From positions 21,638,001-21,702,000 of the forward strand of contig NC_043003.1 of NCBI RefSeq assembly GCF_006345805.1: a stretch of 64,000 nucleotides of DNA. Reading direction: 5' to 3'. Under the pieces are notes generated by a model. It was not told the DNA's origin and ran no database searches. It saw only the letters and a list, made by a program, of their open reading frames with translations. Positions 1-64,000 of the stretch are shown here, one piece after another. Each line of letters opens with the position of its first letter. Position 1 is the stretch's first letter. Origin of the DNA: Octopus sinensis. Taxonomy: Eukaryota. The position numbers and the translations under genes were made by a program.

Positions 1-591
1 CTTCAGACACCAAACACTGCTGGCCTGAGACCTCTTTAAACTATGAAAGGGGAAATTCCTGTTTTTAAGTGTAAAACACTAGGTGATTGTCTCCCTTTGC
101 CATTGTCCATCAATCTTCAGCCGCACTGCCATCTTGCGGTCACCAAAGCACCACAAAGATAAACGATTGTCTCCTTTCGACCTTGGCTATTGGTTTCTGG
201 TTGTGGTGCCGCCATGCAGATTTCAAAAAGCCAGCAGAAATTTTCTAAAATGCAAAAATCTGTATATCTATATATAAATATAGTAGTTGCAGTTCCAGTG
301 ATGGCAATATTATCACTTAACTATTATGAATATGTCAAACTAGTACTAGGAATGAGTTTGACAGTTATGGATTTCTGAAGATTTGAAAATGCAATTGGAT
401 TATAAAATTCATATTATGTAACTAATATTCATTCCTTGTTAATGAAACGCGCGTAAGATGATGTAACTAAATAAACTCTCCTGTTTTCTTATATATATGT
501 ACATGTGGGTGGGTGTTTATACACACACTCACATACACACATCTACATACATATAGAATATGGTTTTAACTGTTTTATCTTTTTAACACAG

Positions 592-823
592 AGTTCCAGA
601 TACCACAACATTTGAAGCTTGGATTGGATCCTTCTCTATTGAACGAAATAGAACCATTAACTTCAAAGCAACCTCATAAGATAAAGGGGACCTCTGAAGA
701 AGCCAGCCAAGCTCTTATGGACATGTTTGGGTCTGTGGATATTCCTGAGCTTTTGGATAACTTAAAACAATCACAGAATATGCATGAACAAGCCGATATC
801 ATTCATTACATGTATCTGGCAAA
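592..823 (+). CDS. PHKA: Phosphorylase kinase regulatory subunit alpha, internal exon (FQIPQHLKLG...QNMHEQADIIHYMYLAK)
   Basis: Acceptor ttttaacacag at 591 and donor AA|gtaagt at 824. The peptide resembles vertebrate PHKA 'SSLQEQADILYMLYTMK'. Phase 1 in, phase 2 out, matching the next exon. Confidence 0.9.
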
Positions 824-1769
824 GTAAGTATGTTTCATCTTTTATTTATTACTTTTTTCAGTTACTGGACTGTGGCCATGCTGGGGTACATCCTTGGAGG
901 GTTTTAGATGAATAGATCGATCCCAGTACTTAATTTCTAAAAATCTGGTGCTTTTTCTATTAGTCTCTTACCAACCACATGGTTCTGGGTTCAGTCCCAC
1001 TGCTTGGTACCTTGGGCAAGTGTCTTCTACTATAGCCTCGGGCTGACCAAAGCCTTGTGAGTGGATTTGGTAGATGGAAACTGAAAGAAGCCCGTCATAT
1101 ATATGTATATATATATATGTGTGTGTGTGTGTGTATATGTTTGTGTGTCTGTGTTTGTCCCTCCAACATCGCTTGACAACCGATGGTGGTGTATTTATGT
1201 CCCCATAACTTAGCGGTTTGGCAAAAGAGACCGATAGAATAAGTACTAGGCTTACAAAGAATAAGTCCTAGGGTCGATTTGCTCAACTAAAGGTGGTGCT
1301 CCAGCATGGCCACAGTCAAATGACTGAAACAAGTAAAAGGAGTAAAAAAAAAAGAGTAAAACCAACACCAGTTATCAAGTGGTGATGGAGGTGTCAAACA
1401 CAGCCCAAAGACACATACACACATATATATATGATGGGCTTTTACACAGTTTCTATCTACAAAATTCAATAAAAAAGCATTATTTGTCCCAGGGCTATAA
1501 TAGCGGACACTTGCTTGAAACCTGAAACCAGTTACCAAGTAAGCTTTTTAACCACATAGATATTTTTTAATATTATGTACCCTTTTTTTTTATTTGTTTT
1601 AGTCATTGGACTTCAGCCATTCTGTGACACTACCTTGTTGGGGTTAGTCAGTGAAATTCACCCCAGAACTTATTTTTGAGTCCAGTGCTTATTCTATCAA
1701 TATCTTTTTACCCTACAACTACATACACATGTGCATCCGGGCACACGCACCATGCACGTGCACACATGG

Positions 1770-1801
<32 letters not shown>

Positions 1802-3085
1802 GAAAATGAAAATGCATTTTCCTTTTTACCTTGTAGTTGATTACTTCCAAAGTATATTATTAGAGTCAAAGCATTTCAAAATGCAAAATATGCATTGAAT
1901 AACAAATCATCACAATGAGATTATTTCAAAATACATTAGTACATATTCTGAAATATCATATTAAAAATACATTACTACAATCAAATCATTTCAAGAATAT
2001 GGAATCCAAAATACATTTTTATGTTCAGAATACATTGTTAAACATTCCAAAATCCATAATTACAAAATTACATAAATTTTTCAAAGTACATAATTAGAAA
2101 CCGGTTTCATTTCTTACATAAGATATTCATTGCTATGTATATGTGTAAAGGTTTGCTGCTGGCCTTCATTTAATATATAGCATGCCAACTGGAAGGAGCA
2201 CCATTATAAACTGACTAGGTGACAAGGAGGTTATACTGAATACTTATACTTTAGCTGACCCAGATTAAGTAGTGATGTAAACTTCTGTACTTATTTTGAA
2301 AAATGTAAGGAGAGATATATCTTATAAATATTAGAAAATGAATTAGAAAAAGGAATGAGTATTTGGTTAATGATTTAAACTTGCTTTATATTTTCATCAT
2401 CATTTAACATCTGCTTTCCATGCTAGCATGGGTTGGACGATTTGACTAAGGACTGGCGAACCAGATGGTTACACCAGGCTCCAATCTGATCTGGCAGAGT
2501 TTCTACAGCTGGATGCCGTTCCTAATGCCAACCAATCCAAGAGTGTAGTGGGTGTTTATATGTGCCACCAACAACGAGAGCCAGTCAGGCAGTACTAATA
2601 ACGGCCACGCTCAAATGGTGTTTTTTACGTGCCACCTGCACAGGAGCCAGTCCAGCAATAATAAGAAAAGTGTTTTTACCAATTCTGTGTTGTTCTGCAC
2701 ATTGACATAGTAGGAAAAGTTTAAGTTCTTGTGCAAATATCTAAATGCTCACTTGTTACTTGTGGATTATTGTTCATAGTTTCATGGGTTCAAATTCTAC
2801 TGTTACATTGTTTGGATCACAGCTATGTTTTATTTTTAAAATTTTGCCCATTCTTGAAGGGGCACTTGGAGCCTTTGGATACATTCATACAAATTTCACA
2901 ATTTGGTCTCAACATTTTTTAGGTTTTGAACAATGTTGGTAGGTAATTGGGTAGTTGTTAGCATCCATAAGAGATGTTATATCAGACAACTTATAACTTG
3001 CCTTTCAACAATGTATATACTTTTTGATACAAAGATGGCTTTTATGTTTTACATTTTAAAATCATTCATTGCATTGTTTTTTCAG

Positions 3086-3161
3086 AGGAATTAACTTTAA
3101 GGTAACCATTGGAGAGAGTCAGTGTTCAGTGAAGGATCTACTACGTGAACTATATGAAAAA
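3086..3161 (+). CDS. PHKA: PHKA exon (GINFKVTIGESQCSVKDLLRELYEK)
   Basis: Splice sites ttttttcag| and |gtaaga. Aligns by eye with PHKA 'ATVRELLTELYGK'. Phase 2 in, phase 0 out. Confidence 0.92.
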
Positions 3162-4997
3162 GTAAGAAAAACTTGTTTCTTTTTGATTTCAAATGATAAT
3201 AACCTAGTACAAAATTGTAATTCAGTGTGTGATTATAATACCCACAAATAGCCTCAGGTTGACCAGTGGCTTGTGAGCAGAAGTTTGACAGAAACTGTGT
3301 AATAGTCTGTTGTATATGGATAGATGTATGGATAGATGTCATTCAATAATGAGTATGAATGTTGCTTGTTAAGGAACTGCAAAATGAAGATAACATTTTT
3401 TAGCCCAGCTGATGATCTGCAGCCTTTACCACAAATATTGCATCAATGTCTCTTTTCAGTTAAATGCAATGCAGAATCATTACATTCGGTATTATGAACA
3501 AGCATGTGTCTTCTCAGACAGCTTATATTAATAATTGTTCTACCAGAGTTGCACATACAGTCCCTTGTTATTCTTGCTTTCAGAAAAGCAATGGACCAGT
3601 GATTGGCCTATCAGAAACCTGTAACTAGCAATAGTATTGTTTACCAAATGTGATGCAAAATAAACACATATTCCTGAATTCCAAAAGACATTCCATGTAC
3701 CAGACTTGGTAAAATTGTTGTCAGTAAAATGCCGAAAGTGATGGTAAACAAGTCATTCATATTTTCTCTAAAAGATATTACCAAACATTGTATCTAGGCC
3801 AATTATTTATACATAGCATGCCAAAGGAGACACTTCATTGGCATTGAAACGGTACTGAATGCCACGTTAGAAATAATCCAAGATGTTATTTTAAAGGCCT
3901 TCTTTAAATGCTAATCTGGTGAAAACACAGGTTTCTGCATTCCATATAAGACACAAGGCATCAAACATAAAGCTAAATATCTAATGGAAGAATGGTGGAA
4001 CCTTGCCAGAATCTTGGTGTGTTTCCAAGGTTCAAAAATGAAGACAGGAATTTAATCAACAACAATTAACATAGGCATAAGCTTAGCTGTGTGGCTAAGT
4101 AGCTCACTTTGTAACCTTGTGGTTATGGGTTCAGTCCCACTGTGTGGCACCTTGGATAAGTGTCTCCTACTTTAGTCCCAGGCTGACCAATGCATTGTGG
4201 GTAAATTTGGTAGACGGAAGCCCATTTTGTTTGTGTGTGTGTATGTCTTTGTATTTGTGTTTGTCCCCTCCACTGTTTGAAAACTGGTGATAGTTTCTTT
4301 ACATCCTCATAACTTAGCAGTTTAGCTAAAGTGACTGACAGAATAAGCACCAGACTTTAAAAAAAAAGGTAATGTGTTTATTTGTTCAACTAAACCTTTC
4401 ATGTGAGTGCCCCAGCATGGTCACAGTCCAATGACTGAAACAAGTGAAATATAAAGTAAAACATAACTCTTTCTTAACCAGACAACTGCATGGTTAAGTA
4501 GTTCCATTCTTTACCACACCAAGTGGCTTTGGGTTCAGTCTTTCTGTGTGAACACTACATCGACAACTGTCTTCTACAGTAGCATCAAATCAACCAAACC
4601 TTGTGAAAGAACTGGTTGTTAGAAACTGTATGGAAATCCTCTTTACAGATCATTCCCTATTCTCAAGTAGTCATGCTAGTCCTTGTTAGTCAGTTTGACC
4701 ATTTGACCCATTGTTCCCTTTAACAGACTATTCTGTTGCAGCAATTCAGCTGAGGTCAATGATCTCAGGATAACATAATCCTACAGAAAATGCCAGCCTT
4801 CCTTCCTTCCTACATGGAAGCCAACCTTCCTTCCTTCTTATGACTAAGCCCTTGGAAGTAATAATAATAAAGATAAAAATCCTGTTTCAGTTTCTATAAT
4901 TATTCTTCGTCAGCCTCAATGGAATACAACTGATTTGTATTTTGGTTTGTGTTTATCACCTATTTAATATGATGTTTTTATTTCTTTTCTGTTTCAG

Positions 4998-5075
4998 GCG
5001 GGTTACTGGAAGCAGTGGTGGCTGGTGAGACATACTGCTGGCATGTTGAAGAAGAGGATTGAAGATCTTGCTCTG
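4998..5075 (+). CDS. PHKA: PHKA exon (AGYWKQWWLVRHTAGMLKKRIEDLAL)
   Basis: Splice sites gtttcag| and |gtaact, 26 codons. Resembles PHKA '[26 protein letters not shown]'. Confidence 0.95.
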
Positions 5076-5224
5076 GTAACTATTCTTTTTCCAATATCTA
5101 TAAACATTCTAAAACTATCATGAAGTACAAGGAATACATGATGTTTATGAATGCACATATATACATTGAAGATCTGAGCCTGAACATGATTGCAGTCAAA
5201 TGTATGGAACCAGTAAAACTATCC

Positions 5225-6310
5225 TACTACAGACCAGGTTTGTAGTAAGGGTGGATGCTCTGAGAGTGTAGCTGCTAGAGAAAGAATAACCTGGGAAAAG
5301 TTCAGGGAGCTCCTACCTCTGCTGGCAACTAAGGGCCTCTCATTCTTGATGAAAGGTAGACTGTATGATGCATGTGTGTGAACTGCCATGCTACATGGCA
5401 GTGAAACATGGACCATGACTGCTGAGGACATGCGTAGGCTTGAAAGAAATAAAGCTAGTATGATCCGCTGGATGTGTAATGCCAGTGTGCATACACAACA
5501 GATTGTAAGCATGCTGAGAAAAATGTTGGACATAAGAAGCCTCAAATGACTGCTGGTATGGTCATGTGTTATGTATGGATGAGGAGAGCTGTGTGAGGAA
5601 ATGCCATATCCTAACTGTAAAAGGAACCTCTGGAAGAGGTAGGCCCAGGAAGACATGGAATGAGATGGTGAAGCATGACCTTTGAACGTTGGGCCTCACA
5701 GAGGCAATGACAGGAGACCGAGAACTTTGGAGATATGCTGTGACTGAGAAGACCCAACAACTAAAGTGAGATCATAGGCATGGCCAATGCCAGTGTTGCA
5801 TGTCTGGCCCATTTTAAAAGTACCCTTGATGCATTGGACAATATGATATGCTTGAAAAGACCTGGTGAGTCAAGTAAAACCAAAATCATAGCCATGGCCA
5901 GTGCCACGTGACTGGCTTCTGCACCAGTGGCATATAAGACACACTATCTGAACATGGTCAATGCCAGGTTCACCTGACTGGCTCCCATGCTGGTGGCACA
6001 TAAAAACCTCCATCTGAACGTGGTTGATGCCAGTGCCCCCTGACTGGCTCCTGTGCCAGTGGTACATAAAAAGCACCATCCAAATATGATTGATGCCAGG
6101 GCTGCCAGACTGGCTCATGTGCCGGTGGCACATAAAAAGCACCCACTACACTCTTGGAGTGGTTGGCATTAGGAAGGGCATCCAGCTGTAGAAACATTGC
6201 CAGATCAGATTGGAGCCTGGTGCAGCCCACTGGCTTTCCAGATCAGTCAAACCGTCCAACCCATGCCAGCATGGAAAACAGATGTTAAATAATGATGATT
6301 ATTATTATTC
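5225..6310 (+). mobile_element. 5'-truncated RTE-clade LINE: RT C-terminal region, 3' UTR with ~54-bp tandem repeats, (GAT/TAT)n tail
   Basis: Reads KGRLYDACV*TAMLHGSETWTMTAEDMRRLERNKASMIRWMCN with stops. Continues into repeat units and the tail ...aacccatgccagcatggaaaacagatgttaaataatgatg. Confidence 0.8.
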
Positions 6311-7081
6311 AACATAAATTCCTTTATGGATATTTTTTGAATAGTTTTTTGGATAGTTTTACTGGTTCCATGCATATATATTACACTAATACACCTTCTT
6401 GTTGTCTTCATCTATAAGCCTGTCTTCATCTATAAATTTGACAGTCATGGTTTGAATGCTTTTAACCTTATTACTATATTTCTTTTCACCTAATCAGAAC
6501 TGATCTGAGTCTAAATAATTCATCCCACTTTTTCTCATGCTAAGAAGCTGTCCAATTCAGCTCTAAATTATATTATTATTAATGATAATAATAAATAAAT
6601 AAATAATATCAAAAAAGGTGTGGCTTTGCAACTGCATGGCATCTTGGGCAAGTATCTTCAGTTAAGTTTCAGGCTGACCAATGCCTTGTAAATGAATTTA
6701 GTAGATGGAAACTGTGTGAAAGCTCATTGTATGTGTGTGTTTATGCTTGTCCCCCACCACTGCTTGACAACCAGTGTTGGTTTGTTTATATCCCTTTAAC
6801 TTAGCAATTTGGCAATGTGACTAGAATAAATACCAGACTTACAGTACAAGAATTGATATGTTTGGCTAAACCCTTCAAGGCAGAGCCCAAGCATGGCCAC
6901 GGTCTAATGACTGAAATGAGTGAAAGCAAAATATTTAGGGATTCTCATTCCCATCTTTTCTTAGTCTTCTTTGTCTACATAGAGTATCTATTGATATTTC
7001 ACTAATTCCCATTTGCAATAAATCACAATGTCCATGTTGTATTGTTCTATTTGTTAAAAACTGCCTCTGCTCTGTTTGTAG

Positions 7082-7158
7082 GCTGCCACAGATCTTTTGG
7101 TACGTCAGAAGCAGTTGTCTGTGGGTCTTCCTCCCGACCGAGAGAAGATCATCACCAG
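7082..7158 (+). CDS. PHKA: PHKA exon (AATDLLVRQKQLSVGLPPDREKIITS)
   Basis: Splice sites ttgtag| and |gtatgt. Matches PHKA '[26 protein letters not shown]'. Phase 0 in, phase 2 out. Confidence 0.96.
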
Positions 7159-7498
7159 GTATGTTCCAACAAGGTCATCTTTGTCTTTCGTCCTTCTAGA
7201 TCGAGTAAATAAAATACCAGTGAGGCACTAGGGGTCAATATAGTCAATTAATTCCCTCTCCTCAAAATTGTTGGCCATCTGTCTGATTAAGAAACAACTT
7301 TTATAGTTTAAATTGAAATTTGTGTTTGGATGTTGAGTTTTGGCTTTGTGTAGTCACATTGAATATTGTACCCCGAGATACACTGTCTATAAAAACAAAA
7401 AGCATAAACACAATGGACACAGCTGGAATGCTTTTAATGATAGTCTTATTCTGTCAAATGATGGCATTAGAAAGGGCATCCAGCCCTAGAAACCAAGC

Positions 7499-7501
7499 CT
7501 T

Positions 7502-7590
<89 letters not shown>
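7499..7590. repeat. (CT)n microsatellite
   Basis: About 45 CT units read directly from the sequence. Confidence 0.97.
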
Positions 7591-7593
<3 letters not shown>

Positions 7594-7610
7594 ATCCTTA
7601 CTTGATAGTA

Positions 7611-7897
7611 AACAATTGCAGCGTGGAAGGTGTTTATAAGCCATTTAAGAAACACACAAAAACTGTTATATTCACTTCAACATTTAAATTTAATTTGCCA
7701 AAATATTTTTGCCACTTTGAGGCTGTGACATGTTCACTGATTAAATTCCATGTTGCGCGGAATTTTGTCAGTGGACAGGTTGCAGTCTCAAAGCGATGAA
7801 AATATTTTGGCAAATTAAATTCAAATGTTGAAGTGAATCTAACGGTTTTTGTGTGTTTCTTAAATCGCTTATAAACACCTTCCACGCTGCAATTGTT
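7611..7897. repeat. ~287-bp fold-back palindrome (MITE-like)
   Basis: aacaattgcagcgtggaaggtgtttataag... pairs with ...cttataaacaccttccacgctgcaattgtt. The ~100-bp outer arms are near perfect. Confidence 0.9.
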
Positions 7898-7985
7898 TTT
7901 GTTCTAGCACACGATCTCAGATCAGGTCACTTGCTATGCAAGTACATTTCCGTAATTACTTGATAGTCTTTTGTTTCTATTTCAG

Positions 7986-8064
7986 TCCCTTGCCACCAGA
8001 TGAACTTTCTGAAATGATATATGAATCTTGTGGAGAAGATCTGAGTACTGCTGCTTTGACACAG
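7986..8064 (+). CDS. PHKA: PHKA exon (PLPPDELSEMIYESCGEDLSTAALTQ)
   Basis: Splice sites atttcag| and |gtcagt. Matches '[26 protein letters not shown]'. Phase 2 in, phase 0 out. Confidence 0.96.
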
Positions 8065-9539
8065 GTCAGTTTTTTGTTTGTTTCTATTTTTGTTGAGGAG
8101 TGGGGGGACTTTTTTCTTTTTTCCTATTTTTTTATCAAATTATATGCAGGTATGGCTGTGTGATTAAGAAGCTTGCTTCCCAACCACATGGTTTCAAGTT
8201 CGGGCCCACACTGCATGCTACCTTAGGCAAGTGTTTTCTACCATAACCTCAGGCTGACCAAAGCCTTTTGAGTAGTGAATCTCATAGGCAGAAACTGAAA
8301 TAAGTTTTTGTGTGTGCATGTGTGTATCTAATTGTAATGGCATCACATGGAAATTTTTCCAATAATTGTCACTGTTCCCCCGGTTAGGGGGAAATATTAC
8401 TTTGCTTGGAAACAAGGGAGGACATCCAGAAAATCTGCCTCAATAAACTTCAAGTGACCCATGCAAGCCTGGAAAAGTGGACATTAAAACAATGATGATG
8501 ATGATGGGTGTTATCCAATGCATCTATCCTTTTTGTTTCAAATGACAGGGTGTTTTGAGGTAGCTTAACTGCTATTTCTTACAGTTTGGACAGTTGCATA
8601 GAGGCTCCTTTGTTGTTCCATGTTTAAAATTAAACACTGAACACAAATTCCTATAGCAATGCTAGAACTTTTGACCATTAGGTCTGTAAATTGACAGTTT
8701 AATTGAAATGTGCGGAATTCTTATGGCTTTGCTTGAAATTTCGGAATTCTCGCTTCACCATGGCATATGAAATTAGCCAAATTTACAAATGTTACTAAAT
8801 TACTTGTGCCAACTTGGACCCAATGGTGCTTCTACATGGTTGCACACCTTGCTAGAACTAGCAGTCAGATCTACCTCACATCACACCCAACTGTCTTTAC
8901 AAAAAGGGAACATTAGATAATAAGCACCCACTACACTCTCAGAGTGGTTGGCATTAGGAAGGGAATCCAGCTGTAGAAACTCTGCCAGATCAGATTGGAG
9001 CCTGGTGCAGCCATCTGGTTCGCCAGTTCTCAGTCAAATCGTCCAACCCATGCTAGCATGGAAAGCGGATGTTAAACAATGATGATGATCTCAGAAAAAG
9101 ACAGGACAATTGTTGCTGGAATGTCTTTGAGCATAAGTTTCTCAACTAGCCCTTTCCCACTAAAATTTCTAACCTTGTGCCAAAATTTGAAACAGGTACC
9201 AAGCTGGCAGACCTGTTAGCATGCCAGACAAAATGTTTAGTTGCATTTCTTCTGGCATTATGTTCTGAGTTCAAATTCCACTGAAGTTGACTTTACTTTT
9301 TATCCTGCTGGGGTCGATAAAATAAGTACCAGTTGAGTACTGGGGTTAATGTAATTGACTAGCTCCCATCCCTGAAATTGCCAGTCTTGTGCCAAAATTT
9401 GAAACCATTATTATTATTGTTGATGGGGGCAATAATCAACAATAAATGGTGGTTCACCCTGAAAAGGGTGATGAGAATAGAATTGATAAGGTTTAGCAAA
9501 AGGACTAGCAGTAGAAAGAAACAGAGTAGAAGCAGGGCT

Positions 9540-10050
9540 GGTCAAAAAGTTAGATGAGGCTTTTAGAAAAGGTATCACAACCAATGTGCTCACAACGAGA
9601 TTGGCACTTGAGCAATTCTTCAATGCAAAACACAAAGGTTGCATTGTCAGAGCTAAAGCATGAACACTTAGACACGGAGGAATGAAAGCCTGAGTGGCAG
9701 AGGCATGGTGTGGCAATAAATCTACGATCCAGTCCTTGTCAGACCACAACAGGCAAGTTATAACTGATCTGAGACAGATGTGTGCAGTCTTTCAGCGACG
9801 CTCTGCACAACTGTTCCGTATCAGCAGTGAGCTGGGTCACAGGATGGATTTCATGTCCTACCTCAAGCGGCTCTTGGCAACGGGAGTGGAGTGCTGCAAA
9901 GGACCAATAACAGCCTTTGAAATACTGTAAGCAATGGCTAGCTGCACAAGGGGTAAATTGCCTGGTTTGGCTGATCTGCCCTACAAGCTCTACGCTTACA
10001 TGCCAGACTTATTCGATGACCTCTTAGCAAATGTTTACGGCAAATGTTTA
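9540..10050 (+). mobile_element. Degraded L1/Tx1-like LINE ORF2 fragment (between endonuclease and RT)
   Basis: Reads KGCIVRAK...KGPITAFEIL*AMASCTRGKLPGLADLPYKLY, a decayed form of the GKSPGxDGLPxExY motif. Confidence 0.7.
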
Positions 10051-10266
10051 CTGTAACCAGACTCTGCCTAGCTAAAACGGGCTGTATAGGACTTTATGAG
10101 GCAATGTTTTAATGTTAGATTGCCTGTGAACCCCCTTTTACTAACTTCTTACAACTCATAGGGGTACAGTGTACCTATTCTAAAAATTGTGTTTCATATA
10201 GAAATATTTAATCTTTGAAATAAATAGGAAATTTATAATTCTAATTGATTTTTTTGTTTTCTCCAG

Positions 10267-10396
10267 GAATTGTTAATGTATTTGGCTATGTTTATCCGCA
10301 CTGAGCCGCAGCTTTTCAAAGAAATGTTACGTCTCCGTGTGGGGCTTATCATCCAGGTGATGGCCTCAGAATTGGCCAGGACTCTCAAATGTACAG
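10267..10396 (+). CDS. PHKA: PHKA exon ([43 protein letters not shown])
   Basis: Splice sites ttttctccag| and |gtacgc. Strongly resembles '[43 protein letters not shown]'. Confidence 0.97.
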
Positions 10397-10431
10397 GTAC
10401 GCACAGAAAATTGTTTTGATTTCTCAAAAAA

Positions 10432-10670
10432 AGGCGCCGAGCTGGCAGAAACAGTAGCACACTGGGCGAAATGCTTAGCGGTATTTCGTCTGCCTTTACG
10501 TTCTGAGTTCAAATTCCACCGAGGTCGACTTAGCCTTTCATCCTTTCGGGGTTGATTAAATAAGTAACAATTACACACTGTGGTCGATGTAATCAACTTA
10601 ATCCCTTTGTCTGTCCTTGTTTGTCCCCTCTATGTTTAGCTCCTTGTGGGCAGTAAAGAAATAAGAATCA
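10432..10670 (+). mobile_element. tRNA-derived SINE family B (aaggcggcgagctggcagaa...gagttcaaattcc...gcctttcatcctttcgggg...)
   Basis: B-box gagttcaaattcc. More than 15 copies in the window, e.g. 22845-23040, 28048-28270, 45686-45910, and 53570-53760(-). Confidence 0.85.
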
Positions 10671-12205
10671 TTAGTGTGTCAGACAAAATACCTTGCAGTA
10701 TTTGTTCAAGTTTTTTATGTTCTGAGTTCAAATCCTGCTGAGGTCAGCTTATATATACATGTATGTGCGTTTGTGTGTGAGAGAGAGAGAGAGTATTTTT
10801 ACAAATATTCTATGATAGTTATAAATGATCAGATTGGAGTCTGGTGCAGCCATCTGGTTCGCCAGTCCTCAGTCAAATCGTCCAACCCATGCTAGCATGG
10901 AAAGCAGACATTAAACGATGGTGATGATGATGATGATGATTATCAAGCAGTATCATTCATTTTCTGTATTCTGCAAAATCATGTTTGGTCAAAGAGAAAT
11001 ACTACCTTACTTAGAAATAGGTAAGGGTCGATGTCAAAAATGACATCCAACCATAGAAAATCTGCCTCAATAAACTCCTTCTGATCCATACAGGCATGGA
11101 AAAGTGGATGATAAAACAATAGTGATGGGTCTTGAGGAAGAAGTAATGTTCATAACCTTTTCAGGCCCTTCAAAACTAATGAGATTATTGCCTTTAATGT
11201 TCTGTTTAAATTATTGGAAGAAAGGCATGAGTAAGGAGAAGATTCCAAGGGGCCAGTGTTCAGGGGAAAATGGTCTAGATATAGTGGTTAGTGCAAAGTG
11301 GGTCCAGTAAAAACAAAATACAAAAAGCAGTACTATTAAGAAATATGACAAAAGAGAAGATAACCATGTAGATGGGGTTTATTTTTTTTTCATTGCTTTT
11401 GTGATTCCTCTAATGTTGAAATTGTTATATTTTCATCAACTTTTAACCCTTTGAACCTGAAGTGTACTTTAGCAGACAGAATTTCGTTTGGCTAACCTCT
11501 GGAAAATTGAAGGCAGGTGGCCTAGTGGTTCGAGTGTTGCCCTCACAGTCATAAGACCATGGTTTCTGTTCCCTGACTGGATTAGGCAGTGCATTGGCTT
11601 CTTGAGCAAGACACTTCGTTTCCCATTGCTCCAGTCCAATCAATTGCAAATGAGCTCCAACAAGAGCTGGAAAGTTAACCCTGCAACAGACCAATGTCCC
11701 ATTCAGGGGCAGGGAAGTGTTGTAATCTCAGTCACTCAATCGCATATACACCATGGTAACTGGGTCATGGCCCGGCCTTATGAGTCTTAAGGCTCACAAT
11801 AAACCCTATACTTCTGAAAAACATAAAAGTGGGCAGCCACATGACATTGTGTTTGCAACTGAAAACAATTCTGTTTCTGCCAATCATACGCAATCATGCC
11901 TGCTAAATCATACTCATGGGTACAAAGGATCGTTAACCCTTAAGCATTTAGATTATTCTGTCAAATGTAATGCTTATTCATTCACATTGATTTGAATTAA
12001 TCATGCATTGTCTCTTAGCTTTGATATTTCAATGATGTGATTGTTTATTTTTAGAATGACATTCTGGGGTAGGTGTGAGAGGTCAGATCTGGCTGGTTTG
12101 GACATAAAGCAGGTAGAAATTTTGGGGCTGGATATGGCTGGTTCAAATGCTTAAAGGTTAATGAATAAATTCCATATTGACTTGGATTTTTTGTTTGTAT
12201 TGAAG

Positions 12206-12304
12206 GAGAAGAAGCTTCTGATCACCTGTTGAATTTGAGTCCATTTGAAATGAAAACACTTCTTCATCATATTCTTAGTGGGAAAGAATTTGTAATTAGC
12301 GCAG
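12206..12304 (+). CDS. PHKA: PHKA exon ([33 protein letters not shown])
   Basis: Acceptor tgaag| and donor G|gtgagt. Contains the conserved [11 protein letters not shown] motif. Phase 1 in, phase 1 out. Confidence 0.97.
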
Positions 12305-13098
12305 GTGAGTAAAACATTTCTTTTACAACTGTTTGTGTGTTGTTGTTGCTGTTTTTGTTGTTTTGAGCCTCAGGACAGTCCTGATTGGGCAAATCTATGA
12401 TCAATGGCATCGTAGCCATTTCTCTCCTATCATTCTTTCAGGCATTGCATATTTAAAACTACATTATCCAGTATGTCATTCCTTTTTCAAGTCAGTAGGG
12501 TGTCCTTTAAAGAAGACTTGGCTGCTTTTTCTAGCAGGCTAAAAAATCACTTAGAGAATCCCTGATCTGAAGTTGACACACTTTTAATCAGCATCTTGTA
12601 TGAGTAAGCTTGGTCCTTTGCATTATACATCCTACAGGCCAGATGCTGGCTTGGCTACAGAGGAATAATAACTGTGAAATGGTTTGATGGTGTGACATTA
12701 ATTGCAAACTATAAGTGTATGGACTGAGACTTGATGCACAAGTAACACTGAAGAGGCAGAAAATAATGTGCAATGGTTCTATTTAATGTGTCTGTGGATC
12801 CTGTATTGACTGTGTAATACACTACAGTTCAAAGTATGTTGTTATAAATGGCTTACTGTAAAGTAAGCCATTAGAATCATGTGAGTATATATATATATTT
12901 ATATATTTGTATACATATATGTGTGATGTGTGTGCATGCATGATGTTTGGTCTTTTGTATTTCATCAAATAGTAGTTTCATGTTAATTACTTCTATTATT
13001 GGTTAAGAATAAATTATTCACCTGATTAATTGAATAATTAATCTTTGAATTACCAGAATAATAACCAGCAGCTACAAAAACAAAACTATATATATATA

Positions 13099-13153
<55 letters not shown>

Positions 13154-13264
13154 GTGATTTGGCTGTAGTGTAGAATTTATTTGAAAACCAAGTCTATCTT
13201 TAATCATCATTCTCAGCTGTTATCTGCTTATTATGAGATGAAGACCTCTTCAACCTCACAGGCT

Positions 13265-14930
13265 TCGAGGTGTATTCCTGAAGTTTTAAAACTTTTGCAG
13301 GAGAACCATTTATTCATTTCAAAGAAGTACAAAAACTCTATTTTCCTTCAAAATAGGATCCTCTGACTCCAGTGCACTTGTAGTGCTCCAATCACTTTGT
13401 CCTCAAAAGTAATGGTGTCCAGGACTCTTTTCATAGCTCCCTTTGTTTTCTTGATATCTTCAAAACGATGGTCCTTGAAGTTCTCCTTCTGCTTGGGAAA
13501 TAACCAAAAGTCACAGAGAACAAGGGTGAGGAACAGTTTTGATACCCATTTCTGTCAAATAGTTGGTTACCAACATGGAATTGTGGACTGGTACCCATGC
13601 CACCAACCTGAATGGAAGGGCTCTGGCCTTTTGCAAAGAAATCTCTTCCTGAAATCCCTCAAAACCTTCACAAAGTACTCTTTTCGGCTGTCTGGCGAGA
13701 GAGAATTAAGTGGATGTAGATGATGTCCTTTTTAGTGGAAAAGGAGATCATCATGTGCTTCCTCATGGACTTCAATCTGGGAAACTGAGGATGTTTCTAT
13801 TGAGCACTCTGTCCCTTGGTCTCTGGGTCATAACAGTATATCCAACGATTACCAAAAATGCAAGTATTATTGGATTAGAGGAAATGAGCTCAACCATCTC
13901 GCTGCAGTCATCAATGTGTCTTTCCTTCTGTTCATCACTGAGCACCTTTACTCTTTTACTTGTTTCAGTCATTTGACTGCGGCCATGCTGGAGCACCGCC
14001 TTTAGTCGAGCAAATCAACCCCATCACTTGTTCTCTGTAAGCCTGGTACTTATTCTATCGGTTTCTTTTGCTGAACTGCTATGTCACGGGGATGTAAACA
14101 CATCAGCATCGGTTATCAAGCGATGTTGGGAGGACAAACACACACACACATATATATACATATATACGATGGGCTTCTTTCAGTTTCCGTTTACCAAATC
14201 CACTCACAAGGCTTTGGTTGGCCCGAGGCTATAGTAGAAGACACTTGCCCAAGGTACCACACTGTGGGAATGAACCTGAAACCATGTGGTTGGTAAGCAA
14301 GCTACTTACCACACAGCCACTCCTGCACCTATAACAATCTTGGGAGCAATCTTTGCACAGATTTTGTACATGATCAGATCCTCACGAATAATTCTGTGTA
14401 CAGTTGTTGACGCACCAACTCCAAACTGTATGCTTATTGTCTTTATAGACACATAACAATCTTCATCTAGAAAATTGCCAATTTTCTCAACCAATTCTAA
14501 TGCTCTGATGTCCCTCTTACTCCCACACTTTTCATTGTCTCTCACCTCTTCTCTACAATCCTCAAACCTCTTGTGCCAATGGAAAAACAGATGCTCAGCT
14601 CATACAAGTTAATCAATAAGCATTCTGGGGTATTTCATAATTTTCTGTAGCATTTTTACCCAGTTTAACACAAAACTTTATTGCATTACGAGCTTTGAAA
14701 TTCTTTTCATATCTTGTCTGCATTCTGCAGACTAGTCAGCTGTTACGATCAGTGTTTTTTAGGGTGTGTTCAAAGTGCTGTTGCAGCTGTCTCCTTCAAT
14801 TTGGAATAAAAAGTTAGCAGGTCAGCTTATAAGATGTATTATAATGATATAGTAAAAGTACAGTAATCTAGGACAGCTATAACTTCCTCTCCTAAAATAA
14901 TCTCAAAACTTCTGGAATGCACCTCATGTA
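13265..14930 (-). mobile_element. Decayed full-length mariner transposon interrupted by a SINE
   Basis: TIR cores gaggtgtattcctgaagtttt (13267) and gaggtgcattccagaagtttt (reverse complement of ~14906-14926). Transposase pieces ...HRIIREDLIMYKICAK and LTEMGIKTVPHP..CDFWLFPK. Length is about 1.3 kb after removing the SINE. Confidence 0.85.
13947..14330 (-). mobile_element. tRNA-derived SINE family A (CORE-like ccttgggcaagtg, internal (CA)/(TA) microsatellite), nested in the mariner
   Basis: Same sequence as copies at ~970-1350(+), 4075-4460(+), 6620-6925(+), 21508-22295(-), 42650-43055(+), 44195-44535(+), 56915-57310(-) and 59200-59630(+). Confidence 0.85.
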
Positions 14931-15142
14931 TAACACCTAGACTCACTCAGTTCCTACCATCATCAAAAAATGAATGCTGAAAGGGATAATGATATGTTTG
15001 TGTATTTGCATGTGTGTGTATTTGTATGTGCATCTGTTTTGTCTGTATATATGCACACATATGTATGTGTGTCTTTGTGTGTGTGTGTGTGTGTGTGTGT
15101 GGGCATTAGTTGATTAATTGCTTATATATTTTCTGCTCCCAG

Positions 15143-15160
15143 GAAAAAAAGACAAAAAGG
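15143..15160 (+). CDS. PHKA: Candidate 18-nt microexon of PHKA (GKKDKK)
   Basis: ttttctgctcccag|GAAAAAAAGACAAAAAGG|gtaagc. Consensus splice sites, length a multiple of 3, phase 1-1, open in the frame set by the upstream exon. No transcript evidence available. Confidence 0.75.
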
Positions 15161-15357
15161 GTAAGCTGACACTAAACTCCATATGCATTTATATATTTAT
15201 GTATATGTTTACATTTTTATATAACTTCTATTCTCAATTGTTTTTTCTCTCCCTTTGTATATGTAACACTGTTTTAATATTGATAAATATTTTAATTGAA
15301 TTTTCCCCAGTCTTACTTTTTTCTTAATATATTATTATGTTACTTATTTTGTCACCA

Positions 15358-15798
<441 letters not shown>

Positions 15799-15825
15799 GG
15801 GGTTTGTATGATTGTGTATAGAGGG

Positions 15826-16173
15826 ATATATATTATTCAAAGGAATTCCAACTCTGTTTTTTATGTTTTATTTATATTCTTTATAATATTAATGTAGAAT
15901 ATAGAGTATATAGTATAAATAATATTTATAGTAAAATGAAATGAAGTATTGATTGTCTTATTTGAAACACTCCTGTCACAACCTGGGACCTTGAAGACTG
16001 CTTTAATGCAAGAAAGTCCCTTAATATTTGATATTCAATATTTCATCTATTCAATAAGACAATTAATACTTCATTTCATTTTACTGTATATATTATTTAT
16101 ACTATATATTCTACATTAGTATTATAAAGAATATAAATAAAACATAAAAAAACAGACAGTTGGAATTCCTTTG

Positions 16174-16185
<12 letters not shown>
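15826..16185. repeat. Inverted repeat with ~140-bp arms and ~80-bp spacer, flanked by (TA)n
   Basis: tattattcaaaggaattccaact... at 15831 is the reverse complement of ...agttggaattcctttgaataata ending at ~16180. Confidence 0.88.
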
Positions 16186-16217
<32 letters not shown>

Positions 16218-16807
16218 TATACATACATATATATGTGTGTGTGTATGTATATATAATCTTTTCAATGTATATCATATTTCTTGTCATCACCACATCACAC
16301 CATTCTTTTTATCACTTTTATCATAGCGTATCACGTATCACGTTAACACACATTCTTTCTCTCCTATTTACACTCTCTCTCATTTATTTTTGTCCCTCCC
16401 TTCTAACATTTAAAACTCTGTTCACATTCCTTGCCAATTGTTCTGATGCACTTGACATTTTCTGTCATGAAAAGCTTCTTTGTCATCAGAGAAATCCAAC
16501 AGCTATTTTAATAGTAAAACGAGTGTTATAATCTTCTTGGCACCATTGATCATGTGTTCAAAATTATCTCGTTGGTGCCAAGGACTTTGTTTTACTATGT
16601 TATTGATGGCATGGTTGTGCATTTGCAGATTATGAATGTAAAACCAGTTTATATGGTGGGTTACTATTCACTTGGGTTTGTACCAGTGAATAACTCATAA
16701 TTCTGCTGATGTTTGACATATTTATTGTCAGTTGGACACGAGGACATGAAGCAATTCTAGAAGTAACATTTACACTACTGATTAATAATAATAATAATAA
16801 TAATAAT

Positions 16808-17577
16808 ATTCAGACAAATACATAACAAAACCACCAGGACTTACAAACACATATAACATACAGAAAATTGCACTACTAGGCACTGCACACATCCTACGCA
16901 AAACACTTTCAATGCAGTAACCATCAGAGCATCACAGCAAATCACAGCACATACCCAAAGCACACAGAGCTGCACTCGGTAGTGAAGTGAAAGCATGCTA
17001 TAAAAATAAGACTGCTGAATAATTATAATAATAATAATAATAATAATGATAGTGAGAAGCTAAATCACTAAATGTAACTGCTCGGAAACAAGTTATTATA
17101 ATGAATTTAATAAAGAAAAAGGTAATGAAACTCATTCAGACAACAAATGCAGAAGGTATTGAAAAAGGGATGAAATTATGAACCATCTTTTAAGAGAATA
17201 CAGTAAGCTTAGCACAAAAGGAGTATACAAGTAAACATGACATTATATAATAGTGATGAAATTATTGTGTATAGTGCTCAGGTGCACTGCAACATTGTCA
17301 GTAAAATAGTGAATTTGGATGTCAGTTAAGTCTCTGGAATTGAAGTGATGGAAAATTGATATAAACATGAGTCAAAAGACTGGGATGGTGAATTACAGGA
17401 TTTTATAGGATTTCTTCATGGAGACTATTGAAACAAGGGGATGAGATATGATCTTGATAGACAGAAAGACAAATTGTATATGCTGATTGTTTGCAATTGA
17501 ATATGACAGTAGAGTGGCTTTCATGAAAACTGAGGAAATATCAGAACATAGCCAGAAAGCTAATGAGCTTTGGAATA
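16808..17577 (+). mobile_element. Two R4/Dong-clade LINE 3' fragments flanked by (AAT)n
   Basis: IQKIALLGTAHILRKTL at ~16858. A frameshifted SKL-AQKEY..HD at ~17200 and DMILIDRK at ~17445. Confidence 0.7.
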
Positions 17578-17940
17578 TCATCATCATCATCATTTAGCGT
17601 CCGTTTTCCATGCTAGCATGGGTTGGACGGTTCTACTGGGGTCTGTGAAGCCAGTAGGCTTCATCAGGCCCAGTCAAATCTGGCAGTGTTTCTACGGCTG
17701 GATGCCCTTCCTAACGCCAACCACTCCGTGAGTGTAGTGGGTGCTTTTTACGTGCCACCCGCACTGGTGCCAGACAGAGCTGGCAAACGGCCACGAACGG
17801 ATGGTGCTTTTTATGTGCCACCGGCACGAGGGCCAGGCGAGGCTGGCAACGGACACGAAACGGGGCGGTGCTGGCAACGGTCGCGAAACGGAAAGTTCTC
17901 TTACATGCCACCGGCACTGGTAAATGACAATTGCATCCAG
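17578..17940 (-). mobile_element. RTE-LINE 3' end derivative (family C) with internal tandem repeats
   Basis: (ATC)n tail followed by the conserved block ttctacggctggatgcccttcctaacgccaacc. Related copies at 2395-2660(-), 8920-9090(+), 51470-51780(+), 53215-53530(-), 58578-58990(-) and 62635-63063(+). Confidence 0.8.
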
Positions 17941-18519
17941 CAATTTTAGATTTCTAGCACCTTTCTTCTAATCCATGCCTTGCAAAACAATAGAATCAGG
18001 AATTTCATCTCAATATCCAACACCTTAACCCTTTAGCATTCAAACTGGCCATATCTGGCCAAAATATTTAACCTGTTTTATATAGAAACTGACCAGATCT
18101 GGCCTTTTACCTCAGCCCTACCATGCCATTCTACAACTAAACAATCACATCACTGAAATCTCTAAACTACAAAATAATGCATGATTAATTCAAAACAATA
18201 TAAATAAACACGCATCACATTTGACAGAATAACTTGAACACTAAAGGGTTAAATCAACCATTTAAACTTCTTGCAAATGATCCCAAAACTTCTCTTATAA
18301 TTGGCAACTTTATTACAATTCCAGATTTTCTTATTTTAGGTTCTCGTATTTTCCCGTTTACTCTCATTCTTTGCCTATTAATCTTGTATCAAAGTGACAA
18401 GCAACATTGATTAAGCACCACACTCTTTCACTCTGTATTGAGAGCATGACACTATCTGGGTGTGATTATTCCCTCTGCTTATCCATTTGAATTTTCGTAT
18501 CCCTTAAATACCCTTACAT

Positions 18520-18870
18520 GATCATTTCAAGGATGTGTTGTTTTATGGTCATTCCATCTTTCCACATCAGCAAATCTAAATTTTTTACAGCTTCATCAAT
18601 GCACAATTGTATTGACTTTGTCTTGTATCCAGTTCTTCTAAACTCTCTGAGAAAGTATTCTATCTTCAGAAGAGACTGCATGTGCAACTATCTCTTCTCT
18701 TTCACCACACACTCTACATGCATCCAAGATATCTCCCATATGTATAGTGTTATCCATGTATATTGTTCTGATTGCTTCACCCTGTGCAACTATGACCAAG
18801 TCCTCGCTCTCTTTCTTCCAAATCCCCTCCTTGTCTATTGAAATGGCTTCTGATCTTGGTTTTGAAGGTC
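18520..18870 (-). mobile_element. R4/Dong-clade LINE fragment (zinc-knuckle region)
   Basis: The minus strand reads AQGEAIRT...CRVCGEREEIVAHAVS, a degenerate CxxC..H motif preceding the REL endonuclease. Confidence 0.65.
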
Positions 18871-19304
18871 AGTGATTGAGATTATTATTATTATTATCAT
18901 TATTAAATTCTGCCTAAATTTGTAGTCGCCTACCTATGTAAAAAGTTGACTTATAAATCTTTGTTATTACCACAATTAATAGAGCAGTATATTATTATTA
19001 TTATTATTAATAAATACCATTATTATTATTATTAATAATCATTAATTTTAATATGAATCCTCATTAATATTATTAATGTAAATCATTAATGACTATATAA
19101 ATCCTTATTATTATTATTAAAATATAACGATTATAATTAATACTATATATCATAAATATTATTAATTACATAAATCATCATTTGTATTATTTAAAAAATA
19201 ATTACGATAAAAATATTTCCTTTGCCAGTTTATATCTATGCTAGGAACTATTATTATAACAATTATTACTGTTAATGTTGTTATTGTTATTATTATTATT
19301 TTTA

Positions 19305-19518
19305 TGGCAGTAAGCTGGCAGAATCGTTAACCCATTGGACAAAATGCTCAGCAGCATTTCACCTGTCTTTGTGCTCTGAGCTCAAATTCCACCAAGGTCA
19401 ACATTGCCGTTCATCCTTTTTGGAGTCAATGAAATAAGTACCAGCTTTGGACTGGGGTCAATGTAATCAACTATACTCCTATCCCCAAATTTCAGGCCTT
19501 GTGTCTATAGTAAAAAGG

Positions 19519-19560
<42 letters not shown>

Positions 19561-20100
19561 ACGGTAATTGACTTTACCTTTCATCCTTTCAGGATTAATA
19601 AATTAAGGACCAGTTGAGCATTGCGATAGATGTCATCAACTAACCCCAACCCCTAAATTTTAGGCCTTGTGCTTATTGTAGAAAGGATTATTATTATTAT
19701 TGCTGTTGTTGTTATTATAGAGTTCAAATTCCTCTTAGGTCGACTTGGCCTTTCATCTTTTGGAGTTGATAAATTAAGTACTAGTGAAACACTGTGTCGA
19801 TGTAATCGACTAATTCCCTCCCCCAAAATTTCAGGCCTTGTGCCTTTAGTAAAAAGTATTATTATTATTATTATTATTAATTATTATTAAGGTGTTAAGC
19901 TGGCAGAATTGTTAGCATGCCAAGCAAAATGCTTAGCAGCATTTCATTTATCTTTATGTTCTGAGTTCAAATTCCGCTGAGGTCTACTTTGCCTTTCATC
20001 CTTTTGGGGTCGATAAAATAAGTACCAGTTGAACACTGGGGTTGATTTAATCAACTTAGCCCCCCACCCCCCACCTGCTGGCCATATGCCAAAATTTAAG
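19305..20100 (+). mobile_element. Head-to-tail cluster of about 4 SINE-B copies or fragments separated by (ATT)n
   Basis: Repeated head/core/tail blocks, each ending ccttgtgc..tagtagaaaggattattatt. Confidence 0.8.
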
Positions 20101-21788
20101 CCATTATTGTTGTTATTACTATTATTGTTTGTTGTTATTCTTACCAGTAATATTATTATTATTATCATTACCAATATTATCATTATTGTCATTGTTGTTA
20201 TTACTGGAATTATCATTATTATTTTTTTTATCATTATTATTACTGGTATTATTATTATAATTATTGTTTTTGTTATTCTTAACATTATTGTTGTTGTTGT
20301 GTCGTCATTGTTATTGTTGTTGTTAGGGAAACAGAGTGGTGCAAACAGTACGATACTGGATTAAATTTCTTCAGAAATAAACAATATTTAGCAAAATATA
20401 GCAGAGCAGCTTAAATTTCTGTATTAATAAACACAAAATTCTGTCTAAATGTCCAGGATTCCTGTCTACATTTGCTCTACATAGACATATACCTTTTTGG
20501 AATCAGGATGATCCCGGGATAGGAAATGTACCATTCGTTTGGTTCTTGAACATCCAGCATTGAGATATGAATTAAAAGCATTTGGGTTGCTATTTCTAGC
20601 AGGTAAAGCTTGGCTGATTCACACCATCTTGGTGGCGTTTGTCAGATGATGTCAGAGATCAAGAGACAGATAAATGACATTCACTTCGTTAATTTTATGT
20701 CAAGATCAGAACTTTTGGACAAATTAACCAACAGCTAAATTCACCTACAAGTTGGCCTAGGATTACAGTAGAAGACATTTGCCCAAGGTACAATGCAGCA
20801 GGACTGAACCTGAGATCACATGGTTACAAAGCAAGCTTCTTAACCACACAGCCATGCATGTATATTAATTTGTCTGTGTGCAAATTAGCAGCGCATTGGA
20901 CAGAATGCTTTGTGGTATTTTGTTGTGAATCTCTATACTCTGAGTTCAAATCCTGCCAAAGTCAACTTTTTCCTTTCATCTTTTCGGGGTCAATGAAAAA
21001 AAAAATGCCAACCCAATGCTTTGGGCTAATGAAACTGTAAAAGGGGGTGAACAGTTTGCCTTGCAGTATCTGTTCTGGCTCTTTGCATTCTAGCAGCAAT
21101 GCTTCTGACAACACTGGTGCCAAGCCATCAGATCGAGTTGGCAGCCTATTTCTTTGTGTAAACATCAGTGGCATGGAGAGAGAGGAAAGAGTTGCATGTA
21201 TAGACAATTGTTTGTCCTCTTCAAAATAAATAATGTCCATCCCATGTGCAGATACATGGTCATCGTTGACCTACAGAGATCTGAGAAGTTAAAATCACTG
21301 TGAGAGGTGTAGAATCTAAAATTTAGGGCTCTTGCCCACTGTCCACTACCAATGCAGACCATCACTAGCTCCTTTGGACTCTAGACCTTATCCTAAATTT
21401 ACATACTTACGTGGTGAGTGAGAGGGGAAGAGAAAGAGTGAAAGGACTAGAGTAAGGAAAGACTAAAAAAACTTTTGAAAATATTTTAAAGCATACACAA
21501 TGTGTAGTTAGTCTTTTACTTGTTTCAGTCATTTGACTGCAGCCATGCTGGAGCACCCTCTTTAGTCGAGCAAATCGACCCCAGGACTTATTCTTTGTAA
21601 GACTATTACTTATTCTTTGTAAGACTATTACTTATTCTATCAGTCTCTTTTGCCAAACCGCTAAGTTATGGAGACGTAAACACATCAGCATCGGTTGTCA
21701 ACCAATATTGAGGGGACAAACACAGACATGCAAACATATACACACACATACATAATACATACATACATATAATACATATATATATATA

Positions 21789-22073
21789 TATTAGAAGAAA
21801 TGAGGTACTCAGAAGATCGGATGCTTTATATTTACAGATATTTATTTGTATATTACATTTTTTATATATATATCATATCACTTAGATCATTAGCGCTTTC
21901 TCCCATTCTAGTGGGGTTTTCAAATCAAAATATTTTGATTTGAAAACCCCACTAGAATGGGGGAAGCGCTAATGATCTAAATGATATGATATATATGTAA
22001 AAAATGTAATATATAAATAAATATCTGTAAATATAAACCATCCGATCTTCTGATTACCTCATTTCTTCTAATA
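21789..22073. repeat. ~285-bp loopless hairpin inserted in the (TA)n tract of a SINE
   Basis: Centre caaaatattttg at 21926-21937. Arms ttagaagaaatgaggtactcagaagatcggatg and catccgatcttctgattacctcatttcttctaa. Confidence 0.92.
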
Positions 22074-22102
22074 TATAATACCTGTACATCATCTCCAAAC
22101 CT

Positions 22103-22137
<35 letters not shown>

Positions 22138-23357
22138 GGGCTTCTTTCAGTTTCCGTCTACCAAATCCACTCACAAGGCTTTGGTCGGCCCGAAGCTATA
22201 GTAGAAAACACTTGCCCAAGGTGCCACACAGTGGAACTGAACCCAGAACCATGTGGTTGGTAAGCAAGCTACTTACCACACAACCACTCCTGCGTGGGAG
22301 TTGGGTTTTTTTTCTTGGTTTTTTTTTAAATGAACCTTTGAAGCTGTAAAGTGTTATTTGTCACATGATTGTAATATTGTATTCTCATTTATTTCTGTAA
22401 TGCCTTAATAATAATCCTTTTGCTTTTCAGTAAACATATGATATAAATATGATCTTATATTATCTACGACAGAAACCTGATATTGTTGTTATATTGTTTA
22501 TCAAAGTGGTTTGTTTTATATTGTCTGTGTCGTATTGTTCATAATAAGTATATTATATCTTTCATCCTATAATCAAAAGTATTGCAGTCTAAATAATGAC
22601 TCTTTATTGATCTTGTAAATTGTATTATATTTCTTATAATCACTGGATATTTTTGGTTTTGCCTTTTGAGTGTTTTTTCTTTTTCTTTCTTTTTTTTTTG
22701 ATAGTTTGTTTTATTTATTGAGTGTTGAAATAGCTTTGGGTGTGAACAAATGTTTTTGAAAGACTGTTATATTTATGTAGTTTGAAAATTTAATTAGGTT
22801 ATAATCATTATTATATTATTACATTGGTTGGAAAGGCAATGAGGTGGCAGAATCGTTAGCACACCAGGCAAATTGCTTAGTAGCATTTCATCCATTTTTA
22901 TGTTCTGAGTTCAAATTCCACCGAGGTCGACTTTGCCTTTCATCCTTTCAGAGCTAATTAAATAGTACCAATTATGTACTGAGGTCGATGTAATTGACCC
23001 CCAATTCCAGGCCTGGTGCCTATCGTAGAAAGGATTATTACATTGGTTGGAGCTGCAGAATTGGCAAATGCCTCTTTATAGAGTTGTCCAATTTAGAATA
23101 CTCATCTACACAGCTATTATATTTTAGATGCCAGCTAGCGTCTGCCATGCTAACTGTAATTGCTTTAAGCTGAAAGATGAACCATTCAGAAAGAATCAGG
23201 ACAAAAGCTTGGAACCTTTTGAGGGGAGAAAATAGGAAGTTGTGAAATTTTAAGTCTTTCTCAAATGTTGTGTGTTTATAAACAGTTACTACATAAGAAA
23301 TGTGAGGTTTCTAAATTGCAATGACAAAAATGAGAATTTGTGTTTAAACAAGGTATA

Positions 23358-23633
23358 CATAAGGCTCAATGTTTATACAGGAAATAAAATCAGTAGTATT
23401 TATACAAAGACTATGGACCTTGGTGAATATATATAGAAAAAGGGCCTTGGTACTTATACAGGAAAATTGAGGCTTAATGTTTATATAGGAGATATGATTG
23501 ATGTTTAGTGCTTAATAGGAAATATAAGAAATGGTGTTTATATGAGGAAACATGAGGTTGGATTCTCATAGGGAAATTTGAAGCCTGATGTTTATACAGG
23601 AAATATAAGGCTCACTGTTTATACAGGAAACTA
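23358..23633. repeat. Degenerate ~26-bp minisatellite (ataaggctcaatgtttatacaggaaa), about 10 units
   Basis: Recurring tttatacaggaaa variants at ~26-bp spacing. Confidence 0.7.
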
Positions 23634-24072
23634 AACTATCAAAAAATTGTATTTATTAATATTTATTAACATTTTACTAAGCTCATAAGTACTTAGTCTT
23701 TACTAATCTGATAAATGCTCAATCCAATCATTGATCTTTTCCTTTCTCCCTTAATTTGCTGTACAAAGGAGCTTCTATTTGATCATTCACCCATAAGCTT
23801 GGGTGCAGGATGGGGGGAGGGTGCAAGCACAACCCCTAAAATTTTGGAGGGGAGGAGGCAATGAAAACAATTTCAACATCTTGGGTTGAACCTGTGTTTG
23901 CACCCACTAAGCAAATTTCGTTCCCATACTGATGCCTTCACCTGCTGGAAAGAGCAGCCAAATTTCTCTCAACTTACACTCTACTGTCTATGAGCTGAGG
24001 GAGCCTCTATGTGGTCACTTGACCTGAAATGCAAATAGTAGCCAAAACCCCCTGATATCACACCCTACCATT

Positions 24073-24296
24073 TTAACCCTTTTGTTACTGTATTTATTTT
24101 GAGATGCTCTGTGTTTCTTTCAATTAATTTTAAATATAACAAAGAATTTAGTAAAATAACTTACGTTATCATTCAGCTAGTGTTAGGAAAATCAATTGTG
24201 ACTAAGGTTTGGTGGAAGATTTTAATTCGAAACTTATGAAAACAGGACATTTGTACTCAGAGCCAGTTTCAGCCAGATTGGTAATGAAAGAGTTAA
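24073..24296. mobile_element. piggyBac-type MITE (TTAA-CCCTTT...AAAGGG-TTAA)
   Basis: Three near-identical copies: 24073-24296, 28938-29160 and 29184-29411. A second TTAA/CCCT family occurs at ~11940-12160, 18027-18252, 36725-36917 and 48375-48606. Confidence 0.7.
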
Positions 24297-24491
24297 ATAA
24301 TGAAAGAAAACAGCGAGAACCTCAAGAGCTAAAGTGAGGATGATCATGGATGGAATGCCCTTGATCCTAAGCCTGCTTGATCAAGGTTGATTTCGAGCTA
24401 ATCAGCAACAGCAACCAGAGTAGCAACTGCAAACATGTATGCTCATACACATACATACATCATAAACACTTACATCACAGATCATAAATAT

Positions 24492-24525
<34 letters not shown>

Positions 24526-26649
24526 GAACTATTTTTGAAATGTCTTAAGCATTACATCAATATATAGACAAAACAATTCTGTCTGTAAAACACATCCACC
24601 CAGTTCTCATGTGTGATATTTACCACAATCTGTCCTTAAAGAGCTGTCACTGTTATCTCCCTAATATTTTTTGCTTTCTTCATCACTTTATTTTGTAGTT
24701 GAATTCTTTGAACATAATGTCTTGGCTTGCTCCTTCTAATTCTTAATTGATTACTAACCACTTAACATTAACAAAATCATATAGTCATGTTGACAATACT
24801 ATGTTGCAGTCCTGCGGGTTTACACTACAATGTATTAATGTTAAACAGTGTTAAGCAGTGCTTCGGTGTGTAGTGCAGATAGTAGAGATGCATTGCAGTA
24901 GAGGTGCATGGCTTGTTGGTTAGGGTGTTAGACTGACAATTCTAAGATTTTGGCTTCACTTCCTGGACTGAGTGATGCCTTGTGTTCCTGAGCAAAACAC
25001 TTCATTTCACATTGCTCCAGTCCACTCGGTGTGGCTTAGTGGTTAGGGAGTTGGACTCGTGATTGTAAGATTGTGGTTTCAATTCCTGGACCGGGTGGTG
25101 CCTTGTGTTCTTGAGCAAAAAACTTCATTTCACATTGCTCCAGTCCACTCAGCTGGCATAAATAAGTAGTCCTGTGACAGACTGGTATCCCATCCAGGGA
25201 TGTGGGGGTGATGTATATGTGCCATGAAAACTGGGAAACCATCCCTGTGCGTCTATATGACTTGGGAAGGATCTATTGCAATAGAATGGAGTGTAGTCAA
25301 TATAAATACGGCAAATTCTGCCAAGGTCGACTTTGCCTTTCATCCTTTCGGAGTTGATAAATTATATACCAGTTACACACTGGGGTTGGTGTAATCGACT
25401 AGTCACCTCCCCAACAATTTCAGACCTTGTGTCTATAGTAAGAAAGAATATAAATACTGTAGAGTGCAGTTAACAAATTAGCATTTAGTGTGTGGTAAAA
25501 TTGATAAAAAGAATACAGTAGATTGCCATAAGAAGAGGAAAATCCAATGTTTCAGAGTTCTTCTTCAGGGTAAAGTTGAAAGAAGAGAAATTCATGAGAG
25601 ACAGCAGAGTTTTACACCCTTTATGTGAAAATTCTGTTCTCTGAACATTAATTTTTCTCTTTTTGACTTTATCCTGAAAGCATACTCTATCCAAAACATT
25701 CAATTTTCCACTCTACGTCTTGCCAATGCAGACCCACACCAGCCTCATTGGAGTCTGTTTGACTCTTTAGTGAATGTGTATATCTATTATTTAGGTTATT
25801 ACTTTTACTTCTTGTAATGGGGGACATTGTGTACTGTGTCAAAGTGTGTAGCCAAGTTTTAATTACCCTGTCAGAAATGCATGAACGTCACAACATCCTT
25901 TTTGACCTCACTGTTTTATTAATAAGGGGTTTGAAAATCTAATTCATCATTTTGACTATCATAATCAGTGGAGCAATAGATTGGCAGAATTGTTAAAGTA
26001 TCAAATAAAATGTTCTTTAGATTCTCAGTTCAAATTCTACTGAAGTCAACTTTGCCTTTTACCCTTACAGGGTTTATAAAATAAAGTGCCAGTCATGTCC
26101 TGGGGTTCATATAACCAACTAACTTTCTCCTTTCAAAAAATTTCAGGCTTTTTATCTAAATTAGAAACTAATGTTATCAGTAGATTAGTTAAAACAGGAT
26201 TAAAGAACTAAATTAGATACTTTACATTGTCAAGTTGAGTAAGTCCTCCTTCACATCTCAGACACAGAAGTATGCATCTTTTAAGGCACTTCCAGTGACA
26301 AACAAGATAACATCTAGGTGGAGTGAGGGAACAGAAAAACAGTTAGTACAATATTGGTAGCACCTGTATAGCAGTATGTCTCTCTTTAACTATCACATCA
26401 ACTAACTATGAACTGCCTTCTCCAGTAATAGATGCTATGAAAAAAATAGCATTTGTCACATGGCATCCTACTGACCAATAGGAATCAAGTTAAAATTTTT
26501 AAGATGCTGCAGAACCTGATATTTGCATTTGAATTTTAGTCATAATGTGAAATAGAAATGAGAATCCCAGAGCAGGGCAATGATAGAGGGAAACCTCACT
26601 CACAAGTATATATATGTATAGATTTGTATTTATATGTCCATATGTATTT

Positions 26650-26880
26650 TTATGTGTTCAACTCAAGAAGACTCTCAATCAAACCAAGGTCGTTGGAATT
26701 CCTGTTTGCAGATGACTGTAATTTGAAGTCTTTGATACAACAATGAATGAACAAATTTATTCCTGTGATAACCTCAGTTTTCAACATCAGCACAAAAAAA
26801 AACAAAGCTGAAAGCATGTACAAACCAGCCCCTCACAAGGATTATTATGTGGCACCTTTGATCATTATCACTGTTTACAT
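26650..26880 (+). mobile_element. RTE/BovB-like RT fragment
   Basis: FNSRRLSIKPRSLEFLFADDC, a decayed 'FNLRRL...LLFADDC' RT active-site region. Confidence 0.6.
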
Positions 26881-27649
26881 GTCTTAGCAGCTTTGTCCCA
26901 AAACTCATTCATATTAATGATAAAGTCAACAGCAGAACTGCCAAAATCAACATCATCTTTGAAAGAAGGGGCTCAGCTTCTAAGCCAAATTGAGTTCTAT
27001 AGAGCCATTGTTCCTTGTGTTTCTGCAAACTTTGCTGTGCTATTAGAATGTGAATGCTTTATAGTAGACTTACCAGGAAGCATTATATATTCCACCTGAA
27101 TTGTATGCACAAATTGGTGCACTTTCATTAGTGGGACAAGGTCCCTGAACCTTAGGTTCCTCATTACATAGTCTTCCTTCTATGTGGATCCCAGCTGCAC
27201 TAATCTGACCACATTGCCAGAATAAATGAATAAATGACAAACAGTTTCTGAAATATCTTTTGTACAGCAAATTAGTATAAGGCAAATGTTTTGTTAGTTC
27301 ACAGTGTAAACACTGCAAGGGTACTCTCAAGGCTTCCTTAAATCCAGAATCATAACACAGCATGACTGCTGAAAGATCTACCTGGCTCTGTTTTATAAGA
27401 CATAGTGACACAGTTGTGGGAATAGTCCAGGAACAGATGGGCCTGAGTGCAGGAGGGAGCTGAGTGAGTCCAGAGTTGCTAGTGCATTGACAAAGAAAAG
27501 GACTTCTTGGTCACTTCTGAACATATCATTGAGTGATATTTTGGTCATCATTCATGTAGATGTATGAACAAGGATGTGTATATATGTATGTAGAGGAATA
27601 TTAAAAACTTCTTTTATCATTTGTTATGCACAAGCCTTGAAAAGTGTTT

Positions 27650-28020
27650 ATTATTATTATTCCTTCATAACACAGTGTAGGTAAAAATGCACCGGAGTCT
27701 TTAGTCATCTATTAAGTCACAACAAGGACCTCAAACAGATAATACTTTCCTTAAGATGTGCACTGTGCTCAGTAAGGCTGCTTTTTGCAAGACATCAATC
27801 TTGCATGGGATTTCCAGTTGCCTGAAGTCTTGAAGTTTCAATGGGATTGAGCCCCAGCGCTCTGATCACCACTGGTATCACTTCTACATTATCCTCTCGC
27901 ATTCCATACAGTCTTGCCATTTCCACTTTCAATTCAGAGTACTTGGTGATTTTTTCAACCTCTTTACTCACAACATTCATGTCACTTGGTATGGCTATAT
28001 CAATGATCTGACTCAATATT
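27650..28020 (-). mobile_element. R4/Dong-clade LINE 3' end with restriction-like endonuclease motif
   Basis: IIDIAIPSDMNVVSKEVEKITKYSELKVEMARL...VIPVVIRALG, then LQKAALLSTVHILRKVL. Bounded by (AAT)n/(ATT)n runs. Confidence 0.8.
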
Positions 28021-28512
28021 ATTATTATTATTATAATAACTACTACTAAGGCGGCAAGCTGTCAGAATCGTTAGCATACCAGGCAAAATGCTTAGTGCTA
28101 TTTCGTCTGTCGCTATGTTCTGAGTTCAAATTCCACCGAGGTCAACTTTGCCTTTCAGCATTTTGGGGTCGATAATTTAAGTACCAGTGAAACACTGGGG
28201 TCAGTGTAAGTGACTAGTCCCCTCCCCACAAATTTCAGGCCTTGTGCCTATAGTAGAAAAGGTTATTATCATATTACTATGACACTTCAGTATTGTGCAT
28301 GATACTAAAACTATGATGTATTTTGATGAATTTATTGATATGCCTTGACTTATTTATGTCTTTTTACATTTTTTCTTGTTTCTCTTTTTTCTTTATCATC
28401 TTGCATCCTGCTTTGCTCCTGGGCATTACATTTATTCATCCGCTGATTCTCCCCCAAATGACATGCTTGTGATTGCTGTTCTCATCCAACACAACTAAAC
28501 AAACGTTTAAAG

Positions 28513-28586
28513 AACGTACTGCCCCTGAAGACACTCATGACCGAATACGGCTTTCATTCACGGCCAAGGACAAACACGAAGAGAAA
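28513..28586 (+). CDS. PHKA: Candidate alternative exon X of PHKA (ERTAPEDTHDRIRLSFTAKDKHEEK); possible longer donor at 28616
   Basis: Starts at the first AG after a 220-nt AG-free pyrimidine-rich zone. Open in the required phase-1 frame. Donor AAA|gtattt gives 74 nt; AAG|gttact gives 104 nt. Both are phase 0 out. Confidence 0.62.
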
Positions 28587-28937
28587 GTATTTGCACGACT
28601 CAGTCGCTCTTATAAGGTTACTACTTCATCTTAATCCTGTTGTATTTAAATCTTAACCTTTTTATTACCATATTTCTCTTGAAATAAAATGCCTTTGTTT
28701 CAGTTAGTTTGGAATTAATGAAGAATTCTGTAAAATAATTTCATCATTATTAAACCAGTGTTTGGAACAAATTAATCTGAAATTTTGATGAAAGGTATTA
28801 ATTTAGATAATTTTTTAATTGGAAATTTGTATTATAGTCTCAGGCAGGTTGGTATCAAAAAGGTTAGTCTTTGTTTTCAATCTCGTTTTTTTCACAAGCA
28901 ATCAAAATCAGAAAATTAATTAATTTACAGATTTGTA

Positions 28938-29411
28938 TTAACCCTTTCATTACTGTATTTATTTTGAGATGCTCTGTGTTTCTTTCAATTATTTTAAATA
29001 TAACAAAGAATTTAGTAAAATAACTTTGTTATCATTAAGCTAGTGTTAGGAAAATAAATTGTGTCTAAGGTTTGGTGGAAGATTTTAATTCAAAACTTAT
29101 GAAAACATGACATTTGTACTACAGAGGTGGTTTCAGTCGGGTTAGTACCAAAAGGGTTAAGAATTGTTTCTCTATTATATATTTTAATTCTTTTGTTACT
29201 GTATTTATTTTGAGATGCTCTGTGTTTCTTTCAGTTATTTTAAATATAACAAAGAATTAGTAAAATAACTTAGTTATCATTCAGCTAGTGTTAGGAACAT
29301 AAATTGTGACTAAGATTTGGTGGAAGATTTTAATTCAAATCTTATGAGAACAAGACAATTATACTAAAGAGCCAGAGCCAGTTTTAGCCGTGTTGGTAAT
29401 GAAAGGGTTAA
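28938..29411. mobile_element. Two adjacent copies of the piggyBac-type MITE
   Basis: Direct repeats of ~225 bp separated by ~23 bp, each bounded by TTAA. Confidence 0.7.
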
Positions 29412-32400
29412 TTAATGTTTTCTAAAATAGTTCTGGTAAATTCTAAGATTCTATGTTGGCAAACTTTTCACAGTTTCAAAGGCAAGATAGCAAGGTTGCA
29501 TGAGGAGTTACTTTTATATCAGCTATTGCTGATAAAAACTCTAACAAATACCAAATGATGACATTGTGTTGAATGCTTCCTTGAAAATAATAATTTTAAC
29601 CCTTTAACTTCAAATTTAAAATTTATGGTTATTCCTGTAATGATGTTAAATATCTACCAAAAAATAGAATTGGTATTTCTTGCAAGTTACACTGCCTCGA
29701 TAAACTTGATATAGTTCAATGAAAAATAATTCCAAACATAATATTCCTCATTGAAAGATAGATTTGTATAAAAATTGCTTTCCGCAGTTAAAGTTAATGA
29801 AATTTTGAGTGGATATCTCTGATTTCTGCAATAAAACAGTTAAAATAACTTAAAAAGAAAATATCTAAGTATTTTATTTTATTGTTCTATTCTGTCTCAT
29901 TTGAATAACAAACAGCCTAACAGGCAGCCTTTCACAAAGTTTCTGTCCATAAAATTTCATTCGCATGCCTTTGGTTGATCTGAAGTGTTATTTGTCCAAG
30001 AAGCAGTGCAGCAGGTTTGAACCTAAGACTTTGTGACTGAGAAGTGAACTTCTTAACTATTTGATCATGTTGTGCATTATTGCATATAAACAATAATAAT
30101 GCTAAATTGCTCGCATTTTAGTTATATATATATATTATAATTATATTTATATTATTATTATTATCTATACAAAATTTTCCCTGCAGGCCACTTGATATGA
30201 TCATTATTCTAAATAATGGATTTATCCTTGAGATAGATATATATATATATATATAAGATGAGGTGCCCCTGGGCAGAGCCCAGTGGTTGGAACCAATTAA
30301 AAGTAAAGGGAAACAAACAGTCCTATCCACTTCCATTATGTGTTTGTAGATATGTATGTATATATAATGTAAAATAATTTGTTTTTATACCAAACATTAT
30401 CCCTGCCTTAAATCAGCTGAAAAAGACCAGTATTTATTTTCTCAAGCATATTGATGATTTAGGCATTTTAGGGTTAATTAATAGTATTTGTTCCATGTCA
30501 CACATTTCAGAATGTTAACCCTGTCTTGAATGACTTTATTCTTTAATGGTCAAGGACCAGTAAAACAATAATGTACTATATATCAGACAATCTTCTGTCT
30601 CCTCTCCCTTCTCCCTCCTATTGAAGTACCCATGATACCTATTTCTTTATCATACTCTAGCCTCTCATCATCTGGCATTACTCACTCCTCAGTTCAGGGG
30701 CCTTATCTTGTAAGATATTTAGTGACCTCACTGCTGCAGGTGCCTCATAAAAAAGCACCTAAAGTGCTTGGCATTCAGAAGGACATCCAGCTACAGAAAC
30801 CATGCCAAAGCAGACAGCAGAGCCTCATGCAGTCTTCTGACTTGCCAACTCCTTTCAAACCATTTGATGGTGCAGCCCTCAGGGTCATTAAGGCATACAA
30901 GGCACCACACCACATCAAGAATTAGACCTTATGTTAGAAGATGGTATTTTGAACATAATTTAACATGAAATTTTGTTGCAAGGTTTAAATCACTTTGAAA
31001 CAGGAAGTTTGCATCATAGGACCAAAGCCAATCTTGGGTAGGTTACTATCAAAGGGTTTAAAAGTTTATCATACATAGTTATTCTCTATTGATATTTTCT
31101 ACTTCTCATAGGCCAGTAACATACTTAGTTCCAACTTCTAGCCCAAGATAATTTATTGGAAGAGGTCACCAAATTAATATTTAATGTCACTTTATCACTG
31201 AAAACCAGATTAGTTTTGTTGATGTTAAATCAGGAATAATTAATAAATAATAATTAGGAAATTGTTGCATGCATATGAATTCAAGGCAAGGTTTATGAGC
31301 GTAAAGTTGTTCTCAATACTTATTTCTAATAAATTACCTCTTTTTTTTTTTTTATTTCTTAGCATTTGTGTTTAGAGAAAATGAAAATATTTCCCTTATA
31401 ACTTTGTAAATGCTGCAATTATTTTTAAAAATATGTATATCATAATTCTATCTTCAATTTTCTTGACTCTCTAACTTCCATGTTATATATTAACTATGTT
31501 ACTATTTGTTTCTTTATACTCTTTTACTGGTTCCACCCACTGGGTTCTGGTCATAGTGAGGCACCTCATCTGAATATTAAATGTATTTTTGACTTTTAGT
31601 TGCAGATTTATATTTATTATGTTTCTGTTGATGTTGTTGTTCATTTGAATTTCAAATTTAATCCTTGAGGGTCATCAGGTTGATTTGTCTACAGCTTACT
31701 ATTTTTTTTTTACTTTTATGGCAAGAAAGATGAGCTGATTATTTCAAGAATATTTATGTTTTATCTCTGTCTATTGAGATTTGGACATTTTTTTTTGCAG
31801 GATGTTGAATAATAATAGCCTTTTTATATTGTTTTGCATATCATAAAAATTGTTTCTGTTTTCTTCAATGTAGAAATGTCTCAAAGCCTTATTTCCAAAG
31901 AGCTAAAACCACAAACCAATTTCTAATGAAGTGAAAATTTATGGAAACTTTAAAAAATATTTGTTGTGTATCAGAACTCAATATGTTTCCAATGTTTAAT
32001 CTCTCTCTGTGTCTCTCAAACAAATATATATGTATATGTTTTTGTGTGTTCCTTTAATATATCTTTTTTTGTATATTTTACTTATTTATTTGAGTTTTTT
32101 TTTATTTAGCTTATTTGTGGAGTCAACATTTTCAAAGTTCATTCTTCACCTTTTAGTCTATTTTCAAAGATAAATTCACTAATATAGTTTTGTAATTTTG
32201 AAGTCAATTCACTGAGATTAACTTTCTGTTAGGTTGAGCATAGCCAATGGCCAGTCCAGAGTTTCAGTCATTAATCTTATACAGAAGCAATTTTATCTAT
32301 CATAACAGAAAAAAAAATTCTAATGAGAAACATTTTCTTTGACCAAAAATGAAGAGGAAAGGCTTTTTAGATTTAAGTTCTTGGACCTAGAAAGTCGTTG

Positions 32401-32550
32401 AGGATATTCTATGAATCTATCATGAGGCTTTTGAATCACTATTATTTTAAAAGATTCTTTAAATGCTTACAGAAAATGAAAAATGACAGGTAGTGAGTAT
32501 GATAACTATATAACAAACAGATGCACGAGTCAAGGCTTCATGTCCTAGAC

Positions 32551-32863
32551 CAGGACTGGCCAACCTGAGGCCCATGGACCACATGCAGCTCGCAGACTTT
32601 TATCTTGCGGCCCACTTGATACTTCCTTGAAATGGGCTTATGTAAACAAACATTTAAAAACTTTTATCAAAAATTAAAAATTTTACTGAAAAGTAAAAAA
32701 GAAAGATACTACTGTTTTTGCAACGATAATATTTCATTCATTCATTATTGTAATAATAGCATAAGAAAAAAAATGCTTTCAATTCTGTCAGTATATAAGC
32801 GGCCCTTAGAAAACTTTCTGTGGTTAAAGTGGCCTGCAATGTAATTTGAGTTGGCCTGGTCTG
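32551..32863. mobile_element. hAT-type MITE
   Basis: TIRs caggactggccaac and (reverse complement) cagaccaggccaac. 8-bp TSD tcctagac/tcctagat. Confidence 0.8.
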
Positions 32864-33897
32864 TCCTAGATCATTTAATTGTGGCAGCTTTATTTAGTGG
32901 AACTCTCTTAAACAAACATAGATGGCTGCATTTTTGTTGATAACTCACAACATGACCCAGCTGAATATACACTTATCTACTACAAACAGAACTGAACTAA
33001 CTTTTATCTCAAATATAGAAAGCTAAATCAAAATAGTAATGGATACCATACGTTGCTTGTGTAAGATAGATTTACACATTTAACTGGTTTGGTTTACTCA
33101 AGAAATTATAGTAATTTAACGCATACACAAGTAGTAAATGTGTTTGTAACTCTCTGTTGTTATTACAGTGTATTCTTATATAAAGTGGTTGATGTAAGTT
33201 CTAAAATAAGCCTCCATCTATGCATTTTCTCCACTCACTGTTCCTGAGAGGGTTGTGGGTAAGAATTAGAGCCCTTGGTCACCACTTATATAAAGCCCTC
33301 TCAGAAGCAACTGTCTACACTCTCTGGATGGACTCTCAAGTGTGACCAAATGAGACTATGGATATTATTCAACCATCTTGTTTTCAGTCTACACCTGGAG
33401 GTCTCTTGTCCATTTGCTTGGCTTGAAGAATCCATCTTGTGATTCTTCACTATGACTTTCTAATCATATGTCCATAATACAAGATCTATGACCTCCCAAT
33501 GCAGAGAAATAGCAGCCTTACATGGAGAGACCCCATGATTTCCTAGCTATGTACCCTGTCGAATAACATTACTAATTTTCAAGTTATATTTTAATAGTAC
33601 TTCAAATTTCAGGGAAATCTCTTCAAAATTTCATTACACCTTTACTGGTTTCAACTTCTGGTCCATGGCCATGCTGGGGCATTGTCATAAATGAAATAAC
33701 TTTGGGTTTACTACTCTGAATTGACACCTTAGCTTTCACCAGTAGTTACAGCACACTTTTTGAATTGCTTCTATCTTTAAAAACACTCAATTTCTAAACT
33801 TTTATTTTATTTGCAGCTGGTCATAAAATATGACCCAATTTTACTTTTTTTTATTTTATATTTTCATTTCTATGTTGTCTCTCCTTTTGCTATAAAG

Positions 33898-33971
33898 ACA
33901 AACACAATGATGAAAGTATTGGGCGAGAAATTGTTCAGATTGGAAGGCGCCGTGAATCTGTATTTATTCAG
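33898..33971 (+). CDS. PHKA: Candidate alternative exon Y of PHKA (DKHNDESIGREIVQIGRRRESVFIQ)
   Basis: Polypyrimidine tract plus tataaag| acceptor and CAG|gtattt donor. 74 nt, phase 1 in and phase 0 out, bridging exons 12304 and 41132. Encodes an R-R-x-S motif in the position of the multiphosphorylation domain. Confidence 0.75.
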
Positions 33972-36900
33972 GTATTTCTCTAGTTAATCAAAGCATTGTG
34001 TTCTGGTTTGAAGACGCTCTGTTCAAAGAATTTTACATACTGAGACTGTGGTCGAATGGAAGGAAACAGATTTTGTCTTGTATTTATATTTAGAAGGAAT
34101 CCTATTTTGAATATGTCTAAAAAAAAAAAAAGATACAATATTTCTAATAATTTATTTATAATCAGAAATAATTGCATGAAATTTTGGTTATCCTGGCATA
34201 AAATTGAATTTTATTAGTTTTAGAAAAACTATAGTGTTATAGAATGAAATTAATGGAAATGGGCCAACAATGAAAATTTGAAATCCTTTGAGCATATCAA
34301 GAGTTATAGTTCCATTATAAAGGCTTTTGAAGAAACAAAACTGGAGGAGAAAACCAGAAAACATATAGATACATATTTTTGTTTGTTATATGAAGAAATG
34401 GGCTGAAAGACAGGACAAATATAGGAAAGATTATGGAGAAAAGTAATGAGTTATGCTGAGTATTATTCCTACTTCCAGTCTAATGTTATTTCATTATAGA
34501 CAAGGGAATTTTTGAGGAGGGGGCCTTGCAACCAGATAGATGGTAGAAGCATTGTAGAAGCTGAAGGAGAGTATATTTTAAAAAAAGAACTTTGTTTATC
34601 TTAATTTTGAAAAATAAAAGAAGTTTTAAAAAAACGCTTTAGTTGTGGGTCGACCCAATATATATATATATATATATAATCACAAAGTATAGAGTATTCT
34701 AGATCCTTTACAGTCAATCTTACCAATCAGTTTTGCACTGGGTATCCGGTTACTGGTCAGTTATGTATTAACTGTGTGCCCATCAGTGATGGCAGGTATG
34801 GAAAAAAGAGTATATCTATATATAATAGTGCTATTTCATTTGACCCATATAACAAGAATATTCTATTAATATGGAGGTCATTCTATTGACATAGATAGAT
34901 TGAACAATTGATATATAAAAAAAAAGACCCATTAAAGGAATTATTATGCCATGATATGGTTATCTTCATATTTCTTAGATGGGTTTTGTAAAATGGGAAG
35001 TAATGCTTTTTTTCAGATCTTTAAACAGTTTATCCAAAAAGAAAAAAAAAACTTCTTTGTTGTTCAACAACTAAAAGCCAGATGTTATTTCCATTTATCT
35101 TAAAATTACTTACCGTTTTATTTTAAGCAAAAGAGAAAGAAAATGCAAGTTCAAATATTTGTCATCACTTTGTGCAAGTTCAAATATTTGCTATCACTAC
35201 TTGACTTGTAAAACTGTCTGTAGTAGAGGCATCTCTCCAGTTTTCCAATTAAGTAGTTAGTGTTAAAAGCATGTGCCTTTTATTACCAGACTAAATCAGA
35301 GGATTGGTAGCTTTACTAAACCATTCATCTGTTGAAATTTGATAAAGATCTGCTGCTGTTGTGCCTTAGAGCTATTAACAATAGCACTGATTCAGAAGGA
35401 ATTCACAAACTCAAGAATTTTCAATACCTTGTCTATGATTAGACTGAAAACAATACTTGGACCAAGAATAAAAATTGTGACTTGTTCAGTCTAGGGGAAA
35501 CATAAAACTCTACAAGGCAGTGTTAGAACTGAACTATAAATAAATAAATAAAATAAGAGATTTAAAAGACTAGTAACTAGTGACAGCAATTCATGAATTA
35601 TTACAACAAGAAGCAGCAGATCAAGATATCAAGCTAGCTTCAGATTGGAGACTTGGTTTGGTCTAATTGTTCACAACAGAGTGAACTTCATCACAATGCA
35701 CTCAAGGGTCAGGTGGTGTTATCAGATAATGACAAAATGAATCTTCCACTTTAAGGGAATCCCTCCTCTTCACTATTAGATTGGAGAGGAAAAGTAATTT
35801 TTGAGTAAGGAAAAATCAACCCCCCCCCAGACAAGTTTGATAGATTAAGACTAGCATACTGCTTCCTGCTTGCTGAGTTTGGTTCCTCCCCTTCACAGGC
35901 TGAAAGTCCACCCTTCCCTTCACTATATCCACAGTTTTTCCTTATAAACCTGTCTATTGAATTAACACCATTATGTGTGAATTTGGTTTCTGTTTTGGGT
36001 GGTGGGAGGGGTTTTTTTTTGTTATTTTTTTTTCTCTATTAAATAATTCATTTGCATTTTATTTAAAGGTTTCTAACTGAGCCATTTATTCTTTTGGTGG
36101 TTGCTGTTGCTGTTATTTTCCCCCCAACCATCGTTGTTCTTTTTCATGTTTATTTCTCAAGTTTATCTTTTTCAACTGCCATTTTGCAGGTTTCACTAAT
36201 AGCCAACCACTCTTATAATATAAGGGGGTCTCTACCTGGTTGCTCACCCAATAAGAAATAGCAGCTAAATATCCCTCATGTTACACGTTAATGTCTTAAA
36301 AACAAAGCAAGGTCACATTGTATAATGTAGGTGTCTAAATGCATGACATCAGAACAAAAAAAGAAAATGGGATGCTCATGGCTGAAATACATTTGATTAT
36401 AGTCCAGCTAGATCAGGGTTGCCTGGGGCTAAACAACAGCTAGTAATATTGCCAGAATTGAACGAATAAAACTAAACTAAATAAATAGGCCAGAGAAGAA
36501 TTCAGTGACCTAATGAATGAAGTGTTGACTTCTTGATTAAATAACTGAGATTTGGCAGTTATTTCTAGCAGATTGAGCAACCTGGTAGAAGTTTCCACAT
36601 CCATATACTAAGTTAATCAATTATAATGCCACCCACCCCTCTTTTCTGGTCTTAGTTCCATAGAGAACAAATAAGTTCTTGAATCAAAATTTGGCTGAGT
36701 AAGGTGAACGTTTACTCAGGCAAATCTAATGCTTAAGAATTCACATCATTTTGAATTAATTATACCCTATGTCATAGTCTTGAGATTTTGCTGATGTGAT
36801 TGTTCATTTTTAGAATGACATTGTAGGATAGGTGTGAGAGGCTGAACCTAACCAGTTTGAACATGAAACTGGTAGAATATTTGGGTTGGATATGGTGAGT

Positions 36901-37029
36901 TTAAATTCTAAAAGGTTAAGAACCTATGTGAGCCATGTGATGATGCTGACCTAGCTAACAGTTTAAGTTTACAAACTATTATAATTATTCAATTTCATTC
37001 CCTGGAGCAGAAACATGGCCTCTCTTGAA

Positions 37030-37380
37030 GACTCTAACAAAGAGGATCAATGGTTTCGATAGCGGAGCCCTGGGAACCATCAAGAACATCATATAGTATT
37101 ATCATCTTTCCAACGAAGAGCTACGTGTGTGCATGCATCAGCTCACAGCCTCCCACCTCATAGCTATCCATCACATGTGCTGGTACAGACATATCCTCTG
37201 TCTCCTGCTAGATCATCCTTCCAGGGCTTTACATTCAGTCGATGCAGCAGCTGTAGGCTGGAAGAGGCCTTATGGCAGATCACACATCAGATAGCTGGAT
37301 GTGATTAAGGAAAATCTCCAGAGGTTCAATGCCATCTTGGAGGAAGCAGAGGGGCTGGCACAGATACAGAACACTGATGG
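37030..37380 (+). mobile_element. RTE-like LINE C-terminal fragment
   Basis: WYRHILCL...GWKRPYGRSHIR*LDVIKENL resembles the RWxGHV..RxRGRP..RWxDxI motif. Confidence 0.55.
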
Positions 37381-40069
37381 ACTTGGTCGGCTGTACGCAT
37401 GATGATATCTCCCATCAAGCAAGCATAGAGCAGCAAGAAGCAACTTCACTCTACATACATTACTTACTTAAGCACATCACTTCCTATGACATAAAGGCCA
37501 TTGATGGCTCCTTTTTCAGCTTTGCCAGTTGGCTCTGCAGATTCCTTTGGGATTTTGCTTCACTGCATCATATGTTTCCTTGGGAGAAGGCCTTCTTTCA
37601 GGTCTTGTCGGTTTTGAATTGTCATCAATGATTCTGTAACTTTGCATTTTTCTAGGTAGGGGTATTGGTCCTACACATACCCATTTTTACCTCTGGGAAG
37701 AGGTGGTCCATATTAGTCTGGCCTTTATTCTTTGACCTGACCGACATATGAGCTCCTTCACTAGCCTATCTCTCGAGGTCACTGAAGCACATGAGTTACC
37801 ACACTGCAGCAAGGACTGGACTTTGTATACATACAACTGTACATACAAAATTTTGTGCAGTATTATTGAACCTGGAGCTATGTGGTTGTCAAATGAACTT
37901 CTTAATCACGTGCCCAGATCTGATCTCATTTGTGTATGTAAAATCTAAATATATAGAAAAATATCAAAAAAGATGGAAAGCTAGTCCTAGTTAGGATTCA
38001 AACCCCACACCTTCTGCTAACCACCCTCATGCTTTTGCCACTTAAACTTACAACCCATTGCTATTTTCCCTTCAAAATAATCACATAAATTAATGTTGCT
38101 TATGTGATTTTTTTTTCAGCCAGGTACAATTTTTCCCCCCTTTCATGTTTTAATTTTATTATAACTGTTGTTTGTATTATTGAAACAGAGTTTTATCAAG
38201 AAGCTATTTCCAAACTAAATTTTGTATTTGTTTCTTTATTAAAATGTTCATTTTATGTTGATTATATCTTTCAATTAACTGGGATAGCATTAAGCATGTT
38301 ATACATGATCAGTTAGAACTTACCCACCCATCATTCCTGAGCTTCTGTCCCTAATTTCTCTTATATTTGCCTTCTTGTACCTTATGGATACACCCTGGCA
38401 CCTCATCACCATCATCTTTTCTATCCTTCCACTGGGGTAGCAATGTACCTCCTCTCCAGTAAGACACTTGCCCCTGCCTCTCTATCATACTTAAGCCACT
38501 CAACACCTGGCATAAAGCCACTTCCTTCAATATTACATTCTCCCTACACTCAATTGAAGGGCCTTGTCTTGCAAGTTATTTGGTGGTTGATGGCTTCCTT
38601 CTTGAGCCAGTGCCATGAAAAGAGCCTCTGGTATACTCTGTAAAGTGGTTAGCTTTATGAAGGCCATCCATCCATTGAAACCATACCAAACCAGTGCAGA
38701 CATTGGCGCTTGATACTGTTCTCCAGCTTATCAGATCCTGTCGAACCATCCAACCCATGCCAGCATGGAAAACAGATATTAAATAATGATGATGATGATG
38801 GTATATATGAGATTCTCTTGTATATATCATCGTCATCACCTTCATCATTTTACATTTACTTTCCCTTCTATTATGAGTTGGATGGCTTGTCTCTGAATCA
38901 CATTTTATTGGAAGTTACTGTTATCTTAGGCATAGCCAGAGGTGTGACATCCATTGATAGATACCCTTCTTATTACCAACCATTTTACAAGAGGTAACTG
39001 GATGCATTTCATCATAGCTCCAAGTTGTTGTGAGGTTGTCAAGTCCTCAAGTTCTCCCTCTCTACTCAGGGTTCATAGTGACCTTACTAGTGCTGGTGGT
39101 ACGGAAAAAGCATTCAGTACTCACAGTAAAGTGATTGGCATTAGGAAGGGCATCCAGCTGTAGAAACCGTGCTAAAGTAGATATGGAGCATGATGCAGTC
39201 CTTGAGCCCGCTGGAGCCTTCCTGTACCAGCATCGAACACGGACAATAAATATTGATAATGTTAAGGCTAATTGAGATTTTTCAGGAGTTTGCTCCCTTG
39301 TCCCTTCTGAGAATAAATTTTCATTAAAACTAATTATTTTTTTTTTTACCTCATTAGCACTTTAATTTCAGTTATTTAAAAGATCTTTTTATCCCTCATT
39401 TCATACATGGTAGACTGCACATGTAAAAAGTAAAAGTTCCCAATGTTACAATTATCATCACATTATTTTAGTATCCATTTCTCTATGCTTGTATGGATTA
39501 GACAAGTCTTTTCCAGTACATCATCAGAAAAAGATTCATCTACTTGTTCTGGCTCTTTATCATCTTTTCATTGAGGTTTAACCTTTTGTCATCCACCTTC
39601 ATTGCTTCTTATGCCTTCCTCAGTTTTCCTCTTCTTCAGGTTCTTTCCACTTGGATCTCCTGACACTTCCGTAACCAGATGTCATCTCCACTTCCATACA
39701 CATCATATGTCTGTCTCCTCTTTCACACACAGCATCTGATTCCTCTAATACAGTTTTTCTCTCTCAGCTTTTGTTTTTTTATAATTTTATTCTAACTAAT
39801 AAAGAAATTATAACCAAATTTATGTTTTGATTCAATAACTTCCTCTATTTTGACTTATAAATACATAGTTCACTTCTAGAGGGGAGAAATTGTATGAACA
39901 TTAAGTTTTATTAAAATAACTTATGAACTTATTAAAATAACTTATTATGTTCCATAATAACCATGTATTTATATATTGTTCAAAAATACTTAATATTTAA
40001 AAACGATAACCAAATATTTCTGTTATTGTTATCATTGTCATTGTTGTTGCTATTATCATTATTATTATT

Positions 40070-40738
40070 ATGGCAGAAATTTTTTTCTAGTTCTGGACAA
40101 AATACTTTGCAGACTTTGTGTCCCTTAGGTTAACTTCACTTTTCATCCCTGTAGGATCATTAAAACAGTTAGTAGTCAACTATGGGTCCAATATAATCAA
40201 ATATACTTCCTCCCTAAAATAAATGACCTTGTGCCTAAATCAGAAATCATTATCGGCGAGTTGGCAGAAACATTAGCACGCTGGGCGAAATGCTTAGCGG
40301 TATTTCGTCTGCCATTACATTCTGACATTCTGAGTTCAAATTCCGCCGAGGTTGACTTTGCGTTTCATCCTTTTGGAGTCAATAAATTAAGTACCAGTTA
40401 CACACTGGGGTTGATGTGATCGACTTAATCCCTTTGTCTGTCCTTGTTTCTCCTCTCTGTGTTTAGCCCCTTGTGGGCAATAAAGAAATAAGAAATCATT
40501 ATCATTTTTGAAAGCAGTGAGCTAGAGGATTGTTAGCATGCTGAATGAAATGCTTAGCAGTATATCACCTGTTGCTATGTTCTGAGTTCAAATTCCGCCA
40601 AAGTTGACTTTACCTTTCATCCTTTCGGGTTCAATAAATTAAATACCAGTGAAACACTGGGGTCGATGTAATCGACTTGCCTCTTCTCCAAAAATTTCAG
40701 GCCTTGTGCCTATAGTAGAAAGGGTTGTTGTTGTTGTT

Positions 40739-40778
<40 letters not shown>

Positions 40779-41010
40779 AAGAAGAAGAAGGCAGTGAACT
40801 GGCAGAATCATTAGCATGCTGGACAAAATGCTTAGCAGTATCTCAGCCATCGCTATGTTCTGTGTTCAAATTCCACCGAGGTCGATTTTGTCTTCCATCC
40901 TTTCAAGGTCAATAAATTAAGTACCAGTGAAACACTGGAGTCGATGTAATCAACTAGTCCCCTCCCGACAAATTTCAAGCCTTGTGCCTATAGTAGAAAG
41001 GATTATTATT
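40070..41010 (+). mobile_element. Head-to-tail cluster of about 4 SINE-B copies
   Basis: Copies start at about 40070 (degenerate), 40255, 40515 and 40790. The linkers are trinucleotide runs including (GTT)n(GTA)n(GAA)n. Confidence 0.8.
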
Positions 41011-41131
41011 CACATTCTCAGATAAGTGAGGTAGAATTTACTGCCAAAATTTATCACAGAGTTTGGAAACATCCGAAACCATTTATTACTGTTGTTTCTC
41101 TTTTGTTGTTTCTCTTTTGTTCTGTTCTTAG

Positions 41132-41299
41132 TCTGGACCGGCAATTGAGATAACTCAACCTGTGGATGATACTGAGGAACAAGGCGAAGAAGATGACGAC
41201 GATCGCCAGGGCCAGTGGTTACGACGACGGAGGCTAGATGGGGCCCTTAACAGAGTACCTGTTGGATTCTATGAGAAACTTTGGAAAATCTTACAAAGA
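41132..41299 (+). CDS. PHKA: PHKA exon ([56 protein letters not shown])
   Basis: Splice sites ttcttag| and |gtaagt. Contains the hallmark RQGQW(L/Q)[17 protein letters not shown]. Confidence 0.98.
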
Positions 41300-41650
41300 G
41301 TAAGTTCAAAGTTCATTTTTTTTTCTGTTTTATCTACTGTAGTTCAGTAGTTATATCAATAAAAAAGATTATAGTGAACTTCCCATGGGGAGTGGAAAAT
41401 CCAGTGTTTTGGACAGATATATTTATACAATGAAACTATTGTAACCAATATCAGCATTTCATCTGTTTTTACATTCTGAGTTCAAATTCCACCAAGGCCG
41501 GCTTGGCCTTTCATTCTTTTGGGGTCAATAAAATAAGTACCGGTTTAGCACTGGGGTCAATGTAATCAACTTAACCACTTCCCTGAAATTGCTGGCCTTG
41601 TGCCAAAAATTGTAAATCAATATTAATTTCACATGTATCTGTCTCTGTAG

Positions 41651-41704
41651 GTCGAAACCCTGTCTATTGCCAACAACACTCTGGAGACAATGCTAACCAG
41701 AGAA
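41651..41704 (+). CDS. PHKA: PHKA exon (VETLSIANNTLETMLTRE)
   Basis: Splice sites ctctgtag| and |gtaagg, 18 codons, phase 0-0. Same length and position as PHKA 'CHGLSVEGFVLPSSTTRE'. Confidence 0.93.
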
Positions 41705-42314
41705 GTAAGGATTTTTTTTTCATTCTTTATTTGTAATCTATATTTTTTTTAAATTTGTAATTACATTTTAATTATAAAACATTGTCTGAGTATAATAATT
41801 CAGTTTATAATTAATCACACTATTGTTTTAAGAATTATATTTATTATATAAAATGTATTATTCTTTATGAAATTAGTCATCATCATCATCATCATCATTT
41901 AGCGTCCACTTTCCATGCTAGCATGGGTTGGACATGTTCTGAATAATTCTGCTGTTTCCATGAGTGAACAGTAATAGTTAGATTAGTAGACCTAACACAC
42001 CACACTGTTTAACACCATTTGGTCAAACCAATTAGAGAACTTCCTTTGTAAATGGTGGCCAAATACTTCTTATATCAAATTCCACACAATAAAATACACC
42101 GGATAATGGTAATACAAGATGGTCATGGCTGGAAGGCTTATGTCTATCCATATCTTCTTTCATCTCTCTCTCTCTCTCTGCTTACCATCTTTCTCCTCCT
42201 CCTCTCTTCCCACCTAATATATAACTTCTTGCAAATGTATCAGTCTGTCTAATTATGTAGTTAATTGCTTCTCTTTCTATTCACCTATTCATATTCATCT
42301 TTCTAACTACACAG

Positions 42315-42524
42315 ATGACATCTGGAGAGTTCAAATTCGCCCTGCAAGTCGAAACAGTTCTAAACATGATTCCACAGCCAGAGTACCGACAACTGATGGT
42401 AGAGGGTATGATAGTTCTAACCACACTGCTTGATGTTGACCCCAACTGTCGGATCAAACTTCACCGTACTATCTATATTGACAAAATTGTACAAGAGGCC
42501 AACCAGATTTACCTAAAAGAACAG
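42315..42524 (+). CDS. PHKA: PHKA exon ([30 protein letters not shown]...YLKEQ)
   Basis: Splice sites tacacag| and |gtcagt, 70 codons. Matches '[30 protein letters not shown]'. Confidence 0.98.
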
Positions 42525-42649
42525 GTCAGTATTTTACTGCCTTCTGGTTCTATGATACACAACATCTAATTTTAAAGTATATATATTTAAATCAAACAAT
42601 TTCATTAAAATTTGAATAAGAACCTTGTGCTAAAGTTATGATAAAGTAT

Positions 42650-43055
42650 AGGTGCAGGAGTGGCTGTGTGGTAAGTAGCTTGCTTACCAACCACATGGTT
42701 CTGGATTTAGTCCTACTTCATGGCACCTTGGGCAAGTGTCTTCTACTATAGTCTTGGGCCAACCAAAGCCTTGTGAGTGGATTTGGTAGATAGAAACTGA
42801 AAGAAGCCCGTTGTGTATATGTATATATATATGTGTATATGTGTTTGTGTGTCTGTGTTTTTCCCCAAAAAATCGCTTGACAACCGATGCTGGTGTGTTT
42901 ACGTCCCTGTAACTTAGCGGTTTGGCAAAAGAGACCGATAGAATAAGTACTAGGCTTACAAAGAATAAGTCCTGGGGTCAATTTGCTTAACTAAAGGCGG
43001 TGCTCCAGCATGGCCGCAGTCAAATGACTGAAACACGTAAAAGAGAGTAAAAGGG
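42650..43055 (+). mobile_element. SINE family A, near full-length copy
   Basis: tRNA-like head ggagtggctgtgtggtaagtagcttgcttaccaaccacatggttctggatttagtcc, CORE-like block, microsatellite, and tail ...cagtcaaatgactgaaac. Confidence 0.85.
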
Positions 43056-43799
43056 TATACAAATATTGCTTCCAGCATTATTCTTCCATGTATCTCTGTG
43101 GGTTGGCTGGCAATGTTTCATGATGAGATGTCCTTCCATTTACCAACTCTAACCTGTTTTTTAAATTTGGTATTTTTATTTTTCTGGTTCATCAACTTAC
43201 ATAAACTACCAGACTGGAGAGCATATTGTTATGGTATATATAAACAAAGTAGCTGAGTTGGCCAAACATTGTGAGTGTGAAAACATGCAGAAATAAACAC
43301 ACTCCCAACTTGAGGCTATTATAAAAATCACTTGCCCAAGATGCCCACAGCAAGATGTAATCTAATATCTTTTGATTAACAAAAGTAAACTTCGCAATCA
43401 TGTAGAAATAAGCACACACAAAAAGATACACATGAGAAATTTCTGTCTACAAGTTTCACTCACAAGATACTGGTGAACCTGAGACTATAATACAAGGCAC
43501 TCAGCTAAGTTGCCCAGCATGAGATATAATCCAAAACCTTTTGGTTGACAAAATAAACTTCATAACAACACAGCCATAACTGCACCTTACAACATACCTG
43601 TGCCTGATTAATAACATAAAAGGTAATTGTTTAACACCAGTTTTATCATTACTGAAACGGCTTTTGATCATAGGTCTACCAGTTAGAATTTGTTGTCGGC
43701 TTCTCTTTGTTTCCCAGTATTTCTTTCTTCATTTGTGCTTCCTCATTTAAGTTGGTACTTCTGTTTGCTCGTATGACCAATTTTTGCATGGAACAATTG

Positions 43800-44195
43800 A
43801 CAATTGTCCACAGAGATTACATCTAATGGTCAGCAAAGGCTTGGTTGGATTTGGCAGGTCTTTCATTGTAGCCATTTATCTTCTTCATATCTTCAACAAT
43901 GTTCTTCAAAATGTACTGCTATGTCAACAGCCTTGCACTCCTTGAATGGTCAAAAGCCAACAGTACTGAGGCCATCTTCAATGAACATTGTCTTAGATGG
44001 GCAGGTCATGTCCACCACATGAATAGCACCGGACTGCCACATCAAATCCTCAACAGCAAACTCAGCACTGGCAAGAATATCTTCAGCTGCCCCATGCATT
44101 GCTACATGGGCCAACTGAAACAGACAATGAAAAGTACCAACATTGACTCTGAATCCTAGGAGCAACATGTAGAAGACAGAACATTGTTTGACATG
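43800..44195 (+). mobile_element. RTE/BovB-like LINE C-terminal fragment
   Basis: ORF 43899-44159 contains LRWAGHVHHMNSTGLPHQILNSKLSTGK. Confidence 0.75.
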
Positions 44196-44290
44196 CATGG
44201 CACCTTGGGCAAGTGTCTTCAACTATAGCCTCGGGCTGACCAAAGCCTTGTGAGTGGATTTGGTAGACGGAAACTGAAAGAAGCCCATTG

Positions 44291-44327
<37 letters not shown>

Positions 44328-44666
44328 ATGTGTGTATATGTTTGTGTGTCTGTGTTTGTCCCCACAACATCGCTTGACATCCGATGCTGGTGTGTTTACG
44401 TCTCTGTCACTTAGCAGTTCAGCAAGAGAGACCAATAGAATAAGTACTAGGCTTCCAAAGAATAAGTCCTGGGGTCGATTTGCTTGACTAAAGGCGGTGC
44501 TCCAGCATGGCTGCAGTCAACTGACTGAAACAAAAAATAAAAAGAAAAGAAAGAATCTCAATAGAAGCAGTTTAACTGAGGTTAAAGAACGATAACCAAA
44601 TCATAAGACTAGATTTAACTTATTCAAAGCTAAACTAAAATTTTTTTTCTTTCTCTTTCATTTCAG

Positions 44667-44843
44667 AAAATGCCAGAAGACGTACAAAAGCAATTCATGG
44701 GAGCAGCTGGTATCTGCCAGCATTTTTATGACAGTGCACCAAGTGGACGATATGGCACACTATCTTACATGTGTCGAGCCCTAGCCATTATCCTTCACCT
44801 TCCTGTTGATTCAGACAATGGACTTGAGTGTGCTATTAGTTAA
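44667..44843 (+). CDS. PHKA: PHKA last coding exon (...[20 protein letters not shown]...GLECAIS*)
   Basis: Acceptor catttcag|. Contains the conserved YDSAPSGR(Y/F)GT motif and ends CAIS-TAA, a CaaX prenylation motif as in PhK alpha (CAMQ). Confidence 0.98.
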
Positions 44844-44860
44844 ACTTTATAAGAAATATT

Positions 44861-44900
<40 letters not shown>

Positions 44901-46597
44901 CAAAACAAAAACTGATTTATTGTTATTTTTATTATTATTATTACTGTTATTATTATTGAGTTTGTGTCAAATTGGAAAGAATATTATTATTATTATTATT
45001 TATTTCTTGATGTGAGATGAAATTTTGTTCTTTTTTTTTTAAAAAAAAATTATTATTTTTGTTTCCTTAATTTTGTTTTAAGGAATAAAGAAAGGTAACC
45101 TGTTAATCCATGAATATAATTTAGGCAGCGCCTCAGCATGGCTGCAGTCGACTGACTGAAACCAGCAGAAGGTTATAATAACCTGAACACAAGACTATAA
45201 TTTCTTTATGCATGTGTAAGGATGTATAAATCATGAAAAGCACAATTTGATATATATTAGTAGCAAAGACATCTATTTTATATACACTTATAAATCTGGT
45301 GCAGTTTGAAGTCTTGCAGACCTGCGTGATTTTTTTGTTGTTGTTGTTTTATTTTATTTATTTATTAATTAATTTTTTTTTTTTTCAATTGAAAAATCCT
45401 CCACATAAATATAGACATCATGTTTGTCAGATCTGATAAAATGTTTAGTTAAATTCACACACACGTACATGCACATCTATACTCATACATATTTATACAT
45501 GCACACACACATATATATATATAATAATATACAGACGCACCACACACACACATATTTTAAAGTGAGTTTAAGTGTAAGAATAGAACATTTACTGATGATG
45601 GGAAAAGAGTCGATACCAAGAACAGAGTTAAGTTTATTGTAAAAGTTGTTTTGACTGGGTCATAAAGCCCCAGTCAGAAAATGAAGTAAGGCGGCAAGCT
45701 GGCCGAAAGGTTAGCACGCCGGGCGAAATGCTTAGAGGTATTTCGTCTGCCACTACATTCTGAGTTCAAATTCCGCCGAGGTCGACTTTGCCTTTCATCC
45801 TTTCAGGATCGATAAATTAAGTACCAGTTATGCACTGTGGTCGATATAATTTGTCTGTCCTTGTTTGTCCCCTCTGTGTTTAGCCCTTTGTGGGCAATAG
45901 AGAAACAAGAAAATGAATTTTTTCATTGAATGCATGTGTGTGTGGGGGGTGTGTATGTGTATGTATGTGCATGTATACGTAAGGCTATTGTTTATTTTGT
46001 TGAAGACTAAAAAGCACTCAAGAGAACCTACCTTGTGTTAGAATTGTGACTTCAACAATTATGTAATCATTTTAAAAAGCAGTGATTACAGTTTACAGCC
46101 TTTAAAAGTCATTTCTTCTCAGTCCACCTATGTGCGGTCATTTGCAGGTGATCAACCAATAAACCAACTGAATGTAACTGCATTTTCAAACCACTTCCTT
46201 CAATACTGCACCCCGACTCTCAAGGGCATCTTGTCTTGCAAGATATTTGGCGACATCACTAGTGCTGGTGCCATGAAAAAAGGAATCCAACATGCTGTAT
46301 TGACATTAGAAAGGGCATCCAGCTTTAGAAACAATGCTCAAATTGAGAGACTGGAGTAAAGAAATGTTGTGCTCTGACTCACTGGATCCTGTCCAACCAT
46401 CCTAAACATTGCATTTGCTAGCTTGGAAAGTGGACATGAAATGCTGATGTTGTTATTAATGATGTTGATGATATTTGACAGAAAAGTTAGAAAAATGGTT
46501 ATAAGGTCTGAAGCTTTGTGTAGGGCACTTTCAGAAGTTTGATTTGTGTCATGCACAAAACACTCAGCCTTTGAGTCACTTTTGTAAGTTTTCTGTC

Positions 46598-46629
46598 ATA
46601 TATACACATGTATATACATACATATATAT

Positions 46630-46674
<45 letters not shown>

Positions 46675-46922
46675 TACATACATCATACATACATATATAT
46701 ACATACATATATACATACGTATATATATACATGCGTATATATATACATACATACATATATATATATACTCACATATATATATATACATATATATACACAT
46801 ATATATATATACATACATATATATACACATATATATATACATACACATATATATACATACATATATATACACACATATATATACACACATATATATATAT
46901 ACACACATATATATAGACACAC

Positions 46923-46953
<31 letters not shown>

Positions 46954-46995
46954 AATACATATATATTAATACACATACATGTACATATATATATG
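46598..46995. repeat. Compound (TA)n/(CA)n microsatellite
   Basis: Read directly from the sequence. Confidence 0.95.
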
Positions 46996-49900
46996 CTACC
47001 AAGGCAGTACCCTAGTATGACTGCAGTCCAACTACTGAAACACGCAAAATATATATGTATATATAAATAAAACATCAAGCCTTTCACGGAAATCTACTTA
47101 CCAATAATTTCAGATTGTTGTTGGTTTGAAGCATATACTGCAGCCTGTCTCAAGGTATTGTTACTCAAAACAGAGAAGCTTGTGACTCTATGTCACTGGG
47201 TTTTTTTTTATTAATTGTGACAATGAAAATAAACAATCACCCAATTCTCATATTTAAGCTTTACATCCTTTTAGAGTCAACATATGAAACTAATTTTAAT
47301 CTGGAGTAGTAACAACAGTTCAAATTCTATAACTTGCATTGTACTGGATACATGGGACAAGATATTTTACTCTAGGTAAGCAACTGACAAAAGAGGATTT
47401 ATATTTTTAACATGATTCTGCTAACCCTATTAGTTGCTGTAAATTTTACTATTTACTATTAATAATGTTATCTAACATTGACACAAGGGCCACTAATATT
47501 TGGGGAAAGGGGGTAAGTCAACTAAAATGAACCCTCAGTACTTAACATGTAGATGTTTTTATCAAACGTAGGAGGATACAAAGCAAAATGAACACAGGCA
47601 GGAATCATAATAAATATGTTAGAGACACACATACACACAAACATAAATATTTTAAAATAGTTGGTCAGGTTTTCTGTTCTGTCAGCAATGATTAGTAATG
47701 AGGCTGACAACGAAAATCCAATTATTTCCATAATTAGAATTATCAAAAAGATACCTGTAATACTAACTAAATCATATTTTCCATCTCATTCCCTACCATC
47801 ACTAATATTTTTAATTAAATTTCCACACCTTAGGACTGCTGTAAATTAATTTAATTTATGACCTAAAATAAATTTCTTTCTGTGCTTCCTGCCTTATTTT
47901 TTTCATTTGGAGTCATTTTGATTTTTTGTTTTTTTATTTTAAATCTTAAAAATTTTTTTCTTTGGCCCCTTTTTGCAGGTTTTTGCTGTATAAACCATCC
48001 TCAGAAGAATGAATCAAATAATTGAGTACATATTTTTGATTTTCTTTATTCGATTTTAGTTCAATCAGAAAAATTTTTCCTCCTTACAGGCTGATGGTCT
48101 TCAGTTTGTATATTGTCACAAATATATATTAGCAACAAAGGCAATATTAATACCGAGAGATAATATTTATCCCCATGTGGATGTTCTGTTAGAACAAGCT
48201 ATACTGTGGTAGATACCATGAGAGACTCTCATATTGGCTTTTTAGTGCAAAATGCACTCTTTTATAGCAGTAGCAGGGAGATAAATGCCTGCTACCTCCA
48301 TTGCGGAGACCACCAGATCACGTGATTTTGACTTTGGTTTTGTCACAAATGTTCAACTGTGACTGCTTGCTTCTATTGTTCTTTTAAGCTTTAGCATTTA
48401 AACCAACCATATCCAGCCCAAATATTCTACCTGTTTGATATTCAAGCTAGCTGGATCTGGCCTATCACACCGGCCTTTCAATGTCATTCTAATGATAAAT
48501 AATCACAATATAAAAATTCCAAAGCTACCAGATAAACGATGATAAATTCAAAATAATGTGAATAAATAAGCATTTGACAGAGTAATCTGAATGCTAGAGG
48601 GTTAAAACATAGATCAGTCCTAATGAAGCAGACTTATGAATGATCAAGGGTATTTCTAGTCATGGCCATCTTGTCATTTTATAAATAAGGGACTACATTG
48701 TCCAATGTACTTCTCTTCATTTTATGATGTGTTAAGTACGATTTGGAGCAAGTTGGTTGCTCTTTTAGCAGGTCAAACAACCACACAGAAGCCAGTCATT
48801 GGTTTGACTGAGTCAACCATTCTGTCCTTAACTTTTTTTGTGCTTCTTCCAGAAGCAATTGTTAGATTTGCGGTTAAGAACAAGAGAGATGAATTAGATA
48901 GCATAAAATATTTTGTCCAGATCTCTGCTCAAGAAGAATGTTAGAATTTGAAATCCTGCTCCAAATTTCTCTTAGTTGAGATTTTAAGTATTGAAATGCT
49001 ACCATAGTGTGTTGCTGCAGATAATTTTATCAAGATTTGCTACCATAGTGTGTTGTTGCAGATAATCTTCTTATCAAAATTTAATTTAATCTCAGCAGAC
49101 CTTTGTTATACTTTAAAATGCCTGAGAGATATACCAAGGTAGATTCAATGTCAGAAAAATGGGTTAAGAAATGGGAAAGGGAGAAGTAATTCATAAGTGG
49201 TGCTTTAAACTGACTGAAATTTAATTTTATGGATTTTCATTTGATACACGCAAGCATGGAAAATTAGACATTACAACGATGATGCTGATAATTCAAAAGC
49301 ACAAAGGCAACACCCATGACATTTTCACAGAACTTCTAAGAATAGTGGGTTATTATCAAACTGGAGATGTAGTCCAAAGACTTGCAACAGAGAAGACTCT
49401 GCTAAAGGCACTCTAAACTTTTAGTGAAGTCCACTACGTCACAATCATGTCATGGGAATCTAAAGATGATGTTAAACTGGGTGAGGGGTTGAGTCTACCA
49501 CCCATGCTTTTGTAATTTACAAGCATGGGTTGGGTAGTTAAGAATTTTGCCTCCCAACCACATGGTTTCAAGTTCAGCCCTATTGCATCACACCTTAGGC
49601 AAGTATCTACTACTCTTGTCCTGGGCAGACCAAAGTCTTGTGAATTTGCTAGATGGTTGTATGTATGTATGTATGTGTTCATTCTTTCTTGTTCAGGTAT
49701 CACAATAGTTGTAAATGAGTATCACCTGGTACAAGCAGTGTCATTAACGCAATGTTGAGCACTCACTCTCTGTTCTATATTGGTGTATTTGTATCATCCT
49801 TTAACATCCGTTTTCCATACTGGTGTGAGTTGGACAGTTTCACCAGAGCTGCACCAAGTTTCCGGTTTGATTTTTATGGCTGGATGCCTTTCCACTCCAG

Positions 49901-52239
49901 GAGCATGTGTTGGGTGCTTTTAAAGTACCACCAGCACAAGTACTCTAACATAGGACTGGCATGAATGCATTTAACGTGGCACCAGCACAGGAATCTTCCA
50001 TGAAAACATTTGTCAGATGCTTGGAAACAGGTGTGAGTTGGTCGCAGGAAAGTCATCAACCAAGAGAAAAATCTCCCTCAGTAAATTCTGATGACTGCAA
50101 CTGCGGAAAAATGGATGTTAAAATGGTGATGATGAATGAATATATTGTGTTCTTGGATTAGACACAGAGCTCTATTTAGTATATAGACCATTGGCTTGAA
50201 GCAGCTAGCTATTTCTCTTTACATCAAATGAAATTCTACATAGAAAAAGTAGCATACAACTAAGAACAGTGGATAGGCACGGGCATGTGTGTGTGGCTTA
50301 GAAACATGCCTTCCAACTGTGTGGTCTCAGGGTCAGTCTCATTGCACTGCACCTTGGTCAAGTGTCTTCCACAATAGCACTGGGTCAATCAAACCCTAGT
50401 GATTGGATTTGGTAGATAAAAACTGAAAGAAGCCTGTGGTGTGTATATCATCATTTAATTTCCATTTTCCATGCTGGCATGAGTTGGACAGTTTCACAGG
50501 AGCTGGAGAGTTACCTGGGCTCCATGTCTGTTTTGGCATGGTTTCTATGGCTGGATGCCCTTCCAAATGCCAACCACTTTATAGAGTGTACTGGGTGCTT
50601 TTACGTGGCACTGGCACAGGTGCTTATGGCACAAGGCCTGAAATTTTGGGGGAGGGTGCCAGTCAATTAGATCGACCCAGTACGCAACTGGTACCTATTT
50701 TTTTTCGACCCTGAAAGAATGAAAGGCAAAGTTGACCTCAGAACATAGAGACAAAATACCACTAAGGTGCTTATATTTAAAGAGATTTCTTCCAGCCTTT
50801 ACAACAAATCTCTAAAATTATATCATAATTCTTCACCACTACTACCTCATTTATATATATATATATATATATATATATCGCTTTTGGATTGCAAGATTCT
50901 TTACGTAACTTTGTGTGTTGAAGCACATTCTGTTGTGTCTAGGGAGAGTCATTTTCTTTTTGTGCCTTATAATTTAACACATTCACCAGTAAAATTTCCA
51001 CTTATTTCTTATTTTCCTAAAATTTTTGTTAAGATGCATATATATATATACCAATATGCTGTTGAGCACTCATTCTCAATATTCAATATTGGTGTAAAAA
51101 CAAACCGTGGAAAAAAATATGTATATATCATAATAATAATAAACATTGTGTACAGTGCTCAGGTCCGCTTTCCATGCTAGCATGGGTTGGACGTTAAACG
51201 ATGATGATATATACATATTTTTTCCACGGTTTGTTTTTACACCAATATTGAATAGTGAGAATGAGTGCTCAACACCACATTGGTGGATAAAAATTCTTTA
51301 CTCATTGGTCAATTGCTGATAATTGTTGGCATGAACCCAACGGTTGCCTTGTTAAGCCACAAATAAAGAATATTTATCTGCTAATGCGATGTTGAGCAGT
51401 CACTCTCACTGTTCTATATTGGTGTATGTGTGTATTTGCATCATCCTTTAACATCTGTTTTCCATGCTCGTGCCGGTAGCACATAAAAGCACCATCTGTT
51501 CGTGTCCGTTGCCAGCCTTGCCTGGCCCCCGTGCCGGTGGCACGTAAAAACACCATCCGTTTGTGGCCATTTGCCAGCTCTGTCTGGCACCTGTGCAGGT
51601 GGCACGTAAAAAGCACCCACTACACTCTTCGAGTGGTTGGCGTTAGGAAGGACATCCAGCCGTAGAAACACTGCCAAATCTGACTGGGCCTGATGAAGCC
51701 TTCCGGCTTCACAGACCCCAGTTAAACCGTCCAACCCATGCTAGCATGGAAAACGGACGCTAAATGATGATGATGATGATGTGTGAGTTGGACTGTTTCA
51801 CCAGAGCTGCACCAAGTTTCTGGTTTGATTTGGCTTGGTTTCTATGGCTGGATGCCCTTCCACTCCAGGAGTGTGTGCTGGGTGCTTTTAAAGTACCAGC
51901 AGCACAAGTACTCTAACACAGGACTGGCATGAATGCATTTTACGTGGCACCAGCACAGGAATCTTGCAAACCAATTCTCTTCACTAAGGAATGTGACTTT
52001 CCAGAGGATGTGATGAATGGTTGTGTAAAAACATCACCTTGCTTGGAAACGAGTGAGGGTTACAATCAGGCTGTACAAAAACATTTTCAACAATTTGTTT
52101 GACCCATACAAGCATGGAAAAGTGAACATTAAATATTGATAATAAAGCAATAGTTGTGATACCACAGGTACCATGCTGTTACAGGTCCAAGCTGTTTTAA
52201 CATCAATAATGAAATACTAACAATATTTTTTTAAAAAAG

Positions 52240-52266
52240 AACAAAAACAAAAAGCAACTATTTATT
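52240..52266 (-). promoter_or_regulatory. Likely ABCD3 polyadenylation signal (AATAAA, about 620 nt after the stop)
   Basis: Plus-strand tttatt at 52261-52266 gives AATAAA on the minus strand, followed by a U/GU-rich tract (gttgctttttgtttttgttc). Confidence 0.5.
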
Positions 52267-52883
52267 GAACAGCTTTTAAAAATCAACACCTAATTTACAT
52301 TATTATCATCATCATTATTAACATTTATTAATTAATATTATTATCGTAATTGATGCTCATTCCTAGCTGGTAAATTTATCTATTTCAAATTGACATACTT
52401 TTATCTCATTTTCATAAAATCCTGCCTCTGACATTAGTTTAGTGTGTGTATATATATATATATACATACACACACATGCACACACAGATGTTTATACACA
52501 TAATACAATAAAAACACATGTACATGCTATTTATACATGTATGTATGTATGTACATTTGCCCTATATTTTTTCCATGCTAATAGCATCAAAATTCAGACA
52601 ACATATCCAAACATACATACATATGTGTGTATACATATACACATGTGTATATTATATATACACACATATACATGCACAGAAATATACATGAGTATGTACA
52701 CCTGTATATGTGTATATATACGCAAACACACACATATATATTTACATATACATAAATATATATATACACACACACACATTTGTCAGACAGTTGATTTTCA
52801 AATAACAGGTGCCAGCAGACACTATCTTATCAAGATGTTATCAGTATTCATCAACCAATACAATTTACAGCAATCTTGTTAAG

Positions 52884-52961
52884 TCATGAACCAAATTCTT
52901 TTGTTTCAGGTGTGATTGGCTGGAATTCATAGTTGCCTTGTCCATCCATCTTCAAGTAATA
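52884..52961 (-). CDS. ABCD3: ABCD3 last coding exon (YYLKMDGQGNYEFQPITPETKEFGS*)
   Basis: Acceptor gcttttcag|. The C-terminal EFGS matches ABCD3/PMP70 rather than ABCD1/2. TGA stop. Confidence 0.97.
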   Translation of the reverse strand, partial: YYLKMDGQGNYEFQPITPETKEFGS

Positions 52962-53860
52962 CTGAAAAGCAAAAAAAAATAAATAAATAAATAAAATAAA
53001 ATAAACATAATTACTAAGAATAACAGTGGTTTCAAATTGTGATACAACAACAGCAGTTTTAGGGGAGGAAACAAGTTATCAACCCCAAAAAGGTGAAAGG
53101 CTAAGTCAACCTTTGCAATAGTTGAACTCAGCATGCCAGACAAAATTGCTAAGCAGCATTTTTCCTAGTTTTATGATCTAACAATTCTGCCAGCTTGCCA
53201 CCTTGTATATAATATTCATCATCATTGTTTAACATCTGTTTTCCATGCTAGCATGGGTTGGACAGGTCAACTGGGGTCTGAGAAGCCAGGAGGCTGCACC
53301 AGGCTCTAGTCCGATCTGGTAGTGTTTCTACAGCTGGATGCCCTTCCTAACACCAACTACTCCGTGAGTGTAGTGGGTGCTTTTTACATGGGACAGGAGA
53401 GGCTGGCAATGGCCATGATCGGTTGGTGCTTTTTATGTGCCACTGGCACAGAAGCCAGTGAAGGCTGCACTGGCATCGGCCACGTTCGGATGGTGCTTTT
53501 TACATGCTACCTGCACAGGTATCACAACTACAATTTCCATTTGAGTTTTACTTTGATATTAAAATCAAATTTTAACACAAGGTCAGCAATTGGGGGGGGG
53601 GGGGTAAGTCAATTACATCAACCCCAGCGCTCAACTGGTACTTATTTTTATCAACCTCAAAGGGATGAAAGGCAAAGCTGACATCAGCAGAATTTGAACT
53701 CAGAACAGAAAGGTAGGTAAAATGCTGCCAAGCATTTTGTCCAGCATGCTAAAAATTCTGCCAATTCGTTACATTCACTTTATAAATAATATCAACAGAT
53801 ATTACACAATAATGATAATATAGATGTTTTCGGTCTAGTTTGGATTCTTTGTCATCAAAT

Positions 53861-53900
53861 TTGAATTCTTTGCCATCAAATTTGATGGCAAAGAATTCAA
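53861..53900. repeat. Perfect 40-bp palindrome inside a ~110-bp imperfect hairpin (53818-53930)
   Basis: ttgaattctttgccatcaaa|tttgatggcaaagaattcaa. Confidence 0.92.
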
Positions 53901-54198
53901 TAATCCAAACTAGATCAAAAACATCTATAATGATACTTTTAGATCTAAGGTACAAAGTCTGAAATTTCAGGCGAGTGGGGTAGTTGATTTACATCAACCC
54001 CAGTGCTAACTGGTACTTGTTTCGTTGACCTCGAAAGGACAAAAGACAAAGTTGACCTCGGCAGAATTTGAACTTAGAATATAACGATAGAAGAAATGCC
54101 GCTAAGCATTTTGAATAATAATAATGTTTTCTAACTGAGGCACACAGCCAAGGCAAAGGCACTAGTCGATACCATCAACCCGTACTTGACTGGTACTA

Positions 54199-55103
54199 TA
54201 CACGGTCTGATCAATAAGTATCCGAACTGTTGCCATAGTAACAAAGCTAAAGCACGCAGAGTGAAGCTGCTTGGCACAGATAGACCTTGAATTCTGTTGC
54301 ACATGCACACAAAGTTTTAATGTTCTAGCTCATTTCCACTGTTTACAGCAGTGCTTGGAAGGAAGGTGTATAGCATGTGATCGTCGCATTGACCATGACA
54401 CAGAAAGTTATCATGGCGATACCTGCTCAGAGACCTACGCAAAGTTGGAGAAAATATATGGAGAAGAATGTATGAGCTGCACACAAGTGTATGAGTGGTT
54501 CTGACATTTCCAAGATATCCAAAGAAAATGTCGATATTGATGAACATTCTGGAAGACCCACAACTAGCAGAAGTGAGAAAAACATTGCAGATGTATGAGC
54601 AGCTGTGAGGAGAAATCATCACATCACCAACAGTGAGTTATCAGAGGAGGTGCAGATTAATTATGGTTCAGTTGAGTCCGTTATCACTGAGGATTTGGGT
54701 ATGAGGTGGGTGTCTGCCAAGTTTGTGGTAAAACTGCTTTCAGCTGACCAAAAAGACACTCAGGTTTCAGTTGCACAAGATCTCGTTGATTGTGTCAAGA
54801 ACGGTGAAAACTTTTTGAAAACTCTGCATAGGCCTCTGAGAAGGTATCGCCAAGCTTTTTGGCAACATTTGATGCAGCAGATTCTCTGCTCAACTTACTT
54901 TGTCATGGTCAATGCGACGATCACATGCTACACATCTTCCTTCCAAGCATTGCAGTAAAAAATAGAAGTAAACTAGAACGTTAATACTTAGTCCGCATGT
55001 ACAGCAGAGTTCAAGGTCAATCTGCACCAAATGGCTTCACTCTGCGTGCTTTAGCTTCATTACTATGGCAACAGTCCAGATACTTATTGATCAGACGACA
55101 GTA
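54199..55103. mobile_element. Mariner derivative built from two inverted 5' halves
   Basis: Terminal gtctgatcaataagtatc inverted repeats extend more than 200 bp inward. Transposase N-terminal peptides occur on both strands (GDTCSETYAKL...VSAKFVVKLL on +; VEQRICCIKCCQKLGDTFSEAYA on -). Confidence 0.85.
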
Positions 55104-55601
55104 AGGTGATGCTGGTAACGATCATGTTCAAATGGTGCATTTTACATGCCACCAGCATGGAAACCAGTCACCTGCTCTAGCAACAATCATGCTGGGATGG
55201 TGCTCTTAGCGCTCCACTAGCACGGATGCCAGTCATTGAATTTGATTTTAATTCTGATTTCAACAGGTCTTCGCAAGCAGAGTTTAGTGTCCAATGAAGG
55301 GAAGGTATGCATAAGTGGGCTGGTTACACCCCTGGCATAGGCCACAGGTTATGGTCTCACTTGGTTTGCTGAGTCTTCTCAAGCACATACACACAACATA
55401 TATATATATATATAAGTGTGTATAATACACAATTTCCATCCATCAAATTCATTCACAAGGCATTGTTCAGTTTGAGGCAAAAGTAGAAGACACTTGCTCA
55501 AGGTGACACGCTAGTGTGATTGCAAAGTGAGTTTCTTAACTAGAGGGCCAAATATTTTTTTATATAACTAAACAAAATTGAGAAACTGAAGAATTTATTA
55601 C

Positions 55602-55658
55602 CTCATGGTGCTCCCACAGAGATTTTCTATGTGAAACTGTAAACAGTGTAATTCCAAG
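55602..55658 (-). CDS. ABCD3: ABCD3 exon with H-switch (LGITLFTVSHRKSLWEHHE)
   Basis: Splice sites tttttcag| and |gtaata, 19 codons. Confidence 0.97.
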
Positions 55659-56914
55659 CTGAAAAAAAATGGAATAAAATACAATGAAAAGGAGTTCACT
55701 GAAGAAAATGGCAAGGAACCAAAATGTGAATGTTAGTAGTTTCAGTTTGTAAAAGAAGCAAACAAAAAAAGTCTCTAAATAGTCAGTAAATCTGTTAGAA
55801 ATAGCTACCAAATTAGCCTCAAATCACAACCTGCCATTTTAAAATGGCGAGTACATATAGGCTTGGGTAATATACTATGCCTGAAAATCTGGAAAATAAA
55901 TGGGGATGATTATACCTGGAATGCTTTTGATCGGGAGTCTGTTCATTCAAAGCTCACCCAGAGGTTAAACAACATCACCATTTAACACCAAGCTTCCATG
56001 TTGGCATGGGTTGGATGGTTTAATAAGGTCTGATGAGCCGTAGGGCTGCATCATACACCAATATATACATAGACATGGTTTCTATGGCTGGATGCTTGTC
56101 CTGACACCAACCAGTTTATAATAAGAATGTACTGGATGCTTTTTTCATGACATCAGCATTAGTGACGATCATCTCATAACTTTCTAGGTTAAGGCCCTAA
56201 AGTGGCCTCTATAACTGAAGGGGAATAGAAAGAAAGTATGTGGTGATGAGGAATGGTAACTAAGAGGAGAGAAAGGTAAGGGTATGGCAGGGAGCAATGG
56301 AGAGGGAAGGGATTAGTGATAGGGTTGAGACTAAACATTAATCCTCTGGGACCAAGATCCCGTGTCTGATTTTACTTGCCATCTGGGCTCCTGAGCAAAA
56401 ACGAAAAATGCATATACAGCTTAAAGTAATGATTACAGGCAAACTAATGGAGAATAACAATAATAGACCTATCTTCCAACTACCATATTTGTTCACACAA
56501 ATTGATCCTTTCCTTATCACTTTTCCCAGTTTGATTGTCTGAATCCCTCTCATTGTCTGCATAAGAGTAAACACTTTGTCCAAAGAATAAATACCATCAA
56601 CAATTTCCTCAATTGTAGAGTCTAGGCCTAGCTCATTTAACAAATGAAGTGCTGGGTTCATTACACACTTGTTTCATTGCAAAAAAAAAATCTACTCCTT
56701 TTACAAGCTGAACATTAACCGCTATCTGATCAGACTCAGAGAGCCTTCAATGATCATGACCAAATTCATTTCTTCTCAATTAAAACCAAAACAAACTTTA
56801 AAAGTGCTACTCAACCATTTTCATACCAACTAGTGTGAGACCACCCCTGGCTCTACAATACAAACTTAGCATTTTAAAACGATCTAAATTCAAACTTTAT
56901 CTCAAAATGTCATA

Positions 56915-57310
56915 CTCTTTTATTTGTTTCAGTCATTTGACTGTGGCCATGCTAGAGCACCGCCTTTAGTCGAGCAAATCGACCCCAGGACTTATTCTTT
57001 GGAAGCCTAGTACTTATTCTATCAGTCTCATTTGCCGAACCACTAAGTTACGGGGACGTAAACACACCAGCATCGATTGTCAAGCGATGTTGTGGGAACA
57101 AACACAGACACACAAACATATACACACACACATATATATACATATATACGACGGGCTTCTTTTAGTTTCCGTCTACCAAATCCACTCACAAGGCTTTGGT
57201 CGGCCCGAGGCTATAGTAGAAGACACTGGCCCAAGGTGCCACACAGTGGGACTGAACCCGGAACCATGTGGTTGGTAAGCAAGCTACTTACCACACAGCC
57301 ACTCCTACGC
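56915..57310 (-). mobile_element. SINE family A, near full-length copy
   Basis: Reverse complement of the family A consensus. Confidence 0.85.
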
Positions 57311-57458
57311 TTATGTCATGTTAATTTATGTTTCAAAAGCTAGTTTAATGACAACACAGTTATCTTACTAAATTTTTTCTTTCTTTCTTACAATTAATTG
57401 AAACAAAAGCCATGCATTTCAAAAGGAAAAGGTTAACAAAATAGTTAATAGAAGTTAC

Positions 57459-57563
57459 CTTTCTGCAATGTTGGTAAATAAAACCTTCGACATCGACACT
57501 GACAGCACTTGTACATTCATCTAGAATAGCAAACTGGGGTTTGTGATAGAAGAGACGAGCCAT
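57459..57563 (-). CDS. ABCD3: ABCD3 exon with Walker B/D-loop ([35 protein letters not shown])
   Basis: Splice sites tttctccag| and |gtaact. Nearly identical to the ABCD3 sequence as recalled. Confidence 0.98.
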
Positions 57564-59360
57564 CTGGAGAAAATGAAAAAAAGAAATAACATGATTACAT
57601 TATAAGTTCAACTAATGCATGCCACTCATACACATTTGTGTGTGCGTTATATAATTTTGAACAGCTTGATTGACTTGTCATATATATATATCTATATATC
57701 CAGGACACTTAGAATTAAACGATGATCCTCATCACCACCCCCAACAACCACCACTATCACCAGCATCAACATTACCACCAACAGCAGCATTTTTACATCT
57801 ACTTTTCCATGCTGGTATTCATTGGACAGATTATCAAAGACTGTGTCAGTCCTTAGTACTACTGCCATCTGTGTGTGTATGTGTGAGGGAACATGTTTCA
57901 TTTGTACTTTCATTTTCAGCATATTTTCTGCAACTCTTTCTACCATTAACCATTTTACAGTTGGCTGGATGCATTTTATCATGGGACTTGCATTAGAGAG
58001 GCAGTTATATCCTCAATAAAAAAACTAAAAGGACTCTCAGCCCAATGTTGTTTCTAAATATTTGCAAACCACTCTACATGGTGTACTAGGTGCACCAACA
58101 CTAGAGGTGTTGTCTTTTCCACAGAAAGACTAAAGTGGCCTCTCTGCCCTACATTGCATCCATTCATTTACCAATCATTTTACAGGGTATCGTGGATGCA
58201 TGTTGTTGTGACATCAGCATTAGAGAGGTTATCTTGTTCCAGGCAAGATTAAAGTTGTCTCTTATCATCCATTTATTTGCCAGCATCAGAGAGTTGTCTC
58301 ATCCTTGACAAGTCAAAGGGAGATTGATGAAAGAATTTAAGAGGGTGGGTAATACAGAGACAGTGATGGAAGTGAATAGGATATTGAGAGTAAAGAAAGA
58401 GAGAACAAGTGATGAACAGCTACACAACGATTGTTGGGAAGGAGATTGGGCAGAAACAGCATGAGAGGAAGAAGGGAGAGAAAAACAAGAGGGAGGCAGG
58501 GTAAAAGAATAGAAGAGAGAAGTGATGAATAGCAATGAAAATGGACAGTGATAAGAGAGTGAGAGCGGTAGACAGTGATCATCATCATCATCATCATTTA
58601 ACATCCATTGTCCATGCTGGTATGGATTGGATGGTTTAACTGGGCTGGCATGCTGGAAGGCTGTGCCAGACTCCAGTCTGATTAGGCATAGTTTTTCTAC
58701 AGCTGGATGCCCTTCCTAATGCCAACCACTCCGAGAGTGTAATGGGTACTTTTACATGCCACCAGCACAGGTACCATTTGCATGACACCAGTACCTGCCA
58801 CGACTGCGATTTTGCTCAGCTTGATGAGTCTTCTTCTCAAGCATGGCGTAATGCCAAAGGACTTGGTCATTGCCTCCGTGAGGCCCAACACTTAAAAGGA
58901 ACTCAGCCACTTTGCCTCCATGAGGCCCAATGCTCGAAAGGAACTCAGCCAGCTTGCCTCCAACACACACATGAACATTAATAATGAGTGATGGGGAGGG
59001 AAATGAGAGTCAGCAATACAGAATAGATTATGGTAAGTTGAAATATGTGTGTTGGAAGGGTAGGTGTAGAGGAGAGGGGTGTGTAATGTCATGGATTGGA
59101 TAAACTATCAGAGACTGAATTGGATCAGTTTTTACTCAGAATTACTGCTCTTAGATGGATTAAGGGCCATGCTTCACTCACACCTCCCATTTTTGGGAAG
59201 TTGGTGCAGGAGTGGCTGTGTGCTAAGAAGTTTGCTTCCCAACCACATGGTTCCAAGTTCAGAACCTTGAGAAAGTGCCTTCTACTATAGCTTTGGACCA
59301 AGCAAAGCACTATGAGTGGATTTGGTAGACAGAAACTAAAAGAAACCCATTGCGTGTATG

Positions 59361-59416
<56 letters not shown>

Positions 59417-59788
59417 AGTGTGTGTGTCTTTGTTTGTCCCCCACTGCTACTTGACAACTAGTGTTGGTATCTTTACGTCCCCATAACTTAGTGGTTCAGC
59501 TAAAGAAACTGATAGAATAAGTACCAGACGTCCAAAAAAAAGTACTGGAGCTGGTTCATTCAACAAAAATTCTTCAAAGCAGTGCCCCAGTATGGCCACA
59601 GTCTAATGATTGAAACTAGTAAAAGGATAAATAAACACTAATTGTTATTACAGAGCACTAATTGTAGTACTAATTGGAACATGAATTTTACATTTCAAGA
59701 TTAAAGATTTGAAAATTAAAATACAAAATAACGAGAACAATTATAACTAAATTTAATTTTGAATTTATAATTAAATTTTTTTACTTAC

Positions 59789-59833
59789 AGCCATTCTTTG
59801 TTTTTCACCTCCACTGAGCACATCCATCCAATC
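59789..59833 (-). CDS. ABCD3: ABCD3 exon with ABC signature (DWMDVLSGGEKQRMA)
   Basis: Splice sites tctattcag| and |gtaagt. Contains the LSGGEKQR signature motif. Confidence 0.97.
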
Positions 59834-60089
59834 CTGAATAGAAATAAGAGTTCAGCTGCTTTATAACTATATTGTGTTTGTGAATTTATACAGGGTGATT
59901 AAATCTAAGATTCATTTATTTATAACAGTGTTTCCCAAACTTTCTCAGGTTGCCACCCGTTTAGCACCCGGGCCACATTCCTAGTGTCCCCCCACTCCAC
60001 TCACCACCACAAGCATAGACCACTTTCTGCAACAAATTCAAAACAACTGTATTTCACAAATAAAACTTAATCTAATTAACTCATTATTT

Positions 60090-60490
60090 TGTTCAGTTCT
60101 ATATTTAAGAGATGAGTAATTATGTACATTATTTCACTATTTACATTCGACAGATATTCGTCCTCATCTTGTTTGTTGATAACACAACATTTTGGCTGAT
60201 ATACCCTCCAGCCTTCTTCAGGTGTCTTTACTATGCCATATGCCCGTGGGCATATGGCATAATGGTTAAGAGTGCAGGCTACTAACTCCAAGATTCCGAG
60301 TTCAATTCCAAGCAGTGACCTGAACAATAACAAATAATAATAATAACAACAACATCAAAAAATACCTTAGGAATGAGAACCCAGGTTTGAAATTTCCCCC
60401 AAGACACCTGAAGAAGGCTGGAGGGTATATCAGCCGAAATGTGTTAACAACAAACAAGATGGGGACAAATATCCGTCAAATGTAAATAAT
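60090..60490. mobile_element. Head-to-head pair of a tRNA-headed element with a hammerhead-like/Penelope-type tail
   Basis: A box tggcataatgg and B box gagttcaattcc at 60255-60309. Tail cctgaagaaggctg-gagggtatat-cagccgaaa at 60407-60439. An inverted, internally deleted copy lies at 60090-60245. Confidence 0.7.
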
Positions 60491-60530
60491 GATCATTATT
60501 TTGTTGTTTTACATCCATCGCCCTCTTTTG

Positions 60531-60650
60531 ACCACCCCATTATCATTCCCTTTGGCCACTCCATTATTGCCCCCTTTGGCCACCCTGTTATCGCCCCCAT
60601 TGGCCACCCCATTACCACCCTCTTTGGCCACTCCATTATCGCCCCCCACC
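60531..60650. repeat. ~24-bp minisatellite, 5 units (ttggccaccccattatcgcccccc) inside the hAT element
   Basis: Read directly from the sequence. Confidence 0.85.
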
Positions 60651-60820
60651 CCTGGATCTTTCCAACCCCACCCCCCCAGGGGAGCAGTACTGCACACTTC
60701 GAGAACCACTGATTTATAAGATTTACAATACAAGGGGTCAAAAACATAAAATTTCTTACAAGCAGAGATTAAAATGTTACTAATAGGTTACAAAAAAATG
60801 ATGCAAAACAGTCAACAAAC

Positions 60821-60871
60821 CTTCACTGACTCCCAACCACCTTCTCTCTCCAGTAAATACCCTAACTGAAC
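60821..60871 (-). CDS. ABCD3: ABCD3 exon (VQLGYLLEREGGWESVK)
   Basis: Splice sites gtttttcag| and |gtttgt. Matches 'VQLGHILEREGGWDSVQ'. Confidence 0.95.
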
Positions 60872-61908
60872 CTGAAAAACAAAAGAAAAATCATTTAACC
60901 TGTTAACTGCCAAATTTTTTTATTCATATTTTTTGGCTTTGCCTAGTGTCTCAGGAGTTAAGATAATATATAGTATTTATATTTTCTGCATAAATGAGTT
61001 ATTTTGGAAATTATAATAATTCTTTCAAAAAGTCCCAAATGGAGATCACTGGAAAAAAGCATATTTATCCTTTTTCTATTCAATTGCAATAATAAACAAA
61101 GTTTTTTGAAACTATAGTATCAAATGCGAATATGTATGAAATATCAATGAATGATATAGATGAAAAATGCAAAAACAAAAAAAAAAGTTTTCAAAATAGT
61201 CAATATTTTTGTAGTTCAAAAATTGTGATTTATGACATAAAATGTCCTCTAGAATTAGCCAGAGTTAATAATGATAAACTTTAACTACTAAATGTCATTA
61301 AACACACCTCTGCAAATGCAATGTACATAAGCAATTCACTTTAAATACAATTAACAACCGGCGATGAGACTGTTTTTAGCAGATCCCCAAATAGGGCTCA
61401 TGGCAGGCAATGAGTTAATGTCTAACTAGAAAAAAAAAATTATATAGGTGCAGGTATGATTATAGGTACAGGCATGGTTGTGTGGTTAAGTTTGCTTCCC
61501 AACCACATGGTTTCAGGTTCAGTCTCACAGCACAATAACTTGGGTAAGCATTTTCTATTATAGCTCTAGGTGGACCAAAGCCTTACAAGTGAATTTAGGA
61601 GACAGAAACTGAGAGGTGTGTGTGTGTGCACATGTGTCTGTGTGCTTGTTTATATTTGTGCTCTATGCTGCACGCCTTTCAAAGACATGAAATAAGAGGT
61701 TCATTTCTTGAAAACCAGGTAAGAAAGGGGTAATGATAGGAAGGGTATCCATTAAAACAATGCCTCAATAATATATTCACCTAACCCATGCCAGCATGGA
61801 AAAACAGATGTGAAACAAACAAGTGAAGAATAAGAAATATTCTTGCACCATTATTTTCAATGAGAAGTTCAGACAAGACAGAAAGAAAGTGGTGGAAAAC
61901 AAAATTAC

Positions 61909-62022
61909 CTTTTCCAAAATATCTTCCAGTTGAGCATCATTAATGTTCTTTGCCCTTTGATCTACATGAACATCTGGGTATATCATTTGTTCTCGGAGTG
62001 AACCAACAGCCATATAGGGTCG
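61909..62022 (-). CDS. ABCD3: ABCD3 exon ([17 protein letters not shown]...LEDILEK)
   Basis: Splice sites tttttgtag| and |gtaatt, 38 codons. Confidence 0.96.
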
Positions 62023-62115
62023 CTACAAAAATAAAGAAAGGATAATTTATTAGACTCAATTGGGACTCACAACAGTATAAAACAGCAGATGATGATGATA
62101 TATTATTCAACTTAC

Positions 62116-62181
62116 CTGAGGGACGTAAAAGAGTTTCCGTTTATCTGGTTTAATTAATGTTCCACCAAACAATGGCCACAG
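62116..62181 (-). CDS. ABCD3: ABCD3 exon (LWPLFGGTLIKPDKRKLFYVPQ)
   Basis: Splice sites attacag| and |gtaagt, 22 codons. Matches human 'LWPLFGGRLTKPERGKLFYVPQ'. Confidence 0.97.
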
Positions 62182-62474
62182 CTGTAATAATAACGATGAT
62201 AATATTATTAGTGTTATTGTTATATCAAGCAGGTCAAACAAGCTCAAAGGGGCTCTCTTGCTAGCTCAGCTCAAGTCTTTAGGTAAAGCACTTTATTACT
62301 CTGGCTGTCAATTAGTCTACCAAAAATACAGGTGCTGCTCCAAACAACTTTATGATAAGAATGTGATTTGTTATTTCTTGATTGAGCAAGCAGAAGGTAA
62401 ACCCATGGGAACACATAAAAAGAAATAACTGAAATAATTAGAAACAAAAAAAAGTGAAAAGAAGGAAAACTTAC

Positions 62475-62552
62475 TTCTCCAAGAGTACGGAACAAAGAAC
62501 TTTTTCCACATCCATTTGGACCACATACCAAAACATTCATGCCAGAATGTAC
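62475..62552 (-). CDS. ABCD3: ABCD3/PMP70 exon with Walker A (VHSGMNVLVCGPNGCGKSSLFRTLGE)
   Basis: Splice sites ttttctctag| and |gtaagt. GPNGCGKSSLFR is the ABCD-family Walker A motif. Confidence 0.97.
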
Positions 62553-62634
62553 CTAGAGAAAATAAAACAAATACATTTGTAAAGAAACAGTATAGTTTAT
62601 TGAATTCTTTTTAAATACATAAATCAGAACCAAA

Positions 62635-63063
62635 ATCGAAGTCGATCGACATCAATGGAAATTGCAGCTGTGATACCAGTGCCAGTGGCACGTAAGCGAA
62701 CCATCTGATCGTGGCCGTTGCCAGCGCCTCCCCGACTGGCCTCCGTGCCGGTGGCACGTAAAAAGCACCATCCGATCGTGGCCGTTACCAGCCTCGCCTG
62801 GCCCCTGTGCCGGTGGCACATAAAAAGCACCACCCGACCGTGGCCGTTTGCCAGCCCTGTCTGGCACCTGTGCGGGTGGCACGTAAAAAGCACCCACTAC
62901 ACTCACGGAGTGGTTGGCGTTAGGAAGGGCATCCAGCCGTAGAAACATTGCCAGATCAGACTGGGCCTGGTGCAGCCTCCTGGCTTCCCAGACCCCAGTT
63001 GAACCGTCCAACCCATGCTAGCATGGAAAGCGGACGCTAAATGATGATGATGATGATGATGAT
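62635..63063 (+). mobile_element. RTE-LINE 3' end derivative (family C) with 4 tandem units
   Basis: Units containing gtgccggtggcacgtaaaaagcacc; ends with (GAT)n. Confidence 0.8.
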
Positions 63064-63074
63064 GAAAGATCTTA

Positions 63075-63288
63075 AATGAGAGGGTGCTGAAAATTTCCTG
63101 GCTTTAAGGATATTGCGAAAGACCTGGTTGAAGGCCCAACCTTCCAAGTTCTTTTACATGCCTTAGAAAAACTGAAGGACCACTGCAATAAGTGTGAATC
63201 TGAGAGGGGAATATGTTGAATAAAATCATAATTGACCCTCCTCAATTTTCTTTTAAGCAAAGTCAGGAATTTCCAACATTCTCTCGTA
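63075..63288 (+). mobile_element. Short internally deleted mariner (MITE-like)
   Basis: Ends gagggtgctgaaaatttcctggcttt and aaagtcaggaatttccaacattctctcgta. Encodes the transposase tail LEKLKDHCNKC. Confidence 0.6.
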
Positions 63289-64000
63289 GATTGATGAAAG
63301 ATAAAGTCGACACAAGTGAGATTTGAATCAAGAAGATAGACACAAAGTTAAATACTGAAAGGTATTTAGCCTAGTACCCTGCACTCTCTGCTATTATTTT
63401 GGCCTTTGAAAAAGCTAATAATTTCTGAGACACAAGGCTAAATGATGCTGGAGAGGAGCATAGGTAATTCACTGATGACACCACCCCACACACAATATAT
63501 GGAGTCACAGTTGTACTAGGTATGTCATGTGATCTGTAAGGAGGACACGGTCATCAAAATGAGTGCCCAAAACTTCATTATAAGGATGTCATTCAATAAC
63601 ATCACACTGAAGTGGGTGACATAATTGCAACTGGATGGGAAAGACAGCAACTAGATACAAACAATGCAGTAAATGTTGCAGACAAATTGGATGAAACAAG
63701 AGGGAAAGAGAGGACAAGTTGCTGCAAGATCCACCATACCAGGTCTAACAACAGTATTCTGCAATACATGTGGTTAGGGTTATTATACCAGTACACAGAA
63801 TCTCATTTACTTTTCTTTGCAATATAGGGCTTTTATGCCTAGTCACAAAGAAATGAATGCCAAAAGTTTAATGTCGACCATGATGGGATTTGAACTAACA
63901 CCAAAGAATGTAAATTATACTGTGATGCATTTAGTCCAGGATTCTAGAGACTGGACTAGGTTCAATAATTTTTTAAATCTTTTAGTCAGGTGTGAAGGCA

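What the first reader, a model, noticed from the sequence alone, without database searches (positions are those of the whole stretch)
15125..15170. 18-nt lysine-rich microexon with a UGC motif in the polypyrimidine tract
Seen: ttttcTGCtcccag|GAAAAAAAGACAAAAAGG|gtaagc is a symmetric phase-1 microexon adding G-K-K-D-K-K. It has a (GT)n tract just upstream and a large (TACA)n tract about 200 nt downstream. Established knowledge: neural microexons controlled by SRRM3/4-type eMIC proteins typically carry UGC close to the 3' splice site. Inference: a neural-specific basic patch inserted beside the phosphorylation domain. Automated annotation would probably miss it.
Basis: partly seen in the sequence, partly recalled or inferred. 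Interest (0 to 1): 0.75.

Follow-up and report, generated by a model that had tools for sequence, protein, structure and literature searches.

The report
Candidate 18-nt microexon in phosphorylase kinase alpha
An 18-base stretch with very good splice signals sits in a long intron of a mollusc phosphorylase-kinase alpha gene and would add six charged residues to the enzyme's flexible phosphorylation loop, but no RNA or cross-species data could be reached to show that it is ever spliced in or that it is brain-specific.

Summary
The sequence is exactly as described: ttttcTGCtcccag|GAAAAAAAGACAAAAAGG|gtaagc at 15129-15166, with the exon at 15143-15160. The host gene is the phosphorylase kinase regulatory alpha subunit (PHKA). 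The upstream exon (12206-12304, ...SGKEFVISA) ends in phase 1, so inclusion would add GKKDKK in frame.

The next exon is not 41132-41299, which starts in phase 0. I predict a 74-nt exon at 33898-33971 (DKHNDESIGREIVQIGRRRESVFIQ, with a PKA-type RRRES). The insert would therefore lie beside the phosphorylation segment.

With a generic splice-site matrix, this is the best 3-30 nt AG...GT pair in 128 kb that is not anchored on a known exon. About 2% of simulated introns give an in-frame equivalent. The 18-mer is single copy in the window.

The link to eMIC/SRRM splicing regulators is weak. UGC occurs within 25 nt upstream of 30% of all AGs here, and the AG-exclusion zone is short at 31 nt. The flanking microsatellites are common in the window.

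No transcript or orthologous cephalopod intron could be obtained. Verdict: a plausible, unverified cassette microexon (about 45% real, about 15% neural and eMIC-dependent). If real, it is a new member of a known kind. Modest interest.

The parts
15143..15160 (+). Candidate 18-nt cassette microexon GAAAAAAAGACAAAAAGG. It is phase 1 to phase 1 and would encode G-K-K-D-K-K.
   Evidence: Sequence read and coordinates. Splice scores are acceptor 6.5 and donor 9.8 bits. Rarity is shown. It is single copy in the window.
15129..15142 (+). 3' splice region: a short pyrimidine tract ttttcTGCtccc carrying UGC at 15134-15136, then CAG.
   Evidence: Pyrimidine fraction is 0.78 over -20..-3. TGC lies at -9 and -24. 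The AG-exclusion zone is 31 nt.
15114..15118 (+). Putative branch point UUAAU (branch A at 15117), about 25 nt upstream of the AG.
   Evidence: Read from the sequence against the yUnAy consensus. Inferred, not tested.
15161..15166 (+). 5' splice site GTAAGC, preceded by exon-terminal AGG.
   Evidence: Only 0.4% of + strand GTs score as high.
12206..12304 (+). Upstream PHKA exon (99 nt, phase 1 to 1) encoding (G)[32 protein letters not shown]. Its donor CAG|GTGAGT is very strong.
   Evidence: PDB 8jfk_M alignment, tblastn with Batillaria KAK7498731.1 and scores. The same donor position and phase is seen in annelid and insect loci.
33898..33971 (+). Predicted downstream exon (74 nt, phase 1 to 0) encoding DKHNDESIGREIVQIGRRRESVFIQ, with a PKA-type RRRES site.
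   Evidence: An exon is needed to reconcile the phase-1 end at 12304 with the phase-0 start at 41132. This is the only hydrophilic phase 1-to-0 candidate with a long pyrimidine tract. 'QIG' aligns with insect 'SQIG'. Inferred; no homolog was found.
41132..41299 (+). PHKA exon encoding [56 protein letters not shown]. It carries an acidic run and the conserved segment that matches the predicted calmodulin-binding region of human PHKA1.
   Evidence: PMC11950179 gives residues 1046-1086 as the predicted CaM-binding region.
14994..15101 (+). TG-rich microsatellite including (GT)13 at 15076-15101, upstream of the candidate.
   Evidence: Predicted to pair with the downstream TACA array.
15357..15795 (+). 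(TACA/TATA)n microsatellite, about 110 copies of a 4-nt unit, starting 197 nt downstream of the candidate.

Best explanation
The 18-mer is a candidate frame-preserving cassette microexon of the phosphorylase kinase regulatory alpha subunit (PHKA) gene. It lies 2.8 kb into the 21.6-kb gap between the exon ending ...SGKEFVISA (12304) and a predicted 74-nt exon (33898-33971) that carries an RRRES PKA-type site.

Its signals are canonical: a UUAAU branch point about 25 nt upstream, a short pyrimidine tract, CAG|G, and AGG|GTAAG. The spliceosome could therefore use it.

Inclusion would turn ...VISA-DKHNDES... into ...VISA-GKKDKK-DKHNDES.... That adds net charge +3 to the disordered multiphosphorylation loop, 18 residues before the RRRES serine. 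It is also about 40 residues before an acidic run and the conserved [19 protein letters not shown] segment.

Shown: the sequence, the reading phase, the host gene, the quality and rarity of the signals, and a vertebrate PHKA1 sequence with a short in-frame gap in the same loop. Inferred: that it is actually spliced, the downstream exon, and any effect of the basic patch (for example on charge patterning of the loop or on kinase or calmodulin access). Tissue specificity is unknown.
For: - Host gene: PDB PHKA1 hit with E 4e-24. The joined exons hit PF19292 at 2.9e-33 and the end of PF00723.
- Signal strength: acceptor 6.5 and donor 9.8 bits fall inside or above the range of the gene's 10 other scored exons (acceptor 1.4-9.6, donor 5.2-13.3).
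- Rarity: it is the best 3-30 nt AG...GT pair in 128 kb not anchored on a known exon. Only 6 of 300 simulated introns give an in-frame, open equivalent.
- Frame: 18 nt is frame-neutral, and both the upstream exon end and the predicted downstream exon start are phase 1.
- Not a repeat copy within the window.
- Spacing: the 2.8-kb distance from exon 12304 is close to the 0.8-2.3 kb introns upstream in this gene.
[quoted passage not shown] 1993, cited in PMC3518106 and PMC11950179). A vertebrate PHKA1 sequence lacks exactly VEFRRLSISAESQ (human 1012-1024, 39 nt) relative to PDB 8jfk_M.
- Tolerance of inserts: the loop is flexible and invisible in cryo-EM and unalignable between phyla.
Against: - No transcript, annotated isoform or orthologous intron could be obtained, so there is no evidence of use or conservation (exact-ORF look-ups).
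- The exon is A-rich low complexity in a 30% GC stretch between microsatellites, where such strings arise easily.
- Having no stop codon is uninformative, because the 18-mer contains no T.
- 18-nt exons are normally too short for exon definition without a dedicated activator.
- High-scoring false donors exist next to real acceptors (4998-5024 here; termite L061 14118-14145).
- The splice matrices are generic values from memory.
- Annelid and insect PHKA loci show no comparable K-rich microexon, so there is no deep conservation.
Confidence: 0.45

Rival explanations
1. Chance pseudo-exon. An A-rich intronic string happens to lie between a good acceptor-like and a good donor-like sequence, and is never spliced in or only at noise level.
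For: - There is no expression or conservation evidence.
- The context is low-complexity, AT-rich and full of microsatellites.
- 4% of simulated introns contain an equally good pair, and 2% an in-frame one. The prior that a given intron holds a real microexon is also only a few percent, so the posterior odds are near even.
- Decoy pairs scoring 14-15 bits occur elsewhere on the + strand (7200-7219, 12442-12470, 39070-39098).
Against: It outscores every decoy on both strands. It is frame-preserving. It lies in the one loop of the protein where short inserts are tolerated, with a vertebrate sequence gap as precedent.
Confidence: 0.45
2. One reading: a neuron-specific microexon whose inclusion depends on an eMIC-domain Srrm234/SRRM3/4-type protein that recognises the UGC next to the 3' splice site.
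For: - UGC lies at -9 to -7 inside the pyrimidine tract, and the 5' splice site is strong. These are features listed for SRRM3/4 targets.
- UGC is found in 74-79% of SRRM3/4-dependent human microexons.
- The eMIC domain is reported to date from the bilaterian ancestor.
Against: - UGC has little discriminating power here: 30% of all AGs and 3 of 11 other acceptors in the gene have one within 25 nt.
- The AG-exclusion zone is 31 nt, the second shortest of 12. The branch point is at the normal 25 nt, not the long distance described.
- The 3' splice region is not weak, whereas eMIC targets in flies have very weak ones.
- eMIC target sets are almost completely rewired between phyla, so vertebrate rules transfer only loosely.
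- PHKA is a glycogen-metabolism gene, and the splice variant cited for mammals (alpha') is a slow-muscle isoform.
Confidence: 0.15
3. The site is not a coding cassette but a recursive-splicing or ratchet site that helps remove the long intron in steps.
For: It lies in a long gap (21.6 kb to the next predicted exon) and has a strong acceptor closely followed by a strong donor.
Against: A recursive site needs AG|GTAAGT, so that a 5' splice site is rebuilt after the first step. Here the acceptor is followed by GAAAAA, and the junction GCAG|GAAAAA is not a donor.
Confidence: 0.02

Closest known systems
Short in-frame cassette in the multiphosphorylation domain of vertebrate PHKA1/PHKA2 (Wullrich et al. 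1993; human PHKA1 residues 1012-1024, VEFRRLSISAESQ)
   Same: Same gene family and the same disordered loop between ...SGKEF... and RQGQW.... Both are short, frame-preserving inserts that change the neighbourhood of the PKA-site serine.
   Different: The vertebrate cassette is 39 nt and carries the PKA site itself (Ser1018). The candidate is 18 nt, carries no serine, and sits upstream of the predicted RRRES exon. There is no sequence homology between them. The vertebrate isoform is taken here from one database sequence and the cited literature; the octopus-type exon has no such support.
Neural microexons dependent on eMIC-domain proteins (SRRM3/SRRM4, invertebrate Srrm234)
   Same: Length 3-27 nt, a multiple of 3, a charged surface or disordered insert, UGC close to the 3' splice site, and a strong 5' splice site.
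   Different: The AG-exclusion zone is short, the branch-point distance is normal and the 3' splice site is not weak. UGC is not above background. Neural inclusion and regulator dependence are untested.
Intronic pseudo-exons (decoy splice-site pairs in long introns)
   Same: It lies in a long AT-rich intron, is low complexity, and has no supporting RNA or conservation data.
   Different: It scores above all other decoys in 128 kb and preserves the reading frame.

Membership tests
PHKA (phosphorylase kinase regulatory alpha subunit) gene, as host | C-terminal KPBB_C domain and the end of the glucoamylase-like domain, with the conserved [19 protein letters not shown] segment | tested here: met
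   PF19292 at E 2.9e-33 and PF00723 at E 1.9e-14 on the joined exons. Human PHKA1 (8jfk_M) scores E 4e-24 against PHKB at 1.4e-07.
Alternative cassette microexon | 3-27/30 nt, bounded by AG and GT with usable splice signals | tested here: met
   18 nt, with acceptor 6.5 and donor 9.8 bits, within or above the range of the gene's real exons.
Alternative cassette microexon | Frame-preserving and compatible with the phase of the neighbouring exons | tested here: met
   Exon 12206-12304 ends in phase 1. 18 nt keeps phase 1. The predicted exon 33898-33971 starts in phase 1.
Alternative cassette microexon | Present in some transcripts and absent from others | not testable with these tools
   No transcript-derived or annotated protein of this or a close species is in the protein collections. 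The search with the junction peptide found only a genomic ORF.
Alternative cassette microexon | Conservation of the exon and its splice sites in related species | not testable with these tools
   Only two short contigs of related molluscs were reachable (L001, L002), and neither reaches this intron. The metagenome scan for the degenerate exon pattern gave 0 hits. Annelid and insect loci have no counterpart.
eMIC/SRRM3/4-dependent neural microexon | UGC between the branch point or pyrimidine tract and the AG | tested here: met
   TGC at -9 and -24. It is not specific: 30% of all AGs and 3 of 11 other acceptors of the gene also have one.
eMIC/SRRM3/4-dependent neural microexon | Long AG-exclusion zone or long branch-point-to-AG distance, and a weak 3' splice region | tested here: not met
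   The AG-exclusion zone is 31 nt, the second shortest of 12 acceptors. UUAAU lies about 25 nt upstream. The acceptor score is above the gene's median.
eMIC/SRRM3/4-dependent neural microexon | Strong 5' splice site (mammalian targets) | tested here: met
   AGG|GTAAGC scores 9.8 bits, in the top 0.4% of GTs.
eMIC/SRRM3/4-dependent neural microexon | Neural-enriched inclusion that depends on the eMIC protein | not testable with these tools
   No RNA-seq or perturbation data are accessible.
Recursive splice site | Acceptor directly followed by a GTAAGT-like sequence, so that a 5' splice site is regenerated | tested here: not met
   The acceptor is followed by GAAAAA.

The most novel reading that the evidence does not exclude
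A lineage-specific, neuron-enriched microexon places a lysine-rich patch in the regulatory multiphosphorylation loop of phosphorylase kinase. Its inclusion is set by an eMIC-type factor acting on the UGC, and perhaps modulated by pairing of the complementary TG-rich and TACA-rich microsatellites that bracket it. That would link the neural microexon programme of a mollusc to the control of glycogen breakdown.
Probability: 0.12. Interest if true: 0.5.

Novelty: new member of a known kind. Interest (0 to 1): 0.3.

Why it matters
If the exon is real, alternative splicing would target the multiphosphorylation loop of PHKA in a mollusc as well as in vertebrates, using a different, non-homologous cassette. 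That would be a small case of a recurrent splicing hotspot. It would also give a concrete insert to test, a basic patch next to a PKA-type site and an acidic run, for effects on the phosphorylation or calmodulin sensitivity of phosphorylase kinase. If it is also neural, it would add a data point on microexon programmes outside vertebrates and insects. If it is not spliced, it is a useful reminder that sequence-only microexon calls need RNA support. This window and a termite locus both contain convincing look-alikes made of a real acceptor plus an internal GT.

Tried and rejected
1. Looking for transcripts or annotated isoforms. Two word-indexed protein searches and one exhaustive representative search returned only genomic ORF fragments. 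The junction and phospho-exon query had 3 candidates in 5.8 billion proteins, and the only hit was a genomic ORF of a related mollusc (P0230). So there is no RNA evidence either way.

2. Fetching orthologous introns.
- Logan contigs L001 (1223 bp) and L002 (1149 bp) cover only exons 41132 and 10267/12206 of relatives. Their exons are 74-80% identical at the DNA level and their introns do not align.
- Exact-ORF look-ups with three ORFs from the window (two in the long interval, one in an upstream intron) found nothing.

3. A metagenome scan for the degenerate pattern YAGGAAARAARGAYAARAARGGTRAG gave 0 hits.

4. Eighty PHKA loci from metagenome contigs (annelid, insect and other hosts) were scanned between the two flanking exons. 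The donor position and phase of exon 12304 are conserved, but there is no K-rich microexon. A 28-nt 'exon' in termite L061 proved to be a real acceptor plus an internal GT.

5. Idea that the microexon arose by duplication of the start of exon 33898 (shared AAAGACAAA). This is rejected: the 9-mer occurs 5 times in the window against 1.7 expected.

6. Idea that Batillaria 'SKKDKV' is homologous to GKKDKK. The loop does not align between taxa, so this was not pursued.

7. Repeat origin. No other copy of 15107-15180 is in the window. A genome-wide test was not possible.

8. Recursive splice site. Rejected on the sequence.

9. The (GT)n and (TACA)n tracts as specific regulatory signals. Such arrays are frequent in the window. 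Only their mutual complementarity is notable.

Full report
**What is there**

The string ttttcTGCtcccag|GAAAAAAAGACAAAAAGG|gtaagc is present once in the window, at 15129-15166.
- The candidate exon is 15143-15160.
- The acceptor AG is at 15141-15142 and the donor GTAAGC at 15161-15166.
- UGC lies at 15134-15136.
- A (GT)13 run at 15076-15101 ends a TG-rich tract that begins at 14994.
- A (TACA/TATA)n array of about 110 units starts at 15357.

**Host gene and exon map**

The + strand carries the C-terminal half of the phosphorylase kinase regulatory alpha subunit (PHKA).
- All database relatives carry Pfam PF19292.
- The joined exons hit PF19292 at 2.9e-33 and the end of PF00723.

I used a gastropod protein (Batillaria KAK7498731.1) and inspection of splice sites. 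The resulting exons are:

| Exon | Note |
|---|---|
| ...-823 | start not mapped |
| 3086-3161 | |
| 4998-5075 | |
| 7082-7158 | |
| 7986-8064 | |
| 10267-10396 | |
| 12206-12304 | ends ...SGKEFVISA plus one base G (phase 1) |
| 41132-41299 | starts in phase 0 |
| 41651-41704 | 54 nt, missed by tblastn |
| 42315-42524 | |
| 44667-44843 | last exon, with stop |

The organism was not identified. The closest annotated relative is a gastropod. Two unnamed Logan contigs (L001, L002) share 88-94% protein identity in exons but have unalignable introns.

**Phase**

Exon 12206-12304 ends after ...SGKEFVISA with one extra base G, so it ends in phase 1.

Exon 41132-41299 must start in phase 0. An in-frame TAG that doubles as its acceptor lies immediately upstream, and the same arrangement is seen in the relative L001.

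At least one more exon, of length 2 mod 3, must therefore lie in the 28.8-kb interval. Among phase-1 candidates with usable splice sites, only 33898-33971 looks like part of this protein:
- It is 74 nt, with a long pyrimidine tract and donor CAG|GTATTT.
- It encodes DKHNDESIGREIVQIGRRRESVFIQ.
- RRRES is a PKA-type site, and QIG aligns with insect SQIG.

This exon is inferred, because no homolog was found. With it, the two isoforms read ...VISA-DKHNDES...RRRESVFIQ-SGPAIE... and ...VISA-GKKDKK-DKHNDES.... The downstream partner, however, is not the 41132-41299 exon.

**Is it more than chance?**

I scored splice sites with generic metazoan matrices set from memory, which is a stated limitation.
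- The candidate scores acceptor 6.5 bits and donor 9.8 bits.
- The gene's other exons score acceptor 1.4-9.6 and donor 5.2-13.3.
- Only 0.7% of AGs and 0.4% of GTs on the strand reach the candidate's values.
- Among all AG...GT pairs 3-30 nt apart on both strands of the window (128 kb), it is the best that does not reuse a known exon boundary. The minus strand has none within 2 bits of it.
- In 300 order-2 Markov simulations of the 28.8-kb interval, 13 contained an equally good pair. Six contained one that was also a multiple of three and open.

The 18-mer has no T, so being open adds nothing; only the length counts. The region is single copy in the window.

The chance expectation is thus about 0.02-0.04. 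That is the same order as the prior probability that a given long intron holds a real microexon, so the odds are roughly even. Two look-alikes show the danger of sequence-only calls: 4998-5024 in this gene and 14118-14145 in termite locus L061. Each is a real acceptor followed by an internal GT inside a longer exon. That escape is not open here, because reading past 15160 hits TGA at once.

**The eMIC link**

Published descriptions of eMIC/SRRM3/4 targets list these features:
- UGC close to the 3' splice site, present in 74-79% of human targets;
- a long AG-exclusion zone or long branch-point-to-AG distance;
- long UCUC-rich pyrimidine tracts;
- a strong branch point;
- a weak 3' splice region;
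- in mammals, a strong 5' splice site.

The candidate has UGC at -9 (and -24) and a strong donor. However:
- TGC occurs within 25 nt upstream of 30% of all AGs on this strand, and of 3 of the 11 other acceptors of the gene.
- The AG-exclusion zone is 31 nt, the second shortest of the 12 acceptors.
- A normal UUAAU branch point lies about 25 nt upstream.
- The pyrimidine tract is only 12 nt, and the acceptor is not weak.

The same papers say target sets are almost fully rewired between phyla. The eMIC or neural reading is therefore possible but rests on almost nothing specific.

**Attempts to get direct evidence**

- No transcript-derived or annotated protein of this or a close species exists in the searchable collections.
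- The query that contained the microexon junction and the predicted exon found a single genomic ORF of a relative (P0230).
- Exact-ORF look-ups with ORFs from the window failed.
- A metagenome scan for a codon-degenerate version of the exon with its splice sites found nothing.
- PHKA loci of annelid and insect hosts in metagenome contigs keep the donor position and phase of the 12304 exon. They show no comparable microexon between the flanking exons.
- No paper in the library links PHKA to a microexon or lists octopus microexons by gene.

**Context from the literature and from sequences**

In mammals the alpha-subunit phosphorylation sites cluster in an 80-residue flexible segment. It is not seen by cryo-EM and lies next to a predicted calmodulin-binding region at residues 1046-1086 (PMC11950179). 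The octopus-type exon 41132-41299 matches that region.

[quoted passage not shown] 1993, cited). One vertebrate PHKA1 sequence in the database lacks exactly VEFRRLSISAESQ (residues 1012-1024, including Ser1018) relative to the PDB chain.

A short in-frame cassette in this loop therefore has a precedent. The loop is unalignable between phyla, so any octopus cassette would be analogous rather than homologous.

**Mechanism proposed**

If used, the exon is recognised through canonical signals. Because it is only 18 nt long, it probably needs an activator, whose identity is unknown. Inclusion adds GKKDKK (net charge +3) 18 residues before the RRRES serine and about 40 residues before the acidic run [13 protein letters not shown]. 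This changes the charge pattern of a disordered regulatory loop. Effects on PKA access, autophosphorylation or calmodulin binding are speculation.

The TG-rich tract upstream and the TACA-rich array downstream are complementary. They are predicted to pair and loop out the roughly 255 nt that hold the exon (MFE -127 kcal/mol, z = -5.6 against shuffles). Such pairing could influence inclusion. Microsatellites of both kinds are common here, however, and the effect is untested.

**Verdict**

| Reading | Probability |
|---|---|
| Genuine spliced cassette microexon | about 0.45 |
| Chance pseudo-exon | about 0.45 |
| Neural and eMIC-dependent (a subset of the first) | about 0.15 |

- Observation: confirmed.
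- Interpretation: partly supported.
- Novelty, if real: a new member of a known kind.
- Interest: modest (0.3).

A junction k-mer search in RNA-seq would settle the question in minutes.

Noticed in passing
window 57363-62552, minus strand: Exons of an ABCD3-like (PMP70-type) peroxisomal ABC half-transporter, convergent with PHKA. They include the Walker A exon (VLVCGPNGCGKSS) and the signature/Walker B exon. The best PDB hits are ABCD3 and plant ABCD1, at E about 1e-37.
   Followed up: partly
window 41651-41704 (+): A 54-nt PHKA exon (VETLSIANNTLETMLTRE, phase 0 to 0) that tblastn with a gastropod protein did not detect. It was found by reading the three frames. It shows that small exons of this gene are easily missed.
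   Followed up: yes
window 33898-33971 (+): A predicted 74-nt exon with a PKA-type RRRES site, needed to restore the reading phase between 12304 and 41132. No homolog was found, so it rests on phase, splice signals and composition.
   Followed up: partly
window 14994-15101 and 15357-15450 (+): The TG-rich and TACA-rich microsatellites that bracket the candidate exon are complementary. They are predicted to form a long imperfect duplex that loops out about 255 nt (z = -5.6 against dinucleotide shuffles).
   Followed up: partly
window 5897-6143, 17740-17859, 51469-51617, 62679-62894: A dispersed family of tandem 62-66-nt units (GTGCCGGTGGCACGTAAAAA...), with overlapping ORFs reading 'GAFYVPPA...'. 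It is probably a SINE or other transposable-element family.
   Followed up: no
window 4998-5024 (+); L061 14118-14145: Two convincing microexon look-alikes that are in fact a real acceptor followed by an internal GT inside a longer exon. One is in this gene and one in a termite-gut-metagenome PHKA locus.
   Followed up: yes
window 12304; L030, L036, L061, L004, L046, L052: The donor after ...SGKEF-x-x-S-x is at the same position and phase (a split codon starting with G) in the mollusc window, annelid-type loci and insect loci. This is an ancient intron position at the entrance to the variable phosphorylation loop.
   Followed up: partly
window 5217-5690 (+) and 54599-54955 (+): Open frames that look like transposable-element remnants: a reverse-transcriptase-tail-like TWTMTAEDMRRLERN... 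and a mariner-like N-terminal HTH. Pfam gave no hit at E 0.01 or better, so these labels are from memory only.
   Followed up: partly

What the first reader, a model, noticed from the sequence alone, without database searches (positions are those of the whole stretch)
28513..33971. Candidate mutually exclusive exon pair that switches a PKA site on or off in phosphorylase kinase alpha
Seen in the sequence: two exon-like segments 5.3 kb apart (X 28513-28586 and Y 33898-33971) are both 74 nt, phase 1 in and phase 0 out, and open in the required frame. Both have TAAAG acceptors and GTATTT donors. The flanking exons (12304 phase 1, 41132 phase 0) need exactly one: skipping both gives V-W-T-G-N-TGA, and including both shifts the frame to a TAA inside the 41132 exon. 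Only Y encodes a PKA consensus site (RRRES). Both contain 'gacaaacac...gaaagtatt' (DKH), hinting at partial duplication. Established knowledge: the multiphosphorylation region just upstream of RQGQW.RRRRLDG is alternatively spliced in vertebrate PhK alpha. Inference: a tissue-specific either/or switch for cAMP control of glycogenolysis in this mollusc.
Basis: partly seen in the sequence, partly recalled or inferred. Interest (0 to 1): 0.85.

Follow-up and report, generated by a model that had tools for sequence, protein, structure and literature searches.

The report
Octopus PhK-alpha mutually exclusive exon pair
The two segments are real, mutually exclusive exons of the octopus phosphorylase kinase alpha gene that swap one phosphorylation cassette for another, but both isoforms are already in public annotation, one exon is 104 nt rather than 74, and it carries phosphorylation-type sites of its own.

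Summary
The window holds the 3' part of the Octopus vulgaris/sinensis phosphorylase kinase alpha (PHKA-like) gene.

- **Isoform tally.** Of 30 cephalopod proteins and assembled transcripts, 21 carry X only and 9 carry Y only. None carries both or neither.
- **Transcript support.** Cuttlefish mRNA contigs show the orthologous junctions exactly.
- **Conservation.** Argonauta conserves both exons inside otherwise unalignable introns. The Pacific oyster has the same up / X (104 nt) / Y (62 nt) / down layout and the same phases. Bivalves and gastropods show the same X-like or Y-like choice.

Three corrections to the finding:
- X ends at 28616 (104 nt, donor AAG|GTTACT), not 28586. No sequence uses the 74-nt form, and the extra 30 nt are under coding constraint.
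- X is not free of phosphorylation sites. Its extension VFARLSRS aligns with the vertebrate PKA site Ser1018 (VEFRRLSIS), and that serine is invariant in the 13 molluscan X exons I aligned. Y carries an optimal R-R-x-S-V site.
- Profile comparison does not support the duplication hint.

All four isoform combinations (with or without an 18-nt microexon at 15143-15160) are already in RefSeq/GenBank. Tissue specificity and actual phosphorylation are untested. Modest interest.

The parts
12206..12304 (+). Constitutive upstream exon (…[32 protein letters not shown]), ends in phase 1
   Evidence: Splice sites and translation. tblastn of homologues. Exact match to annotated Octopus isoforms.
15143..15160 (+). 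Optional 18-nt microexon (GKKDKK), phase 1 to 1, combinable with X or Y
   Evidence: Sequence cag|GAAAAAAAGACAAAAAGG|gtaagc. Present in O. vulgaris, O. sinensis and O. bimaculoides isoforms with X or with Y. The cuttlefish counterpart GKKRKT is in transcript contigs L003 and L005.
28513..28616 (+). Exon X, 104 nt, phase 1 to 0: ERTAPEDTHDRIRLSFTAKDKHEEKVFARLSRSYK. Weak acceptor tract and weak donor AAG|GTTACT.
   Evidence: Exact match to annotated isoforms. Argonauta orthologue is 104 nt and 87% identical, with 11 synonymous and 2 non-synonymous codon changes. The oyster orthologue is also 104 nt. Cuttlefish mRNA junction.
28587..28592 (+). It lies inside the coding sequence (codons V-F) and no sequence shows it used.
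   Evidence: No X-short junction among 540 retrieved proteins. The downstream 30 nt show only synonymous change against Argonauta.
33898..33971 (+). Exon Y, 74 nt, phase 1 to 0: DKHNDESIGREIVQIGRRRESVFIQ, with an R-R-x-S-V PKA-type motif
   Evidence: Exact match to annotated Y isoforms. Argonauta orthologue is 74 nt with the same splice sites. Cuttlefish transcripts L003 and L005. Y-like exons occur in bivalves and gastropods.
33835..33897 (+). Intron sequence upstream of Y, conserved with Argonauta (T-rich tract and acceptor)
   Evidence: The blastn block 33835-34036 matches L001 10753-10958. It is one of the few collinear non-repeat matches outside exons.
33972..34036 (+). Intron sequence downstream of Y, conserved with Argonauta. 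Candidate splicing-regulatory element (inferred).
   Evidence: X has no comparable flank conservation.
41132..41299 (+). Constitutive downstream exon ([56 protein letters not shown]), phase 0 to 0
4998..10396 (+). Four further upstream coding exons of the same gene: 4998-5075, 7082-7158, 7986-8064, 10267-10396
   Evidence: Exact match to annotated proteins.
41651..44843 (+). Last three coding exons: 41651-41704, 42315-42524, 44667-44843 (stop codon; C-terminal CaaX box CAIS)

Best explanation
X (28513-28616, 104 nt) and Y (33898-33971, 74 nt) are a mutually exclusive exon pair in the Octopus vulgaris/sinensis phosphorylase kinase alpha gene. Both enter in phase 1 and leave in phase 0. A transcript with exactly one of them stays in frame. 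A transcript with both or neither hits a premature stop in the next exon and would presumably be removed by nonsense-mediated decay; that last step is inferred.

The pair encodes alternative versions of the disordered multiphosphorylation loop just before the acidic stretch and the [19 protein letters not shown] segment.
- X is the ancestral-type cassette. It carries RIRLSF and FARLSRS, and the second is the positional counterpart of vertebrate Ser1018.
- Y is a shorter cassette with one optimal PKA-type site (RRRESV).

Splice choice, together with an independent 18-nt basic microexon (GKKDKK), therefore sets which phospho-acceptor sites the alpha subunit offers. Presumably this tunes how cAMP and other basophilic kinases modulate the enzyme. 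That functional step is inferred, not shown.

The arrangement predates the split of cephalopods, bivalves and gastropods.
For: Frame arithmetic.

Annotation and tally:
- My exon models for X, mic+X, Y and mic+Y each match annotated O. vulgaris/sinensis proteins exactly over 381-397 C-terminal residues.
- Of 30 cephalopod sequences (three Octopus species, Acanthosepion pharaonis and cuttlefish transcript contigs), 21 have X only, 9 have Y only, and none has both, neither or X-short.

Transcripts:
- Intron-free Logan transcript contigs translate end to end. L004 reads up-X-dn. L003 and L005 read up-microexon-Y-dn.
- Their junctions fall at the bases orthologous to 12304, 28616, 33898, 33971 and 41132.

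Conservation in Argonauta hians:
- Between X and the downstream exon, X and Y are the only collinear conserved non-repeat blocks. Lengths and AG/GT sites are the same.
- Codon changes are 11 synonymous to 2 non-synonymous in X and 6 to 6 in Y. Third-position changes predominate.

Conservation beyond cephalopods:
- The Magallana gigas locus has up, three optional small exons, X-like (104 nt, phase 1 to 0), Y-like (62 nt, phase 1 to 0) and dn in the same order.
- Same-species X-like and Y-like isoforms occur in M. gigas, Mytilus edulis, Ruditapes philippinarum and Biomphalaria glabrata. Haliotis asinina's Y-like VGAQIVQMSRKKSSVVSQ is plainly homologous to the octopus Y.

Phospho-sites and gene identity:
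- In the alignment to human PHKA1 (E 2e-103), VFARLSRS lies on VEFRRLSIS. Ser1018 is the PKA site and the segment is disordered (PMC11950179).
- The FARLS serine is invariant in 13 molluscan X exons.
Against: - No read-level RNA-seq was available, so relative usage, tissue specificity and rare both/neither transcripts are unknown.
- Most Octopus isoforms are computed gene models (RefSeq XP_ and GenBank CAI records). Only the cuttlefish contigs are direct transcript assemblies, and short-read assemblies can be chimeric between isoforms.
- X and Y show no profile-level homology (hhalign probability 0.9%), so this is not a textbook duplicated exon pair.
- Phosphorylation of either cassette is inferred from motifs alone. 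ARLS has Arg only at P-2 and may not be a PKA site at all.
- No conserved docking/selector RNA structure was found (a weak test).
Confidence: 0.88

Rival explanations
1. One reading: two 74-nt exons (X ending at 28586), of which only Y carries a PKA site, so that splicing turns cAMP control on or off.
For: The 28586 GTATTT is a formally usable donor, conserved in Argonauta. It keeps the frame. Strict R-R-x-S occurs only in Y.
Against: No protein or transcript shows the ...KHEEK|SGP junction. The 30-nt extension is coding: all three differences are synonymous, conservation ends just past 28616, and the oyster exon is also 104 nt. The extension aligns to the vertebrate PKA site Ser1018, and its serine is invariant in the 13 aligned molluscan X exons.
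Confidence: 0.05
2. Y is a non-productive or artefactual exon (a poison exon or an annotation artefact), and X is effectively constitutive.
For: X-containing sequences outnumber Y-containing ones 21 to 9. Y evolves faster, with 6 synonymous to 6 non-synonymous changes. The Argonauta and Acanthosepion genome annotations list only X forms.
Against: Inclusion of Y in place of X is in frame. The open frame, length class, phase and basic-Ser motif are conserved from cephalopods to bivalves and gastropods. Two independent cuttlefish transcript assemblies from different runs carry it within a full-length ORF.
Confidence: 0.04
3. X and Y can be co-included through an undetected frame-restoring exon or alternative splice site between them.
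For: The 5.3-kb intron between X and Y was not exhaustively screened for unconserved microexons.
Against: The X-Y interval is only about 690 nt in Argonauta and about 540 nt in oyster, with no further conserved block. None of the retrieved cephalopod isoforms contains both, and I saw none among the other molluscan isoforms inspected by eye.
Confidence: 0.02

Closest known systems
Differential mRNA processing of the multiphosphorylation domain of vertebrate PhK alpha-M/alpha-L (PHKA1/PHKA2; Wüllrich et al. 1993, cited as ref. 28 in PMC11950179)
   Same: Same protein, and the same disordered loop between ...LSGKEF and RQGQW.RRRRLDG. Alternative splicing changes the set of phospho-acceptor sites. 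Among my hits, one vertebrate-like fragment carries an ...NRRASADEQ... segment that another lacks (P0126 versus P0130).
   Different: I could not read the 1993 paper, so the vertebrate exon mechanics rest on its title and my recollection. Here the event is a frame-enforced either/or choice between two non-homologous exons plus a microexon, in molluscs.
Annotated isoforms of this very gene: Octopus sinensis XP_029638693.1 and XP_029638692.1 (X) and XP_036360516.1 (Y); O. bimaculoides XP_014776196.1 (X) and XP_052825242.1 and XP_052825241.1 (Y); O. vulgaris CAI9725364-73
   Same: Identical C-terminal sequences to the window's exon models in all four combinations.
   Different: They are database models without any published description of the exon pair, its conservation or its function. 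My literature searches found none.
Classical mutually exclusive exon clusters, as defined by Pillmann et al. 2011 (PMC3228551): similar length, same phase and splice sites, sequence homology
   Same: Adjacent exons with the same phase in and out, GT-AG sites, a length difference that is a multiple of three, and never used together.
   Different: No detectable homology between X and Y. Exclusivity is explained by the reading frame rather than by a demonstrated RNA structure or steric constraint. That paper itself notes that non-homologous pairs exist and are missed by such criteria (its Drosophila PhK-gamma example).

Membership tests
Phosphorylase kinase alpha regulatory subunit (PHKA) | GH15-like N-terminal domain plus KPBB_C C-terminal domain | tested here: met
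   Full-length isoforms whose C-termini are identical to the window models carry PF00723 and PF19292 (precomputed).
Phosphorylase kinase alpha regulatory subunit (PHKA) | Closer to alpha than to beta subunit | tested here: met
   Human PHKA1 chain 8jfk_M scores 349 bits (E 2e-103, one stretch over residues 3-374). PHKB scores 155 bits.
Phosphorylase kinase alpha regulatory subunit (PHKA) | Multiphosphorylation loop followed by the [18 protein letters not shown] segment, and a C-terminal CaaX box | tested here: met
   [23 protein letters not shown] lies in exon 41132-41299. The C-terminus is ...ECAIS*. That CaaX farnesylation is a feature of PhK alpha/beta is from my own knowledge.
Mutually exclusive exon pair | Adjacent internal exons with compatible splice sites and identical phase in and out | tested here: met
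   Both are AG...GT and phase 1 to 0. The same holds in Argonauta and oyster.
Mutually exclusive exon pair | Transcripts contain exactly one of the two | tested here: met
   21 X-only and 9 Y-only among 30 cephalopod sequences, with none carrying both or neither. Cuttlefish mRNA contigs agree. Read-level data were not available.
Mutually exclusive exon pair | Exons homologous and of similar length (tandem-duplication origin; Pillmann et al. criteria) | tested here: not met
   Lengths are 104 versus 74 nt (oyster 104 versus 62). hhalign of the X-exon against the Y-exon alignment gives probability 0.9%. There is only a 23-nt local similarity within Octopus. This criterion defines duplicated clusters, not mutual exclusivity as such.
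PKA phosphorylation site (R-R-x-S/T-hydrophobic) | Consensus motif present in Y | tested here: met
   RRRESV (Octopus), RRRQSV (Argonauta), TRRVSV (cuttlefish). Basic-Ser motifs occur in most molluscan Y-like exons.
PKA phosphorylation site (R-R-x-S/T-hydrophobic) | Consensus motif absent from X | tested here: inconclusive
   X lacks strict R-R-x-S but has RIRLSF and ARLSRS. The second aligns to human FRRLS(1018)IS. Other molluscs have RRLSV or RRLSI at the first position.
PKA phosphorylation site (R-R-x-S/T-hydrophobic) | Actually phosphorylated by PKA | not testable with these tools
   Needs kinase assays or phosphoproteomics.

The most novel reading that the evidence does not exclude
This would be a frame-enforced either/or switch between two non-homologous exons in the PhK alpha regulatory loop, conserved since before the divergence of cephalopods, bivalves and gastropods. 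It would change the kinase specificity of the loop, from an optimal PKA site in Y to an ancestral single-Arg/PKC-like pair of sites in X. It would be used in a tissue-specific way, coordinated with an upstream basic microexon; in cuttlefish transcripts the microexon was in 2 of 2 Y contigs and 0 of 4 X contigs. That would give molluscs isoform-specific hormonal control of glycogenolysis analogous to vertebrate muscle and liver PHKA isoforms.
Probability: 0.4. Interest if true: 0.45.

Novelty: already known. Interest (0 to 1): 0.28.

Why it matters
This is a clean, very old example of alternative splicing rewiring the phosphorylation input of a central metabolic kinase. It parallels the known splicing hotspot in the same loop of vertebrate PhK alpha. 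For annotation, it confirms that the RefSeq isoforms reflect a conserved, frame-enforced exon choice rather than prediction noise, and it fixes the true boundary of exon X. For physiology, it points to a testable difference in cAMP/PKA responsiveness between PhK isoforms in cephalopod tissues. It does not open a new class of mechanism.

Tried and rejected
- **Protein searches with short queries.** 148-aa and 416-aa queries returned only hits of about 0.55-1.75 times the query length, so full-length isoforms were invisible. A 1209-aa chimeric query (oyster N-terminus, cuttlefish middle, window C-terminus) solved this.
- **Exhaustive representative search.** It gave no cephalopod entries, because 50% clustering hides them.
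- **Exact look-up of the oyster Y isoform.** It failed because only the longest product per gene is indexed. The longest isoform worked.
- **X-Y homology.** The hhalign comparison was negative. The Octopus-only 23-nt similarity is not conserved in Argonauta's Y, so I do not treat duplication as shown.
- **Docking/selector RNA pairing between X and Y.** The search returned only AT-rich chance-like inverted repeats.
- **Wüllrich et al. 1993.** The paper is not held in the library.
- **Tissue of origin.** Looking up the three run accessions found nothing.
- **Downstream region.** tblastx against Argonauta mostly returned repeats.
Full report
**What is in the window**

The + strand carries the 3' part of a phosphorylase kinase alpha (PHKA-type) gene. 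I mapped its coding exons from splice sites, open frames and homology:
- 4998-5075, 7082-7158, 7986-8064 and 10267-10396
- 12206-12304 (called 'up' below)
- an 18-nt microexon at 15143-15160
- X at 28513-28616 and Y at 33898-33971
- 41132-41299 (called 'dn' below)
- 41651-41704, 42315-42524 and 44667-44843 (stop codon; C-terminus ...ECAIS)

The assembled C-terminal protein matches human PHKA1 (8jfk_M) at E 2e-103 over nearly its whole length. PHKB matches much more weakly, at 155 bits. My four exon models (X, microexon+X, Y, microexon+Y) are each identical over 381-397 residues to the C-termini of annotated Octopus vulgaris and O. sinensis proteins. The window is therefore from one of these two species.

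**Checking the observation**

Up+dn gives ...VISAVWTGN*. Up+X+Y+dn shifts the frame into a TAA in the dn exon. Up+X+dn and up+Y+dn are both open.

The 3' end of X is wrong. The donor in use is 28616 (AAG|GTTACT), which makes X 104 nt, not 74.
- No retrieved protein (540 in all) has the ...KHEEK|SGP junction that a 28586 donor would give.
- In cuttlefish mRNA contig L004, the base orthologous to 28616 abuts the base orthologous to 41132.
- Against Argonauta, all three nucleotide differences within 28587-28616 are synonymous, and conservation ends 10 nt after 28616.
- The oyster orthologue of X is also exactly 104 nt, with a similar AAG|GTTTCT donor.

The features 'both 74 nt' and 'both GTATTT donors' are therefore coincidental. 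The phase logic still holds, because 104 nt and 74 nt differ by 30.

**Are the exons real and mutually exclusive?**

Yes. Four lines of evidence agree.

1. *Annotation and tally.* Thirty cephalopod sequences cover the region: O. vulgaris, O. sinensis, O. bimaculoides, Acanthosepion pharaonis and cuttlefish transcript assemblies. Of these, 21 contain X only and 9 contain Y only. None has both, neither or X-short. The microexon occurs with either exon.
2. *Transcripts.* Three Logan contigs of 4.6-4.9 kb from three different sequencing runs translate without interruption into 1093-1197-aa proteins. L004 reads up-X-dn. L003 and L005 read up-microexon(GKKRKT)-Y-dn. Their junctions fall exactly at the positions orthologous to my splice sites.
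3. *Conservation in cephalopods.* I compared the window with the Argonauta hians locus L001. Apart from interspersed repeats, the only collinear blocks between 12 kb and 45 kb are X, Y and the downstream exons.
   - X and Y keep their lengths (104 and 74 nt) and their AG/GT sites.
   - Codon changes are 11 synonymous to 2 non-synonymous in X, and 6 to 6 in Y.
   - Y, but not X, has conserved intron flanks of about 60 nt upstream and at least 65 nt downstream. Such flanks are typical of regulated exons (my own knowledge).
4. *Conservation beyond cephalopods.* The Magallana gigas locus has the same order: up, three optional small exons, X-like (104 nt), Y-like (62 nt), dn. Both exons run phase 1 to 0, so the same frame rule applies there. 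Same-species isoforms carrying either an X-like or a Y-like segment occur in M. gigas, Mytilus edulis, Ruditapes philippinarum and Biomphalaria glabrata. Haliotis asinina's Y-like VGAQIVQMSRKKSSVVSQ is plainly homologous to the octopus IGREIVQIGRRRESVFIQ. The pair thus predates the divergence of these three molluscan classes.

**What the exons encode**

Both lie in the loop between ...LSGKEF and [13 protein letters not shown]. In human PhK this is the multiphosphorylation segment, about 80 residues long. It is flexible, invisible in cryo-EM and adjacent to a predicted calmodulin-binding region. In rabbit, PKA phosphorylates Ser1018 of this segment (PMC11950179).

- *X.* HMMER aligns the X extension ...EKVFARLSRSYK to human ...QVEFRRLSISAES, placing the FARLS serine on Ser1018. 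Across the 13 molluscan X-like exons I aligned, that serine, the preceding alanine and an upstream glutamate are invariant. X also carries RIRLSF, which appears as RRLSV or RRLSI in some other molluscs. The arthropod and annelid sequences I retrieved have only an X-like arrangement, so X looks like the ancestral cassette.
- *Y.* Y carries one optimal R-R-x-S-hydrophobic motif, conserved as RRRESV, RRRQSV and TRRVSV in Octopus, Argonauta and cuttlefish. Most molluscan Y-like exons have a basic-Ser motif.

The splice choice therefore exchanges phospho-cassettes. It does not switch a unique PKA site on or off. X has Arg only at P-2 of the conserved serine, followed by basic residues, so it may prefer a different basophilic kinase. 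That is my inference from consensus motifs, and nothing here tests phosphorylation.

**Mechanism of exclusivity**

Shown: co-inclusion or double skipping introduces a premature stop in the dn exon, in both octopus and oyster.

Inferred: such transcripts are removed by nonsense-mediated decay.

- I found no support for steric exclusion. The X-Y intron is 5.3 kb in octopus, about 690 nt in Argonauta and about 540 nt in oyster.
- I found no support for a docking/selector RNA structure either; only AT-rich, chance-like inverted repeats turned up (a weak test).
- X has a purine-rich, poor acceptor tract and a weak donor. Y has a better tract plus conserved flanks. Both patterns are consistent with regulated use, but no regulator can be named.

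**Origin**

Window 28570-28591 and 33898-33920 share 20 of 23 positions, and only 1 of 2000 shuffles reaches that score. However, Argonauta's Y lacks the ACAAACAC part. A profile-profile comparison of molluscan X against Y exons finds nothing (probability 0.9%). I leave the origin open.

**Comparison and novelty**

The closest known case is differential mRNA processing of the multiphosphorylation domain in vertebrate alpha-M and alpha-L. I know it only from its citation, because the paper is not held. The exact octopus isoforms are already public, for example:
- XP_029638693.1 and XP_036360516.1 in O. sinensis
- XP_014776196.1 and XP_052825242.1 in O. bimaculoides
- CAI9725364-73 in O. vulgaris

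My searches found no paper describing the exon pair, its frame-enforced exclusivity or its conservation across molluscs. I therefore rate it 'already known' at the level of annotation, with a modest unreported evolutionary and functional angle. The run accessions of the cuttlefish contigs could not be traced to tissues.

**Verdict**

The either/or exon pair is real. The finding needs three corrections:
- X is 104 nt, ending at 28616.
- X is not free of phosphorylation sites.
- Duplication is not shown.

Confidence in mutual exclusivity is about 0.9. Confidence in the 'phospho-cassette swap that tunes kinase input' reading is about 0.6. Interest is 0.28.

Noticed in passing
window 15143-15160: An 18-nt basic microexon (GKKDKK, phase 1 to 1) lies just 3' of a (GT)n run. 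It is annotated with either X or Y in Octopus. In cuttlefish transcript contigs its counterpart GKKRKT was in 2 of 2 Y contigs and 0 of 4 X contigs, which hints at coordinated splicing. The oyster has three optional small exons in the same intron (L002 27370-27399, 27622-27669, 28033-28071).
   Followed up: partly
same gene, upstream of the window (seen in proteins P0518 vs P0519, P0534 vs P0375): A second mutually exclusive pair, this one clearly homologous: ...FLD-RHHFFAVLDPQFIVDFMRWEISFLKSNWKATKGRPTLIVVVQPWVL versus ...FLD-NLQFYLPLDNSFLMDNFKSDVETLSHQWRMLGRPVIVFPVSKMML. A Ser/Pro-rich cassette (A)DGSSSKSSSPGSPKTPK is present or absent. Both features occur in Octopus and cuttlefish.
   Followed up: no
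window ~55500-64000, minus strand: A convergent neighbouring gene for an ABCD-type ABC half-transporter. Exon-like ORFs lie at 62271-62540 (Walker A GPNGCGKSSLFR), 61777-62013 and 55560-55811. The same neighbour (ABC_membrane_2 + ABC_tran) lies downstream of PHKA in Argonauta (L001 32618-38448, minus), so synteny is conserved.
   Followed up: partly
window 54605-54958, plus strand: An ORF that resembles the N-terminal DNA-binding part of a mariner-type transposase (…NYGSVESVITEDLGMRWVSAKFVVKLLSADQK…). Judged by eye only.
   Followed up: no
window 17577-17728, 38734-38800, 41867-41933; and 14167-14255, 22135-22241, 42723-42811, 44194-44286: Two families of short interspersed repeats in the PHKA introns. 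Each has many copies in the Argonauta locus as well, at 70-88% identity.
   Followed up: no
window 33972-34036 (and L001 10886-10958): The intron immediately downstream of Y is conserved between Octopus and Argonauta (blocks such as TCAAAGCA, GTGT, TCTGTT.AAA). X has no conserved flanks. No known splicing-factor motif was identified.
   Followed up: partly
pectinid proteins P0476, P0480, P0483 (not in the window): Scallop PHKA proteins have a much longer loop here, with three repeated (D)RRKSS / RRMS motifs in place of a simple X-like or Y-like segment.
   Followed up: no
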